Shown: positions 1-64,000 of the stretch, piece by piece
Layout of the letters: each line of letters begins with the position of its first letter
Numbering within the stretch: position 1 is the stretch's first letter
Source of the DNA: Bugula neritina
Lineage: Eukaryota > Animalia > Bryozoa
Reading direction: 5' to 3'
DNA length: 64,000 bases
Assembly: GCA_964035545.1 (NCBI GenBank)
Contig: OZ037771.1
Coordinates: forward strand, 4,993,190-5,057,189
Notes under the pieces: generated by a model
What the model saw: the letters and a program-made list of their open reading frames with translations, nothing else
The model's database searches: none
What the model was told of the DNA's origin: nothing
Translations under genes and position numbers: made by a program

Positions 1-626
1 AGATCACTTTTACCTAAATATGTAGAGGTTTGTACAAATAAGAGGTTTTGTGTATGTTGGCACAGTTATATTTTGGCTTCGCACCCATTTATTCAATATT
101 AGATATCCAGTCTTTTGTTAATTGTAATGCATACCCATACCAGCGTGCTTTTAGTCAGTTAGAAATAAACCTTAGTGAATATAACAAGCACTAACGACTT
201 ACTGCTCATATTTTAATACTTTTGCTATACTATGTATCTATGCTCTGCATATAGCTCATGCACTTAGTCTAGTGATAAGTGACTTTTTATATACTATTAC
301 TATATGTTTGCTGCAATTATTTACTCCTATTTACTATAACATTAATTGTTTTCGCAATAAATATGCTGTATTTTATAACATAATGTTTTGTGTATTTTAA
401 AGCCAAGTTTACAAATCTCTTGGCACACAAAACAAAGAAACTATTAAACAAACAAATAATTGAGACAGGGAACTTGCTACTAGCTTGTATAGTGTTGAAA
501 TTATTTTATTTTAAAGATCTTTAAGAATTTGTTTTTGAGCTCTTTGGTTGCTCACCTTACAGGAACTCCGAAATGTTTCAACATATTGCAGAGTAATTAC
601 TAGAATTAGAGTATAATTTTAACAAC

Positions 627-815
627 ATGCAAGATGGCCACATTCCTATACATCTGCTGTATGAGAAGCTTGCAGAAGGCTCCAGATTCCAAGGTCATCT
701 CAGATTAAGTTTAAAGGTCACCTGCAAAAATGACATGAATAGCCCTGGAATTGATATGCAGTCATGGGAAAACCTCCTGGTGAAGTCGTCCTCTCTCAAG
801 ATGGAAGAAGGTTGA
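627..815 (+). pseudogene. Degenerate 3' remnant of an RTE-clade LINE ORF
   Basis: MQDGHIPIHLLYEKLAEGSR...CKNDM resembles the RTE C-terminal motif MxDxRIPKxLLYGELxxGxR; no other domains nearby. Confidence 0.5.
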
Positions 816-976
816 CAACAGTGAATCTACTTCAGTATCTGTTGTGTATCTATAAAATATAATATATAAATACAGAATACATATGCTTCATTCAAAAACC
901 AGTGAGTACTTTAAGTGACAGTTCTTCATTTCTATATAATTATTTTGTAAAACAATAATAAACTAATGAAACATAT

Positions 977-1243
977 TGTTGTGCGAAGCACAATGTTTGT
1001 GTGGGCTTCTAGTGAGCAATATGCATCTAGTTACAAGCAATTCACTGTAAGACTTTATTATAAAACTGTAAAATATGGCGTAGAAATCTCTATAAGTATT
1101 AGTACAATGCTACTTTTCATCACGGCAAGTATACGCTAACTAACTAAAAATACATTGTTCTGCTTGGCTTCATCCAATAGTTGCCAATCACTCTCTGATT
1201 GGCAGGGGGGATACGCATGAGGCGTAAGCCACGCCCCATTACA
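977..1243 (-). repeat. 3' LTR of element A
   Basis: Near-identical to 8096-8376 apart from a 14-bp indel and a few substitutions. Confidence 0.95.
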
Positions 1244-1582
1244 CTGCCCCCCCAGCAGGAAGCATACCTTCTTGATATGCACCCAAAAAAAATAATAACA
1301 CTTTGTTACATATAAAAAAAAGAAACCAAAAAAAATATAAGATTCGAATGTCATGTAAGGTAGATATTTCCAAAAGAGTTTACACACTATTGAGCAGACT
1401 TATTTTGGCATAAGAAAAATATAATAATAATAAAACAGAATAATACAATCACAGGTATGGAGATCGTGCAACACCGACTAGAGACAGTCAAAGGAGGGGG
1501 GGGGAGGAACGGAGAAGGAGAGGTCGTCACCACCTGCAGGTGTGGATAGTCAGAGGAGTGAAGAGGGAGGGTACTGCTACTA

Positions 1583-2722
1583 TCAGTCGTGGTCGCCCCG
1601 TTTGAGGAGGGCCACGGAAGCTTTAAGGGTTTTCATCTCGGAGGCGGCTGCGGCAACTCTGGGGGTTAGCCGTTGAATCTCCGCTTCCAAATCGTACATA
1701 CGGAGCTCGACTTCTTTTATATTGCGAGCTGTAGGGGCCTGCCGTTTTGGGGAGGAGGATTTCCATCGTCGTTTAGAAGAGGGCTGCATAGAAGTGGGGG
1801 AAGGGGAACGTCGTTTTTGAGGTATCTCAACTCTGTGAAGTAGGACTCGAGGCAGGGTGGAGGGACGAGGTACAGTTTGTGCTGGAGGAGAGTGAGGTGG
1901 CTTGGTTGGTTTCTTCTGTCTGGGGGGTCTTAGACACGGTCCATGAGTGATGATGCGAGGTGAGGGGAATCCGTGTTTGAGTCGTTCGAAGCGGGGGAGA
2001 TCCTTAATGAAAGGTTTGATCAGATTGAGAAAGGTGGGGAAGTTGTATTTGTCTACATCGTACAAGTGTCCCACATGGCAGTCCATAGTGCGCTGATGGC
2101 TGAGGATGTAGTCCCTGTGGTAACTGTATTCACCACAGGGACAGAGAGTAGTTAGGAAGTGTTGCGGCACGTGGACACGCAAACGGCGATGGGTGGAGAA
2201 GTGCTGCTGACACAGCCTGCAGGTGGTGTATCCGTCATGGCCGCGGTGTAGTTGGATCAGTTTCTCCATCTCTGGTGCGACCCAGCTATGTTGTTTGAGT
2301 AGCACGTCTGGTAGGGATGTAGGAGGTGTCTCACCGTTCTAGGCCAGTTCTAATGGTGGCATATCTCCGTAGTCAGGGCGTCTATAAGAGCAGAATTATT
2401 GTTAGATCGAGTTTGATCTTTACAGCATAATTCTGATGACAATCGACTGTTACTAGTCTGAGAGTCATGCATCTTTTTATACGGCACTCGAGAGACTGTG
2501 TCAGAACGTGTAAACTGACTGAGAGACATAGTATCAAGCTCCAGATCTAATAGATCGTCCGCCATTACTATGTTCTCGTCGTCATTCACGTGTGACTCTG
2601 TCTCCAGTAACTGTGATTCAATCAGATCGATTAAATCAGAGTTGACTGAGGTGAGATCTATTTCAATTAGTGGAGTGTTAGATCTAAGCAAGCTTACCTG
2701 AGAACTCGGTATTTATACTCAT
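1583..2722 (-). pseudogene. ORF3 of element A: spliced zinc-finger/coiled-coil accessory gene, frameshift and stop near 2340-2375
   Basis: Micro-exon 2722-2698 then GTAAG; acceptors end at 2646 and 2382; CRLC...H...H and CPC...H...CH motifs; C-terminal heptad repeat; homologous to copies in B and C. Confidence 0.8.
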
Positions 2723-2899
2723 ACTCGACGTTCAAGCTTGGATGCAGATGGATTAGAAAGCACGTCTACTCTTGACCGCGTCGGCGTAGGAAAAGGCTGG
2801 GCAGCGTGTTTGTTGTGCGAGACCGGAAATGTGTGCCCGAAGAGTGGTAATTCCACTCGCTATTCCGTTTTCGCAAAACTTGGTTTTTCCGTGGTGTTC

Positions 2900-5800
2900 C
2901 TAACTCCCACGCTTTGCTGCCAGTCTTTCCGTACGGCGCCCAGCTGGACTTTCATGCCTGCCGCTTGTAATGCGGTCACATATGAAGTCTTGAAGATAAG
3001 CTGGGGGTCTTCTAGTACGTTGTCCCCTTTCAAGGAGGGGAGATGTACTAGTGGTAGACGTCGGGGAAGGTGGTGTAGCTGGTGAGGGAGATGGTGTACT
3101 CACCAGTGGGTTGTTATTTTCCACTGGTGGTGTTTCCTGCCTCCCGTCAGCTGTTATTCTTTCTTCCCCTCTGTTCTCTCCGGACGGAGCCCCTCCCGTG
3201 TGGGGGTTTTGCACTTCCGGAAGTACTCCTAATTCCGGAAGTGGTGGTGGCAGCCCTGGGGTCGGACGGCTTGGCTCTGGAGGCAAATGGTGTGGCCCCG
3301 TTGGGGGAGGTGGCCTCTCTTGCCTTGCCAAGTCTTCAGTCCGTGGCATGACCCACTCATCATTGGGTGTATGCCGCCGCCGCCCGCGCATTGCTGTCTG
3401 CCTCCTGGGCTCTAACAATGGGGGGGGGGCACCCCCGGCCGCACCTGGGCTAGCCCAATAGGGTTTCAAGCGGGCTTCATTCTGGACAGATATTTGTTCA
3501 GACCGCTCCAACTTGTAAGTGTGATTGGGCATCACCTCAACTACCACGTAGGGTCCTACAAACTTAGGCTGTAGTTTAGCTGCCTGTCCCCGATGCCTAC
3601 GGTAGTTGATCATCCAGACCCAGTCTCCGGTCTGGTAGAGGGGTGGTTCATCAGCGTCTTCCTGTCGCACCTGCCACTGCTTATCTCGCAGTATTTCGTG
3701 TGCGACTCTCAGACGCTCTATCACCTCCCCATCGTACTCGTGTACAGAGTATTCTGGTTCTGGAATGTGATAGGCGAGGTGGTCGGGCACTCGAGTCTCA
3801 CGACCGAAGGTTAAGAGGTTGGGGGTCTCGCCGGTGCTGGTATGGGGCGTACTGCGATAGGCCCTCATAACCTGTGGCAACACGAGATCCCATTCCTCTT
3901 GGCCTCGGCCGAGTAATAGACTGCGGAGTGCGTCGCCCAGCATCCGGTTGTTGCGTTCGACCACCCCGTTACCTTGAGGGTGGTATGGAGTGGTCCTACT
4001 TTGGTTTACTCCCCAGAGGCGACAGAGGTCGCTCATCAGTTGAGACTGGAATTGCGACCCCTGGTCCGAGTGTAGTTGCTCGGGCAACCCAAAGTAGCAG
4101 AATACACGCTGGTCTAGTGTGCTGGCCACTGTCGGGGCAGACGCGTCTGGAAGAGCCAGTGCGTCTGCCCACCTAGTGAAGTGGTCGGTCAACACTAGAA
4201 TCCAGCTGTTTCCTCTGGGGGTGAGGGGCATGGGTCCGACCAAGTCAACAGCTACCACCTGCCAGGGCCTGCCAGCATAGAGCCTACGCCGTCCCGCCTC
4301 CCTAGGGAGACGGCCATGCTTGCTGGCCTGGCAGATTTCGCATTGTTTGATCCTTAGTCGGACGTCACGCTCCATTTGGGGCCAATACCACCGGAGCCTT
4401 AGCTTGGTAAGCACCCTCCGAATTCCGGCGTGAGCCTGTCGGTGAGTGTCCCATACTAGCTCCCGGCGCATGGCGGTTGGGCAGATCACCCTTTCTCGAC
4501 CAGGGTGTCCCTGGTCGGCGGCCAAGGTGATGGTCAGCAGACCATCTGGCCCGATCCGCAGGGAGTCCCAGCGTTGGCAGTACGGCCGTAACTCGGCGCA
4601 CCCCTGCCGCAGCTGTTCTTCGCTGGGTCGTCGCCCTTCCCGTTTAGCTTGATATACGTCGACTACCACCCCAGGGAGGTCCTCCTGGAGTTTCTGCAGC
4701 TCTCTGACATTACGAGCTAAGACAGGATTGGCGCGGAGGTTGTTGACAGCCTCCGGTGGGTTAGGACTCCTTGGCTTGAGTTGACCTTGGTCCCAGTCGT
4801 AGCTCACTCCAGGGTGGTCCAGTGTCACCAACTCGGATCTTGGGGGACCCCCGTCCCTTCTCTCGATGTTGTGACACTGTTTGCACCCCTCGTCCGGCCG
4901 CCGACTCAGTCCGTCCGCATTGCCGTGTTTCCTACCGGGTCGATGTTCGATCCGGTATGAAAATTCGGCTAGGACTTCGAGCCATCGGGCGACTTGACTG
5001 GACGGTTCAGCCCTCTTACACAGCCAGATCAAGGAGGCGTGGTCCGCCCGCAAGCGGAACGGCCTACCGTAGAGATAAGGCCGGAAGTGTTTCACTGACT
5101 TGATTACTGCCAACAACTCCTTGTGAGTGGTGCAGTAATTGCGCTCTAGAGGTGAGAGTGATTTGCTGTAGTAAGCTACGACTCCTTCACGGCCCTCTTG
5201 CACTTGCGACAGCACAGCACCAACATTCTGGTCACTGGCGTCTGTGTCAAGGATATACTCCAGAGCGGGGTCTGGGTAGGCCAAAATTGGAGCCTCTAGC
5301 AAGCGGCTCCTGAGACTGTCGAATGCCCTCTGTTCGACTGGTGTCCACTGCCAGGCCACCCCCTTTGCGGTGAGCCGATTTAACCGCTGTGCAACTCCCG
5401 CAAAGTCTGGTATGTATTGTCTGTAATACCCTACCAGCCCCAGGAAAGCCTGGAGTCCGGTCAAATCCTGGGGAGTGACCCAGTCGGCCACAGCCCGCAC
5501 CTTATCGGGGTCCGTCGCCACGCCATTACGGCCGACTACGTGCCCCAGGTACTTCACCTTCAGCTGCAAGAGAGCGCATTTGAAAGGTTTAAGCTTGAGA
5601 CCGGCACCTCGGAGTCGTTCGAAGACCTCCCTCAGACGACTGACGTGGGTCGCGAAGTCTGGGGAGATCACGATGACGTTGTCGAGGTAGACGAGCAGCG
5701 TCTTCCAGTGGAGGCCGCTGAGGACTTGTTCCATGAGCCACTGGAAGGTGGCAGGAGCAGAGGTTAACCCGAAGGGCAGTACCTTCCACTTCCACAGCCC

Positions 5801-8043
5801 GTCCCTGGTGATGAACGCCGCTTTTTCCTGGGCGTCGGGACTGAGGGGGACTTGCCAGTAACCGCTCAGCAAGTCTAAAGTACTGAAGTACTTGCTGCCG
5901 GCTAAGGCGTCCAGGGATTCATCGATCCGAGGTAGAGGGTAGGCGTCCTGTATGGTTACGCTGTTAAGTTTGCGGTAATCCACACAGAACTGCCAACTGC
6001 CGTCTTTCTTCCGGACCAGGACGACCGGCGAGCTCCACGCACTATGTGCAGGCTCTACGATGCCGCGGTCTAGAAGATCTCGGACTTGTCGGCTGACTTC
6101 CTTCTCCTTCTCTGGTCCCAGTCTCCGGGTAGGTTGGCGGATAGGCAAAGTCCCGGCAGCTAGCGGTATCTCGTGACGGACGGCTTTGGTTCAGCCCATG
6201 TCCTGGTCTCCGCTGCTGAACACGTCCCCATACTGGCGCAGCAACTGGGCCATAGCCTGGCGCTCCTTGTTGCCCTCACAGCCTCCACAGGCTGACTGGT
6301 ATAGTTCCTGGACGTGTTCCGGGACGGTCCCCCGCCGCACAGACGGGCGCTCTTGGGGACCCTCCGTCGCTTCGCCCAGCGAAGGTCCTATGTCTCCCTC
6401 TTGGACCGTGTGGAAACGGCCCAATAGGGATCCAGACGGTAGTGTCACTGACTCTGAAAAGGGGTTGACGCACTGCACCAAGATCTCCCCCCGGTCAGTC
6501 AGCCGATTTAAGCTGCTGGCGAGTTGGATTCTCTGGTGCGTTCCTTCGACAACCCCTAATCCAGAGAACTGGCGGTCATTCACTCTGCAGTGAATGGTCG
6601 CCCGGGAGCGGCCGGGTACCGTACAGTTACGGACCACCTGCACGCCCCCGACCAGGGAGCGACCGAACTTGTCGACACAAGAGAGCTCCCGGCCTGCCAT
6701 TAGTATGGCGGACTTATGGAAGTCCATGTGGCACTGGTGTCGTTTCAAGAACGGCGTCCCCAGGATAGCATCCTCTTCCAGCTGGCTGAGGATAAATGTT
6801 TCTTGAATGGTCTGGTCGCGGACGCGACTAGGCAGCTCTACAACACCGTAGAAAGGGATACACGACCCGTCTGCGAGGGTGCCAGGTTCCCCGGTGTAGG
6901 GAGATAACCCTTTCCTCACCTGAGCAGGGAGGGCATCGAAGACTCGTCGGCTGAGGAGATTCGTGTTGCAACCGGAGTCCAGCAAGAACGTAACGCCCTT
7001 GCCGGCTACCTTCCCGGGCAGGAAGTAGCTTTCCCCATGTGGCTGCAACCTTCCCCAGCATGCGTAGCCTCGGTCAAACGGCGTGGTGTCCGTTTGGTGG
7101 TAGGCGGGCGCCGCTTCTTCGGCGGGGGGGTGTTTAGTTCCCTTCCGATGTCCCGAGGGACCTCGCCGGCCAGCTCCGTCTCCGGTAGCTGGCTAAAGCG
7201 GTTGGTGAGTGGTAGCACAAATGGCTCCTGTCGCCCAGTAGGGCGGGTGGTCCGTCGTGGTTTCTGCCATACCTGGGGTTGTTCTCTCTTCCTGGGTGGG
7301 AGGTCTCTGGGGCAAGGAGGCCCTGGCTGGTTGTTGCTCTCACTCCGGGTAGTCTTTCTCTTTTGTCCTTGGTTAGGGGGCCCGGCATTGGTAAGAGTCT
7401 TTGCCATCTGTTTCAGCCTGGTACTCAGCTGGCCCATCTTCCCTCCGAGTGATTGGGCTATCTCCGCGGTGACTTGTGTGCTTTCTGGTTTCCCTGTATA
7501 TAACCGTTCTGCCCGGAGGTAGTCTTCTCCGACTTGCAGGGCACTTTCTAGAGTGGTCACTCCCTTTGCCTGTAGTTGATGGCAAAGGCCCACATCTTTT
7601 AGGGATTGCATAAAGTCAATGAGAGTAAAGTTCCGTCTGTGTGCTTCTGGCAGGTCACTGTACGCGCTCCGCGCCAGCCTCTTCACTAAGGCAACGTGGT
7701 CGCGGAGCGGAGTGCCTTCCGCCTGGCGTAACACTTGTAGACGGGCTCTGGCTTCCAGAGCGGGGGTACCAAAACGGCTCCGTAGTGTAGTGAATATTTC
7801 CGCCACGCTCCGTCCTTGTCCAAACGGTCTAGCGCGCTCCGTCAATACTTCCCGCAGCTTGACGAGGGCTACTTGTGGCGGCCATTGAGCGACATTTGCT
7901 ACATCGTGGAATTCTTCAATGAATTGCTCTACGTCTTCTACACCCGTGAAGGTGGGAGCGGTCAGTTTACTTCTATACACCTCCTCCATATGCAAGAAAC
8001 TGGCTGGCTTACCTCCTGGGTGCTTCGTTGTGTGCTCTGTCAT
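2900..8043 (-). pseudogene. gag-pol of element A (gag 7006-8043, protease 6191-7048, RT/RNaseH/integrase 2900-6148), frameshifted
   Basis: LLDSG protease; YLDN (mutated YLDD); DTDAS RNase H; HHCC; VDLVGP, SDQG and VERNNR integrase motifs; GPY motif. Confidence 0.95.
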
Positions 8044-8076
8044 ATTCTCCGTCTCTTCATTGTCTCAGCTAGAAAG

Positions 8077-8094
8077 ATCCCACCGCTGCCACCA
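8077..8094 (-). promoter_or_regulatory. Primer-binding site, tRNA-Leu type (element A)
   Basis: TGGTGGCAGCGGTGGGAT is complementary to the tRNA-Leu 3' end (...ATCCCACCGCTGCCACCA); identical in C (25482-25499), two mismatches in B (9528-9545). Confidence 0.88.
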
Positions 8095-8095
8095 C

Positions 8096-8376
8096 TGTTG
8101 TGCGAAGCACAATGTTTGTGTGGGCTTCTAGTGAGCAATATGCACCTAGTTGCAAGCAATTCACTAATATTTTTCGTGTGTAAGACTTTATTATAAAACT
8201 GTAAAATATGGCGTAGAAATCTCTATAAGTATTAGTACAATGTTACTTTTCATCACGGCAAGTATACGCTAACTAACTAAAAATACATTGTTCTGCTTGG
8301 CTTCATCCAATAGTTGCCAATCACTCTCTGATTGGCAGGAGGGATACGCATGAGGCGTAAGCCACGCCCCATTACA
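8096..8376 (-). repeat. 5' LTR of element A
   Basis: Direct repeat of 977-1243, adjacent to the PBS. Confidence 0.95.
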
Positions 8377-9590
8377 ATATATAATAATAAGGTAAAGGTT
8401 TTTCAACAACTATCAACTGCATCCACTTGTTACACTGTGCATTGTTGAGACAGTATATATATTTGTATAAAATAATTGAGTCACTACTAATCCTCAATAT
8501 TCAAGAGCAAACAAAATGTAGCAACTGGCTGCAGTTCCATATTAGATATTATGGATGCAGGAAACAAATATGTCAAGAGAACATGTATATAATTATATAG
8601 ACTTGGGTTCTAGAAAATTCCAACAAACTCATATATATACTAAACTAAACTCCTATATACTAAGCTACAGCTGCAAGTAAAATCTGCATACAATGACTAG
8701 AACAGATGAAAGTAACTTACAATGAGACATGCACACTGTTCTACTAAATATTTAATTAAATGTAAGAGTAGATAACTTCAGCATATACCAGAGATCAGTG
8801 TCCTGAGTTGTATATAACACCTCCATAGTGTGTAAGATACATGAATGCCTGTATTGACTAGTAAGATGTGCATAAATTGTGAATTCTTTGGGTAAAATTT
8901 AGTAAAGTACAGCTGTACTTGGCTATGCAGTTGCAGCTTAGAGCTAGTAATTAAAATGTACCCTTAATAAAAATATTTCAATAACATCTACATTATACCA
9001 AAAATATATTTATTGAATGAACGATTATTATACTATACATTTACAAAATAGAAATATTTTTTGTGATATTCAAAGGAGTAAGTGATATCCATAATTAAAG
9101 TTGTGAAAATGTGATAGTCAACCTTACACAGCGATTGACTGTGTGCTAGTCGATTGTATTATTATAGCTACAATCATCTCATATAATGAAATATTGTACT
9201 GGCTAATAAAGCGTTCTGATCGTACACGTGCATAATAGCCAATAATGTTGAAGCACGTGACTACCCCCTGTGGAGCAGAATGCTTCCGGAGGATGATATA
9301 GTTAGTTATAGTTAGGAGTAGTGCGTTGATCGAGATAGTAGATTAAAATAGACTGTAAACGCATTGTGAACGTTGGATGTATCTTTCTGTTTTATTTGTA
9401 TATATATAATTAAATATAGTTCTTTTATCACGTTATCTTCTGAGTAATCCTTGGAACCATCGACCAAACAAGAGCATATTGCACACACAGAATCCACCCT
9501 AACTATTATAATTGACACTTATAACAGTGGAGGCAGCGGTGAGATTCTACTCTGTGCAAATGCAAACTTGATCGACGTTGACAAACCAGA

Positions 9591-12500
9591 ATGGCGAGGG
9601 AACCAGCTCAACATAGAGAAGGTGAGCCTGATATTGCTGTAGCCCCAGAGGGCCCCTTGTTACAAGGGGAGGAGGCCTACAGGTATCACCTGAAAGCCCC
9701 TACCTTTACTGGCTTGGAAGATGTAGAGCAGTTTATCCAGGAGTTCAGTGAGGTGATAGACATCACTCAGTGGCCACCTAGGGTGGCCCTGATCCAGCTA
9801 CAGATGGCGCTAACGAAATAAGCTAAACCGTACGGGCTGGGAACCAGCGTGGATGGAATCTTCGCTGCATTGCGGGCCCGTTTTGGCATTTTCGTTGTAG
9901 ATGCCAGGGCCTGTCTACAGGGGCTGTGTCGCGAACCGCTGATGCCCCTACAGGAACATGCAGCTACGGTGAAAAGACTGGCGCAGATCGCATACAGCGA
10001 CTTACCAGCGAGACACCAAGAGCGTCACACCTATTATGCCTTCGTGCAGTCACTCAATGACCTGGGTCTCCACCATCAGCTTCAAGCAAGAGGAGTGACC
10101 ATGGTGGAAGACGCTTTGCACAAAGGCGAGGCCTACCTATTAGCAAAACAGCTACACAAAGGCTACAGGAGTTCTCAACAGATCACTGTAAACTCCACGG
10201 AAAGACATGGAGAGCCGCTATCACCTACTCGAGTAGCAACTACCTCTGCCAACTCTCCTTTTGGATGCGACAGTCAACCGCATGACAGAAATGCTGGAGA
10301 AGCTGGTGGCGGTCCTCACCCGTTCTGACGCAGCGGGGCCCGTCCAAAAACTCGTGCGGTTGCTGACGAGACCCCCATGGCCGCCAGCCTCATGTTAGGG
10401 GTGTGGCGGTCAAGGACATATCCGCACAGAATGCGGCCAGAACAGGCAAGGTTAAACTTCCACGGTCTGCAGACGTCTTCGCCTCCCGCAGGCCGAACAT
10501 GAAGGACTCCAAGATGAGAAACCGCCGGCCGTCTGTACAGACGTGACAGTACGCCCCTCATGAGTGACAGGTACCATGTAGGACCAGTCGACCGGAAAAG
10601 CGACCGGGTACCTTTACGTTGCCACTCGCCAACCCCTTCCATCGGCTACCAAAATACGAGCCGACTAGCAACATCAACCTGGAAGTTTAGGAGAGAAACC
10701 TCACCCCTCGAAAGCGAAGACCTCGCCACAGGAAACTCCGTAAACTATGGGCCTGCTCCAAAAAGCCCTATCTTGGCAAAGCCAAACACGCGGAGGAAGT
10801 GAGGGTACAACCACATGGAGATAGCTATTTCTTATCGGGTAAAGTGACTGGCAGAGCTGTCACTTTCCTGCTAGACTCCGGGTGTACCACGAACCTCCTC
10901 GGCCGTCGAGTCTTCGAGGCTCTTCTTCCCCAGGACCAGGGCAAGATACAACCGTACACCGGGGAGCATGGCACCCTAGGGGATGGGTCATGTATTCCCT
11001 TCTACGGTATTGTAGAGCTAACGGGGCATGTCCAAGACCAAGTTATACAGGAGACGTTCGTCATCAGTCAGCTTGAAGAGGATGCCATCCTCGGCATGCC
11101 GTTCTTGAAACGACACGGGTGTCGCATCGATTTCAGTAAATCTGCGGTGCTGATGGCCGGGCGGGAGCTCACTTGTGTCGATAAGTCCGGCTGCCCTCTA
11201 GTGGGAGGCGTGCAGGTAGTACGGAACTGTACGATACCGCGCCGCTCCCGGGCTACTATTCACTGTAGAATGAACAATAGCCAAATCTCCGGACTGGGGG
11301 TGGTAGAAGGTGCGCACGATAAAATCCAGCTCGCCAGCAGTCTAAATCAGCTGACTGCGCAAGGAGAGATCTTAGTGCAGTGCGTCAACCACTTCACGGA
11401 GTCGGTAAAGCTACCGGAGGGGTCTATGCTGGGCCGGTTCTACTCCGTCCAGGAAGAGGACGTGAGACCGTCGTTGGGAGATGCGACGGAATGTCCCTGG
11501 CAGCGCCCGCCTAAAGGGCGGGGGACTGTCCCTCCCCACATCAAGAAGTTGTATGAGACAGCCTGTGACGGCTGCGCGGGCAATGAGGAACGCCAGGCTA
11601 TGGCGAAGTCTCTACGCAAATATAGCAATGTATTCACCAGCGGAAACCATGACGTGGGACTGACACGAGCTGTCCGGCATGAGATACCGCTGGCTGCAGG
11701 GACAGTCCCTATTCGGCAACCCACGCGCAGGTTGGGGCCGGAGAAGGAGAAAGCGGTCAGCCGACAAGTCCGAGATCTTCTGGACCGCGGCCTCATAGAG
11801 CCAGCCTATAGCGCATGGAGCTCGCAGGTCGTTTTGGTCCGGAAGAAAGACGGAAGTTGGCGGTTCTGTGTCGATTACTGCAAACTCAATAGCGTGACCA
11901 TACAGGACGCCTACCCTCTACCCCGTATTGATGAATCCTTGAATGCCCTAGTCGGCAGCAAGTACTTCAGTACGCTAGACTTGTTGAGCAAGTACTGGCA
12001 GGTTCCGACGCCCAGGAAAAGGCGGCGTTCATCACACGGGACCGACTGTGGAAGTGGAAGGTGCTGCCGTTTGGGCTAACCTCCACCCCTGCCACTTTCC
12101 AAAGGCTGATGGAACAAGTCCTTAGTGGACTTCACTGGAAGACACTGCTGATCTATCTCAATGACGTCATCGTGATCTCCACAGACTTCAAGACGCACGT
12201 CAGTCGTTTGAGGGAGGTTTTCGGAAAACTCAGAGGTGCCGATCTGAAGCTAAAACCTTCCGAGTGCGCTCTGTTGTAGCTGGAGGTTAAGTACCTGGAG
12301 CACGTCGTCGGTCGAAACGGCGTGGCGACGATTTACCAAAAGGTGGGGGCGATAGAAGACTGGGTCAGTCCCCAGGATCTGACCGGACTCCAGGCATACC
12401 TGGGTCTGGTAGGGTATTACCGGCAATACATACCAGACTTTGCGAAAACAGCACAGCCGCTAAACCGGCTCACCGCAAAGGGGGTGGCGTGGTAGTAGTC

Positions 12501-15500
12501 CCCGGTCAAACCACAGGCATTCGACCGCCTCAAAGATTGCCTGCTGGCGCCGCCCGTCTTGGCCTACCCAGATCCCGCTCTGGAGTATATCCTGGACACG
12601 GACCCCAGTGACCAGAATGTTGGCGCCGTGCTGTCACAGGTGCAGGAAGACTGAGAAGTAGTAGTAGCTTACTACAGCAAGTCTCTCTCATCCACTGAAC
12701 GAAATTACTGCACTACCCGAAAGGAGTTGCTGGCAGTAATCAAGTCAGTGATGCACTTCCGACCTTATCTGTAGGGCAGGATGTTCCGGCTGCGTACGGA
12801 TCATGCCTCATTGATTTGGTTGTTTAGGAGAGCAGAACCATCCAGTCAGGTTGCCCAGTGGCTCAAGATCCTGGCTGAGTTCTCCTACCAGATCGAACAT
12901 CGGCTGGGTAGGAGACACGGCAATACAGATGGGCTCAGCCGGCGGCCAGATAGAGGTTGTAAACAGTACCTCAACATCGAGAAGAGGAATGGATTTCCCC
13001 CTTGATCCAAGTTGAAGGCACTGGCCCACCAGGGAACAGAGTCAACTCAAGCCGACAGCTGACAAGCATTCGGAGACTGTGCAAAATCTCCGCGCCAACC
13101 CTGTTTTGTCCAATAACGTCCGGGAGCTGAGGAAGCTCCAAGAAGACCTCCCCGGAGTGGTGGCGGATGTGTATCGGGCCAAAAAGAAAGGGCGACGACC
13201 CAGCAAAGAACAACTAAGGCAGGGATGCGCTGAGTTCCGGCTATTTTGCGTTGGGACTTGCTGCAGATTGGGCAAGATGGTCTGCTGACCATTACTCTAG
13301 CCGCCAGCGGCAGACACCCCGAGAGGAAGAGGGTGGTCTGCCCGGCTGCCGTACGCCGTGAGCTAATTTGGGACGCCCACAAACAGGCTCACGCAGGAGT
13401 CTAGAGGGTGATCGCAAAACTACAACTCCGGTGGTACTGGCCCAGGATGGGCCGTGATGTCAGACTCAGAGTAAGACAGTGTGAGATCTGCCAAGCCAGC
13501 AAGCATGGTCGTCCACAGGATAGTTAAGGGCAACCTTTTAGCTGCAACTGCCTTGCTGAGGTTTGCATTGTAATCATATAAGAATTCAGTACCAGTAAAA
13601 TAAAATCTCACCTAATTGTGCTAGAGTCAAAATTTAAAAACTATGTTGTAGATCTTCTTTTTCTCCAGTGTAAGTTTTTTGGAAATTTCAATTTTCATTT
13701 TTTTTGCAAAGTTATAGACAAAAAACTGCCCAATTTTGGCCAATTTTGCCTGAAAAGCTGACTTTTCAGTACCAGTAAAATATCTCAGCAGCAAAGCATG
13801 ATATCTGAATAAAAATTGCACTGATGGAATCCTGAGATATTTCTCCAGTGCAAGTTTTTTTATTTTTCCAATAACTCTTCTAGATTGCCCATAAATTGGT
13901 GATTTATACACTGAAAATGCTATATTTTTTCATAAATAATTAGCAGCGCGCAGTACTTCACGCTTCAATGAGCACGTAGGGATGAGAACATATTGGCGCG
14001 TACAATTTAATTTACAGGCTTGCTAGCTGGCAGGCTATAATGAATAGCTTGATTTGTACTTTGTTTATGTAGCACCCATAATGGAATGTTGATAGATAAC
14101 GCAGCCCTAATGAAGGTTGCTGCTTATTGGTTGTAGTTTAATCTTAGGCTAAACAATCGCAAGTAGGCAACACGCATGCCACCCACAGAGCAATATTTTT
14201 CAAGAACCTAAACTACATTTTGAGAGAAATTTATAATATTCTTAGTAAGGATGCCCTTAACTATCCTGTGTCTCCCTGGCGGAGGTTATATGCAGGACGG
14301 CCATGGCAAGTAGTAGCTGTCGACCTGGTCAGACTCATGCCTCTGAGCCTTAGAGGCAACAGCTGGACTCTAGTATTAACCGACCACTTCACTAGGTAGG
14401 CCGACGCCCTGGCTATCCCAAATGCGTCGGCTCCAACAGTGGCCAGGGTGCTAGATCAACATGTATTCTGTTACTTCGGTCTTCCCAAACAAATACATTC
14501 CGACCAGGCTGCTCAGTTCCCTTCTCAACTGATGAGTGACCTCTGCCGCCTCTGGGGTGTAAATCAAAGCAGGACCACCCCTTACCACCAGCAAGGTAAC
14601 GGAGTGGTAGAGCGCAACAACCGAATGCTAGGAGATGCACTCCGGAGTCTGCTCCTCGAGCGTAGTCAGGAGGAATGGGATATGGTATTGCCGCAGGTCA
14701 TGCGCGCTTACCGCAGCACACCATACACCAGCACTGGTGAAACCCCCAACCTCCTGATGCTTGGTCAAGAGACTCGGGTCCCTGACCACCTTGCCTACCA
14801 TGTTCCCGAGCAAGATAGCTCAGTTCACGAGTATCCCAGTGAACTGGTAGAGCGGATGAGGGTCGCATACGAAATGCTGCGGGAAAGGCAGTGGCAGGTG
14901 TGGCATGAGGACTCCGATAGGCCACCCCCTCTATCAGACAGGAGATTGGGTGTGGATGGTCAATTACAGCCTAAGTTCGTGGGACCCTACGTGATAGTTG
15001 AGGTTATGCCCAACCATACCTACAAGATCAAGCGCTCAGGTCAGGTGTCTATCCAGAATGAGGCTCGCTTGAAGCCGTATTGGGCTAGCACGGACGCGGT
15101 GGGAGAAGCTCCCCCGTTGTTGGAACCAAGGAGGCAGACAACAACGTGCGGGCGACGGTGGCATAGACCTGAGTATGAGGTGGTCATGCTGCGGGAGGAG
15201 GACCTGGCAAGAGACGAGCGACCGTTTCCACCGACAGAAGTGCGTCCGCCGCCTCCAGCGCCAAGTCTGACGCCATCACTTCTGGAACTCGAGCCGGATC
15301 TGAAAGTGCAAACCCCCACAGAGGGAGGGGCTCCATCCGGAGAAATCAGAGAAGAAATAGTTACTAGGGAGCCGGAAGCTTCGCCAGTGGAACTTGATAG
15401 TTCACCGGTGAGTGCACCACCCCCTCTGGAACGAGGACAGCGTACTAGACAACCCCCAGCATATTTGAAAGATTTCGTATGTGACTGCGTTCAAAATGGC

Positions 15501-15734
15501 ACAAATGAAAGTCTAGCGGAAAACAGTACGGAAAAACCATCAGCAAATTGTGGGAGTTGTGAGCCCCACGTAAATATCAACTTTTACGAGGGCAGAGTAG
15601 TGGGCAGAATTAATGCACCCAGGGCAAAAAGTCCCAGTCACGTGCAGCAAACACGCTGCTCGGCCTTTTTCTACGCTGACATCACTAAAGGCAGACGTGT
15701 TCTCCAAGCTCATACACATATACTTGAACGGTGA
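9591..15734 (+). pseudogene. gag-pol of element B, many stops and frameshifts
   Basis: Fragments align with A and C pol; CCHC knuckle remnant 10393-10434; integrase interrupted at 13514-14270. Confidence 0.93.
13514..14270. mobile_element. Non-autonomous DNA transposon (757 bp), CMC/EnSpm-like
   Basis: Perfect 19-bp TIR CACAGGATAGTTAAGGGCA; 2-bp TSD TC; AT-rich insert absent from the homologous integrase of A and C. Confidence 0.9.
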
Positions 15735-15736
15735 GT

Positions 15737-16885
15737 ATGTCTCTAAATACCGAGTTCCTAGGTAAGCCTGCCTAGATCTAGTATTCCTATCTATAGAAAC
15801 AGGTCTGTTACCAGTTAATTCTGAATTAATTAATCTAATTGAGTCAGAGTTACTGGAAACCGTGTCTAATGTGAATGACGACGAGGATAAGTAATGGCCG
15901 ACGATCTTTTAGAACTAGAGCTAGACGCTATCATTCTTAGTCAGTCTACACGTATGAACACGGTTTCTCGGGTGCCTTATAAAAGCATTTGTGACCCTCA
16001 GACTAGTAACAGTCGATCGTCACTAGAATTATGTTGTAAAGGTCAATCTCGATCTAGCAATAATTCTACTCTTTTAGACGACACTCGTTCCCCCACTTCT
16101 CCGGGGATGCCATCTCTAGAGATGGCGTGGGATCCTGAGCTCAAACTACCTACTCAATCCAATTGTACACTGCCGTACGCACTAGAATCCAAGTCGTGCT
16201 GGACGACGCCAGCAACAGAGAAAGAGATCCTTCAATACCGGGGTGACGAGGATAGGACAACATGTCGGCTCTGTCAGCAGCACTTCACAACCCACGACAG
16301 ATTGCGGGTACATCTCCCGCAACACTTTGTTACCACCTTTTGTCCCTGTGAGGAGTTCAGCTACTACAGGGACTACATACTCCATTACCAAAGGACGATG
16401 AACTGTTTTCAGGAGAATTTATATGATGTAGATGAGGCATCCTATCCTGAGTTCTTCAGCCTGATACAGCCTTTCGTTTCCGATCCAGCTCGACTCGAGC
16501 GTCTCTCCCAGGAATTTCTCGCTCCTTGACCCATCACCCCTGGCCCTATCACACAACCCCCCCGGATACCGAAAGCCAAGCGTGAAAAGCTCTCCAACTA
16601 AGCCTATACCCCCACCCAAGTCCCTTCTTCGAGTACTACTACAACGCATCGGAACGAAACCCTACAAACTCTCCTCCTCTCCTCCTACTTCTGTAGACCG
16701 TAAGCGACGGTGGCAACCCTCCTCCTCCCCGCCATTTATCTCTGGCTCGTAACTTGCGGGAAGTGGAGCTCCGGACTAGTGAGCTGGAACGCGAGGTACA
16801 TCGGCTTGCTCCTAGAATCTTAGATGCAGCGAGTGAGTTGCGGTCCCTGAAGGAGTCAATTGCTCAGCTCAAACAGGCTGCTTAA
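15737..16885 (+). pseudogene. ORF3 of element B (zinc finger plus coiled coil), disrupted
   Basis: Micro-exon 15737-15761 then GTAAG; acceptors end at 15814 and 16077; CRLCQQHFTTHDRLRVHLPQH; ends ...LARNLREVELRTSELEREVHRLAPRILDAASELRSLKESIAQLKQAA*. Confidence 0.8.
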
Positions 16886-17040
16886 GAATAGAACTGTGTC
16901 TTCTATCCTGCCCTAAGTAACATTCCGATCTGTGTGACGTTCCCCGTCAGTGGCGCCTCTCTTCTGTGTGACCTATCTCGTCCCCCCCAAGACAATCTGA
17001 TGACTAGTAAGCGGTACAGGAGTATAATCGTATGCACATG

Positions 17041-19617
17041 CACAGTTGGTTTAAGGTCATACTTTTCATTTTCTGGCTCTTTGCCAGGTGCTTTATGTTC
17101 TATATGAACAATGTTCCGCTGATAGCTCGAACAGGTTGAATGTCACAGGAACAAAAAAAATATAAAAAGATAAAGAAACTTATGTTCTCCAATATACTTT
17201 TTTATTTTTTTCAAAAGCCAATTCATGTTTAAGTTATAGCTTGTTGAAAAACATAGTCCCCCTTCCACATTCTTTTCAATTTATACGCTCCTGACTTGTT
17301 ATTGCGTCTCAATATGCCTTGTATTTGAGTGCTTGTTAGTCTCGCTTCACTAACTTTGCCTATACTTCACAAGTGCCAGTGCTGCTGGCTCAAAAGCTAA
17401 ATGTTATAAACTGTCAGCTAAAACCCAATCTTGTATTCCTAGGTTGGTTGGCCTAAATAAAACAATAGTCAAATCATGATTTCATGTTTTAAAAATTTAC
17501 TCTATTCTAACCTGCTGCCTAGCTAGTTCTATTTTTGATGTATAATTACAAAATTTGTGATACATTTTTTTGGCAACCATGTAATTTATAAAATGCAGTA
17601 ATGGTACTTATAATATTATATTATTATCATTATAATATATTATATAGTATTATGTGTGTTTTTATTATCCTGCATAATATCTAATTTATTATTGTTGTTG
17701 TGCAAACGAGTGCAATTAACCTAGTTTTCAAAATGTACCTCTAAATTATCAGAATATCAGTTTAGATATTTTCATGCTTTGTAAGGTAAACCTAAAAAAA
17801 GAGGCTGTATTCCCAAAGTAAAGGGTGTTGAACTATGAACTATATTAGATTAGCCACTCTGCTACCAAGTGCATCAGTATAATATTATATAAATAGCTCT
17901 GATGCTTTGTCTCCGGTGGCTGGCTGCGATATGATAACTTGGCCAACTTCCAAGAGTTTAAAATTGGCGCAATTATTCAAGAGGTTACATACTGCACAGA
18001 GCTAGCAGTGATAGTAACCTTGCTATTGGCAGTACTTATTACAACTGCCAGCATATAAGCTGCATTGTAGAATGCCGTTGGGGCAGGCTAGTAAAACCAA
18101 ATTCTGCTCTCTAATATACCTTAGACAAAATGCAGCAACATAATTTTTAGTTTCAAATTACATTTGCCACCCTTACATGAGCTGTGGGCTTCATAAAGAT
18201 TCATATGATTAGAGATTTATGCTATAGGCCCTATCTGTGCTAGTGTATGATGAAAATAACACACCATTGTCAAAGTTAACTTCAAGTATGTTGTTTTCCA
18301 GAAACTCAGTAATGTCCATTTATCTCTCGCATACAAATACTTATGTAATACCATACAGTTTAAGTTTTATTTTAGAGCACATCTGCAAACTCTACAATAA
18401 GAGCTTGCTTTACCAGTCTATTTCAGACCTGTTTTTGTAGCTAGTAATACGCAAGCTACTTATTTTTAAACTTTTGGGTTATTTGTTCAAAACCATTAGC
18501 TTTGCTAGTAACCCGAGACTATTGCAACAGTTGACTGCTATCAACATGAATTGACAGCCTAATAATTATAACCCTTTTGCGCGCGAAATATTTATGTAAT
18601 GATAGTTACTCATATAGTGCGCGTCTTATTAACGATGACTGCGTGGTCTAGAGGTTAGAGGCGTCAGCGAGGAGTTAGTTGGTTATGGTTCAACCCTGTT
18701 TTGTCGCAATTTTTTTTGTGTCAACTTATGCAAATCCTACGCATGTATAATAAATATGGCTATAATTGTAAAGTTTTTTTTAACTTTTGTTCAACAGTAA
18801 GACAACATACATGCATAATAATTAGATACTGAACACTGGACTAAACCTTAAATTGATCTTATAGAATACAATGTACTTAAAATAATCATATGTGAATTAG
18901 AGAAACTGAAAGTACACCTGCTGCTCTATAGACAGACCTTTACTGACAAGACTGCAAAGTGAAGTGATTTAGCTGAAATTAACTCTGCCAAACAAACAAA
19001 GAATTATGTTGTGCTGAGGCATTTTCAATATATTATTGTAACATAGTGAGATGATTCAGCTAAGTGCTAATGTAAAACAGGGAACATTATATTGGCAGAA
19101 ATCCAATATACTGCCAATTTGTGCGAGAGGGTACTATATGTTATTGTGATAGCGCAGAGCGGCAAACGTACTAGGAATGTTATAATTAGTCACAGGAGCG
19201 TAGCTAGAACCACCATATGAAGAATTTAGAAAATTGCAGTGAAACTTGCAAAATGGTGTATGTTTTTACCAAATTGTGAAGAGCATAAACAGAATTTCAA
19301 AAATCAAAGAAAGTATATTAAAGAAAACATATCAAGGAATGTCAAGTTTAACTTTTATACTTTATAAAATGAATCCCCTGTGCTACAGCAGTGGAACATG
19401 GAGGGTGTAAAATTTTACTTATTATGCAACAACTTTCTCAAAAAAAATTTTATTGAAAAATTAAAAAAGTATATGAAAGAGGAATGCAAGAGCTATCTTT
19501 TCATGTAAAATTTGTTAATGTGAGACAAAAACTGTTCGAGCTATCCCCTGGAAACCGTTTATATATAACATAAAGCAGTGCCTGAATCTGGAAAGTAATG
19601 ACCTTAAACCAACTGTG
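17041..19617. mobile_element. Non-autonomous DNA transposon (about 2.6 kb), CMC/EnSpm-like
   Basis: 20-bp TIR CACAGTTGGTTTAAGGTCAT with imperfect extension to about 90 bp; 2-bp TSD TG; accounts for the oversized 3' region of B. Confidence 0.88.
18637..18698 (+). other. tRNA-like (Pol III A/B box) remnant, possible SINE head
   Basis: TGGTCTAGAGGTTAG (A-box-like) and GGTTCAACCC (B-box-like) at tRNA-like spacing; no complete cloverleaf. Confidence 0.35.
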
Positions 19618-20850
19618 TGGTGTAAATATAGACAATTGCCCACACGGTTCTTTTACATATACATATATCTGTCTTAGATCTGTGGATGTTCTTTATATAT
19701 ATATATGTATATATACAAATTTTGGATCAAATATTTTGCGAGTTTTATTCTATTATATTTTTCTTATGTGTGTATCAAATGTTTTTTTTGTGTAGTACGC
19801 TTCTCCTCCACTATAAATTTTAGCAGGAAGTAGGCTCCCTGCTGGAGGGGGCGGCGTAGTGGCTAGTGAAGCGTACTGATCGTACACGTGCATAATAGCC
19901 AATAATGTTGAAGCACGTGACTACCCCCTGCGGAGCAGAATGCTTCTGGAGGATGATATAGTTAGTTAGTTAGGAGTAGTGCGATGATCGAGATAGTGGA
20001 TTAAAATAGACTGTAAACGCATTGTGAACGTTGGATGTATCTTTCTGTTTTATTTGTATATATATAATTAAATATAGTTCTTTTATCACGTTATCTTCTG
20101 AGTAATCCTTGAAACCATCAACCAAACAAGAGCATAGTTGCACACACAGAATTCACCCTAACTATTATAATTGACAATTATAACAATATTCCTAGTGCAG
20201 AAATTTTGACTCAGGATTGATGGTAACTGCTGCTAGAATTATATGCTTACTAATAAGTAGTAGCCAAAAAGGTTTTAATTGTAGCTAATATACTATCTTT
20301 AGGAGGCAAAAGGTAATTATGTGCTAGCAAACATAATTTTATTATTATATTTATAACTTCAATTTACCTGCAGTTTAAACCAAACTATATAGGCCTAGTC
20401 AATATTGCAGAACAATACCAATAATGTCATTCAAAACATTGAATGCTGGAGTAATTTATAACAGGTGCACTATTTTCTTGAAAATATGTAACACTGGTAT
20501 TGTTGCATATTGCATATATAAAATGTTGTCTTGTCATCAGAATCGGACAATTTTGTTTATATTGACTCAGTTCCTAAAAAAGTCCTTCTATCTAAATATT
20601 AGAGGACCTGTCAACGCCTGCCAACTTTTAAAAAGACTACATTCGTCACCAAACCTGTTGATGATATGCTGAATAAGCTTTGTCTTTGTTTGTAAAGGTT
20701 TATACTTTATACTATGTTATTCGTGTTATTAATAATAGTCAGTTTGTGCTTTTAGATTGATCCAGAGTGGACCTTTAATATCTTGAGCAATAAACTATCT
20801 TAAACTCTTTGACCGGTCTCTGAATCTATAAAGCAAACATAGCATAAACA

Positions 20851-20867
20851 TGGTGCCCCGAGTGAGG
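20851..20867 (+). promoter_or_regulatory. Primer-binding site, elongator tRNA-Met type (element D)
   Basis: TGGTGCCCCGAGTGAGG, about one mismatch from the complement of the elongator tRNA-Met 3' end. Confidence 0.7.
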
Positions 20868-20960
20868 ACTTGAAGAAACTAAAAGTAAAAGTGTTTGCTG
20901 GAAAGAGAGACAACAAACAATACAACTAAATCAAAAACAACAAAAAATCACAATATCAAG

Positions 20961-23900
20961 ATGAGTATCAGTGTTGACTTTTTAGCCCCCAAGCCTATTC
21001 AAGATGGCTCTGACTTGTCCAACCAGTGGACGAGATTTAAAGAAAAATTTGAGCTATTCCTCACAGCAGCTGAGAAAGAAAATTCTAATGATAAAGTCAA
21101 AGTAGCCATTATGTTAAGATGCATAGGCCCAAGAGGCAACGACATATTCAAAACATTTACTTTCTCAGATGGTAAATCAAAAGAAGTCTATGCTGATGTT
21201 GTGGAGAAGTTTGATGCTTTTTGTCAACGAGGCACTAATAAAGTAGTAAAAAGACATCAACTGTTATCAACCAAGCAGAATACCATGAACATTGATGAAT
21301 ATGTTACTTCGCTTCACAAAATCGCTCGAGAGTGTCAACTGGACACAATGTATGACGATTTCATGCTTCAAGCTTTACTCCTGGGCATCAACGATGCCCA
21401 ACTAAGAAGGAAGCTATTTGATGATGCCAGCGGGGATACTGGCTTAGGACTAGAAGAAGCTATAAAGAAATGTCGTATTGCTGAGAATTCAAGGAATGAC
21501 ATGGCTGCAATCCAGTCTGAAGAATCAGTGCAGTTCATCGGTTCCAGAAAGAAACCTAATAAGCCAAGCAAAGATGATGATGATAATGCAGTAAGGTCCA
21601 CTCGAACAGGAAACTTCTCAAAAGGAAGTTGTGGCAACTGTGGGCAGTCTCACCCTCCCAGAAAGTGTCCTGCATACGGTCACCAGTGACATAACTGCAA
21701 AAAGTATAACCATTGGAAATCTCAATGTCGCTCAAAAAAGCAAGTAAACATGGTAGAAAAAGACAGTGATGGCTCAAGTGAATTGTTGTTGAGCGTACAG
21801 GTAGTCAGAAAGAACAAAAAGTTGATGACAACTATAAGAGCCAGTGTGAATGATAGTCACAAACCGACACAGTTTCAGATTGACACAGGAGCATCCTGTA
21901 ACATTCTCGATCACAAAGATTTTGTTGATCTCGGTAAGCCAAAGCTTGACAACAACCAGACAAGGCTAAAGCAGTTGGATGGTTCTATCACTCGAGCATT
22001 AGGAGGATGCGAACTGGAAGTAGCTGGAGAGAAGCTGTATTTTCTGGTGCACAAGACACGAAATCACAGCCTTCTATCTGGTGAGGCCGCTCTTCAGCTC
22101 GGCTTGATAACCATCAAAGAGGAGTGGGTTAACCTAGTAAGCAATGCCAGCCTAGATGACATTCTCGGAAGCTACCCAGAGGTTTTTGAAGGTATTGGAT
22201 ATTTGCCTGGGGAATACCATATTGAAATAGATGATAGGGCTATCCCAAGACAAAGTCACAACAGAAAGACGCCTCTCTCGATGGTAGCTGATCTCAAACA
22301 AAAATTGCAGTCATACACCCAGAAAGGTATCTTAAGTCCAGTAGACTATCCAACAGCTTGGATAAACAATCATGTGGCTGTGAGAAAACCCAATGGCACA
22401 CTGAGAGTATGTTTAGACTCAAGCAACCTAAACCAAGTGATTCAAAGAAATCATTTTCCAATGCCGACGCTGGACGATGTGCTTAGCGAGCTGGATGGTG
22501 CTCGAGTATTCTCATTGTGTGATGCCAAGGACGGCTTTTTGCAGATAAAACTCAGCAAAAAGTCCAGTGATTTAACTACGTTCTGGACGCCATTTGGCAA
22601 ATACAAATGGCTGAGGATGCCTTTTGGGTTGTCCTCAAGTCCTGAAGAGTTCCAGAGGAGACTCTCAGATGCACTTAGCGGTCTCGACGGAGTAACTGTA
22701 GTAGCAGACGACATCCTAATTTATGGGAAAGGAGCTACTCAAGCGGAAGCAGTGCAAGACCATAACCAAAAGCTCGAAAAACTTTTAGCAAGAGCACGTA
22801 GGGTTAATCTCAAGCTAAACAAAGAAAAATGTAAGTTTCTTCTAGAAGAGCTACCTTATATTGGTCATTTGATAACAAAAGATGGAGTGAAGCCCGATCC
22901 TAATAAAATCCGAGCCATAACGGACATGAAGCCCCCTGTCAACAGTGAAGAAATACAGAGGTTTCTTGGTCATGTGAACTGCCTATCAAAGTTCATACCT
23001 CACTGCTCTGCTGAATGTGAACCACTAAGACGGCTGATTGGTGTAAGCAAGAAAGAGTTTGTCTGGGGCCAAGATCAAAAGAGAGCGTTTGAGGAGAATA
23101 AAAAACTCATCACGAAAACTTCTTCACTCAAATACTTCAACATGAACCAACCAGTAGTTGTACAGACTGATGCAAGTCTAGAAGGGCTCGGAGCTGTACT
23201 TTGACAAGAGGGGCAACCAGTAAGCTATGGCTCTAGAAGTTTGACAGATAGTGAGAAAAACTATGCACCTATTGAACTAGAACTTCTGGCCATCGTCTAT
23301 GGGATGCAGAAATACGATCAGTACGTTTTTGGAAACCCATATGTAACTGTACACACGGATCACCACTCTTTATAGAAACAATATTTAAGAAGCCTCCGAA
23401 CAAAGCGCCTAAACGCCTGCAATCAATGCTATTGGCTCTGCAAAGATACCAAATTAAAGTGCACTACAAACCTGGTTCTGAACAAGTTACAGCAGACATG
23501 CTGTCTCGCGCTCCTGTTGGTGAACCCCAGAACAATACATCAGAAGAACAGATTTTCACAGTTATTCAATTGAAGTCATTTATGTCTGACCTAAGCGAAA
23601 CGGGTCTGAAGCAAGACCTGTCAGTGTCAGAAGTGACCTATAAACTGATCCAACAGCATACGGGTAATGATCCAGTAATGGTGCAGCTGCAATCTCTGAT
23701 AACCTCAGGATGGCCTAACAAATTATTTCAACTGCCAGAAGAGGTGAAGCCGTACTATTCATACAAAGATGAACTTGCAGTACTAGATGGGATTATTTAT
23801 AAAGGATCTAGACTGGTTGTGCCCATAGCTGCCAGAGGTGAAATACTCAACAAGCTTCACACTAGCCATCAAGGAACAGCTGCCACTATCAGAAGAGCTC

Positions 23901-24946
23901 GCAATGCGGTATTCTGGCCTCAAATGGCTGAGGACATTCGAATGAAAACTGACAAGTGTGTCACATGTGCAATGGATGCACCTTTACAACAGCATGAGTC
24001 TCTGCAAAACCATGACATACCAGACTTACCTTGGAGTAAAGTAGGCATGGACATACTAACCTATAAGCATAAGGATTATTTGATGCTGGTAGATTATTAC
24101 TCTGACTTCTTTGAATATGAACCTTTATCTGATACACAATCTAGAGCAGTAATCAAGGCTTGCAAGAAAACTTTCGCAAGGTATGGGATCCCTCACCAGC
24201 TTCAATCAGACAATGGACCACAATTCACCTCGGCCGACTTTGCTCGATTTAGCACTGAATGGGGTTTCAGCCATACAACCTCATCTCCGGGACATCAGCA
24301 GTCGAATGGGAAGGCAGAAGTAGCAGTTAAAATAATCAAAGGGCTGATGAAGAGAGCAGAAGACCCATATTTGGCTCTGCTAGAGTATCGAAATACCCCG
24401 ACTGCAGGGATGACCTCATCACCAGCTCAGAAGATGTTTGGGCATTCCACGAGGTCTATTCTTCCTACAGGTGACATGCCAAAGAACAATGTCTTACAGC
24501 AAAAAGCTAACAAGAGAAAAGTGGTACAGAGCAGCTACAATAAATCAGCTAAAGATTTGACAAAGTTGGCTATTGGCTCGCCAGTGCTGCTGAGAGATTT
24601 TGTGTCACAAAAGACTAGATGGCAGCAGGGCAGAGTGGTTGAACAGCTGTCGGACCGATCATACCTTGTCTCAAACAAAGACACAGACATGGCTGTGAGG
24701 CGAAACAGGGCCAATTTGCGCCCTCTGAGTGATGTGGGAGCTAGTCAGCCATTGACTACAGTTGAAATACCAACAAACGCCAATGACCCAGTATCCAGTC
24801 ATTCTGTTCCAGACGCACAGATTCAATCAGCCGCAACAGCAATTCCTACAGAAGTGAATACAAACCCTGGTCCAGCCCCAGTTAGATGGCAACGATCAAG
24901 ACAAACAAAAACCCCAGCTAAATATGAACAATACGAACTATACTAG
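20961..24946 (+). pseudogene. Single gag-pol ORF of element D with two stops and a frameshift
   Basis: Double Zn knuckle (stop 21687-21689 inside the second); IDTGA protease; VADD RT; TDAS RNase H; HHCC and SDNGPQF integrase. Confidence 0.93.
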
Positions 24947-25513
24947 ATAATTATACTTAATCTGAACGAAGGCAATCGGACAATAAACTCTTGAAAAAAA
25001 AATCATTTAAATAGCCCGAACCCAGAAAATAATATAATGTACTTTAAATTAACAAGGGAGACAATCTTGTAATAACATGCTAATCTGCTATAGACTATTA
25101 ATAACAAAATCGTATTACTTGTTCATGTATCAATTCTTAATTTTTTGTTAAGTTTTTTTCATTTGTTTGTTCAACTGTGGTGGCTCGTAGAGCTACCAGC
25201 AACACAATACGCAAGGTTGCGTATTGACCCGGAACGATGTACTAGCCAATTAGCTAAGCTGCTTATGAGTAATAGTAGCAGCTTCGCGCTACTAGCTCAG
25301 TTGAGGATAGTGCTGTAAATTAAATAGACGTGCGTATTATTAACTGTTGTATATTAGATTTTATTATGTATTCTTGTATTCAAATATAACGATATCTACT
25401 CGACTTATCTCGGTGAAGTTCCTCTAATAATAAATGACTCTCTTGGTTGCACATCGACCCTAAATCTGAAAATCAGAACAGTGGTGGCAGCGGTGGGATA
25501 GTGTTCATCAAAG

Positions 25514-28500
25514 ATGGAGACTGAAAATGCTAGAATGCAACCACCCCCAGTAGAAGGTGAACGTAGAAATGATGTTAACCCTGTAAATCGTGAGGGAGAA
25601 GAAGCTTATAGATATTGCTTGAAAGCTCCCACCTTTACTGGGTCAGAAGATGTCGAACAGTTTATACAAGAATTTAGAGAGGTAATGGAGATTTCTCAAT
25701 GGTCGCACAGAGTGGCCCTTATCCAATTGCGGAGAGCGTTGACGGAGCAAGCCAAGCCGTACGGAGTGGGAACGGACGTAAACGGGATACTGGCTGCGCT
25801 GCGGGCCCGTTTTGGCATCTCCGAAATAGACGCTAGGACCAAGCTACAGAGATTGTGCCGCACCCCGCGGACCTCGCTGCAAGAACATGCCGCGACGGTG
25901 AAGAAGCTGGCACAGATTGCGTATAGTGACCTACCAGCGCAACACCAAGAGCGTTACACATACGACGCCTTTGTCCAGTCACTAAACGACCTGGGCCTAC
26001 ACCATCAACTTCGAGCTAAAGGGATAACCAGAATAGAGGATGCCCTGAAGGCTGGAGAAGCTTACCTGTTGGCTACCCAAATGCATCGAGCACAACGGAA
26101 CCCACCAGCAGTTGGAGTCAGTGCTGCCAGGGCTATGACAGGCCCCGAAGCCCCCCCGCTGGAAGCCGAAGTGGACCGTATGGTAGAGATGCTGGGACAA
26201 CTGGTAACAATTCTGGCCGGCGCTGGCCCCGGTCAGGCCCTGCGGGTGCCTCCAACACCTGTGGGGCAGGGCTGGAGTAGTGCTGGTCAGGACCATAGAC
26301 AGAAAGGACGACCCCAATACCAGGGGGCGTTAAACTGTCACGGCCCGCAGACGATCTCCCTCGGGCCGCAACTGAAGGAGTCTGGTGGGACACGCCGTCG
26401 TCTGTCCGTACGGACACGACGGAACACTCCTCCCGAGTGGCAGGTACCACGCAGGACTAGTAGGCCCGCACAACGGCCAAGTACCTTCTCCCTGCCACTC
26501 GCCAATTGGTTCCACCGGTTACCTCGGGAAGGGGAGCCCGCCACTGAAATGGAGCCGGAAGGCCCAGTGGAGAGCCCCAAACCCCGCCGGCACCAACCTC
26601 GCCGCCGGAAACCCCGTAAACCACGGGTGAAACCCCCGCCGTCCTACCAATCTAGGACAGCACATGCGGGGGGAGGGGGGGTGAAAGTACAACCACATGG
26701 AGAGAGCTATTTCCTACCCGGAAAGGTGGCCGGCAACGCCGTCACTTTCCTGCTCGACTCCGGTTGTACTACCAACCTTCTCAGTCGTAGAGTCTTTGAG
26801 GCACTGCCCCGCCGGGACAGGGATAGAGTACGACCGTATACGGGGGAGCATGGCACCCTGGCAGACGGGTCATGTATTCCCTTCTACGGTATTATCGAGC
26901 TCCCTGGGCGTGTCCGAGACCAGGCTGTACAGGAGACTTTTGTCATAAGCCAACTGGAGGAAGATGCTATCCTCGGAATGCCCTTCTTGAAGCAACACCA
27001 GTGCCGAATAGACTTCAGCAAGTCGGTGGTGCTGATGGGCGGGCGAGAACTCGCCTGTGTGGATAAGTTTGGGCGTCCTCTGGTGGACGGTGTTCAGGTA
27101 GTCCAAAACTGCACCGTGCCCGGACGCTCCAGAGCTACTATCCACTGCCGAGTGAACAGCAACCGGATAGCCAGGCTCGGGGTCGTTGAAGGCGCGCACG
27201 AAAGGATCCAACTCGCTAGTAGTTTAAACCGACTAACTGAGCGAGGGGAGGTCTTAGTGCAGTGTGTCAACCCCTTTACCGAGCCCATTGAGCTCCCAGC
27301 TGGGTCAATGCTGGGCCGGTTCCACTCCGTCCAGGAAGAGGACGTGGGCCCGTCGCTGGGTGACGCGACGGAGACACTCCCTCGACACCCTACTCAGGGG
27401 CGAGGGGCAGTCCCAACACATCTCCGGGAGTTATATGAAACAGCCTGTGGCGGCTGCGCGAGCAACAAGGAACGCCAAGCGATGGCGAAGTTGCTACGCG
27501 ACTACGGTGATGTGTTCAGCAGCGGAGATCATGACATGGGGCTGACGGGAGTGGTCAGACACGAAATACCGCTGACTGCAGGGACAGTCCCTGTCCGGCA
27601 ACCCAGGCTGGGGCCGGAAAAAGAAAAGGAGGTTAGCCGACAAGTACGGGTACTTCTGGACCGCGGCCTCATAGAGCCCGCCCATAGTGCGTGGAGCTCA
27701 CGAGTCGTACTGGTCCGGAAGAAAGACGGCAGTTGGCGGTTCTGTGTGGATTACCGCAAACTCAATAACGTAACCATACAGGACGCCTACCCTCTACCTC
27801 GTATTGACGAGTCATTGGACGCCCTAGCCGGCAGCAAGTACTTCAGTACGTTAGACTTGCTAAGCGGCTATTGGCAGGTTCCTCTGAGTCCCGACGCCCA
27901 GGAGAAAGCGGCGTTTATTACACGGGACGGGTTGTGGAAGTGGAAGGTGCTGCCCTTCGGGTTAACCTCCGCTCCAGCCACCTTCCAGAGGCTGATGGAG
28001 CAAGTCCTTAGCGGGCTCCATTGGAAGACACTGCTGGTCTACCTTGATGATGTCATCGTGATCTCCCCAGACTTCGAGACACATGTCAGTCGTCTGCAGG
28101 AGGTTTTCGAGAGACTCCGAGGTGCCGGTCTTAAGCTCAAACCTTCCAAGTGCGCTCTATTGCAGCCGGAGGTCAAGTACCTGGAGCACGTTGTCGGTCG
28201 AAACGGCGTGGCAACGGATCCCGAAAAGGTATGGGCGGTAGAAGACTGGGTCACCCCCCAAGACTTGACCGGACTCCGGGCTTTCTTGGGGCTGGTAGGG
28301 TATTACAGGCAATACATACCGGACTTTGCGGACATAGCCCAGCCGTTAAACCGGCTCACCGCAAAGGGAGTGACGTGGCAGTGGACCCCAGTCGAACAAG
28401 GAGCGTTCGACCGCCTCAAGGACTGCCTGCTAACGGCGCCCATCTTGGCCTACCCAGACCCCACTCTGGAGTACATCCTCGACACGGACGCCAGTGACCA

Positions 28501-30727
28501 AAATGTTGGCGCTGTGCTGTCTCAAGTGCAGGAAGGCCGAGAGGTAGTGGTAGCCTACTACAGCAAGTCTCTCTCACCCGCTGAACGAAATTACTGCACT
28601 ACCCGCAAGGAGCTGCTGGCAGTAATCAAGTCAGTGAAGCACTTCAGACCATACTTATACGGCAGGAAGTTCCGGCTGCGTACGGATCATGCCTCGCTGA
28701 TCTGGTTGTGCAAGAGAGCAGAGCCCTCCAGTCAGGTCGCCCGGTGGCTCGAAATCCTAGCTGAATTATCCTACCGGATCGAACATCGACCGGGCAGAAG
28801 ACACAGCAATGCGGATGGTTTGAGCCGCCGACCTGATGGAGGTTGCAAACAGTGTCTCAACATCGAGAGGAGGGACGGAGGTCCCCCGCGATGTGAGTTA
28901 GAGACGCTGGCTCGCCATGGAGCACCGTTTGACTAGGACCAGGGTCAACTCAGACAGGAGGTTGACGAGTCCCCGGAGGTTGTACAAAACCTCCGCGCCA
29001 ACCCTGTACTGGCCGAAAATGTTCGAGAGCTGAAGAAGCTCCAGGAAGAGCTACCTGGAGTAGTGGCAGACATATATCGGGCCAAAAAGGAAGGGCGACG
29101 ACCCAGCGAGGAACGCATAAGACAGGGATGCGCCAAGTTCCGGCTATACTGTCAGCGTTGGGACTCGCTGCGGATCGGGCAGGATGGGTTACTAACCATC
29201 TCTCTAGCCGCCAGCGGCAGACACCCAGAGAGGAAGAGGGTAGTCTGCCCCACTGCCATCCGCCGTGAGTTGATTTGGGATACTCACAAACAGGCCCACG
29301 CAGGGGTCAAGAGAGTGATGTCCAAATTACGACTCCGGTGGTATTGGCCACAAATGGAGCGTGACGTCCGGCTAAGAGTCAAACAGTGTGAGATCTGCCA
29401 GGCCAGTAAGCATAGCCGTCCCCCTGGTGAAGCAGGACGGCGGAGGTTATATGCTGGAAGGCCCTGGCAAGTAGTCGCTGTAGACCTGGTCGGACCCATG
29501 CCCCTGACCCCCAGAGGCAATAGTTGGATTTTAGTACTGACCGACCACTTTACTAGGTGGGCGGATGCTCTGGCTATCCCAGATGCGTCAGCCCCAACAG
29601 TGGCCAGGGCACTAGACCAACATGTATTCTGTTATTTTGGTCTCCCCGAACAGATACACTCTGATCAAGGCGCTCAGTTCCAGTCCCAACTGATGAGCGA
29701 CCTTTGCCACCTCTGGGGAGTAAATCAGAGCCGGACCACCCCCTACCACCCTCAAGGTAACGGGGTGGTGGAGCGCAACAACCGGATGCTAGGTGATGCG
29801 CTCCGGAGTCTCCTCCTTGGACGAGGCCAAGAGGAATGGGATACGGTGTTGCCGCAAGTCATGCGTGCATACCGTAGCACCCCACACACCAGTACTGGTG
29901 AGACCCCAAACCTCTTGATGCTCGGGAGAGAGACTCGTGTCCCTGACCATCTTACCTACCACGTTCCAGAGCAAGACAACTCGGTTCACGAGTATGCCAG
30001 TGAACTAGTGGAACGGATGAAGGCCGTACACGATATACTGCGCGAACAGCAATGGAAGGTGCGGCACGAAGATTCCGATGAACCACCCCTCTACCAAACG
30101 GGAGATAAGGTGTGGATGGTCAATTACTGTAGGCGTCGCGGACAGGCGGCTAAGTTACAGCCTAAGTTCGTGGGACCCTACGTGATCATCGAGGCTATGC
30201 CCAACCATACGTACAAGATTGAGCGCTCAGGACAGGTGTCTATCCAGAATGAGTCTCGCTTGAAACCGTATTGGGCTAGTCCCGACGCAGTGGGAGAAGC
30301 CCCCCCGTTGTTGGAGCCCAGGAGGCAGACAACAACTCGCGGGCGACGGCGGCATGGACCTGAATACGAAGTGGTCATACCGCGGGAAGAAAACTTGGTG
30401 AGAGAGGAGCGACAGCTTTTGCCAGCAGAAGCGTGTCCGCCACCGCCAAGTCTAATTCCATCACTTCCAGAAACCGAGCCGGTTCCGGAAGTGCAAACCC
30501 CCACGGAGGGAGGGGCTCCATCCGGAGAACAAGAAGAGGTGACCGCTAACGGTGAAGTAGAGATGCCATTAGAGGCCCCTACAAATAAACCGGCGAGCGT
30601 GTCACCCCCCCTAGAACGGGGACAGCGTACGAGGAAACCCCCACCATATTTAAAAGACTTTGTATGTGACTGCATTAGAAGCGGCACGCATGAAAGTCTA
30701 GGGGAAAACCGTACGATAAAATGTTAG
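25514..30727 (+). pseudogene. gag-pol polyprotein of C, one frame with one in-frame TAG (28934-28936)
   Basis: LLDSG, YLDD, DTDAS, HHCC, DDE and GPY motifs; the stop corresponds to a Trp in A. Confidence 0.95.
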
Positions 30728-30910
30728 AGTTGTGAACCCCACGCAAATATCAACTTTTGCGAGGGCGGAATAGTGGGAGGAATTAATGCGCGTAAAGCAA
30801 ATAGTTCCGACTTCGTGCCTCAGAAACAATGCTCAGCCTTTTCTTATGCTGACATCGCCAGAGGCAGACGTATATCACAACCAGCTCCAATCTTACCAAG
30901 AACGTTGAGT

Positions 30911-32040
30911 ATGGACATTAATACCGAGTTCACAGGTAAGCCAGTATAAGTCTTGTATTCCTATCCATGGAAACGGGCTCTATGCCAGTAAATTCTGAAC
31001 TAATTCAACAGGTTGAATCAGAATTACTGGGAACCACGTTTCACGTGAATGACGATGAAGACACTGTAATGGCCGACGGTCTGTTAGACCTGGAGCTAGA
31101 CACTGTTCTTGGTCAGTCCACACATGATTCACTGGTTCCTCGAGTGCATTCTAAAAGTTGTGACTCTCAGGCTAGTAACAGTCGACCGTCACTAGAATTA
31201 TGTTGTAAAGATCCACCGCGATCTAACAATAATTCTACTTTTGTAGACACACTCGCGCCCGTCTCTCCGGGCATGCCTTCTCTAGAGATGGCATGGGACC
31301 CAGAGCCGGCCCCACCAACTTCCACAACCGGACAACTGCCACCCCAGTTGGAAGCAACCTCCAACTGGACTACCCCTGCCACAGAGAAAGAGATTAAGAC
31401 TCATAGAGGAGATGACAGTAACCGTGAATGCCGCCTATGTCAGCAGCGGTTTACAACCCATCGCAGGCTGAGAGTCCACTTGCCGCAGCATTACATCACA
31501 ACGTTCTGCCCCTGCGGAGAATATAGTTATAATTGTGATTATCTACTGCGTCACCAACGCACTATGCAGTGCTTTCAAGGACACGTCTATGAAGTAGACA
31601 AAGCATCATATCCCGCATTCCTTAACGCCATCAGACCCCTCATCACTGACTCGGCTCGGCTGTCTCGCCTCGAGCAAGGCTTTCCCTCCCCTCGACCCAT
31701 CATCTCTGAAACTATGGATAAGCCTACAAAATCAGCTAACTCCCCACCTCTCAGTCCTATACGTCAACCGCATACACTTCCCCGTGTCGTACTACAGAGG
31801 GTAGACACGAAGGCGTATACACTCCCTCCCCCACTTCCATCTTCAGAATGAAAAAGGCACAGACAGCAGACCTTCTCTCGTTCATCCCCTCTGGCCCGCA
31901 ACTTACGTGAAGTAGAAGCTAGGGCACGCGACCTGGAGCAAGAAGTGTATAGACTGGCCCCGCGCGTGCATGCGGCATCCAGTGAACTCAAGTATCTACA
32001 GGAGTCTATTAAACGCATGAGGCGGGCGGCCCATGATTAA
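30911..32040 (+). CDS. ORF3 of element C: acidic, zinc-finger, basic and coiled-coil protein with one premature TGA at 31849-31851
   Basis: Micro-exon 30911-30935; donor GT 30936; acceptors end at 30988 and 31246; frame continues past the stop to ...LQESIKRMRRAAHD*, matching A. Confidence 0.82.
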
Positions 32041-32678
32041 CATGAGTCCATCTCCAACTCCATACTACTCTTCCCCCCCTACCTCTCTGTGGCATTCCCT
32101 CCCGTTACGGTGGCACGTACTCTACATGTAAATAGGACTTTCTTTTACATACTTGCATCATTCATTGTGCATATATTTTTTATATATATACCTGTACCTC
32201 TAATCAGTTGGCTCTTGTATATACTTTTGTATCGTTCTCTCTCTGCCCACTGATGTATAAGTTTTTTTATATGAATTATATTTTTTATCAGAAAGAGGGC
32301 TTTCTGCTGGAGGGGACAGTGTGGTGGCTCGTAGAGCTACCAGCAACACAATACGCAAGGTTGCGTATTGACCCGGAACGATGTACTAGCCAATTAGCTA
32401 AGCTGCTTATGAGTAATAGTAGCAGCTTCGCGCTACTAGCTCAGTTGAGGATAGTGCTGTAAATTAAATAGACGTGCGTATTATTAACTGTTGTATATTA
32501 GATTTTATTATGTATTCTTGTATTCAAATATAACGATATCTACTCGACTTATCTCGGTGAAGTTCCTCTAATTATAAATGACTCTCTTGGTTGCACATCG
32601 ACCCTAAATCTGAAAATCATAACACAACATTGTCAAAGATTTGTAAAGGGGATGTTGATGATATGCTGAATAAGCTTT

Positions 32679-33297
32679 ACTTGACTTACTTGACTTACTT
32701 GAAGATGCAATCACGTTAGACCACTATATTAGTGTAAGCGACGTGCCTCGTTTGGTGAACAGAATTATTAAATGTAGTTAATACTTTTATCGCATAAGTG
32801 CAGTTCTGTTTTAAGACTTTGGTGCCAGTACAGGGCCTTATGAGTCCTGTCTGTGAGCAGCATTTGATGTTATTTTCATATCACGTATTGTTCTGGGTAG
32901 GAAGCTGGCATGAAATAGTGAGGTGTTAGTTCTAAAAGTGGTGGGCATGCCATTTGACTGGGACCTGGTGGTAGCTGATGTAGTGGGCTGATCGATGAGG
33001 TGTTCATACGACTTTGAGAGTGAAGGATGATATTCCTCTTTGGCCAGGATCCGCATCAAGAGACTAAGTCGTAGGTCTTTGCGCCTGTTTTGCAGGGGGG
33101 TTAATCCAAGCCTAGATCTTGCCTCATCTGAGCCAACCCTGCCTTTAATACCTGCCACAAATCTCACAGCCTGCTCTTGTACTTGCTCAATATCTACTAC
33201 AGCCTTCTTGGAGCTGGGGTCCCACACAGCAGCAGCATATTCTAGGTGAGGACGACACAGGGCTTTGTATGCTATTAACTTCGCCTTTTCTGGTGCC
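32679..33297 (-). mobile_element. 5'-truncated LINE (CR1/L2-group-like 3' end) inside the 3' LTR of D
   Basis: RPHLEYAAAVWDP...IEQVQ...SFLPRTIRD C-terminus; (AAGTCAAGT)n tail; LTR sequence resumes on both sides. Confidence 0.85.
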
Positions 33298-33729
33298 CTT
33301 TGTTTGTAAAGGTTTATACTTTATACTATGTTATTCGTGTTATTTTTATTAGTCAGTTTGTGCTTTTAGATCTATCCAGAGTGGACCTTTAATATCTTGA
33401 GCAATAAACAATCTTAAATTCTTTGACCGGTCTATGAATCTATAAAGCAAACATAGCATAAACAAAACCCATTTGAGCCGTCGCTAACCTGTTTCCTGTT
33501 ATTGTAAGCATTTTCCGGCAGTCCTTGAAATCAGGTCAGTAAGTAAAAAGAGGAAAGGCTTGCATTTTGGATGAGGAAGCTACTTCAGCTGTCCCACCGC
33601 TATACTAACCACAATTCAAACCAAAATGTTACTACAAAACTGAAGAACTAACAAGATTTGTCAAGTGTAAATGTAAGTGTCATACATTGCAGTTTTATCT
33701 CGAAGAAAAGTATTGACTTTCAGTTTCAC

Positions 33730-34020
33730 TTTGAGTTTGAAGTCCGAGAATGAGATGCAATGTGAAATTGAGTACGAATATGATAGTGAATAGCAGTATG
33801 AGTATGAAAATATAAATATGAATAACCCATTAGTTAATAATAATAGGAGTATTGAATATGAAGATGGATATGAATATATTCGTATTGATGTTGATAATTA
33901 TAATCGTTATGATATTGATAGTGATATTCATATTATTCTGATTGGTGACATTATTTGATGAGTGATTGATGATCAAAGTGAACGTGTCATCGAGTTTGAC
34001 ATTCACTATGAGTATGGTTT
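33730..34020. repeat. Degenerate hexamer-like low-complexity tract
   Basis: Repeated GAGTAT/GAATAT/GATATT-like units. Confidence 0.45.
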
Positions 34021-35413
34021 GTTTTAAATTAAATTTGATACGAGCAGTATTAAATTGTAGCTTTTGGGTTAGCTTTGGGGGTGGTTTATTGTTAGGATTT
34101 ACTTGGGTTGGCTGAAACACACCTCGAACACCTGTCAAGGAAGGTTATGCTGGAATTTGCGTAGTGAACTTTCAAATATGGACTGAAACCTGTTTTTTAG
34201 AGCAGGTAAAATACCTAATGCCGCAGAGTCAGGACCAAAAACAACTGCCTAAACCTCTGATATTTATCACAGTAATTGCAAGTTGTTAATAATTTTTAAT
34301 ATTACTTTCTGTGTGGCGGGTTCCAATAACTTAACAATAAAATATATGTGTTTCTAATATCTAATGATTGGTTAGCAGAGCTATAATTGTCACAATGATC
34401 TGTATCATATTTACTGGTAGTAAAGACAGTGACGGAAATGTAATTTATAGTGTTTGGCTCACATAGCTATGGGTGTGACAGTGAGGTCATAGTTTGCTGA
34501 TTTGTATGACATCTGCTGCAGCAGAGACAGTAACAGAAATTCTCAACACAGAAGATATAGACCTCTATATTCTGTTTAGAATTGTTGACCAGTGTTACCA
34601 ATTCCAAACTTTTATTCAATAGTAATTGTCCAAGAAGTAGTTTACAAAAAGACAATATGATTTATTCTCAAAGTGAAAGTCTATGTTCAAACTAGAGTAG
34701 ACTTATTATCAGATTATCAGTAATTACTGCAGTATTTATACCCACATATTATTTTTCATGCTAATAACCGGTCTATACCTCCACAACAGTTAGATTATTT
34801 AGTTGATAAACATGAAACACAATGGGATTATCTACTAATTGGTATATTTGATGAACATTAGTAAAAATTGAATAGAATAATATTTTGTCACTTTCTTTAA
34901 GTTATTTTTGTGAGACATAGAAGATTAATATTAAAATACTATTGAACGTTGTCTCCACTGTTTCCAGTATTATTAAGAAATCATTCGTTGTTCTAGCAGT
35001 ACCTGTTAAACAATGAAATGAAATATACTAAATTTTTAAACTAGATATTTCTTCTTGTCCTAAACCAACTCTTATGCAATATTCAATAATCTTGTCTCAT
35101 GTTGTAAGCCAAGTTACTGTCAAACTTGTTGATTAAACCTGTACATCACAAATTATAGAAGGCTATAAATTATCAATAGCTGAACTTGCTAATAAAATTT
35201 ATATTGAAAATTATCAATAAATGAAAATTATATGAATGGATTTGTTCCTTGATTCACCTTACCTATGTTTTACTTGACTGTCTCTCTACTATTTACTATT
35301 CCACTTGCTCTACACACTCTTTCACTCAATATACATACATTGTATACTATCTCATACTCTATTCATAGTACATACATTAGTATTACATTGTAGTATCTGA
35401 TACTAGAAACAAC

Positions 35414-35474
35414 ATGGCTACCAACTCTGTAACCAGTTCTGAGGATGAAGTAACAGCAGCAGCTTCACAAACAG
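35414..35474 (+). CDS. Putative first coding exon of the host LRR gene (MATNSVTSSEDEVTAAASQT)
   Basis: Acceptor TTGTAG ending 35393; AACATGG start context; phase-1 donor AG|GTCCGT matching the phase-1 start of exon 39613. Confidence 0.55.
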
Positions 35475-36035
35475 GTCCGTATACATTATTAGTTAGTCTG
35501 GAGAATAGTAAAATACACACCTGAATACAGTGTTCTTTAAATATACCTGAATAGGTTTCAATTACGTCTTCCAACTTGAAAGATAACATGAAGACTTTGT
35601 TACCCCCCTTTAGGTTTCTTCTCTGAACTGTTATAATGTGGTATTTCTGTATACACCGTAACTTTCTGTAACTTTTATCTGCATGTAGTTTAATGGAGCT
35701 GTCTACTTACCAAAGCTGTTGAGAAACTTCTAGGTTACATGAGAACCTAGGTTACTTCTCATTCTCACCATTTCTTATACATGCTAATATTTTCTTCATA
35801 TTAACAGTTTCTGTTATAAAGTGGGTGTGAAATCTTAAATAGAAGCATCACCGTTGTCTAATAGATAAGTTACTCATATGTTTTCAGTCTACCTGATATA
35901 AAGAGTTGAAGAAAGTCTCAGTTTTATTCCTATTGAATCTTCATGTTGATGACTCAATAATTAGTATGTTTGTCTCTTTGAATATAAGAATATATTAACT
36001 GCTGGATTACATTTTCAATTATTATATAAGTAATA

Positions 36036-39000
36036 GAGGGTTTTCAGACATCCCTCTAAGGGGATTTGTATTTTAAAGTTGTCTCCCCCTACAGGGATTG
36101 GGGGCAGTCTCGATGATATATAGAAAACCCATAAAATAAGTAGAGATGTAAGGTTTGAGTGAAGACTACTACTAGTATAAGTTTCATTTTTTCTGAGATT
36201 AATATTTTGGCATAAGTACACATATGAGCAGTTTTAGAAATTTTTTAAAAAATTTTGTTAATGATAAATAGCACAAAAACAAAACTTCAAAGCATATTTG
36301 TGGTTTTGGTTATTGAGCAAATCTGAAGCTGGCAGCTGTCATTATTATTTGCTTTGCTGACTGTAACCAGTCTGTTTAGAGCTGCTAACCTTTCAACTCT
36401 TAGAACAATAATAACATGCTTGTACACTATATAGCTGCACTAGTAAACTCTGTCTTACTGAACTCCAAATGCTCCAAATTATGGGTTGGAACACATGCCT
36501 GTACGTTTAAGAAGGCACTGGTTCATTTGTATTAACATGTTCACGTACTATACTATACTATGAAAATAACTCCTAAAAGTTTACCATCTGAAAATATTAC
36601 ACTAACTGAAGATAAGAAAATAGCAAACAGTTTTAATAAATACTTTACTTCCATAGGAACAACGTTATCAAAGAAATTTACTGACGACAATTTTGATTTT
36701 ACAGCTCGGAAGTCAGATAAAAAACTTGATGAACAGTTTAGCTTTACAAATATTGAAAGCACAGTCATTGAAAGCTTACTTAAAGATGTAAACCCAGCCA
36801 AAGCTGCAGAATTAGATTTAGCTCCCACCAACCTAATAAAAATATCTGCATCTCATCTTTTAAAGCCTTTAGCTTACATTATAAACACAATTATCAATGA
36901 TGGCGCTTTTCCAAATGAACTAAAAAAAGCTAAAGTTGTTCCTCTACACAAAAAGGCATAGCTACTGATGTAAGTAATTACCGCCCAATCTCTATATTAC
37001 CTGCTTTCAGTAAGATAGCTGAAAAGATTTTAAATAAGCAAATAGTAGATTTTCTAAAAAGCAAAAATTATTTAACTGATAAGCAGTACGGCTTTAGACG
37101 AAATAAAAACACAAATATTGCCTTAATTAATCTAACAACTAAGGTTTTAAATGCCATGAACAATGGTAATTCTGTAGCTGAAATTTTCCTCGATTTTAGT
37201 AAAGCCTTTGACACAATAAATCATGAAATCTTATTAGCTAAATTAAAAATGCTCCACTTTTCAAGTCACAGTGTGAAGTTAATTAAAAATTATCTGTCCA
37301 ATCGTCAACAGTCTACTATTATTAACAACACATATTCTGACTTTATTCATATCACATGTGGAGTACTACAAGGATCCATACTTGGTCCCACATTATTCCT
37401 AATTTATATAAATGATCTTCCAGATGTAACTATGCATTTAGACCCTATATTATTTGCCGACGATACGAACCTCTTCTTTAAATCAAAAAATCTATTAAAC
37501 AATATGGACATCATAAACTGTGAATTAAAGAAAATTGAAACTTGGTGCAATAAAAATAAATTAACTGTAAACATGAGTAAAACAAACTATATGATAATCA
37601 AAACAGCGCAAAATAAACAATATTTAAATTGCTTTGCCTTAGAAATGTTCAACAAAAAATTAGTGGAGGTAAAATCAACCACCTTCTTAGGTATTATAAT
37701 AGATTCACATCTTTCTTGGCAACAACATTGCAGCAAACTTTGTCAAAACCTAAGGCCCTTAGTAGGCTTGATAAGTAAATGTTCCCATCACCTACCTAAA
37801 AAAATTCTAATACAAATATATAACTCTTTTGTAAATTCTAAATCAACATATTGCCTAGAATCGTGGGGTAATGCAGCAAACATTTACTTTGAACCATTAC
37901 ATTTACTACAAAAAAAATACTGAAAATTATATATAAAAAGCATCACCTTTCCGCATCTAAACCACTGTTTCTTAGTTCTTCAATCATGCCTATTCACACT
38001 CTACACAAATTCAAACTAATACTGCTCTCACATAAACTTTACTATTCTCAACTAACACATCTCACACATAACTATCCCACAATATTTTCAGAGTTCAGCC
38101 TACAAACTCCTCCATCATCAACTGCTGCAGGTCAACGAAGAGTGAAATTCCAATGTTCATCGCTATGGAATAAATTGCCTAATTCTATTCGTGCTGTGGA
38201 AAGGGAGGCTGGTTTCAAACTTGCCCTGAGAGACCACCTAATGACAAATTTCCAGATAAAAAAATAATACTCTTTGAGTTGCTAAAAAACTTTCCAAAAA
38301 CCTAAACAAAAATCTTTTATAACTGTCAACCATTCATGGTTCGGTGCCTCGACTAGCTACAGTGCTATTGCGCCATAGGCCCTGTCATTTTGTTTATTTT
38401 TTCTCAATTAATTTTTTCCCCGACTACGACAAAATGAAAACAAACAAACTAAGTACCCTATTATCTAATATTTCTATATATAAAAAAAATTATTATGAAT
38501 ACAAGAATATGTATTATAAAATAAATAGATTAAATTTGTAATTTCAAACATCTTATCTAAAAATGCCAAACACTGTATAGCTATATATATGTTTTATAAG
38601 CATTTGTTTACATGGCATGTCTGCAAGTCAATAAAAATATTTAGAGAATAATAAAAAGAAGCATATACATTTCAGAACAGTTTCTGTTGAATTGTGGGAC
38701 ATTTCCAAAATATTCATCTCAGAAACTATTCTGAAATTTATATGCTTCTTTTTACTGTTCTCTAAATATTTTCATTGACTTGCAGACATGCCATGTAAAC
38801 AAATGCTTATAAAACATAAATATAGCTATACAGTGTTTGGCATTTTTAGATAAGATGTTGTTTGAATTTACAAATTTAATCTATCTATTTTAATACATAT
38901 CTTTATATTTATAATGATTTTTTTGATATATAGAAATTTAGATAGTAGGGTGGCTTAGTTATTTTCATAGTATAGGTGTGTAAGTACGTGAACATGTTGA

Positions 39001-39495
39001 TACAAATGAACCAGTGCCTTCTTAAACGTACAGGCATGTGTTCCAACCCATAATTTGGAGCATTTGAAGTTCAGTAAGACAGAGCCCACTAGTGCAGCTA
39101 TATAGTGTACAAGCATGTTATTATTGTCTAAGAGTTGAAAGGTTAGCAGCTCTAAACAGACTGGTTACAGTCAGCAAAGCAAATAATAATGACAGCTGCC
39201 AGCTTCAGATTTGCTCAATAACCAAAACCACAAATATGCTTTGAAGTTTTGTTTTTGTGCCATATATCATTAACAAAATTTTTTAAAAAATTTCTGAAAC
39301 TGCTCATATGTGTACTTATGCCAAAATATTAATCTCAGAAAAAATGAAACTTACACTAGTAGTAGTCTTCACTCAAACCTTACATTTATACTTATTTTAT
39401 GGGCCTTCTATATATCATCGAGACTGCCCCCAATCCCTGTAGGGGGAGACAACTTTAAAATACAAATTCCCCTAGAGGGATGTCTGAAACCCCTT
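36036..39495. mobile_element. Foldback (long-TIR) non-autonomous DNA element interrupted by a LINE
   Basis: 36036-36571 plus 38451-38686 is the reverse complement of 38720-39495 (arms about 775 bp, spacer about 33 bp). Confidence 0.85.
36572..38446 (+). mobile_element. 5'-truncated LINE (L2/Crack/Daphne-like RT), degenerate
   Basis: NYRPIS, FLDFSKAFDTINH, QGSILGP and FADD motifs; (AAAC)n tail; possible AACT duplication. Confidence 0.88.
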
Positions 39496-39612
39496 TATTC
39501 AACAGTAAATTGATGTAATTTATACTCTTAGAATATTAACATAGATAAATGTACTAGAAAGCAGGTGATATTATATTTACTCTATAATTGCGTACGTATA
39601 TACTAAAAATAG

Positions 39613-39859
39613 ATCATTTGTTATTAACAGAGAGACACAGCTGTTGGTGGAAGCACTCTGGTATGAATCCTTCCGAAGTCTGGTTATGGCTCAAGTCTAA
39701 AAAACTCTTTACAAAGGAGGAAATAAAGAAGCTCTCTTCAGGTCGACCGATCACTGACCTTAGGATAGAGGGAGATCTGCCAGCTGCTGTTACAGAGTTT
39801 GCTCCACTTGTGACTAACCTGTATATTGAAGGCCTTACCAGTATCAACAGTTTGGAACA
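39613..39859 (+). CDS. Host LRR gene internal exon (N-terminal region/LRR cap)
   Basis: AG acceptor 39611-39612; open frame DHLLLTERH...LTSINSLE; phase-2 donor GTGAGT joins the LRR exons in frame. Confidence 0.75.
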
Positions 39860-40952
39860 GTGAGTCTATCATCACTTTGTTATCAACATGTTAAAGGTCA
39901 CAATATCTCTATCCTCTAGAACATGACTTCTCTTTGGATAATAACATGTACTTGAGTTATGTATTTAGCTGTCGGTTTTTCAGTTGTAACTCACTGACTA
40001 TTTACTAGGCCTGCACAGTGTCAGACTGCACTGCCAAATGATTAAATATGGTTAAAAATAATCATACATCGAAAAACATCAAAATTTGGAGTTGTGTCCC
40101 CTTTTTACTCGATGTAGTTCGGTGTCGGCTCTATTGGGGAAGCGATTACTCCCACCGGCATGCTTAGACAGCTCTGAATCATGTATCAATGTACTAATGT
40201 ATCAGCATACAAACCTCATTTTATAGCATTAGCTACCAACTCATATTTCAAATTCAGAAAATTGGATAGGAAAGCTGTTTCTAGGCTATTCTTGAAATAG
40301 ACTACTGCACTACACTGTTAACACTAACAATGGCTACACTGCTATATCAAATCTGTTTCACTACCTGCATGATTTACAACCACTGTAGCGTACGGTTGAT
40401 AGCTGTTGAGATAATTCACACTGCTTAGAGTTAGTCACTCTATGAATACCTCAGTATGACAGCAAGTTCCTTATATTCAAATTTTACAGGACAAAAATAC
40501 GCTATCAACTATAGGAAGCGAGTTTAACCTGCCAACATCGAAAACAATCAAAACGAGGAAAAAACATCAGTTTATTATATCTTATAAGCATGCAAGTGGT
40601 CACAAGTTTGTTTTTATGTCTGCGCTTCATTCCGGCCATAAAATGCTAGGACTGTTAGCATGTTCATCATAGTAGGTTTGAGACTGCAATGCTTCTTGCT
40701 GACAATATGGCCTGACAGCGAGAACAGTCTCTCAGATGCCACACTAGAGGCGCAGACACTGAAGACATTTTATGCAATTTGACTGTATGTAGGAAATTCA
40801 CACTGGTGGGTCTGCTACCAGGTAGTAATCTCGTTCTGCGCCTCACAAGTCAGACTCAGCAGGAATTCGAGCTGAAAATTTAAGCAAAGCATTCAATTGC
40901 AACATATCACAAGATATATTGAATATGAAGTTGTCAAATATGAATATCTAGC

Positions 40953-40958
<6 letters not shown>

Positions 40959-41006
<48 letters not shown>
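40959..41006. repeat. (TA)n microsatellite, left flank of the PLE
   Basis: Pure TA run. Confidence 0.95.
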
Positions 41007-41012
<6 letters not shown>

Positions 41013-41040
41013 GAAATAAAATGAGATTTGATTAATATAA

Positions 41041-41103
41041 TGGCATTTATTACTAGTAGTTTCGTACACAAGAACGATGTGCACTCGTCAGATAAATTAG
41101 CCA
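41041..41103 (-). ncRNA. Minimal type I hammerhead ribozyme in the PLE 3' repeat
   Basis: Reverse complement of the 43275-43337 copy; core intact. Confidence 0.85.
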
Positions 41104-43274
41104 CTATGATTGTTTACAACTATAAATAATGTAATATGTAAATATACACAGATTAAAGCTAGAAGATCAAAATATAACAAAAAGGTAGCATTGTAATTAG
41201 TTGGCTATGTTACAGCATTCTTGAGTAGAAATTTACTACTATGTCTGCATATGGATAAAAAGTCATAGCGCTTATTGAGGGAAGACAACTGTGGCTTATA
41301 AAGAATGAAAAATTTTTCCCATGAGCATAGCTGACAGATTTTAGTGTTGTTGTTGTATGGTTAAGTTTTTCTGAGAATTTTCCAGGATATGGTAAAATCC
41401 AGACCTTTGTCTTTTAAGGTCCAGATGTGTTTACTCAACTCAGTTTGCATGCACTTGGTTGGGTGTCTGAAAGAAGCAAGGTGGTTGTAGTATCTTGCCT
41501 TGAATGCAGTGGAGGAAATTCCTACATATGTTTCAGCAGTATCTTTTGATGGGACGAATACTTTGGCCTGGTACACAATGTTTGGGGTGGTGCATTCTCC
41601 TGGGAGCGGGCATGTCTTTACATTTCTACAGTTACAGCCTGCCTGTGATATAGGGGTGGTGTTGCATTTAGTAACACTTCTGTTGTGAGCAGTGATGGTC
41701 TGCTCTAAATTTGGGCAGCAACTGTAGCTGAGTTTGAGTGTGTTTTTATTAAATATTTTGTGCAGTGGGTGTTTGGTGTTGAATATATCTTTTATCAGCT
41801 TGAGGTATATGGAGCCGATTTTCGTCTTTACATTGCGGCTATAAGGTGGATTGTACCAGATGACTTGTCTTTGTCTGATGGGTTTGATGCTTGTATTGGT
41901 GTTGTCAGTATAGTCTTTGTATTTGAGTTGGTAGTCATATCCGCTTTTAGCCAAAGCATCTTGATATAGTGGGATGGCATTGTTGAAGATAGTTTCATTG
42001 GTAGATATGTCACAAAGTCTGCGGTTTATAGATTCTGGTATGTTATTCAGTATGCTGGGAGGATGGTTAGAGTCTTTGTGTACATACAGAGGGATGTTGT
42101 TGGGCTTGGAGTACGGTGTATGATGTTTCTTGACCAGATCTAGGGTGGTGTCTAAATAGTCAGTTGTTTTGATATTAACATCTATGGTGATCTTTAGACC
42201 GTGTGACTGGAATAATATGCAAAGATCTTTTTTCAGTCTTTCAGCTAGTTGTGGTTTAAGATCTGTTACACCTAGCCCATCGTCTCTATATAGTCCAATG
42301 TTAGCTTTGAACTTTTTTGAGATTTTACTTAACAAAAATAATCCTACTAATTCACATGTTTCAGCACCATCATGTGAGCCCATAGTGACGTCAAACAAAT
42401 TATCTGATTGTCTTTTACCCCAAAATGAGTTGTCATGCACCAATATGGATTTTTTTGTGTGCAATATGATATTCCGTTCGTGGTTGCTGACTGTAGTATG
42501 CAAGTTGGCAAAGTCGAGGGCATCAGATAGTAGCTTTGGCGATATAGATGGATAAAATTCCACAATATCGAACACGATAAAAGAGTGCCTGTTTGTGGTG
42601 GTCAAATTGTCAAACCAATGTAAAACTGCAGATGTGCTTTTCCACTGATTTAGGCCAAGTTTGCTGTTTATCGATGTATTAATTCTGTCAAGTAGTTGTT
42701 TACTCACCCTACCTATCTCTGGTTTGGTGGGGTTAATAAGGCGGCAGGTGGGGTTAGTTATGTAGTTAGCCTTATGATCCTTGATAGTAATGAAGGCGGG
42801 TTTCTTAGCTGTTATAGTAATTCTGTCATCAAGTTCCAATTGTTCAGCCATGGCTTTGTCCTCACTAGTGATGTTGGAGACTTTGTCATTTGATATTTTC
42901 TTATAGGTTTTAGTGATATTGTTAGTTAAGAGTCTGTCATACGATTCTTTGTCCATTTTGTAGAAATTGTTGCTTTTGTCTGCAGGCACTATTATATTGT
43001 CGCTCATGGTTATTTTATGCTTGATGTCGGAGGATAGCTTGTCTTGAAAGGTATTGTGGACATGTCTAAACTTAACAGATCGGATCATGTCAGCTAATCC
43101 TTGCTCGAAACTTTGCATAGCTGTGATCTGTGGTGGGGACTTTTTAGACCTACTCAAGAATGCTGTAACATAGCCAACTAATTACAATGCTACCTTTTTG
43201 TTATATTCTGATCTTCTAGCTTTAATCTGTGTATATTTACATATTACATTATTTATAGTTGTAAACAATCATAG

Positions 43275-43337
43275 TGGCTAATTTATCTGACGAGTGCACA
43301 TCGTTCTTGTGTACGAAACTACTAGTAATAAATGCCA
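43275..43337 (+). ncRNA. Minimal type I hammerhead ribozyme, inverted copy
   Basis: Stem I ATTTAT/ATAAAT plus TGGC/GCCA; CTGACGA; stem II GTGCACA/TGTGTAC; GAAA; short stem III CTA-C-TAG; GTA cleavage triplet. Confidence 0.88.
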
Positions 43338-43432
43338 TTATATTAATCAAATCTCATTTTATTTCTTCTAATGTTTACGCTCTAGATTTATTTCTATAGA
43401 GCACTCTAGTAACGTTTTATAAACACTCATTT

Positions 43433-43435
<3 letters not shown>

Positions 43436-43497
<62 letters not shown>
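43436..43497. repeat. (TA)n microsatellite, right flank of the PLE
   Basis: Pure TA run. Confidence 0.95.
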
Positions 43498-43501
<4 letters not shown>

Positions 43502-46151
43502 AATCTCAGTTTAAAATATTACAAATTGTTACTGTTATGTCATGTCACTACCTCTCGTTTCGATTTTTCCTCTGGAGTCAGAGAGACACTTTGGGTCTGT
43601 GACGGAGCTCCAACATTTTTTTGCTTACTCAACAGAATTGCTGCTAGGGAGGATTTCTTCGGCGCTCGCGATTCTGCAAATAAATTGACAAGTACAATCA
43701 TTAATCAATGTGATTATTTATGATAATAATGGTAACAATAATCATAGACTCTATAGAGTATAGACCATCACATAGATAGTAAATAATGATAATTTAGTTT
43801 GAATGAATAAAAAAATTAATTATTAATAATACTTACCAAGTGTAATAGTAATAGTAATAATTAATATTATTATTACTACTGCATGCAAACTTTTATAAGG
43901 GAGTATGGCCACTTCGTTGGCCCGACTGGCAATGATTCATTATTATAGATAATCAATTCAATCATTATTAGGCCTACAGCCTACTACCTCAGTATACTCA
44001 GACTGAGATTCTAAATAGATTCTACTACCTTAGTACATTATTTTTTATTAGTATTACTATTAAGAATAAAATCAAATCAATATGATTATTTATGATAATA
44101 ATGGTAACAATAATCATAGACTCTATAAACCATCGCATAGATAGTAAATACTAATAGTGATAATTTACTAATACTAATAGTAATAGTAATACTAATACTA
44201 ATAGTAATAGTAATACTAATAGTAATAATTAATATTATTATTACTGCATGCAAACTTTTATAAGTCCCCATAAAATTAGCTAACTCCTGTCCCACATTTA
44301 GTTAAGTTGGTATAGAAAGCCAGCTAACTCAACACCAACAGCAAAACATTACTCACTGCTTCATCAATCATTTGAATGTCATTATCAGCTTCAGCCATTT
44401 CTCTTGCTCCAATGCTTTACTTTCACCGCCTTTTCTGCTTATGCGCTAACAATAGTCTGAGGGACTAACTCCATTTTATGACACAGCAGCTACTTTACAA
44501 ATTCTAATACTCCTAACGGAGTGGCATAACGAACTAACTTAAGAAAAAAAAACAGTTAAAAAAAGAGAGAGCAACTCCAAGACACCGAAACTTCGGTCGA
44601 TGCACTGAACTGAAACTATAAGTTTATAGTTCAATGGGTCGATGGCTTTCGGTTGTTAATAAACTGATAATCAGTGATTCGATTGGTAGGTCACATCGAA
44701 AACATCGTTTACCATCGAACCATCGTGCAGGCTTACTATTTACTGAAATATTGAAATGTCTGGTGAGTTATACTTGTATGGCATGTCAGCAATATTCCTT
44801 CATATCTCTACTGCACCTGAGTAGTCTTTCTGTTCCCCTTGAATTATAGAAGTGAGTGCTGTATATATTAGGAAATTTGGAAAAGTCTGTATGCTTGATG
44901 AGAAAAAGTGCAAACTAAATTATGTTCAACCGAACCCCTAAAAAGAAATTCATAAAAACCGGTAAAGAATTGAATTTGAAGAGTATAGAATTTTTTCCAT
45001 TGTTGCACTTATATAGAATTATATTAGTTTGAGCCGAAGCTGTTGGGGAAGAGGTCAACAATGACTTCTGGTGACTCACACATCATAGCTGATTACCTGC
45101 AGTGGGGATAACTTTTAATATTTATTCTGCCAGTAGAGAAATGGGTAGTTGTATATTCATTAAGGAAATCACAAATCAAATATAATTTTACCTGCACAGC
45201 TTGTAGCCTTAGGTTTGTTTCATATTCTTCAAAGTATTCACTGCTATTAGTTTTGTCTCCGTTCCTTCTAGTGTATTATCCGTGCTTTAGAAGTTGTTTG
45301 AGTTGCTAAAATTGTGAGATAAAATTATACATTTTTCGATCAAATGAAATATAGAGTAAAACAATCAACTATATTTAATATATTCTGAACACAGCTATAG
45401 TTTATATATACTGATGAGTAATAATCTAGAATCACTCTGAAATAAGATCTCCCTTCCTACCTATCAGCATTATCTCAATTGTATCCCCAGCTTTTATAAT
45501 CACTTTATACTTAGTCCAGGGATGTGAACACTTTATTCTTATTATCTCAAAGTAGTTGTTGGACTTTTCATTACTTGGGCCTACCTGTTACTGCCTGCCT
45601 TACAGCTACTATCACACCTATGGCCAGTTTTATACTGCATCATAATTTACTTGCATCAGAGTCAAGTTTAAGTGAATTGAAACTACAGAGATGTATCTTC
45701 TCTTGTTTTCTCTCCAGGTTTTTCCTCGCCTTCTGTAATCAGTAATTCTCAGGTGGCTGCCTTGGCAGCAAAACCTGGTCATACAGAGTAAAACCCATCT
45801 TCAATATTCTCTTTACAGGAAAATTGTTACAACTGCTGTTGATTTAGCAATTTGTTACAACTGAATCATCTTATCTCTTAAGAAGCACTTTCTTCTCATA
45901 TATACTTTGATCTAATCGCTAATTTTGTATGTATACCACATTCTCTCTGTGTTCTAATTATATGTAAAAATATATTAGAGTAGAATAAAACTGATCTAGT
46001 AGTCCCAGCATACCAACTCTTTAATTATAAATTGAATTCATAAAACACAAATAACTGACACAATTCATACTTGCAGAGCAGAAATAATAAAAGGTCACTG
46101 CATGTTCAACATAATATTCCTACAACAAGGTTTATTGTATGTATATTACAG

Positions 46152-46289
46152 TCTCTCTCAACTCACACATCTACACACATTAGTTGTGTCTCGTAATAAG
46201 TTAGGAACATTACCTGAGGTGATACCAAAGATGAAGTCACTTACAGAGTTACATCTACAGTTCTGTGACTTACATACATTACCAGACAG
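46152..46289 (+). CDS. LRR exon 1 (138 nt, two 23-aa LRRs)
   Basis: AG|...|GTGAG, phase 2-2; LSQLTHLHTLVVSRNKLGTLPEVIPKMKSLTELHLQFCDLHTLPD. Confidence 0.92.
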
Positions 46290-47323
46290 GTGAGTTATAA
46301 CATGTTCACTGCTTTTACTTAAACTGTATAGATTAGTAATACTAAACACAACTTTTCACCTTTCTCACCTAATTGACTATAGTCCTGCAAGGTGGCCGTT
46401 CTGCAAGCTCCAAGCTCAATTACGCTCGGCTGTGGACTTATTCTTGCTTAAGGCTACAGTACTTCTTGGTAGATTTTATAGTATGTTTACATTTGTCAGA
46501 TTTTTAATATCTCCATATACCACTGATTCTTATTCATTAGCATTGAGGTTAATATCCTTATCTTTTCTTTTTTGCAAACATGGCAATACCACTGCAGGCA
46601 TTCTTTCTCCATGTCTGTAGGTATTCGTTTCACCTCAGCCTGTTGTCTGATCACATCATGTTCAATGTGCTCCTCGTAAGTTATCCAAAATATGTGTCTC
46701 ATTTTTACTGTCTTCATCCCGTCTTCCATCCTAAGAGTAACTGACCAGGTTTCATTACCATACAGAATGGATATTCTAAACAGAAGTACTGTATATTTAG
46801 TTGATACCTTCTCATCACACAGCATTTCTGAGAGATCCTTCAGCTTGTCTCAAGCCACTCCAATCCTCCTAGCTACTTCAGGGCCACAACCCACCATTCT
46901 GATTATTATAGTTGCAAGGCATTTGAAAGCACTAGTCCCAGGCAGATCACTGTAGGTATCTCAGTCATAGTATTTTTTTCTTCTCCTTGTTATCTTTTTT
47001 CACTGGTAGCATGTACTCAGTCTTGGTTGTGCTTCTTATTTTCTTTTCTCTGTTCTTCTAACATATCACTCTATTTGCCTATCCATTGCACAGCATTACG
47101 TCATCTGCAAATTGCATGGCCCATTGGCATTGGCCGGGAAGCTTGAAGTTTGGAACAGCTAGGAGGGTCATTAAAGTTCCAAGTTCCAAGTCTCAGGCAG
47201 TTAGCTGTATTTTTCTCAATCCTTATTTTTGTTTTTCACCTCATATAACCTCACAGTATGTTTAACATAATATTCCTGTAACTTGTATAATTATGGTCAT
47301 GGTATATTGTATGTATATTACAG

Positions 47324-47461
47324 TCTCTCTCAACTCACACATCTACACAAATTAGATGTGTCTGGTAATAAGTTAGGAACATTACCTGAGGTGATACCAA
47401 AGATGGAGTCACTTACAGAGTTACATCTAAAGGACTGTGACTTACATACATTACCAGATAG
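47324..47461 (+). CDS. LRR exon 2
   Basis: Same structure; KLDVSGN and ELHLKDC. Confidence 0.92.
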
Positions 47462-48483
47462 GTGAGATATATTAGTCATATATGTTCTACTATTATGTAA
47501 ACATATAATAAAGTATAATAGAACTGATACTAGTAGTCCCAGCCTGCCAAATTTACAGTAATAAAGTTGATACAATTTATCAACAAACCTCCCACCTTTC
47601 TAGCCTAGACCACCCTCATTTCTTGTTAGATTATATTGTATGTTTCCATTAGTCTGATTCTCCCTTATCTCTATTTACCATTGACTTCTATACATTGTAA
47701 TTGAGGCTAATATCATCATCTGTACTGCAAACATGTCTATACTGTTGCAGGTCTCTTCTCATGTCTGTAGATATTCGTTTCACCTCAGCCTGTTATCTAA
47801 TCACATCATGTTCAATGTGCTCCTCATAAGTTATCTAAAAGATGTGTCTTATTTCTGTTGTCTTCATCTTGTCTTCCATACCATGAGTAACTGACCAGGT
47901 TTCATTACCATACAGAATGGATATTCTAAACAGAAGTACTGTATGTTTAGTTGATACCTTCTCATCACACAGCACTTCTGAGAGATCCTTCCACTTGTCC
48001 CACACCACTCCAGTCTTCCTAGATACTTCGGGGCCACAACCCACCATTCTGATTTATTATAGTTATAATTTCATTCTATTAATTTCCAATCTAATTATAC
48101 AGTTTTCTTGTTTTGGCCAACTCTTATAAGTTTTTTGCTTGAATCTCTTGTAGGTATTCATAGAATATTTCATATGCCTTTACTTTACTTAGGCTTTTGC
48201 AATTTTGATTGTTGTCTGTTATTCTCACTGTATCATTTCTCTGTCATCTTTCCTTATTCCATCTAAAGAATTTCTCATCTCTTGGAGCTCAGCATTGCCT
48301 CACCAAGACTGCTATTTTTGACACCTGTTGAAAATGCCGATTTTCTTTTTGCTATCCGTACTGCACACTAATAACTGACAATCCATACTTGCAAAGCAAC
48401 AAGAAAATGCTCACTGGGTGTTTAACATAGCATTCCTGTAACTTGTATAATTATAGTCATGGTTTATTGTATGTATATTACAG

Positions 48484-48621
48484 TCTCTCTCAACTCACAC
48501 ATCTACACACATTAGATGTGTCTGATAATAAGTTAGGAACATTACCTGAGGTGATACCAAAGATGGAGTCACTTACAGAGTTACATCTAAAGGACTGTGA
48601 CTTACATACATTACCAGACAG
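48484..48621 (+). CDS. LRR exon 3
   Basis: Same structure; TLDVSDN and ELHLKDC. Confidence 0.92.
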
Positions 48622-49570
48622 GTGAGATATATTAGTTATATATGTTCTACTATTATGTAAACATATAATAAAGTATAATAGAATTAATACTAGTAGTCCC
48701 AGCATACCTACTCTAGCAATAAAGTGAATACAATTCATCAACAAACCTCCCACCTTTCTTGCCTAGACCAACTCTCATTTCTTGTTAGATTATATTGTAT
48801 GTTTCCATTAGTCGGATTCTTTCTTGTCTCTATTTACCATTGACTTCTATACACTGTAATTGAGGCTAATATCATCTTCTTCTTTCCTGCAAACATGTCC
48901 ATACTGTTGCAGGTCTCTTCTCATGTCTGTAGATATTCGTTTCACCTCAGCCTGTTATCTAATCACATCATGTTCAATGTGCTCCTCGTAAGTTATCCAA
49001 TAGATGTGTCTTATTTCTGCTGCATTCATCTTGTCTTCCATCCCATGAATAACTGACCAGGTTTCATTACCATACAGGAGGTAAGGTTTTATGAAATTGT
49101 GGTTGAAATAGTATTGCTATCTTCTTTTTTATATTTTCCTCATCTGAGAGCATTTTATTCTCTTTATCTTTTACAAATTTCTTTCTGTCAATATCTAAAA
49201 GTTGTCTTTTTCTTGTTGTGGCCTGCTGGTATAGGTTCTTTGCTTTGTTCTCTTGTAGGTTTTCATCTAACCCCTCATATTCCATTTTGTTGGCTTTTAC
49301 TAATTCATCTTCTGCGTGTTTGTTTTTCTTTTTATATTCTCTTCTCACTGCTCCTAGATGTTTTCCATCTTTTGATACCTTTTTTTCAATTAGAAACTCA
49401 TGTACCTCAGCATTCCTTTTCTGTATATTTGCCACCTGTTAAAACTGCAGTTTCTCTTTAGGCTATTATTACTGCCCACAATTAACTGACACAATTCATA
49501 CTTCCAAAACAACAGCAATATAAAATCACTGTATGTTTAACATAATAGGCCTGTAACTTGTATATTACAG

Positions 49571-49708
49571 TCTCTCTCAACTCACACATCTACACACATT
49601 AGATGTGTCTGGTAATAAGTTAGGAACATTACCTGAGGTGATACCAAAGATGGAGTCACTTACAGAGTTATCTCTATGGAGCTGTGACTTACATACATTA
49701 CCTGACAG
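49571..49708 (+). CDS. LRR exon 4 (not in the ORF track on the plus strand)
   Basis: Same structure; TLDVSGN and ELSLWSC. Confidence 0.92.
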
Positions 49709-49944
49709 GTGAGATATATTAGTTACATATTGTCTACTACTATGTAAACATATAATAAAGTATGATATAATTAATAATAGTAGTCCCAGCATACCAACTC
49801 TCCAATAATAAAGTGAATATAATACTAAAACAGAGATAACTGAACAATTCATACTTGCAAAACAATGATAATATAAATCCACTTCATTTTTAGCGAAATA
49901 TTGTTGTATAATTATGGTCATGGTATATTGTATGTATATTATAG

Positions 49945-50082
49945 TCTCTCTCAACTCACACATCTACACACATTAGTTGTGTCTGATAATAAGTTAGGAA
50001 CATTACCCGAGGTGATACCAAAGATGGAGTCACTTACACAGTTATATCTAGTGCACTGTGACTTACATACATTACCAGACAG
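49945..50082 (+). CDS. LRR exon 5; gene continues downstream
   Basis: Same structure; TLVVSDN and QLYLVHC; donor present, no stop in the spliced frame. Confidence 0.92.
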
Positions 50083-50213
50083 GTGAGATATATTAGTTAT
50101 ATATTGTCGGCTATTATGTAAACATATAAGATATCATATATGATCATCTATTTTATATAAACTATAGAGATTACTAAGTTTGAATAAATCTGATTGCAGC
50201 TTGCGGTATATTA

Positions 50214-51477
50214 TAGTCATGCATAAAGGTTTTGACACCCCCAAATTTTTTACCATTTTTTTTCCCTCTTATTTGCAATTTAAGAAGTTTGACAGGCTAA
50301 AAATCTTCAAATATATATATAAAATGAAACTTCTTGGCTGAACTACAACTCTAGATCATTTTTAATTGTATAACATAAGCTTAGCCATAGAAAAGTGCTA
50401 ACAAGTCCTTTGCCATCAAATTTTGCGGGATTTCAAATTTTCTCTTTATTTGGTTAGCAAAATGAAGAACGATTAATGAGATATCTTTTGTGTGTGTAAA
50501 GTTTCTTGCACATAACGTATCAGTGTTTCAGTGTGAGTGAGTAACTATTAGCACCAATGACTGCTAGGCAGCAGGCTGACATATTCTCCACTAGCACAGC
50601 TGATTTTGTGGTTTATCTCACATTCTGTACCATGCATTGATTACAGTTCTAGCTAAATTGACCATGTCAGTTGGTTTTATCTCAGCTACTCTTCTTTGTA
50701 TTGTCTATAATTTTTAAACTTTTGCATGGGCCACTGAAGTACTTGAACTCTCTCTCTTTTACTAGGAAAGTATGGTATTAAGTAATTTTTTCTACTTTCT
50801 CTAAAGTTGCTTTTTTCTGCACAATCTCCACATAGCTTGCTGCATAACTTCACCTTTCAGAACTTTTTATTTTACCAAGTCTTGCCATGTAGTAGTAATT
50901 TTCATGAGCCAATTTTAAGTATGAAATCACCAATGTCATGACATTCCATAAATCACTCTCCAGTTTCCTGTAATGCTGCAAAACCAAACCCAATTACTTC
51001 TTTCTTTTAGTACTTCTTAGTTTGTTGACTGCTGTCTACTAAAGTTTTGTCTTCCACCACTCACCATAATGAAGTGAAGTTTGAGTTTAGAGGAATACTA
51101 GGTATATTATGTCATTGCTGCTTACTCAGTCTGTAATACAGTTACATTGTAAGTTGCACAAGGTTTGTTTCAAGGTTGAAACTTTGCAAGTATTTATTCA
51201 CTATACACTACTATGCCTTGAATGTACAATGGTACGAAGTCAAAAATTAACACTTGAAAATTTACTTCATATTAGGAACTCCTTTGAGCCAATATAGTTT
51301 ATCCATTTAAAATTATTTAAATATATGTAGTTAGATTAGTAGGCAACATACAAGACCATATGCAAGTTTTGCATTACTTTAAATTGTTTGAAGTATTAAG
51401 AGATTGAAAATCATGTTTAGCCATTTATCAAAGCTGCAAAAAGTGTATGAAGGTGTCAAAACTTTTACGAATGACTG
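50214..51477. mobile_element. Degenerate Tc1/mariner-like element
   Basis: Imperfect TIR of about 26 bp, (C)AGTCAT...GTTTTGACACC, at both ends; TA on the left flank; about 1.26 kb; no intact ORF. Confidence 0.6.
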
Positions 51478-52121
51478 TGATAGTTTTGCAATTATACAAT
51501 TTCCATATGTTGCAATCGTATTATAGTAAATCCAAAGTTTTCAAATGTAATAAAATCTGCAAATTATAAATCAATACTCAATTTTTCACTTTAATAGTTG
51601 TACTGTTAAAGGATTGCTCTATCTTGTCTAATGAATGGCCATTTAGGTCAAACACACATAATATTGTGTTTTTCTAAGCATGCATTGACAAAAAGCATTT
51701 GACCAAAGGTAGAAAAAGTTAGTTGAAGTTGAGGGTGTAGATTGGTAACAGCCAAAACGCCGATTTTGAAATGAGCTGGGAAATGTGACGTAACAGCGCC
51801 AGCATTCCTGCTGGTCACGTGACTATACAAATGAATAATTATAGAAATATGACTGTGAGATGTGATCTTTCAGCTCGTAATTTGTATATTTATAGAAGTG
51901 CAAATGTGAATTTTCTCAATCTATAGTTTTTTGACATTTTAAATAACATGTATGTGATAAAATTAGGCCATATTTTGCTTGTAAACATTAGAAAAAAGCA
52001 TTGCAAAAACATGCATTCTTTAGGATGAATGCCTGCGATCGATCTAAACTAGGTCAGATTGTGCAATATTAAGGGCACACCAAATCTGACCTATATAGCT
52101 CGCTGTAACTGCTTGAGCGTT

Positions 52122-52730
52122 AGTAGTAGGAAGTGGTTGGTTCTGGGACAACCCCTTCCCCCGTCGAGTCTTTGACTCTCCGGTGTCAGGAGGTTGTCCC
52201 AGAACGCAACATTATTCTACTACTCTATTATGTCCCAGAAATTATATGCTCTGGGACAAATATTAATTTTTTATTCACTCGTTACTATTAGTAAGATAAT
52301 ACTTCCTACTACTCTATATTATTTTATTGAGTTTTCAATGTTTGTCCCAGAAATTGTATGTTTCTAGGACAATATTAATTTAGAATATAAATATTTTATT
52401 GAGTTTTTAATGTTTGTTCCAGAAATTGTATGTTTCTAGGACAAATATTAACTTTTTGATGTTATCCTAGAATGCATTCACTCTTTACTATTAGTAAGAT
52501 AATAAATTATTATATGTATAGTGAATATAATAATTTAATACGCAATAGTGTTTAAACGTTATAACTTGGAAATATAATTTCTGGGACAAATATTAATTTT
52601 GTCCCAGAAATTATATGTTCTAGGACATAGAATATTGTCCCAGAAATTATATGTTCTAGGACAAATATTAATTTTTTATTCACTCGTTACTATTAGTAAG
52701 ATAATACGTTGAGAATATAATAATTTAGTG
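52122..52730. repeat. Polinton terminal region with palindromic and tandem repeats
   Basis: Many TTCT(G/A)GGACAA / TTGTCCCAGAA units; terminal AGTAGTAGGAAGT inverted at 52301-52313. Confidence 0.8.
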
Positions 52731-52731
52731 T

Positions 52732-53093
52732 TTAAACGTTATAACTTGGAAATACGGGTTGAGATTCAGTAGATTCTATTATATCACCATCGCTCGTTGA
52801 TATTACTAATTTATTACCAACTGCTCCTTGTAATTTAGGAATAGCGTGATTATTTATATTATAAGTAGTAATAATATCTGCAATGCTTATACCGGTTTCT
52901 ACGATATTACCATCGCTCGAAAGCATTAATAATTTACCTCCGATTGACGGTTGTATTTTATTCATAGCGAAATTATTTATATTACTAGTCGTAATAACAT
53001 CGCTAACGCTTAAGCTACTATCTATAACATTACCCGAAGTAGTTGAAACGGTTAATTTTTCATTTGTGGGTTTCGTAAAAGACGAGTTTGGGT
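52732..53093 (-). pseudogene. Fragment of a repeat protein, possibly fibre/spike-like
   Basis: Three units of about 36 aa, KLxxSxxxGx(V/I)(I/V)(D/E)..., truncated at the junction with the integrase. Confidence 0.45.
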
Positions 53094-53094
53094 A

Positions 53095-53925
53095 TCGGGT
53101 ATTGATAATATTTGGGCGGTCGATTTGGTTGACATGACCGAATTCGCTAAATTTAATAACGGTTATAAATATTTACTAACGGTAATAGACGTGTTTTCAA
53201 AATACGGTTGGATAATACCTTTAAAAAATAAAACCGGTAAAGCCGTTGCTGTAGCTTTAAAAACAATTTTAACTCGTCGTAAGCCTCAACATTTATGGGT
53301 TGATAAGGGAAAATAATTTTATAATAAAGACGTAAAGTCCTTAATAGACTTATATTCTACGGAAAATGAAGAAAAGTCTAGCGTAGTAGAGAGGTGGAAT
53401 AGAACTATGAAAGAGCGAATGTTTAAATATTTTTCGGCTAATAATACTTATAAATATATAGACGTACTATGAGATTTAGTAAAACGGTATAACGAGACTA
53501 AACATTCGTCTATTGGAATGACACCGATTGAAGCTAGTGATCCTTCTAACGAAAATAAAGTACGCATGAAATTGTATCCAAACTTACCAGTACCTTCTAA
53601 ACCTAAATTTACTATAGGTGATAGGGTGCGTATACCTCGTAAAAAACGAACGTTTGAAAAAGGTTATACCGTTAGATGGATGGAGGAGGTGTTTACTATA
53701 AGTAAAATATTATATACGAATCCAACGACTTATAAATTAACTGACTCGGGAGGAGAAGAAATTCAAGGATCTTTTTATGAACAGGAATTACAAAAGACGA
53801 GTCAAGAAATGTATAGAATAGAGCGCGTAATTAAAAAGAAAGGTAAAAAGGCTTTAGTAAAATGGTTGGGTTATCCCGAGTCTCAAAACTCGTGGGTAGA
53901 TTTAAATGTTTTAGAACGTTTATAG
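53095..53925 (+). pseudogene. Retroviral-like integrase with C-terminal chromodomain, N-truncated, two in-frame stops
   Basis: IWAVDLVDM, IDVFSK, WVDKG, VERWNRT, FEKGY and LVKWLGYP...NSWV motifs. Confidence 0.92.
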
Positions 53926-53987
53926 TAAACACAAATGTGTTCGTGTCCATAAAAAGTAGACACAAATTAAACGTAAAGTAGACACAA

Positions 53988-54590
53988 ATGTGTTTGTGTC
54001 CAAGCTTTCAACCGGCTATAACTGACGGAGTCATAAACTTAGACGTAAATACTCAAACGGCTTTAGCGGGTTTAGAATTTGGGGCTTATAACGTAAAATG
54101 GGAAAATGATAAATACATTATTGGTACTAAACCTATACAATTTAATGACGGTAAAGTTATATTTAATAACGAGGAATGCTTAGCGACTAAAGGACTCTTG
54201 AGCCTTTTAACGCGTAAAATACCTATGAATTACGACGATAATGATATAGAAAATTATAGCGATATACTTTATGATGCTGGAGCGATTTATCAAAGTAAAA
54301 ATACTCCCGTAGATAAAAATAGTTATAAGTGGAAACATATTGTCAGACCTATTTGGGAAAAATTATATCCAAAGAGAGCTAAATCCGCCGATTATAAAAA
54401 AGCCAAGAGGGGAAGCGGAGTAGTTTATTTATCGTCTGACCCTAACGCTTTAGTAGAACGACTTCAACTTTTAATTTCTAGCGCTAGAGCCGGAAATACG
54501 GGAGTGCAAAACGAAATTGTGGCTATATTAGACGAATTACTTAGAATGAAAATTATTACTCATGACTATTATAAAAGTATTCTCATATAA
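53988..54590 (+). CDS. Uncharacterised Polinton protein
   Basis: C-terminal GSG...SDPNALVERLQLL...AGN...NEI...LDEL motif that I recognise from Maverick ORFs; start uncertain. Confidence 0.65.
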   Translation: MCLCPSFQPAITDGVINLDVNTQTALAGLEFGAYNVKWENDKYIIGTKPIQFNDGKVIFNNEECLATKGLLSLLTRKIPMNYDDNDIENYSDILYDAGAIYQSKNTPVDKNSYKWKHIVRPIWEKLYPKRAKSADYKKAKRGSGVVYLSSDPNALVERLQLLISSARAGNTGVQNEIVAILDELLRMKIITHDYYKSILI

Positions 54591-54593
54591 TAA

Positions 54594-54914
54594 ATGTATG
54601 TTTACGATAAAAGACAACGATTACAAAGACACTACGCCGGTGGTGGAATATTTGACACCATTAAAAATGTAGTAACTAAAATAGCTAGTAATTCCAGTGT
54701 AAGAGAATTAGGTAAAAAGGCTATAACTAAAGCGGGTACCGCGGCTAGTGAAAAAATTGTTAATGCTATTGAAAAAAGAAGGGAAAAAAAGTTAAACGCT
54801 AAAAGTCAAGCTATACTACAAAAGCTTAATCAAACTAAAAATATATTAAAAGTACTTAATAATAATAATATAAGTAATATTTTAGAAGGTTCTGGCCAAG
54901 CTATAGCTTATTAA
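54594..54914 (+). CDS. Small basic virion protein with predicted amphipathic helix
   Basis: AGG|GIFDTIKNVVTKIAS: possible protease site followed by an amphipathic helix. Confidence 0.6.
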   Translation: MYVYDKRQRLQRHYAGGGIFDTIKNVVTKIASNSSVRELGKKAITKAGTAASEKIVNAIEKRREKKLNAKSQAILQKLNQTKNILKVLNNNNISNILEGSGQAIAY

Positions 54915-54935
54915 GAAATTATTTTACTATAATAA

Positions 54936-56210
54936 ATGGACTCTTTGAATATTACGCATAAAATTGTAACTGATACGAGCGTAGAGCGTGATCAGGTACA
55001 CGAATACGAACCCGTAACGGGAACGAATTTAAATTGCCCCGGTGAAATTAGAATAGTTATTAATCAACAAGATTTGTACGTTCAGCCGAGTAAAAGTTAT
55101 TTGATTATCGAAGGACGTTTAACGAAAAATGACGGAACCGCTTACGCTGACGCCGACTTAGTAACGTTAATTAATAACGGTATGGCTTATTTGTTTAAAA
55201 GTATTAGATATCAACTTGACGGACACGACTTGGAATATATAAATAATCCCGGACACGCTTCGACTATGATGGGTTTACTAACTTATCCCGATGATTACGG
55301 CAAGTCGAGAGGTCTTAACCAGTTATGGTCAAAAGACACTACCGCAGCCGCTGCCGCCGCTAATTTAGGTTTCGCGGCTTGTCAAGTTTATTTGATACAA
55401 AAGCCCGACCCTAAAGGAACTTTTAGTATTAAAGTAGATCTTAGGCATTTATTTGGTTTTGCCGACGATTATGAAAAAGTTTTGTACGGTATAAAACACC
55501 AACTAACGCTAGTTCGCGATACCGACGATAACGCCATTTATAGAGCTAACGGTGTAAATGCGGAAAAAATAACGTTGGATAAAGTGTCGTGGTGGATGCC
55601 TCATATAACTCCAAGTTTTGAAATGAAAAATAAGCTCTATAAGATTATAGAGAGTAAAACTCAACTTCCAATGATATATAGATCTAGATGGTGTGATAGT
55701 ATTGCTGTGCCGCAAACTACAAATTTTACGTGGCATTTGGGTTCTAGAGGAGATACGGAAAAACCTAAATATATTATCGTAGGTTTTTAAACGGATAAGA
55801 CGGAAAGTCAAACGACTAATCCGGCCGTATTCGATCACGTTAACGTTAAAAGCGTATACGCGATGTTAAATAGCGAGCGGTATCCCGAGGTTGATTACGA
55901 TATAGATTTCGCTGAAATGAAGTTTAGTAGAGTGTATGGAGACGCTTCGAAATTTTGCGGAGATTATTACGGTATAAACGAGCTAATCGCTTATTCAAAC
56001 GTATTACCTTCGGAATATAACAATTTTTACGCTTTGTTCGTAATAGACGTTAGTAAGCAAAGCGAGACTCTTAAAAATAGCGTAGCCGACATTCAACTAA
56101 GAGTTCAATTTAGTCAAAACGTGCCGGCTAATACTCAAGCTTACGCGTTAATTTTATCCGATAAGACTATGTCTCTCACTTCCGATGGAAATAATTTAAA
56201 AGTTATATAA
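54936..56210 (+). pseudogene. Major capsid protein (double jelly-roll), one in-frame TAA at 55788-55790
   Basis: Two ORFs in one frame, about 424 codons; HLFGF, KP.YIIVGF, LNSERYP and FVIDVSKQ motifs typical of Polinton MCP. Confidence 0.85.
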
Positions 56211-56967
56211 ATGGATAATAAAATTTTAAGAGAAATTGCCGATAATATGGCCTCTAAACAAACAATGACTATAGGAGTTACCGATACTAAAACGAGAATA
56301 ATTACTCAACTTAATCCGCCTATAGAATTAAATAAAAAAAAAATACGAAATGTGTCTTATTAGTTTAGATACGTTTTATTCTTTTCCAAACATTAGTGCC
56401 GATAGAAATTCCTATAGATGGTCTAAAGACGGTGGTAATACGTGGTATTTAGTTTCGTTACCGATTGGAGTGTATGAATTAGATCAATTAGAACAAGCTA
56501 TTCAAGACGAAATAGTAAAGGAGGGGGGTAATAGAAACGGTATTACTTTACAAGCTAATAAGGTAACTTTTAGAATCATACTTAAATTAAAACCTAATTA
56601 TCGAGTAGATTTTAACGTTGAAAATTCTATAAGAGACGTTTTAGGTTTTGATGCAAAAATATTCGATCAACCTTATATCGAAGCTACGAACATAGTAAAC
56701 ATTTTAAATATAAACGCTATACACGTACAAGTTGATTGTATTAACGGAAGTTATATCGATGGTACTTATAAACCCGTTATTTATTCATTTTTTCCGAGCA
56801 TTAGTCCGGGATATAAAATAATAGAAAAACCTCATAATTTAATATACTTACCCGCTCACGTTAAATATATCAAGACGTTAACCGTTACAGTAACTGATGA
56901 AAAAGGTAATTTATTAGATCTTAGCGGTGAACAACTCTCAATAAGATTTCATTTAAGAGAAGTTTAA
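56211..56967 (+). pseudogene. Minor capsid protein (penton-like), frameshift in a poly-A run near 56340
   Basis: YSFPNI, LPxGxY, VLGF, PGYKIIEKP and DEKGNLLDLSGE...FHL motifs; follows MCP. Confidence 0.75.
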
Positions 56968-56979
56968 TGTATTATATAA

Positions 56980-57549
56980 ATGGGTTATTGCGAAATTATA
57001 GGAAACGTGCCACAGGCGCAAAAACAAAAAATAATGAACGCTTATAGAAGCGGTAAGGGTTGTACTATTAAATTGCCTCTCGAAAGCGGAAATGATAAAC
57101 TAGCCGTTACGAAAACGCAAAACGATAATATTTTAAAAGCGATGAATGCTAATAAAAAAAATATAACGCTCGAAATGTCTCCATCGTTAGTAAAAACTAA
57201 CGCGTCAATGAACGGAGGATTTTTAGGACCTCTATTGGGTATAGCTACGAGAGTAATACCTACGCTATTAAAAACTATTATACCGGGTGTGCTTTCCGGA
57301 GCCGCTAGCGCCGGAGTCGAAAGTGCTATTAAAGGTAAAGGTCTTTATTTGAAAAAAGGCGGGTGCGTATGTTCCGTAGAACCTAATTTAAACGGTTCTA
57401 TTACTTTAAAACCAGTCGCACCGTCTAATTTAATGAAAGGTAACAGTTTATATTTAAAACAAGGTTCTAGCTATATAAAAGGCGAAGGTTTAATTTTAGG
57501 TCCGAATAGTCCGTTTAAAAATATTCCTCTTTTAGGCATGCTGCTATAG
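56980..57549 (+). CDS. Putative core/membrane-active precursor protein
   Basis: NGG|FLGPLLGIATRVIPTLL amphipathic segment; repeated KG(K/N/E)(G/S)L motifs. Confidence 0.6.
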   Translation: MGYCEIIGNVPQAQKQKIMNAYRSGKGCTIKLPLESGNDKLAVTKTQNDNILKAMNANKKNITLEMSPSLVKTNASMNGGFLGPLLGIATRVIPTLLKTIIPGVLSGAASAGVESAIKGKGLYLKKGGCVCSVEPNLNGSITLKPVAPSNLMKGNSLYLKQGSSYIKGEGLILGPNSPFKNIPLLGMLL

Positions 57550-57568
57550 TTAAAGAAAACATATATAA

Positions 57569-57967
57569 ATGGTTGACCCAACAGTAATTATTTATAAAAG
57601 CCTCGACGGCACCCCAATTACCGAAACGATATATAAAAACAATGATTGTGAAAAACGAGTATACGAAAGCGGTGATATTAAAGAAAGAATTATATATAAA
57701 ATATTTAATATAATAGACGAAATGAATAATCCGTCTAACGAGCGCGGAACGTTTGAAGAAATTACTTATAATAATAAAAAAGAAATTATTTATAAAGACG
57801 ATGATAAAAAACTGAAAATAAAAACTATCTACAAAAGTAAAGAAATAATTCAAGAACTTAACGTAGGTTTAATAAGTTATGCAGCGGCTAGAATACCATT
57901 ATTCTTTACTAAACTAAAATACGCTGAAGACGAAATAGAAAAAAGACGAAATAAAAATATATTATAG
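57569..57967 (+). CDS. Hypothetical Polinton protein
   Basis: Intact ORF with TAAATG start; also open in the inverted copy. Confidence 0.6.
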   Translation: MVDPTVIIYKSLDGTPITETIYKNNDCEKRVYESGDIKERIIYKIFNIIDEMNNPSNERGTFEEITYNNKKEIIYKDDDKKLKIKTIYKSKEIIQELNVGLISYAAARIPLFFTKLKYAEDEIEKRRNKNIL

Positions 57968-58109
57968 TTTAAAGAATAAATATATAAATATGCGTATAAT
58001 ACAGCACACGTAATTCGCTCTTAAGACCGACTATTACGCGCTATTTAGCAGCCTATACGGATAATTTTTATATTGAACTCCCTTTTTTAATTAATTATAA
58101 TATAATTAA

Positions 58110-58589
58110 TTAACAAACGTTATTACGAGCGACTATTATATCGCTTTTTTTATTCGATATTACGCTATTAATATCTTTATATTTTTCGGTTATAGCGTCG
58201 TACTCTTGTTCGTCTATATGAGCGTCACTTAAAAATTTTGATAACATAGAATTAATTTCTAATTTAGAATCTTTTATAAACGTATATACGTCTAAATACA
58301 TTAATGTAGATTTAATTAATTTAGCGTCTTGAGAAGAAATAGAAGTAGTAATTACACTCATTATACTTACTATTATAGATAATGGTAATAACGTTTGTTT
58401 AGTAACGTTAGCGTTTAATAACGCCGTAATAATAACACCGCATATTAAATTCGTTGTACCGCATAATCCTGAAATTATTTTTAACAATTTTGATAACCAA
58501 TTAAAACGATTAAGTTTTTGTTCGTATTCGTTTTCTAATTTAATAATTTCATCGTTTAAGAGTTCTAATTTTTCTCGTCGGAAGTCCAT
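58110..58589 (-). CDS. Coiled-coil plus two-transmembrane hypothetical protein
   Basis: Two hydrophobic segments; TAAATG start. Confidence 0.65.
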   Translation of the reverse strand: MDFRREKLELLNDEIIKLENEYEQKLNRFNWLSKLLKIISGLCGTTNLICGVIITALLNANVTKQTLLPLSIIVSIMSVITTSISSQDAKLIKSTLMYLDVYTFIKDSKLEINSMLSKFLSDAHIDEQEYDAITEKYKDINSVISNKKSDIIVARNNVC

Positions 58590-58633
58590 TTATATAAAAA
58601 AAATTGATTTTTATTATTACGTTATTTTTTAAT

Positions 58634-58870
58634 ATGGAGTTTACTAATGAATTACTCGATAAACTAATAGTCCAAGCTAAACAAAAAAAATATATACCTC
58701 TTCCCGAACATACATTTATGCGATTAACCGATTATTATACCTTAAAAATTAATTCAATGTCAAATGAAGATCGTGATAAATTATTTAAACATTTAAATAA
58801 AAGTTTAACATCACGACGTAAAGTAACTAAACTTATAGCGCGAATAAATAAAATTCTTGAAGATGTATAA
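58634..58870 (+). CDS. Small hypothetical protein upstream of PolB
   Basis: ATG at 58634, preceded by AAAATTGATTTT. Confidence 0.5.
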   Translation: MEFTNELLDKLIVQAKQKKYIPLPEHTFMRLTDYYTLKINSMSNEDRDKLFKHLNKSLTSRRKVTKLIARINKILEDV

Positions 58871-58923
58871 AACCAATTTTTTATTTAAAAATTGATTTTA
58901 CCATTTAAAGAAATTATATATAA

Positions 58924-61900
58924 ATGGAGTTCAATACAAAGATTACCGTTAAAGCCTTAAAGGCGCTAGCTAAAGAAAGAGAATTGAAACGATATTCTCG
59001 ATTAAAAAGAGCTGAACTTATGCAGCTCTTAATGGTTGAAGATAATTTCAAGTCAATTAAAGACTTGAAAATCTTAGTTAAAGAAAGAGGATTTAAGCGA
59101 TACTCTAGCTTAAAAAGAGCTGAACTTATACAGCTATTAAATATTATGGACGAACCCGTTCCATATATAGGGCAAGCCCCGTTAATACCTATACCCGCGA
59201 AAAAAATTATGCGAGAAATATTTACGCAAACTACGCGTAATATAAAAAAATGGGTTAAGGGTATTATAAAGCCAATTATAAAAATTATAAATCCAATTAA
59301 GGATGAAATTATGGCTTTATATAATCAGCCTAAGCTTATAGAACAAGACGCTAATGGTTGGTTTAAAACTTACGAAATTAAAGGTTTGCCTAAGTACGAT
59401 ATTGACACATTTGGTAAACTAGTAAAATTAAATATACTAGAATTATTAAAACCTACTATGAAAGTTAAAATATTTATGTATTGCGAAATGAAAAAAATTA
59501 ATGTAAGTACCGGAGAAACTATTGTAGAAACTATGCCATTTACATCAAATGTTGAAACTATATTAGAGTCTACGAATGTTGATGAAATATACGATGAAAT
59601 AATTGAACGTATAAAAGAAAATTTTGCTTCGTTAAACGCTTAAGGAAGTAACTGGATATTTAAATCCATTAAAAAAATGAATATTAACATTAATAAATAT
59701 CAACCTTTTAATGGGTCATCGTGGATTGATCTTCCGAAAGAAATTAAATTAAAGAAAGCCGTAATAAATCCTAAAAATGAGGATAACGAATGTTTTAAGT
59801 GGGCCGCTTTAATGAGTGTTCATACACCTAAAAACCATCCCGGAAGAATTAGTAATTATAAAGAACACGTTAATAAATTTTCGTGGGAAAGCGTTGAATT
59901 TCCAGCTACTAAAAAATCTATTAACGCTTTTGAAGACGCTAATCCCGATTTCAGAATTAATGTATTTACGTGGGATGGCGAAACAATAAATTTATGGAAA
60001 AAATCTAAAAATCAGGGTAGAATTATAAATTTACTTTATATAACTAATGACGAAAAGAGTTATTACGCGTATAATAAAAATTTAAATAGATTACTCGGTT
60101 CGCAAATAAACAAACGTACTAATGTTAAACATAGTTGTGTAAATTGTATGAGCTCGTTTAGATCTAACGAATCTTTAAAAAAGCATCAAGATTGGTGTTT
60201 ATCGAACGATAGCGTAACTACGGTTTTTCCTAAGCTAGAAAATAAAATAAAATTTCAATCTAGCCATCATTGTCGTAATATGAGAGTGCCATTTACGGTA
60301 TACGCGGACTTTGAATGTTTTACTAAACCAATATACGGTTGTAAACCTAATTCGAGAGAAAGTTACACTAATCAATATCAGCAACACGAACAGTCGGGTT
60401 TCGGATATTATATAGTAAGCGTTATTGGTGAGTGCAAATACAGAAGTTATACTAAGCAATACGAAAATGAAGATATTGGTGAATTGTTTATTAGGTTACT
60501 AGAACTCGACATTAAAAACTTGTATAAAAAACATAAATTTGCTAAACCAATGAAAATTACAAATAGTGAGCAAGAGTCTTTCAAGTTGGCTAAAATCTGC
60601 TGCATATGTGAAGAAAAATTGGGTAATGACAGAGTAAGAGATCACTGTCACTTAACCGGAGACTATAGAGGAGCGGCTCATAGTAATTGCAATTTAAATT
60701 ATAAAATTCCAAAATTTTATCCGGTGTTTATTCATAACTTGTCGGGTTACGACGCTCACTTATTTATTAAAAATTTAGGTGGTGAACCTTCGTGTATACC
60801 CAATACCGAAGAGAAATATATATCTTTTAGTAAAAAATTATTGGTAGACGATTTTACCAATAAAGAAGGTAAAAACGTTAAAGTTACGCGCGAAATTCAC
60901 TTTTTAGACTCATATAAATTTATGAGTTCTAGTTTAGCGAGTTTAGTAGCAAATTTGAAACGCGATAACTTTAAACACTTGCAAAAGCATTACGCGGAAA
61001 ACCAATTAAACTTATTATTAAGAAAAGGAGTATTCCCCTACGACTATTTTAATAACGTAAGCGTGTTGGATGAAACGTCTTTACCTCCTAAAGAAAAGTT
61101 TTATTCGAGCTTAACCGAAAAAGGTATTTCAGACGAAGATTACGCGCACGCTCAAAACGTTTGGAAAACTTTTAATATGAAAACGTTTTGAGACTATCAC
61201 GACTTATATATGAAAGTTGATGTAATTCAATTAGCCGACGTTTTTGAAAACTTTAGAAGTGTATGTCTTGAACACTACAAGTTAGATCCGACTTGGTATT
61301 ATACGGCTCCGGGTTTAAGTTGGGACGCTATGCTTAAAACTACTAAATTAGAGTTAGATCCAATTACCGACATTAATCAATTACTTTTCTTTGAAAGAGG
61401 AATTAGAGGCGGTGTAAGCATGATTAGTCATAGATACGCTAAAGCTAATAATAAATATATGGAAAACTATAACGCTAGCGAGCCTAGTAGTTATATTACT
61501 TATTTGGACGCTAATAATCTATACGGTTGGGCTATGTCAGAAAACTTACCTACGGGTAATTTTAAGTGATTAAGCGAAAAACGGTGTAGTAGTCTAGAGA
61601 AAGCAAAAACATTTCCGCCTAGCTTTTTAGAAGTAGATTTGGAATATCCTAAAAAGTTACACGACTCTCATAAAGATTATCCGTTCTGTCCCGAGAGATT
61701 AACGGTTAATAAAGTGGAAAAACTAATTCCAAATTTAAACGATAAAAAGAATTACGTTATACACTATAGAGCATTAGAACAATGCCTTATATACGGTTTA
61801 AAGCTAACGAAGATTCATAAAGGTATAACCTTTAACGAGTCTAATAAACTTAAAGAGTATATAAGTTTAAATACTGAGTTAAGGACTCTAGCCAAGAGCG

Positions 61901-62691
61901 ATTTTGAAAAAGACTTCTTTAAGCTAATGAATAATTCCGTGTTTGGTAAAACGATGGAAAATATTCGTAATAGAGTTAACATTAAATTGGTTACTAGCGA
62001 AAGCGAAGCTAAAAAATTAACGAATCAACCTAACTTCAAAAATTATACGATATCTTTTTTCGAAAATCTCGTAGCCGTTCATATGAATGTAACGAAACTA
62101 AAATTTGATAAGCTCGTATATTTAGGCGCAGCAATTTTAGACATTAGTAAAACTCTAATGTATAACTTTCATTACAATTATATTAAACCAAAATATATTG
62201 CAAACGCGCAGTTGTTATTTACGGATACGGATAGTTTAATGTATCACGTACAAACAAAAGATTTTTACGTGGATATAGCTCCAGACGTTGCTAGCACGTT
62301 TGACACGAGTAATTATCCTAAAAATCACTCATTACCAACTGGTGTAAATAAAAAGGTAATAGGCATGTTTAAGGATGAAGCCGGCGGTAAACAAATTACT
62401 GAATTTGTTGGATTGAGAGCTAAGTTGTACTCTTATAAAATGGATGGCGTAGAAGAGAAAAAGTGTAAGGGTATTAATAAAACTACGCGTGATAATCGTA
62501 TAACGTTTGAGGATTATTATAACTGTCTTATTACTAGAAAAGATCAACATAGAACGATGAATGTGTTGAGAAGCCATAAGCATACAATGTATGCCGAAAC
62601 AATAAATAAAGTAGCTCTGTCGGCTGAAGACGATAAGAGAATAATACTAGAAGATGGAATAACAACGATTTCTTATGGTTATAATAAATGA
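58924..62691 (+). pseudogene. Protein-primed family B DNA polymerase, one frame with three in-frame stops
   Basis: YADFE, HNLSGYD, FLDS and KGVFPY exonuclease-region motifs; YLDANNLYG, KLMNNSVFGK and TDTDS polymerase motifs; EndoVII-like RDHCH...AHSNCN; two N-terminal helical repeats. Confidence 0.95.
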
Positions 62692-62731
62692 GTATAAAGT
62701 TATCAAATAAGCTCGATAGAGCTTATGTGAT

Positions 62732-64000
62732 AACGATGAAATTATTAAATTAGAAAACGAATACGAACAAAAACTTAATCGTTTTAATTGGTTATCAAAA
62801 TCGTTTATAAAAGATTCTAAATTAGAAATTAATTCTATGTTATCAAAATTTTTAAGTGACGCTCATATAGACGAACAAGAGTACGACGCTATAACCAAAA
62901 AATATAAAGATATTAATAGCGTAATATCGAATAAAAAAAGCGATATAATAGTCGCTCGTAACAACGTTTGTTAATTAATTATATTATAATTAATTAAAAA
63001 AGGGAGTTCAATATAAAAATTATCCGTATAGGCTGCTAAATAGCGCGTCCTAAGAGCGAATTACGTGTGCTGTATTTATATATTTATTCTTTAAACTATA
63101 ATATATTTCGTCTTTTTTCTATTTCGTCTTCAGCGTATTTTAGTTTAGTAAAAAATAATGGTATTCTAGCCGCTGCATAATTCATTAAACCTACGTTAAG
63201 TTCTTGAATTATTTCTTTACTTTTGTAAATAGTTTTTATTTTCAGTTTTTTATCATCGTCTTTATAAATAATTTCTTTTTTGTTATTATAAGTAATTTCT
63301 TCAAACGTTCCGCGCTCATTAGACGGATTATTCATTTCGTCTAATATATTAAATTGTTTATAAATAATTCTTTCTTTAATATTACCGCTTTCGTATACTC
63401 GTTTTTCACAATCATTGTTTTTATATATCGTTTCGGTAATTGGGGTGCCGTCGAGGCTTTTATAAGTAATTACTGTTGGGTCAACCATTTATATATGTTT
63501 TCTTTAACTATAGCAGCATGCCTAAAAAAGGAATATTTTTAAACGGACTATTTGGACCTAAAATTAAACCTTCGCCTTTTATATAGCTAGAACCTTGTTT
63601 TAAATATAAACCGTTACCTTTCATTAAATTAGACGGTGCGACTGGTTTTAAAGTAATAGAACTGTTTGAATTAGGTTCTACGGAACATACGCACCCACCT
63701 TTTTTCAAATAAAGACCTTTACCTTTAATAGCTCTTTCAACTCCGGCGCTAGCGGCTCCCGAAAGCACACCCGGTATAATAGTTTTTAATAGCGTAGGTA
63801 TTACTCTCGTAGCTATACCCAATAGAGGTCCTAAAAATCCTCCGTTCATTGACGCGTTAGTTTTTACTAACGATGGAGACATTTCGAGCGTTATATTTTT
63901 TTTATTCGCGTTTAATGCTTTTAAAATATTATCGTTTTGCGTTTTCGTAACGGCTAGTTTATCATTTCCGCTTTCGAGAGGCAATTTAATAGTACAACCC
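62732..64000 (-). repeat. Inverted duplicate of Polinton block about 57057-58556 (ORFs 63096-63488 and 63508-64000+, deleted copy of the TM gene)
   Basis: Near-identical reverse-complement sequence and proteins. Confidence 0.93.

Follow-up and report, generated by a model that had tools for sequence, protein, structure and literature searches.

A non-env third gene of Gypsy elements in Bugula neritina encodes a predicted two-finger protein and contains predicted RNA hairpins

According to comparative sequence analyses, three related Gypsy elements of the bryozoan Bugula neritina possess a third gene between pol and the polypurine tract (PPT), and this gene is a real, non-env accessory gene under purifying selection. 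Its predicted product combines two zinc fingers with a coiled coil. Tentatively, we assume that this protein is made from a likely spliced message, likely binds a double hairpin located within its own reading frame, and would thereby control the splicing or export of the unspliced genomic RNA (gRNA), like HIV-1 Rev and the CERV protein of the C. elegans element Cer1.

The window, which is the whole stretch of DNA analyzed here (positions 1-64,000; 64,000 nucleotides), is a pile-up of mobile elements that includes three related Gypsy insertions, A, B, and C. As the first-pass annotation had stated, these are separate insertions, each with its own LTRs, 4-bp target duplication, and primer-binding site (PBS), and all three carry a same-sense gene between pol and the PPT.

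About 977-8376, minus strand: element A, with TG..CA LTRs, target duplication ATAT, PBS, and PPT
About 9196-20185, plus strand: element B, with TG..CA LTRs, target duplication ATAT, PBS, and PPT
25176-32624, plus strand: element C, with TG..CA LTRs, target duplication CAAC, PBS, and PPT
25172-25175 and 32625-32628: target duplication CAAC of element C
25176..25480, plus strand: 5' LTR of element C
25482..25499, plus strand: PBS of element C, tRNA-Leu type
25514..30727, plus strand: gag-pol of element C (PR-RT-RNaseH-IN), broken between 28936 and 29318
32290..32319, plus strand: purine-rich stretch and PPT of element C
32320..32624, plus strand: 3' LTR of element C

TG..CA LTRs, a tRNA PBS, a PPT, and a target duplication characterize Ty3/Gypsy elements, as does the domain order PR-RT-RNaseH-IN, which was found by Pfam matches in elements C and A. 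The PBS 12-mer of these elements is given as Leu type in a published supplement (PMC13524379). The two LTRs of each element are highly similar (259/263 identical positions or 98.5% in A, 317/329 or 96.4% in B, and 303/305 or 99.3% in C), and an empty site of C exists, as one contig of sequencing run X2 spans the insertion point. ATAT accounts for two of the three target duplications, hinting at an insertion preference. In the pol frame, the spacer that follows pol (30728-30910) shows weak conservation (dN/dS 0.46-0.50, with wide intervals), and it contains a conserved pyrimidine tract and an acceptor-like AG at 30867; the pol of B runs through this spacer, and those of A and C stop at differing places.

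Element C itself sits inside a second Gypsy-type element (20684-33464), just past the pol of the latter, which we take to be Mag-like and whose 167-bp LTRs (20684-20850 and 33298-33464) are 95% identical. Between the third gene and the PPT of B, an AT-rich stretch of about 2.5 kb (17041-19617), whose ends are inverted and match imperfectly (72% over 133 bp), is probably a non-autonomous DNA element. Elsewhere in the window, a Polinton/adintovirus-like cluster (53988-62691) comprises a double-jelly-roll capsid gene (54936-55790; Pfam PF21738) and ORFs presumably resembling a protein-primed DNA polymerase (59677-62691). A 585-codon ORF on the minus strand (41006-43372), by our assumption a Penelope-like RT, lies between 223-bp inverted copies that are 99.6% identical; 544-bp inverted repeats (96%) at 36032-39499 enclose a 255-codon RT fragment (37156-37923), presumably of LINE type; and 45950-50170 consists of units of about 1.16 kb in tandem, which are 67-95% similar.

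The third gene and its parts have the following positions.

30911..30949, plus strand: conserved ATG opening 12 codons in the pol frame; the GTAAG at 30936 (15762 in B, 2697 in A) resembles a donor
30967..32040, plus strand: third gene of element C (357 codons), interrupted by a single in-frame stop at 31849
30994..31101, plus strand: acidic/leucine segment under protein-level selection, with an NES-like or acidic-activator-like motif at codons 35-44
31330..31710, plus strand: predicted two-finger core (C2H2 and C2HC, packed with further helices)
31852..32037, plus strand: basic patch and predicted coiled coil, 3' of the stop in C
15737..16885, plus strand: third gene of element B, carrying frameshifts plus a stop at 16527; hairpins in 15991-16068
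1583..2722, minus strand: third gene of element A, whose frame is open over 2269-1583 and frameshifted 5' of this; hairpins around 2468-2391

The start had originally been placed at the ATG at 30911 (15737 in B, 2722 in A) and needs correction: this codon is kept in A, B, and C and opens the 12-codon ORF in the pol frame, which differs from the finger-coding frame (30967-32040). None of the three copies in the window is intact (0/3), and the stop at 31849 in C precedes the basic patch and the coiled coil. Unlike these copies, full-length open relatives exist: 73 homologues of the C protein, all unnamed, were found among 2942 candidates, and 11 of them (P0002-P0012) have 355-383 amino acids (aa) and cover 99-100% of the query.

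Selection on the gene was estimated by pairwise codon comparison. The resulting dN/dS is 0.21 between C and A (bootstrap 0.11-0.31, 326 codons) and 0.19 between C and B (bootstrap 0.12-0.27, 346 codons), values that are rough because dS is close to saturation and that nevertheless are far from the neutral value of 1. For PR-RT-RH, the C-A and C-B comparisons yielded 0.10 and 0.15, and gag yielded 0.34 and 0.14. Of five control frames, four lay at 1.0-2.2; the remaining one, an antisense frame that uses the same third positions, came out at 0.44 and 0.32, in line with expectation.

All protein motifs listed in the first-pass annotation could be located: an acidic stretch, a C2H2 finger (C-x2-C-x12-H-x3-H), a second, CPC-type motif (C-x-C-x12-H-x5-C), a Pro/Ser linker, a basic patch, and a heptad helix. 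The eight ligands were checked in 72 aligned homologues; of the rows with a residue at the respective position, 70/71, 68/71, 67/70, 69/70, 69/70, 68/72, 64/68, and 65/65 retain the ligand. The view that the ligands are conserved while the linkers diverge thus holds for the ligands, but codons ~46-100 are conserved as nucleotides. Finger 1 has the classical spacing C-x2-C-x3-F-x5-L-x2-H-x3-H and is recognized by Pfam zf-C2H2_4 in 28 of the 72 members, under the cut-off of this family; finger 2, joined by a five-residue linker, has neither two-His ligands nor a TGEKP-type linker. AlphaFold2 confidently models residues 121-240 of a naturally intact homologue as the core and residues 316-364 as a long helix at the C-terminus, and it predicts disorder in the remainder; the core of ~120 residues modeled alone reaches pLDDT 92 and pTM 0.82. 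Prediction of a two-copy complex, with the alignment unused, scored 0.08. By a crude score, a heptad-like tail is present in 14 of 28 long distant members against 58 of 560 shuffled sequences. Of the 49 rows spanning codons 35-44, 34 show the NES-like pattern and 15 lack it, and no such pattern was found in the sister clade; an acidic activation motif is an equally good reading.

That the protein is not Env, as had been proposed from its lack of a signal peptide and transmembrane segment, was corroborated: no transmembrane segment was found in 20 of 20 sequences (maximum 19-residue hydropathy 0.96), no env family is among the 25 Pfam families listed for the 72 members, and the model, one 120-residue finger domain plus one long helix, lacks a fusogen ectodomain. 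The expectation that extra ORFs of Gypsy elements are usually env-like was too strong, since CERV (PMC10309623) and the ORF3s of bdelloid rotifers (PMC5408684) are non-env.

The first-pass annotation had read the protein as a transactivator or anti-silencing factor. Of this reading, the analyses support a selected non-env accessory gene that has the anatomy of a finger plus coiled-coil protein and might act on DNA or on silencing. The embedded hairpins and splice-site motifs described below favor a role at the RNA level at least as much. As a DNA-binding transcription regulator of the element (transactivator, insulator, or anti-silencing factor), with the hairpins as a separate cis signal for host proteins, the protein would have a function that we consider possible but rather unlikely, and this reading ranks close behind that of an RNA regulator. 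An acidic N-terminus together with a coiled coil is a usual layout of activators. The best sequence matches are SALL3/4 fingers (E 1e-4), and both near clades retain D and R at positions +2 and +6, respectively, of finger 2. Core residues 30-81 superpose on finger pairs with rmsd 2.4-3.4 and weak Z (3.2-3.4), the top structural neighbors being mostly DNA-bound tandem fingers such as those of Kaiso (5vmu; Z 3.4, rmsd 3.2, 58 aligned) and SALL4 (7y3k; Z 3.3, rmsd 2.7, 51 aligned). However, a Z of about 3 is background, and the PDB is rich in DNA-bound fingers; Foldseek gave no match at E<=0.001 against PDB and BFVD, and VIA-align matched the whole model to generic coiled coils only and the core to nothing at Z>=5. 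Moreover, the LTRs of the three elements can hardly be aligned and have no 8-mer in common, although common 6-mers are somewhat enriched (34 versus 18 expected), whereas the finger helices are conserved well beyond the LTRs. The helix of finger 1 has basic residues at positions 1, 2, 3, and 5 in 58 of the 59 distant members that could be anchored, with R at +3 in 40/58, and finger 2 reads S-R-D/E. Because the helices are fixed while the LTRs share no 8-mer, a target of fixed shape fits better than a fast-changing LTR motif.

A factor that contacts proteins, for instance to counter a host silencing or restriction factor, and that binds no specific nucleic acid, is quite improbable in our estimation. 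The fingers are predicted to be packed with extra helices in one compact domain (pTM 0.82), unlike free finger arrays, and annotated bryozoan proteins have the domain as well, some of them twice; the conserved Arg/Lys residues on both helices, by contrast, suit a polyanion.

The candidate RNA partner lies in the third gene itself. In codons 46-100 the synonymous difference is 0.27 and 0.12 versus 0.49-0.90 elsewhere in the gene, and the protein is unconstrained there; third positions in 31150-31239 differ at 0.07, compared to 0.38-0.77 in windows lying entirely inside the acidic region, core, or tail. Two adjoining hairpins are predicted in this block.

31160..31192, plus strand: predicted RNA hairpin 1, 11 pairs (RNAalifold)
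31193..31237, plus strand: predicted RNA hairpin 2, 17 pairs (RNAalifold), abutting hairpin 1

Pairing is possible in 84 of 84 cells in A, B, and C, including two two-sided and three G-U changes; in a shuffle test of the three DNA rows, 52 of 500 shuffles did as well, which is not significant. Paired bases at codon positions 1 and 2 can also be read from proteins, 63 of 134 of which span the block. One base pair of hairpin 1 is standard in all 58 decidable rows (43 A-U, 13 G-C, 1 U-A, 1 G-U), and on a quick tree of sequence outside the block its G-C state requires three changes, two of them forced. A second pair is C-G in 52 rows, U-A in six, U-G in one, and mismatched in three, and a third is A-U in 53, G-U in eight, and G-C in two; mismatches at two pairs amount to 3/62 and 3/63 rows. 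By strength of association, the above pair of hairpin 1 comes 54th among 4186 column pairs, a score of 1.0 is reached by many pairs that are unrelated, and protein-level association is inflated because relatives share many changes. As the association is not unique, the evidence for the hairpins is the direction of the changes and not a p-value. Hand-mapped variants of run X2 fall on 6 of 22 unpaired versus 4 of 56 paired places (p 0.026). Folding z-scores of the sense strand are modest (-1.8 to -2.4), with the antisense equal or better in two of three copies. Across the lineage, one-sided changes at ten pairs comprise 19 G-U versus 10 A-C cells in rows that are not independent, and this G-U excess on the sense strand favors a sense RNA.

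Judged by these substitution patterns, a structured RNA element of about 80 nt, with predicted hairpins, is conserved in the RNA of the element. It may be limited to one clade, since the sister clade differs in the block. Rfam gave nothing at gathering score in the window, with one chance match at E 0.58, and besides those in A, B, and C no hairpin copies occur in the window. An overlapping peptide in the +1 frame of the conserved block (synonymous fraction 0.41) was rejected: two other frames have similar values (0.38 and 0.42), B and C contain a stop, and base pairing can account for these changes as well. Ahead of hairpin 1, a TATA-like hexamer is a candidate internal promoter.

Motifs that could produce a third-gene message by splicing are present in all three elements.

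25555..25562, plus strand: candidate donor AG/GTRA, phase 1, early in gag (predicted; homologous sites at 9622 in B and 8012 in A)
30986..30988, plus strand: phase-1 YAG, a candidate acceptor common to A, B, and C

The phase-1 AG/GTRA lies 10-14 codons into gag in 3/3 elements; it is the sole such site in the 1140 gag-pol codons of C, and one occurs by chance in the 944-codon pol fragment of A. A second acceptor 12 nt upstream of 30986..30988 is found in A and B only. Conservation extends to GTAAG at 30936, to GTCAGT at 31112, and to the acceptor-like sites ending at 30988 and 31246, and all donor- and acceptor-like motifs are in phase 1 in their own frames (phases derived from the sequence). 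The 3' arm of hairpin 2 contains a branch-point-like motif ahead of the acceptor-like TAG ending at 31246. In RNA run X1, 22 low-depth contigs, which do not amount to evidence of transcription, are scattered over C with zero cover over 30880-31269, and no joint over 30880-31269 was seen in X1, which is uncovered there, or in X2. From these motifs, we infer splicing of the third-gene message.

The donor at 30936 stands directly before the stop of the pol frame, in the same phase as the acceptors. This would also suit a C-terminal extension of Pol/integrase, directly fused in some clades and joined via a short intron here, that tethers integration or aids nuclear entry. We regard such an extension as improbable. 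In the sister clade, P0111 and P0117 carry an integrase-tail motif in frame with the fingers, and in two ENA proteins, P0251 (1145 aa) and P0266 (1208 aa), the finger domain is joined to a related Gypsy protease with 39% identity to that of C. Neither of these two gave an RT or integrase match, so P0251 looks like a deletion product; possibly they represent a non-autonomous element that retains the third gene. In addition, a weak search for fusions of 640-2000 aa found none among 7989 scored candidates, stops separate the integrase tail from the gene in A and C, and most intact relatives start at a Met of their own near codon 1, though gene callers choose such starts.

The third-gene protein belongs to a large family. 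An alignment search yielded 122 homologues and exposed a sister clade with a core identity of about 41-48%, and a full profile search retrieved 309 clusters at E<=0.001 (132 at 1e-10), 150 of which were listed. Among 28 clusters looked up, the named homologues are bryozoan only. Locus scans of viral and metagenome contigs revealed no third-gene loci, and an RT query against the viral contigs gave no matches. In ESM Atlas, the nearest entries to a Bugula homologue are unnamed clusters at 0.90-0.91, followed by ZNF800-type C2H2 proteins, with no structural match. The nearest named proteins are 31-41% identical to C in the core.

XP_067940964.1 and XP_067944745.1 (Watersipora subatra): uncharacterised annotated gene models with the two-finger core
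KAF6040922.1 and KAF6040923.1 (Bugula neritina): uncharacterised annotated gene models with the two-finger core

Like the element protein, these have the two-finger core and in some cases a coiled-coil-like C-terminal tail; unlike it, they are annotated as cellular gene models, and some contain the domain twice. P0221, P0268, P0272, and P0137 are Watersipora and Bugula proteins with the domain. The locus tags of two of the Bugula domain genes are consecutive, and an N-terminal stretch is, by eye, common to P0221 and P0268, suggesting that the domain proteins of Watersipora and Bugula could be cellular orthologues. An unrooted FastTree phylogeny was based on 107 of the 188 core domains found, most near-clade rows being omitted, and on 116 columns. 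Element-linked rows, with linkage of homologues judged from Pol parts in the protein itself, fall on both sides of this tree. Bryozoan proteins with names, or members of their clusters, contribute nine rows that lie among the rest, and 91 of the 107 rows are without known context. With its 116 columns, no root, and these context-less rows, the tree gives no order of capture and domestication.

These relationships bear on whether the third gene is a recently captured or neutrally decaying host fragment. All three copies in the window are broken, and the domain is common to annotated bryozoan proteins. On the other hand, dN/dS is about 0.2 with near-saturated dS, the named proteins are merely 31-41% identical in the core, and element-linked members occur on both sides of the family tree. 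A "recent" capture and a "neutral" decay are refuted by selection, divergence, and tree placement, and we consider this explanation barely credible. An ancient host capture may still underlie the third gene.

For the RNA regulator that we tentatively prefer, the following course of events can be proposed. A spliced message would give rise to a nuclear, oligomerizing finger protein. The hairpins are contained in 31112-31246 (45 codons), a stretch that full splicing would remove, so that the fully spliced message would lack the hairpins and could leave the nucleus freely. The protein translated from it would then license hairpin-containing RNAs. As the hairpins would cover an acceptor, binding of the protein might decide between splicing and export of the gRNA. 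Nuclear location, oligomerization, hairpin binding, and export are functions that we infer for this protein, and its tie to the hairpins is drawn from their location only.

CERV of Cer1 appears to be the closest precedent for such a function among animal Gypsy elements. It is made from a spliced message that shares gag exons and is needed for gRNA export. Its 517 aa comprise H, M, and G-protein-like domains as well as a possible C4 finger; candidate features include an NLS, an NES, a leucine zipper, a Cys-rich finger, and a proline-directed phosphosite, and it has no obvious homology outside nematodes according to the paper (PMC10309623). Both are non-env accessory proteins of animal Gypsy elements. 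Unlike CERV, the third-gene protein has about 360 aa and is predicted to form a single globular domain with the C2H2 and C2HC fingers, next to a helix, a comparison made by description only. The three structured domains, including the G-protein-like one, that define the CERV family do not appear in the predicted model. Hairpins are predicted in the present element, whereas the accessible text on CERV names no RNA element (PMC10309623).

In HIV-1, the RRE is positioned within a 3' coding frame, and Rev is not known to have a zinc finger. The Rev/RRE pair (PMC10309623; PMC7264820) resembles the present one in combining a small, basic, oligomerizing protein (here predicted, and having an NES-like motif in part of the family) with an RNA element in a 3' coding frame. 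As in HIV-1, a conserved structured RNA appears to be contained in the gRNA, given the synonymous suppression and the pair-preserving changes. Unlike the RRE, the RNA element measures about 80 nt and lies within the frame of its own putative regulator.

Extra non-Env ORFs between pol and the 3' LTR are also known from other LTR retrotransposons. Those of bdelloid rotifers (ORF3s) are typically expressed from spliced messages and encode GDSL esterases, DEDDy nucleases, and transmembrane or coiled-coil proteins (PMC5408684), and the additional ORFs of plants and fungi include Grande gene23 and Boty, some plant products being nuclear (PMC7264820). Unlike the third gene, these are esterases, nucleases, transmembrane, coiled-coil, or antisense genes. 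The term "zinc finger" occurs zero times in the rotifer paper (PMC5408684) and "zinc" zero times in the plant review (PMC7264820), and the consulted passages of PMC13269885 and PMC8220671 hold nothing on the present family. In the full-text literature searched (outside subscription papers, bioRxiv supplements, Repbase, Dfam, and GyDB), no described retroelement ORF matched, and no account of the family or of the hairpins came up. Non-env third ORFs in Gypsy elements were already known; new, relative to this literature, are the two-finger family with its embedded hairpins and the splice-site motifs.

In its furthest-reaching form, which we consider doubtful, the proposal would mean that an old and widespread invertebrate Gypsy lineage independently evolved a full Rev/RRE-type circuit, in which a two-finger protein reads a double hairpin in its own frame, masks an acceptor, and gates gRNA export, and that bryozoan hosts made copies of the finger domain into cellular genes. 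Export of intron-containing gRNA is known for few envelope-less LTR retrotransposons, CERV being the animal Gypsy example found, and the family described here would be a second, probably unrelated candidate, with a small foldable domain and an 80-nt RNA element, delimited through its compensatory changes, that are both testable. Even if the protein should be a DNA-binding regulator, it would represent an unnamed zinc-finger family of hundreds of clusters that belongs to one retrotransposon lineage and is shared with annotated bryozoan genes.

Follow-up and report, generated by a model that had tools for sequence, protein, structure and literature searches.

We propose that the third open reading frame (ORF3) of three related Ty3/gypsy LTR elements in Bugula neritina, here called A, B and C, is a spliced regulatory gene whose long form is likely a transactivator and whose short form is likely its antagonist, a reading of the sequence that we put forward tentatively. 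In this model ORF3 would be expressed by splicing between donors and acceptors, two of each and all in phase 1, with the ATG exon brought near an RNA 5′ end by an internal promoter or by a second splice. A predicted hairpin would damp the strong distal acceptor, so that the long form and unspliced RNA persist. The acidic-hydrophobic patch would serve as an activation domain through which the long form activates transcription of the element, and the short form, which would keep the fingers and the coiled coil, would be dominant negative against the long form. The components of the model carry different weight: from the sequence signals, splicing to the distal acceptor is very probable and use of the proximal acceptor is favoured to a modest degree, while the existence of two ORF3 forms, by whatever route, is probable.

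The window, meaning the whole stretch of 64,000 nucleotides analysed, is crowded with mobile elements, among which A, B and C share LTRs, a common primer binding site (PBS) and 4-bp target duplications, as expected of Ty3/gypsy LTR retrotransposons, with the PR-RT-RH-IN order found by Pfam in C and A. Each carries ORF3, which gives no Pfam match, between pol and the 3′ LTR.

~977-8376, minus strand: element A, with LTRs, PBS and target duplication
~9196-20185, plus strand: element B, with LTRs, PBS and target duplication
25176-32624, plus strand: element C, with LTRs, PBS and target duplication
25176-25480, plus strand: 5′ LTR of C, 99.3% identical to its 3′ LTR, with the 4-bp target duplication CAAC
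32320-32624, plus strand: 3′ LTR of C
25482-25499, plus strand: PBS of C, which we take to be of the tRNA-Leu type
25502-30727, plus strand: gag-pol of C (PR, RT, RH, IN), interrupted by an in-frame stop codon at 28934-28936

Every copy in the window is broken somewhere in ORF3 or pol; in A a frameshift directly follows the distal acceptor, and ORF3 of C holds an in-frame stop at 31849-31851. The pol of B is interrupted at ~13514-14278 by an AT-rich insert and its 3′ end at 17041-19617 by an element with terminal inverted repeats. C itself is inserted in the 3′ end of a different gypsy element at 20684-33464 (gag with CCHC, RT, IN), whose 3′ LTR region is divided by a further insertion. Elsewhere in the window, 540-bp inverted repeats at 36032-39499 flank a LINE-like reverse transcriptase at 36934-37923, and 99.6% identical inverted repeats at 41006-43372 flank a 606-aa minus-strand ORF that has no Pfam match and by eye resembles a Penelope-type reverse transcriptase. 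Tandem repeats with a period of ~1.16 kb occupy 45950-50140. A Polinton/Maverick-like gene cluster lies at 53473-62691, with a double jelly-roll domain (PF21738) at 54936-55787, a chromo domain and fragments that by eye resemble DNA polymerase B, and a long inverted repeat accompanies it (57057-58282 / 62802-64000).

A sequence-only reading of this DNA had proposed that each element carries a 25-nt exon of the form ATG-nnn-nnn-AAT-ACC-GAG-TTC-nnA-G followed by GTAAGC, and that a near and a far acceptor follow it. The exon and both acceptors were recovered in all three elements, where the proximal CAG ends introns of 52, 53 and 53 nt and the distal TAG ends introns of 316, 316 and 311 nt in A, B and C.

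2698-2722, minus strand: ATG exon of A, with donor at 2697 and acceptors ending at 2646 (proximal) and 2382 (distal)
15737-15761, plus strand: ATG exon of B, with donor at 15762 and acceptors ending at 15814 (proximal) and 16077 (distal)
30911-30935, plus strand: ATG exon of C, 25 nt, the second of two predicted ORF3 first exons
30936-30941, plus strand: donor GTAAGC of C; without splicing, the frame of the ATG has 12 codons before a stop at 30947-30949
30967-30969, plus strand: internal in-frame ATG (Met) of C within the short intron; A and B do not have ATG here
30986-30988, plus strand: proximal acceptor CAG of C, weak
31244-31246, plus strand: distal acceptor TAG of C, strong

The donor of the ATG exon is canonical and conserved, being the sole GTRAG common to A, B and C over 6667 gap-free aligned columns (58.6% identical), and by U1 complementarity it is first among the 377 GT sites of A and joint second in both B (of 440) and C (of 425). 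The start codon can be followed into a sister group: of 23 further proteins that reach the proximal site, 6 run unspliced in one frame from the ATG-exon peptide to the acidic patch. A spacing of 19 residues is common to five of the six, and Met stands at the ATG position in five. As the ATG of the sister group reads unspliced in frame into the acidic region, its role as the start of ORF3, and translation of the acidic patch, are supported. Three of these six proteins have Asp at the residue where the donor requires Gly and have thus lost the donor. In A, B and C the corresponding stretch lacks 1-2 nt relative to the sisters and its frame ends after 12 codons, so that the ATG would join ORF3 only via splicing. 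Within the exon, a core of 12 nt (30920-30931) is identical in A, B and C, third positions included, and codons 2-3 vary freely; the core may be a cis-element, and a search for a long-range pairing partner yielded none common to the copies.

The acceptors were followed into relatives at the level of protein, as no related DNA was obtained: searches of metagenome, viral and genome contigs together with pattern scans gave a single locus, which is unrelated to the element. Bases were therefore inferred from residues, a phase-1 acceptor appearing as an NYA codon followed by a codon with G first. The distal acceptor has a pyrimidine tract and a branch site, and by a simple pyrimidine score it ranks 4 of 258, 4 of 303 and 2 of 256 YAG sites in the respective elements. 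The branch-like CTA(A/G)C noted earlier is present in all copies as a motif, but in B it has no branch A. From 72 ORF3 relatives, 52 of the 53 that reach the distal site are YAG-compatible, with exchange among Leu, Ser, Val and Ile; the Leu/Ser exchange matches TAG/CAG. A small ORF in the +1 frame ending at the distal TAG was considered and rejected, since in 13 of the 53 relatives the residue is Ser, which implies CAG and hence no stop.

The proximal acceptor is weaker by sequence context. It has no pyrimidine tract, ranks 87, 141 and 133 among the 256-303 YAG sites by the same score, is one of 73 YAGs common to A, B and C, and is preceded by upstream AGs in A and B; an intron of 52-53 nt is also short, which counts against the splice model. 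Among relatives, compatible residues stand at the proximal site in all 33 of the 72 that reach it (P/A/S/T/L then V/D/A) and in 22 of 23 among 139 further proteins, 55 of 56 in total, and of 37 variable G-first columns this alone shows no change of the first base. The pattern is not unique, as 7 of 287 adjacent residue pairs fit it at ≥95%, and it is kept in sisters, three of six of which have no donor GT, so that it may belong to the gag donor described below or to something else. Both acceptors are phase 1, as had been claimed, but the long form of B is out of frame with ORF3: the distance between the acceptors is 258 nt in C and 264 in A, and the 263 nt of B leave its long form frameshifted. 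The skipped part had been described as exactly the acidic region, which holds for its first 40 residues (11 D/E, 0 K/R) and fails for its last 45 (4 D/E, 5 K/R). In C a low folding score (z -3.0), the second in this region, lies over the proximal acceptor at 30960-31040.

A different account has no two-acceptor switch at all. The distal acceptor alone would be used, and ribosomes that reinitiate at, or scan leakily to, the internal ATG at 30967 on unspliced RNA would make the acidic form, a splice-free path. In the sister families reading would run directly into the acidic patch from the first ATG. The low ranks of the proximal acceptor (87-141) fit this account, as do the start of gene calls at the internal Met in 31 of 72 relatives, a conserved M-E-x-x-L within the supposed intron and a sister group that requires no short intron. 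Set against it are the YAG-compatible residues kept in 55 of 56 proteins despite V/D/A exchange at the proximal site, the absence of the internal ATG from A and B, and the fact that the count of 31 is partly an artefact of the gene caller. We regard this account as fairly unlikely.

It is very unlikely that ORF3 is unspliced and that its splice signals arose by chance or as a side effect of conserved coding or RNA structure. The 73 shared YAGs and the donor lost in three of six sister proteins would agree with it, and no junction was seen, in RNA contigs that miss the junction sites. Against it stand the unique conserved GTRAG, the top-ranked distal acceptor, four sites all in phase 1 and an ATG frame that, unspliced, stops after 12 codons in A, B and C. 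As for the RNA, run X1 gave 22 contigs on C that represent a small share of the element and do not reach the junction sites, a single one lying inside 30860-31300 and covering only 31270-31300. Run X2, a run of unrecorded type, gave 195 contigs on C with no joint, and may be the window's own source and so not independent; 0 of its 29 listed variants fall at the ATG, the donor or either acceptor.

A second donor, which was absent from the earlier reading of the window, is a phase-1 AG/GTRA placed 31-43 nt after the gag ATG in A (8012), B (9622) and C (25557), within an otherwise unalignable stretch.

25514-25556, plus strand: gag ATG to gag-leader donor of C, 43 coding nt, phase 1, the first of two predicted ORF3 first exons
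25557-25562, plus strand: gag-leader donor of C, AG/GTRA in all three elements

At +5 the C copy does not follow the donor consensus, and 99.7% of the depth of run X2 disagrees with the window at this place, so the departure looks private to this copy. We took 120 related Gag proteins, of which 59 had no anchor and 8 were too short, leaving 53 usable N-termini; 50 of these cover the donor site, and 48 of the 50 have Gly, Ser or Arg (N/GT) at the donor, with Glu next in all 50. The first 10-15 codons of Gag could accordingly be spliced onto ORF3 as well, in an arrangement reminiscent of avian retroviruses, where the env donor lies a few codons into gag. It is also possible that the gag E-G-E motif is conserved for a role at the protein level instead. 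The ORF3 long form could instead come from the internal ATG at 30967 or from the gag-leader donor. A donor-like GGTGRG at 25492 was rejected as it belongs to the PBS. A possible acceptor upstream of the ATG exon, at 30867, was likewise set aside: its YAG is shared, but it ranks 143-220 and would give an exon of 66-68 nt, which is not frame-keeping. It is left open solely as a reinitiation route, because a frame led by gag would run into a stop in A and C, at the ATG or just short of it, though not in B. GC falls to 0.43 at 30650-31000, and no conserved core promoter motif was established upstream of the ATG exon.

A splice or a read-through could make ORF3 a C-terminal extension of integrase, in a Pol-ORF3 fusion that steers integration, and the earlier reading had kept a spliced fusion in play on the observation that pol and the ATG share a frame in A and C. 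This was confirmed, but stops part the ATG from pol (2902-2900, 2755-2753 and 2734-2732 in A; 30725-30727 in C), and the spacer is 27, 28 or 29 nt depending on the family. None of 8 related pol tails reads through the micro-exon in the ATG frame; four terminate, in a different frame, at the TAA within the donor, and four end earlier, some of these ends being possibly contig ends. On the other side, the donor-internal TAA at which those four tails end lies in the ORF3 frame in B and C, and two sister proteins (P0265 and P0300) have a single open frame that takes in the pol tail, the ATG exon and ORF3, so that ORF3 may derive from a pol extension. Stop read-through at the donor TAA was rejected, the frames differing between families. 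A functional Pol-ORF3 fusion is in our judgement extremely unlikely, and such a fusion is not the conserved route. Splicing from the ATG-exon donor to the distal acceptor is well supported by sequence and conservation. The pol tail itself carries a motif C-x-x-F-S-Y-A-D (30728-30870) that is kept in 7 of 8 relatives, with pol often stopping right after it, and it may be a protein motif or a promoter element.

In two pairwise comparisons, pN/pS in the ORF3 frame is 0.28-0.35 over the acidic half (0.8-1.4 in the other frames) and 0.23-0.29 over the fingers. At 31110-31246, in the same comparisons, pN/pS is 1.0-1.7 and pS only 0.12-0.23, against a pS of 0.7-1.0 downstream. This is the stretch in which we predict a conserved RNA structure.

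31160-31237, plus strand: predicted conserved double RNA hairpin of C (2468-2391 in A, 15991-16068 in B)

The same two hairpins are predicted in A, B and C (z -4.1, -3.5 and -3.9), and they occupy the two lowest of 37 folding windows in C. All 84 of 84 alignment cells are paired, with two compensatory pairs, but 59 of 500 shuffles score equally high, so that with three DNA copies the covariation is not significant. The first closing pair was deduced from two codons in 50 proteins, of which 36 have A-U, 13 have G-C and 1 has a mismatch. On a quick tree that excludes those columns it needs 3 changes, at least 2 of them forced by well-supported branches; the second closing pair is compatible in 49 of 53 proteins and shows no covariation. 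Run X2 has 10 variants in the hairpin, of which 6 fall at unpaired positions, 2 preserve a pair and 2 break one. An Rfam search with the hairpin gave nothing near threshold. The branch-like CTAAC of the distal acceptor, at 31223-31227, falls within the second stem, and the predicted hairpin lies within both long introns, which places structured RNA where an export system of the Rev, Rex or CERV kind would have it.

The protein encoded by ORF3 has a layout of acidic, leucine-rich patch, disordered linker, two-finger folded domain, basic patch and coiled coil.

30991-31110, plus strand: acidic, leucine-rich patch of C, with NES-like spacing at 31069-31098
31429-31572, plus strand: C2H2 finger and C-x-C...H...C finger of C
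31852-32040, plus strand: basic patch and coiled coil of ORF3, lost in C through the stop at 31849-31851

A structure model gave an overall pLDDT of 58, with 83-93 in the finger domain and a predicted C-terminal helix of 49 residues. The two fingers are found in 61 and 53 of 72 relatives and the basic cluster in 27 of 28, and C156, H169, H173, C179, C181 and R188 are invariant in 25 near and distant relatives. A profile of ORF3 collected 261 clusters at 50% identity with E up to 0.001, a widespread family without a Pfam model. In one distant relative the finger domain is duplicated (P0205), and another (P0323) also carries a retroelement protease but no reverse transcriptase. C2H2 matches to ORF3 fall under the Pfam cut-off, the fold search returned nothing at E<0.001 with C2H2 arrays as the best PDB entries at E>1, and an Atlas search gave C2H2-like proteins at 0.87-0.90, which are no more than a lead; these searches yielded no significant match, by fold or family, that would indicate DNA binding. 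A 19-residue window above 1.6, as for a transmembrane stretch, occurs in only 1 of 72 proteins, and ORF3 matched no env family or fold, as an errantivirus-like env would; with no membrane anchor, ORF3 is not env.

The assignment of ORF3 as an activator rests on protein architecture: an acidic patch, a candidate DNA-binding module and a candidate NLS are all present, the module consisting of C2H2 matches below the Pfam cut-off and folds at E>1. Among 38 further relatives, 24 have an acidic-hydrophobic patch upstream of the fingers; for the downstream side the count is 8 of 26. Alternatively, ORF3 would be an RNA export factor like Rev or CERV, binding the hairpin on unspliced RNA, multimerizing through the coiled coil and using the leucine-rich segment as its export signal; the short form, without that signal, would then inhibit export. 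This alternative rests on the position of the hairpin and on the export-like motif. The hairpin is removed on distal splicing and retained in unspliced RNA, as the RRE is (PMC12789967, available portion), and with two good donors the export of unspliced RNA would be a real problem, one that Cer1 solves by CERV according to the available portion of PMC10309623. The likeness to CERV drawn here is one of description. Judged by what we take to be the NES consensus, the spacing M-x3-L-x2-L-x-L is matched by 32 of 43 close relatives at a single one of 269 windows. Yet the hairpin overlaps the branch site, so that damping of splicing alone explains it; NES-like patterns of two other classes lie near residue 280, outside the skipped part, in 29-30 of 45 proteins; and distant relatives keep the acidic-hydrophobic patch, the exact spacing not being evident by eye. 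We consider the export reading somewhat unlikely and retain the transactivator as our working model.

LTR retrotransposons are mostly thought to need just gag and pol. The literature searched offered CERV of Cer1 as the only tested spliced regulator of an animal retrotransposon, and no description of ORF3 was found there, subscription papers, Repbase reports and supplements lying outside the search. As described in the available portion of PMC10309623, CERV is a spliced nuclear accessory protein of the C. elegans LTR retrotransposon Cer1, with 517 aa in five exons, three of them in common with gag; it has a zipper, an NLS, a candidate NES and a Cys finger, is required for export of unspliced RNA, and is there said to have no obvious homology outside nematodes. 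ORF3 resembles it as an LTR-retrotransposon accessory protein predicted from spliced mRNA that possibly shares a gag exon, and differs from it in lying between pol and the 3′ LTR, in its C2H2-type fingers, in its own ATG exon and in an intron-located hairpin. In the Tas/Bet system of foamy viruses (PMC12789967) the regulatory gene likewise lies close to the 3′ end and depends on a 5′ end in its vicinity, supplied in foamy viruses by an internal promoter. A self-encoded activator of the element's own promoters would be the best model for ORF3; foamy viruses are, however, retroviruses with env (PMC12789967), the ORF3 elements are env-less, and our fold and sequence searches found no homology of ORF3 to Tas.

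HIV Rev/RRE, HTLV Rex and MMTV Rem likewise combine a spliced regulator bearing a leucine-rich motif with a structured region in the unspliced RNA (PMC12789967, in part). Here the hairpin is ~78 nt, overlaps a branch site and has no Rfam match, and ORF3, unlike these regulators, has zinc fingers; no match to Rev, Rex or Rem was found in PDB sequences, PDB and viral folds or Pfam. The env third ORF of gypsy and the additional ORFs of plant elements share with ORF3 a place between pol and the 3′ LTR and the expression by splicing that is predicted for it (PMC7264820 and PMC2774666, accessible portions). The plant ORFs are proposed regulators of unassigned function in the part of PMC7264820 available, and additional genes occur in the Tat and fungal chromovirus clades according to the corresponding part of PMC2774666. 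ORF3 differs from them in having no transmembrane stretch, the architecture of a nuclear regulator, the sense strand and two donors with two acceptors.

In its fullest form our model would mean that an env-less animal LTR lineage independently evolved a circuit like that of complex retroviruses, in which a zinc-finger regulator in long and short forms, with two first exons, and a protein-bound pre-mRNA hairpin choose between activator, inhibitor and unspliced genome. We think it unlikely that every part of this holds. The combined frame of splice sites and RNA structure nevertheless predicts four exact junctions, in C at 30935/31247, 30935/30989, 25556/31247 and 25556/30989, which makes self-regulation by a retrotransposon testable with one RNA data set. 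If true, control of the Tas or Rev kind would have arisen in parallel outside the retroviruses.

Follow-up and report, generated by a model that had tools for sequence, protein, structure and literature searches.

Hypervariable LRR cassette exons in a putative LRR-Roc-COR-caspase gene of the bryozoan Bugula neritina

Background

To what kind of gene do five nearly identical exons belong that follow each other on one strand, and how did the few differences between them arise? This question is raised by a stretch of 64,000 nucleotides from Bugula neritina, referred to as the window, in which an initial annotation made from the sequence had pointed out such exons and proposed that they encode a modular LRR receptor. 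Innate immunity in plants and animals centres on fast-evolving LRR sensors combined with a nucleotide switch. In the animal versions known so far this switch is a STAND ATPase, and caspases are recruited through adaptors.

We find it quite probable that a single gene with the layout LRR-Roc GTPase-COR-caspase contains the five exons as the variable part of its LRR arm, and this judgement includes the model of the product as a one-chain sensor. In such a gene a Roc-COR GTPase and a caspase would be found in one chain, together with a sensor diversified by cassette exons as in brown algae. No description of an LRR-Roc-COR-caspase family was found in the literature that we searched.

Data sets

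At least 40 cassettes were found in Bugula neritina, all in two clusters on the contig that holds the window (C7). There are nine paralogous genes, of which three are encoded by the plus and six by the minus strand, and the number of cassettes found per gene ranges from 2 to 6. Selection was measured on a set of 37 cassettes, taken from 3-kb loci around the matches and 60 kb of sequence, with three of the 40 matches left out.

The gene of the window (gene A) was compared with its paralogues and with the NCBI contig L037. This contig was considered as the same locus in another individual, a reading that was rejected at 88-92% identity; it represents a different paralogue.

Transcription data consisted of short Logan contigs. 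Two RNA-like runs (X6 and X8), which count as RNA by library label only, were used together with a DNA-like run.

Structure of the cassette exons

The five 138-nt exons are present on the plus strand at the positions originally reported (Table 1). All five have the same borders, ..ag/TCTCTC.. at the 5' end and ..CAG/gtgag at the 3' end, where '/' means the exon border. Each cassette has a single open frame, LSQLTHLHxLxVSxNKLGTLPEVIPKMxSLTxLxLxxCDLHTLPD, which makes two 23-residue LRRs. The Pfam profile LRR_1 matches the cassette with 26.4 bits (cut-off 20.6), and cassette exon 2 is also matched by LRR_4 and LRR_8 and is in register with the solved 23-residue LRR proteins 4u08, 4u06 and SHOC2 (7t7a). 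Both the 23-24 residue period and the profile match of the LxxLxLxxNxLxxLP class are thus found in the cassettes.

The opening base of a cassette finishes a codon started in the preceding exon (AG/T, Ser). This means that the introns on either side of every cassette are symmetric and in phase 2, and any cassette can therefore be dropped or repeated in frame, as had been claimed from the outset.

Table 1. Features of the locus, with positions counted from the first nucleotide of the window; '/' means an exon border in nucleotide sequences and separates repeat 1 from repeat 2 in the variable residues.
Feature	Position	Strand	Remarks
Probable first coding exon	39663..39859	+	ATG at 39663, 66 residues, donor CA/GTGAGT
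4.7-kb transposon-like insertion, first intron	40007..44734		inverted ends GGCCTGCAC..GTGCAGGC
LRR cassette exon 1	46152..46289	+	variable residues V R / E H Q F; K at codon 28
Putative retroelement-like ORF fragment, cassette intron 1	46496..46825	-	read from resemblance to reverse-transcriptase tails only
LRR cassette exon 2	47324..47461	+	variable residues D G / E H K D; K at codon 9
LRR cassette exon 3	48484..48621	+	variable residues D D / E H K D
LRR cassette exon 4	49571..49708	+	variable residues D G / E S W S
LRR cassette exon 5, last of array	49945..50082	+	variable residues V D / Q Y V H
Polinton/Maverick-like element, left part	51610..64000		intron between cassette 5 and Roc-COR exon

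Gene architecture

The order along the predicted gene is an N-terminal exon, the five cassettes, the Roc-COR exon, which lies 8 kb beyond the end of the window, and the caspase p20 exons. This exon order is shared with paralogues B and C and with contig L037. The open frame of the N-terminal exon has no Pfam match; it is conserved with its ATG and at equal length in the same two paralogues and in L037, and the exon is collinear with that of gene C (88.7%). Its two leftover bases make up a codon with the T that opens any cassette, and the phases fit along the gene from the N exon (CA/) over the cassettes (T..AG/) to the Roc-COR exon (/T GTC GGT).

In gene A the Roc-COR exon has an open frame of 647 codons with Roc directly before COR. 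Roc is matched with 30.5 bits (cut-off 27), and COR-A with 34.3 bits alone, just below the cut-off of 35.3, and with 39.3 bits when the neighbours in frame are included; COR-B is weak. The exon contains the motifs GRSLSGKT, DFGG and THRD, and the closest solved relatives of the Roc part are the Roco proteins of Chlorobium tepidum (3dpu, 6hlu, 8r4b) and Methanosarcina (4wnr).

Two exons match caspase p20 (Pfam PF00656, Peptidase_C14) with 36.1 and 49.9 bits, covering profile positions 1-130, and carry the catalytic His/Cys motifs FAHG and QACRV. A conserved open frame downstream (L032:2423-2554), p10-like by eye, is a p10 candidate; it has no Pfam match, and the only hint from PDB is the p10 of caspase-4 at E = 1.3.

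COR-A and caspase matches are found downstream of every cassette cluster. Furthermore, the Bugula neritina protein EB796_002463 in NCBI has Roc, COR-A and caspase Pfam domains, at 89% identity. For one paralogue, the NCBI annotation gives the LRR arm and the Roc-COR-caspase part as two separate models.

Among the downstream domains that the initial annotation had listed as worth searching for, Roc-COR was found, followed by a caspase; NACHT, TIR and death domains were not. A STAND ATPase (NACHT/NB-ARC) is absent, as the NTPase matches in the exon that follows the cassettes are Roc and the general GTPase family MMR_HSR1 only.

Transcription and transposon insertions

The ratio of exon to intron depth is ~2460:0.6 in the RNA-like runs, compared with 1725:607 in the DNA-like run. 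Junctions between exons and between the N exon and a cassette are seen in RNA-like contigs, including one in which the N exon of a paralogue is joined straight to a cassette (with a loose end at 49945). The cassette family is transcribed and spliced. This holds at the level of the family, because the cassettes are multi-copy and RNA contigs cannot be assigned to a locus; no read or contig was assignable to the gene copy of the window.

Except for two transposon insertions in introns, gene A is collinear with both of its neighbouring paralogues. In the 4.7-kb element, which is missing from the collinear intron of paralogue C, the minus strand has an ORF of 598 aa (41361-43157) with no Pfam match. 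The Polinton-like element has a total length of 19,623 bp, lies in an intron of 21 kb and extends 7.2 kb past the window to C7:5064421. It is a clean insertion with inverted ends AGGATTGCTC.ATCTT and TTAA on both sides, paralogue C and contig L037 have the empty site, and it encodes a double jelly-roll capsid ORF (Pfam DJR-like, 3e-27). Additionally, the 38 kb upstream consist entirely of transposon sequence.

Alternatively, the copy of the window could have been silenced or be in decay, with the cassettes as relics in a transposon-rich region, after the intronic 19.6-kb Polinton and the 4.7-kb element had stopped proper expression. Although the absence of both insertions from the paralogues, the richness of the flanks in transposons and the RNA evidence with no locus-specific match fit such a copy, all exons examined have an open frame and canonical splice sites, and the ATG, P-loop, DxxG, THRD and caspase His and Cys are intact. 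The omega of Roc-COR against the paralogues is 0.34-0.48 at dS 0.12-0.13, which means constraint, and does not exceed the value for B versus C. Nor do insertions in introns need to abolish splicing. We regard silencing as unlikely.

Variation among the cassettes

The five exons differ in 15 columns. Three are synonymous (codons 21, 44 and 45), exactly the number counted in the initial annotation, and 12 are replacements. The reported clustering of amino-acid changes at xxLxLxx positions, with a single K/E change outside, also holds: 11 of the 12 replacements lie in codons 9, 11, 14, 32, 34, 36 and 37, and the K/E change is in codon 28. This corresponds to 11 variable bases out of 21 in the seven xxLxLxx codons versus 4 out of 117 elsewhere (Fisher p = 6e-8).

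The variable residues occupy motif positions 3, 5, 7 and 8 of xxLxLxx. LRR structures place positions of this kind on the concave beta-sheet face, and from the register of the LRR motif the variable residues are predicted to be located there.

In the set of 37 cassettes six codons are hypervariable (11, 14, 32, 34, 36 and 37), which correspond to motif positions 5 and 8 in repeat 1 and to positions 3, 5, 7 and 8 in repeat 2. The variable sites show no statistical linkage except between neighbouring codons. Reassortment of exon halves, proposed from the combinations shared between the five exons, is compatible with these data and is not demonstrated by them, and the combinations concerned (DVSG, KD and SD) are common states. 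Likewise, the variable codons keep their third base in the five exons as had been described, but not in the 37 cassettes, where the minimal changes at the three codon positions are 16/11/8. This spectrum is close to the expectation of point mutation plus selection for amino-acid change and calls for no special mutator, and a fixed third base was rejected as the mark of one.

Could the cassettes be used combinatorially in the soma, by alternative splicing, recombination or targeted mutation, so that receptors differ among cells or zooids? Symmetric phase and near-identical splice sites would allow any subset of cassettes in frame, and one RNA-like contig connects the end of exon 1 with the beginning of exon 4 at GT..AG. 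This contig was aligned at 90% likeness, however, and with at least 40 near-identical cassettes the joint may stem from a paralogue in which such cassettes are adjacent. For brown-algal ROCO genes, alternative splicing is reported in a paper from 2024 (PMC11378527). In Bugula, on the other hand, all of the measured diversity lies between fixed germline copies, and ordinary point mutation fits the codon-position spectrum, which speaks against targeted mutation.

A comparison with the VLRs of lamprey and hagfish bears on the same point, since these also have hypervariable concave-face LRR residues and many near-identical genomic LRR cassettes. VLR cassettes are unspliced donors, copied in the soma into a gene that is incomplete in the germline, whereas the Bugula cassettes are AG/GT-bordered exons with normal splice sites, placed in order and in one orientation inside a complete gene. 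The germline gene arrangement contains neither the incomplete gene nor the donors lacking splice sites of VLR-type assembly.

We consider somatic use of the cassettes very unlikely. The same low probability is given to regulated exon choice or recombination among the at least 40 cassettes, by which each cell or zooid would have different LRR-Roco-caspase receptors; if somatic mixing were true, it would mean an anticipatory repertoire in a lophophorate animal. As a route to diversity the duplication of exon-plus-intron units is supported, and alternative splicing, somatic change and targeted mutation are without support.

Selection on the variable codons

Among the 37 cassettes dN is 0.63 in the hypervariable codons, and the framework has a dS of 0.077 and a dN of 0.020. 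The introns flanking the cassettes have diverged by p 0.19-0.23. The predicted binding-face codons change ~8 times faster than the synonymous sites of their own exons and ~3-5 times faster than the flanking introns, and therefore faster than neutral DNA. Site-wise dN/dS had been suggested for homologous exons; compared by class of codon, the variation among the 37 cassettes is non-uniform and concentrated in six codons. Fast binding-face codons and a conserved framework bear out the proposed modular LRR recognition arm.

Mere relaxed constraint on the exposed residues of a scaffold LRR protein, with no selection for diversity and no receptor role, is the least probable of the readings. Exposed positions of any LRR protein tolerate many residues, which would fit it, but relaxation cannot surpass the neutral rate (synonymous 0.077, introns ~0.2-0.25) as the hypervariable codons do. 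Their divergence is already saturated at 0.37 where the introns differ by only 0.05-0.10, and there are 35 distinct six-residue combinations among the 37 cassettes.

Growth of the array

Exons 2 and 3 differ in 3 of 138 bases, and in a global intron comparison their units are 94-95% identical over ~0.7 kb, which is not the whole unit. Cassette 4 is collinear with cassette 4 of paralogue C, and in the first cassette of a paralogue in the minus cluster (I1) the six variable residues are identical to those of exon 1. In a tree of the flanks, exon 5 falls into one group with the cassettes that end the arrays of paralogues B, C, D, E and H. Outside this group of last cassettes the tree is unstable because the introns are of different kinds, and it therefore gives no order of duplication.

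The repeat families D3 and D4 are 77-94% identical between cassette introns. The retroelement-like ORF fragment in cassette intron 1 (Table 1) has no Pfam match; homologous ORF pieces occur in introns 2 and 3, which indicates that the fragment was copied together with the exon units.

In the germline, tandem duplication of exon-plus-intron units together with duplication of whole genes probably enlarged the array. Diversifying selection would then have fixed new binding-face residues, and purifying selection, probably with gene conversion, would have kept the framework uniform. We infer that germline duplication of units plus selection is the origin of the array.

Comparison with known systems and proposed function

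The closest published analogue is the LRR-ROCO exon arrays of brown algae. In the LRR-ROCO genes of Ectocarpus each repeated exon of 72 nt encodes one LRR, and the brown-algal genes are clustered, undergo rapid birth and death with duplication and shuffling of exons, and are under positive selection on concave-face residues (Zambounis et al. 2012, PMC3341825). Brown algae and Bugula are alike in having short repeated LRR exons upstream of Roc-COR, clustered genes and positive selection on predicted concave-face codons. They differ in the exon unit, which has 138 nt and two LRRs in Bugula, in the animal host and in the caspase as C-terminal effector. Compared by their shared domains only, the two arrays are most likely independent inventions. 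The Bugula system works like the algal one and is not a member of that gene family.

ROCO proteins (LRRK2, DAPK1, bacterial and archaeal Roco) share with the Bugula gene the N-terminal LRRs, Roc, COR and a variable C-terminal effector. Unlike other ROCO genes, that of Bugula has a caspase instead of a kinase, a hypervariable cassette LRR arm and a large, clustered and fast-evolving family. Rapidly evolving LRRs are also described in AP-GTPase proteins of prokaryotic conflict systems (Kaur et al. 2021, PMC8195603).

As far as can be read from sequence, the Bugula gene follows the logic of NLRs, the apoptosome and the inflammasome, i.e. an LRR sensor, an oligomerising nucleotide switch and caspase activation. 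Further points of likeness to NLRs are the clustering of the genes and diversifying selection that acts on the LRR face. The switch of NLRs, in contrast, is a STAND ATPase (NACHT or NB-ARC), where Bugula has a Ras-like Roc GTPase with COR. Furthermore, the caspase is part of the same chain in Bugula, in which no CARD, PYD or death-fold adaptor domain was seen, whereas NLRs recruit it via such adaptors.

From this domain logic the protein looks like a candidate one-chain receptor with a role in immunity or cell death. It would be a cytosolic one-chain sensor, in which a ligand on the concave LRR face would alter the GTPase and the dimer state of Roc-COR. This change would bring caspase domains together and make them active, for cell death or for immune signalling.

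If this function holds, the family would represent a third way, of independent origin, in which a large germline repertoire of death or immune receptors has been built. It would also offer a simple model in which to study how a Roco GTPase of the LRRK2 type relays ligand binding to an effector. Since Bugula neritina relies on a bacterial symbiont, a large family for intracellular recognition may also be relevant to the control of symbionts.

Data sets and searches

The gene model was searched exon by exon, with the exons unjoined, and the 60 kb following the window were taken in for the downstream exons of the gene of the window (gene A). The selection set consisted of 37 cassettes from nine genes, namely the exons of the window together with those from other stretches of the same genome (L003-L036), and rates were calculated on all 37 by the Nei-Gojobori method. 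For transcription we used two runs labelled metagenomic RNA-Seq and a DNA-like run from the assembly's own study. The sequencing runs containing the window stretch include 'symbiont metagenome' samples.

Coordinates of the features (C7, contig of the window; L031 and L032, other stretches of the same genome; L037, stretch of another assembly)
Feature	Position	Strand	Basis or description
Five 138-nt cassettes (A1-A5)	window 46152, 47324, 48484, 49571, 49945		probe and repeat family D1
Cassette plus cluster	C7:5.039-5.105 Mb	+	cassette search
Cassette minus cluster	C7:7.589-7.726 Mb	-	cassette search
Gene A Roc-COR exon	starts 7.4 kb past window end		647-codon open frame
Gene A 3' end	L032:1850-1870 and L032:2351-2554		last annotated caspase exon frame and p10-like frame
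Paralogous locus L037	NCBI GCA_010799875.2, VXIV02002257.1:42553-65689		public annotation
Retroelement-like ORF fragment, cassette introns 1-3	window 46496-46825 (-), 47712-48054, 48874-49077		
4.7-kb element, first intron	window 40007-44734		inverted ends GGCCTGCAC..GTGCAGGC, repeated TTACT-type flank
ORF of 4.7-kb element	window 41361-43157	-	598 aa
Polinton/Maverick-like element, 19,623 bp	window 51610 to L031:7232 (C7:5044799-5064421)		intron between cassette 5 and Roc-COR exon
Capsid gene	window 54936-55787		double jelly-roll
Polymerase-like ORFs	window 59677-62688		
Inverted ORF copies	window 56980-57967 (+), 63096-63984 (-)		MVDPTVI.. and ..LESGNDKLAVTK..
LTR retrotransposon copies	window 1-32000		nested

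Cassette exons of the window

A 34-nt probe has exactly five matches in the window (0 expected by chance), and repeat family D1 confirms the five copies, with spacings of 1172, 1160, 1087 and 374 bases. No further or decayed cassettes were found elsewhere in the window. Each cassette is bordered by ..ttacag on the 5' side (..ttatag for the fifth) and by gtgag on the 3' side, and has a single open frame giving two 23-residue leucine-rich repeats. The product scores above the cut-off for Pfam LRR_1 and is in register with solved LRR proteins, e.g. Leptospira LIC11098 and SHOC2. Since the first exon base finishes a codon whose other two bases end the preceding exon (AG/T, where the slash is the exon border), the introns are of phase 2 on both sides.

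The initial annotation had counted three synonymous differences and placed all but one of the amino acid changes at xxLxLxx positions. Its counts are exact, the 15 variable columns among the five exons being 3 synonymous and 12 replacement, and the seven xxLxLxx codons account for 11 of the 12 replacements. Expressed in bases, 11 of 21 are variable in these codons versus 4 of the remaining 117 (Fisher p = 6e-8). From the LRR motif register, the variable residues are predicted to lie on the concave face.

Selection on the cassettes

The proposed hypervariability holds in the larger set, where variation is non-uniform and concentrated in six codons (11, 14, 32, 34, 36 and 37): amino acid entropy is 1.0-3.3 bits at these and at most 0.7 bits at all others (n = 37). 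At the six codons dN is 0.63, against a framework dN of 0.020 and dS of 0.077, and a p-distance of 0.19-0.23 in 100 nt of flanking intron. The mean pair of the window's five exons has 6.2 replacement versus 0 synonymous differences at the six codons, and 0.8 replacement and 1.2 synonymous differences at the other 39. Grouping the pairs by intron divergence shows variable-codon divergence at 0.37 as early as the 0.05-0.10 bin and flat beyond it, while framework divergence is 0.02-0.04 in every bin. The variable codons thus evolve well above the neutral rate, which is more than relaxed constraint can account for.

Synonymous and framework divergence (0.02-0.08) is flat while intron divergence runs from 0.04 to 0.35, the six codons being saturated with change. 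Even with its synonymous sites counted, the framework varies less than the introns do, which suggests either gene conversion or a nucleotide-level constraint such as splicing signals.

Origin of the diversity

The stretch of about 0.7 kb that units 2 and 3 have in common at 94-95% takes in a retroelement-like fragment of the intron. The exons of the two units differ by three bases, two of them at binding-face positions (codon 9, T/K; hypervariable codon 14, G/D). Here a unit duplication and the point changes after it can therefore be seen directly. The fragment is also seen in intron 2 of paralogue C; its insertion preceded the gene duplications, and it was afterwards copied as part of the exon units. 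The flanks place the last cassettes of the various genes in one group, yet most variable positions differ (residues at the six codons: A5 VDQYVH, C5 DRQSED, B3 DGEYMK).

The 37 cassettes carry 35 different six-residue combinations. Statistically, the variable sites are independent of one another, the exceptions being neighbouring codons 36-37 (p = 0.002) and 34-37 (p = 0.03). This pattern is compatible with short-tract exchange or with saturation through recurrent change. The reassortment of halves, earlier read as a sign of exchange, fails as proof because the commonest states are involved (D-G in 7 of 37). Likewise, the fixed third base of variable codons was a small-sample effect: the minimum number of changes over the 37 cassettes is 16 at codon position 1, 11 at position 2 and 8 at position 3, as expected of ordinary point mutations retained when the residue changes.

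Gene structure and annotation

One cassette used as query matches at least 40 places in the genome with 89-100% identity, every one of them on the contig of the window. Each cassette group is closely followed, on its downstream side, by matches to COR-A (PF16095) and caspase (PF00656). The plus cluster comprises three genes, A, B and C, and the minus cluster six, D to I, with 2 to 6 cassettes found per gene; cassettes of the 138-nt type occur only in these two clusters, in nine genes on one contig.

Downstream domains, left to be sought by the initial annotation, were found 3' of the cassettes as Roc-COR followed by caspase exons. The 647-codon exon of gene A holds two extra LRRs, Roc, COR-A and a weak COR-B, with the motifs GRSLSGKT, DFGG and THRD all intact; among solved structures it is closest to Roco proteins of bacteria and archaea. 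Positions 1-130 of the caspase profile are matched by two more exons, in which the catalytic His (FAHG) and Cys (QACRV) are preserved. On the upstream side, A, B, C and L037 have in common a 66-codon exon whose ATG is conserved. As this exon ends CA/GTGAGT and the Roc-COR exon starts ag/T GTC GGT, a single frame runs from the first exon through any number of cassettes into the Roc-COR exon.

A conserved open frame 3' of the caspase exons is p10-like by eye; profile and structure searches give it no reliable match. In the last annotated caspase exon frame, gene A has a stop one codon before that of gene C and the NCBI protein (..ENLVH* vs ..VHR*). Since the p10-like frame stands open 0.5 kb downstream, the true donor is probably before the stop.

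The Roc-COR exon is 89% identical to Bugula neritina NCBI protein EB796_002463, which has Roc, COR-A and caspase and whose model begins within the intron preceding that exon. The L037 paralogue is annotated as separate models, a 528-residue LRR-only protein and a 505-aa caspase, so the full LRR-Roc-COR-caspase layout is absent from the published annotation and deposited proteins.

Transcription

In the RNA-Seq-labelled runs cassette depth is hundreds to thousands and the introns are near zero, e.g. 2460 in bin 47357-47543 versus 0.64 in the next, where the DNA-like run has 1725 versus 607. Contig loose ends contain cassette-to-cassette junctions and the N exon of a paralogue (..AGTTTAGAATA) joined directly to a cassette. 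Together, depth contrast and junctions show that the cassette family is transcribed and spliced as modelled, at the level of the family. One contig has exon 1 joined to exon 4 at GT..AG, a joint indistinguishable from the normal transcript of a paralogue (90% likeness, multi-copy family).

Comparison with known systems

Among published systems the Ectocarpus LRR-ROCO family comes closest: each 72-nt exon encodes one LRR, exons are shuffled, the genes are clustered and the concave face is under positive selection (PMC3341825; PMC11378527). The bryozoan genes may work alike, but their cassette carries two LRRs per 138 nt, the host belongs to another kingdom and the gene has a caspase effector. 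In prokaryotic conflict systems, Roc-type ('AP-GTPase') proteins whose C-terminal effectors vary are likewise noted to carry fast-evolving LRRs (PMC8195603). The literature searched for Bugula or bryozoans with these domains, and for Roc-COR with caspase in amphioxus, yielded no description, which does not prove absence. Specific to this locus are the Polinton insertion inside the gene, the rate contrast on 37 cassettes and the 138-nt type in two clusters. Domain logic and the selection pattern point to a putative immune or cell-death receptor.

Insertions and state of gene A

Genes A and C are collinear except for two insertions. The 4.7-kb element encodes an ORF that is Cys-rich in its C-terminal part and has no match in Pfam. 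The Polinton-like element has inverted ends of about 16 nt (AGGATTGCTC.ATCTT) with TTAA flanking both sides, and the site is empty in three paralogous loci (gene B, gene C and the NCBI contig); the last intron, at first about 1.7 kb long, has thus reached about 21 kb. In gene A every coding exon seen is open, and omega of the Roc-COR exon for A versus B and C is 0.34-0.48 at dS 0.12-0.13, no worse than B versus C. On these grounds the gene A copy looks intact.

Two ORFs of the Polinton-like element are near-identical inverted copies about 5 kb apart, indicating a long internal inverted duplication or two nested Polinton-like copies. Nested LTR retrotransposon copies with gag-protease-RT-integrase ORFs make up the greater part of what lies upstream of the gene, at a GC content of 50-59% versus 31-36% in the host background.
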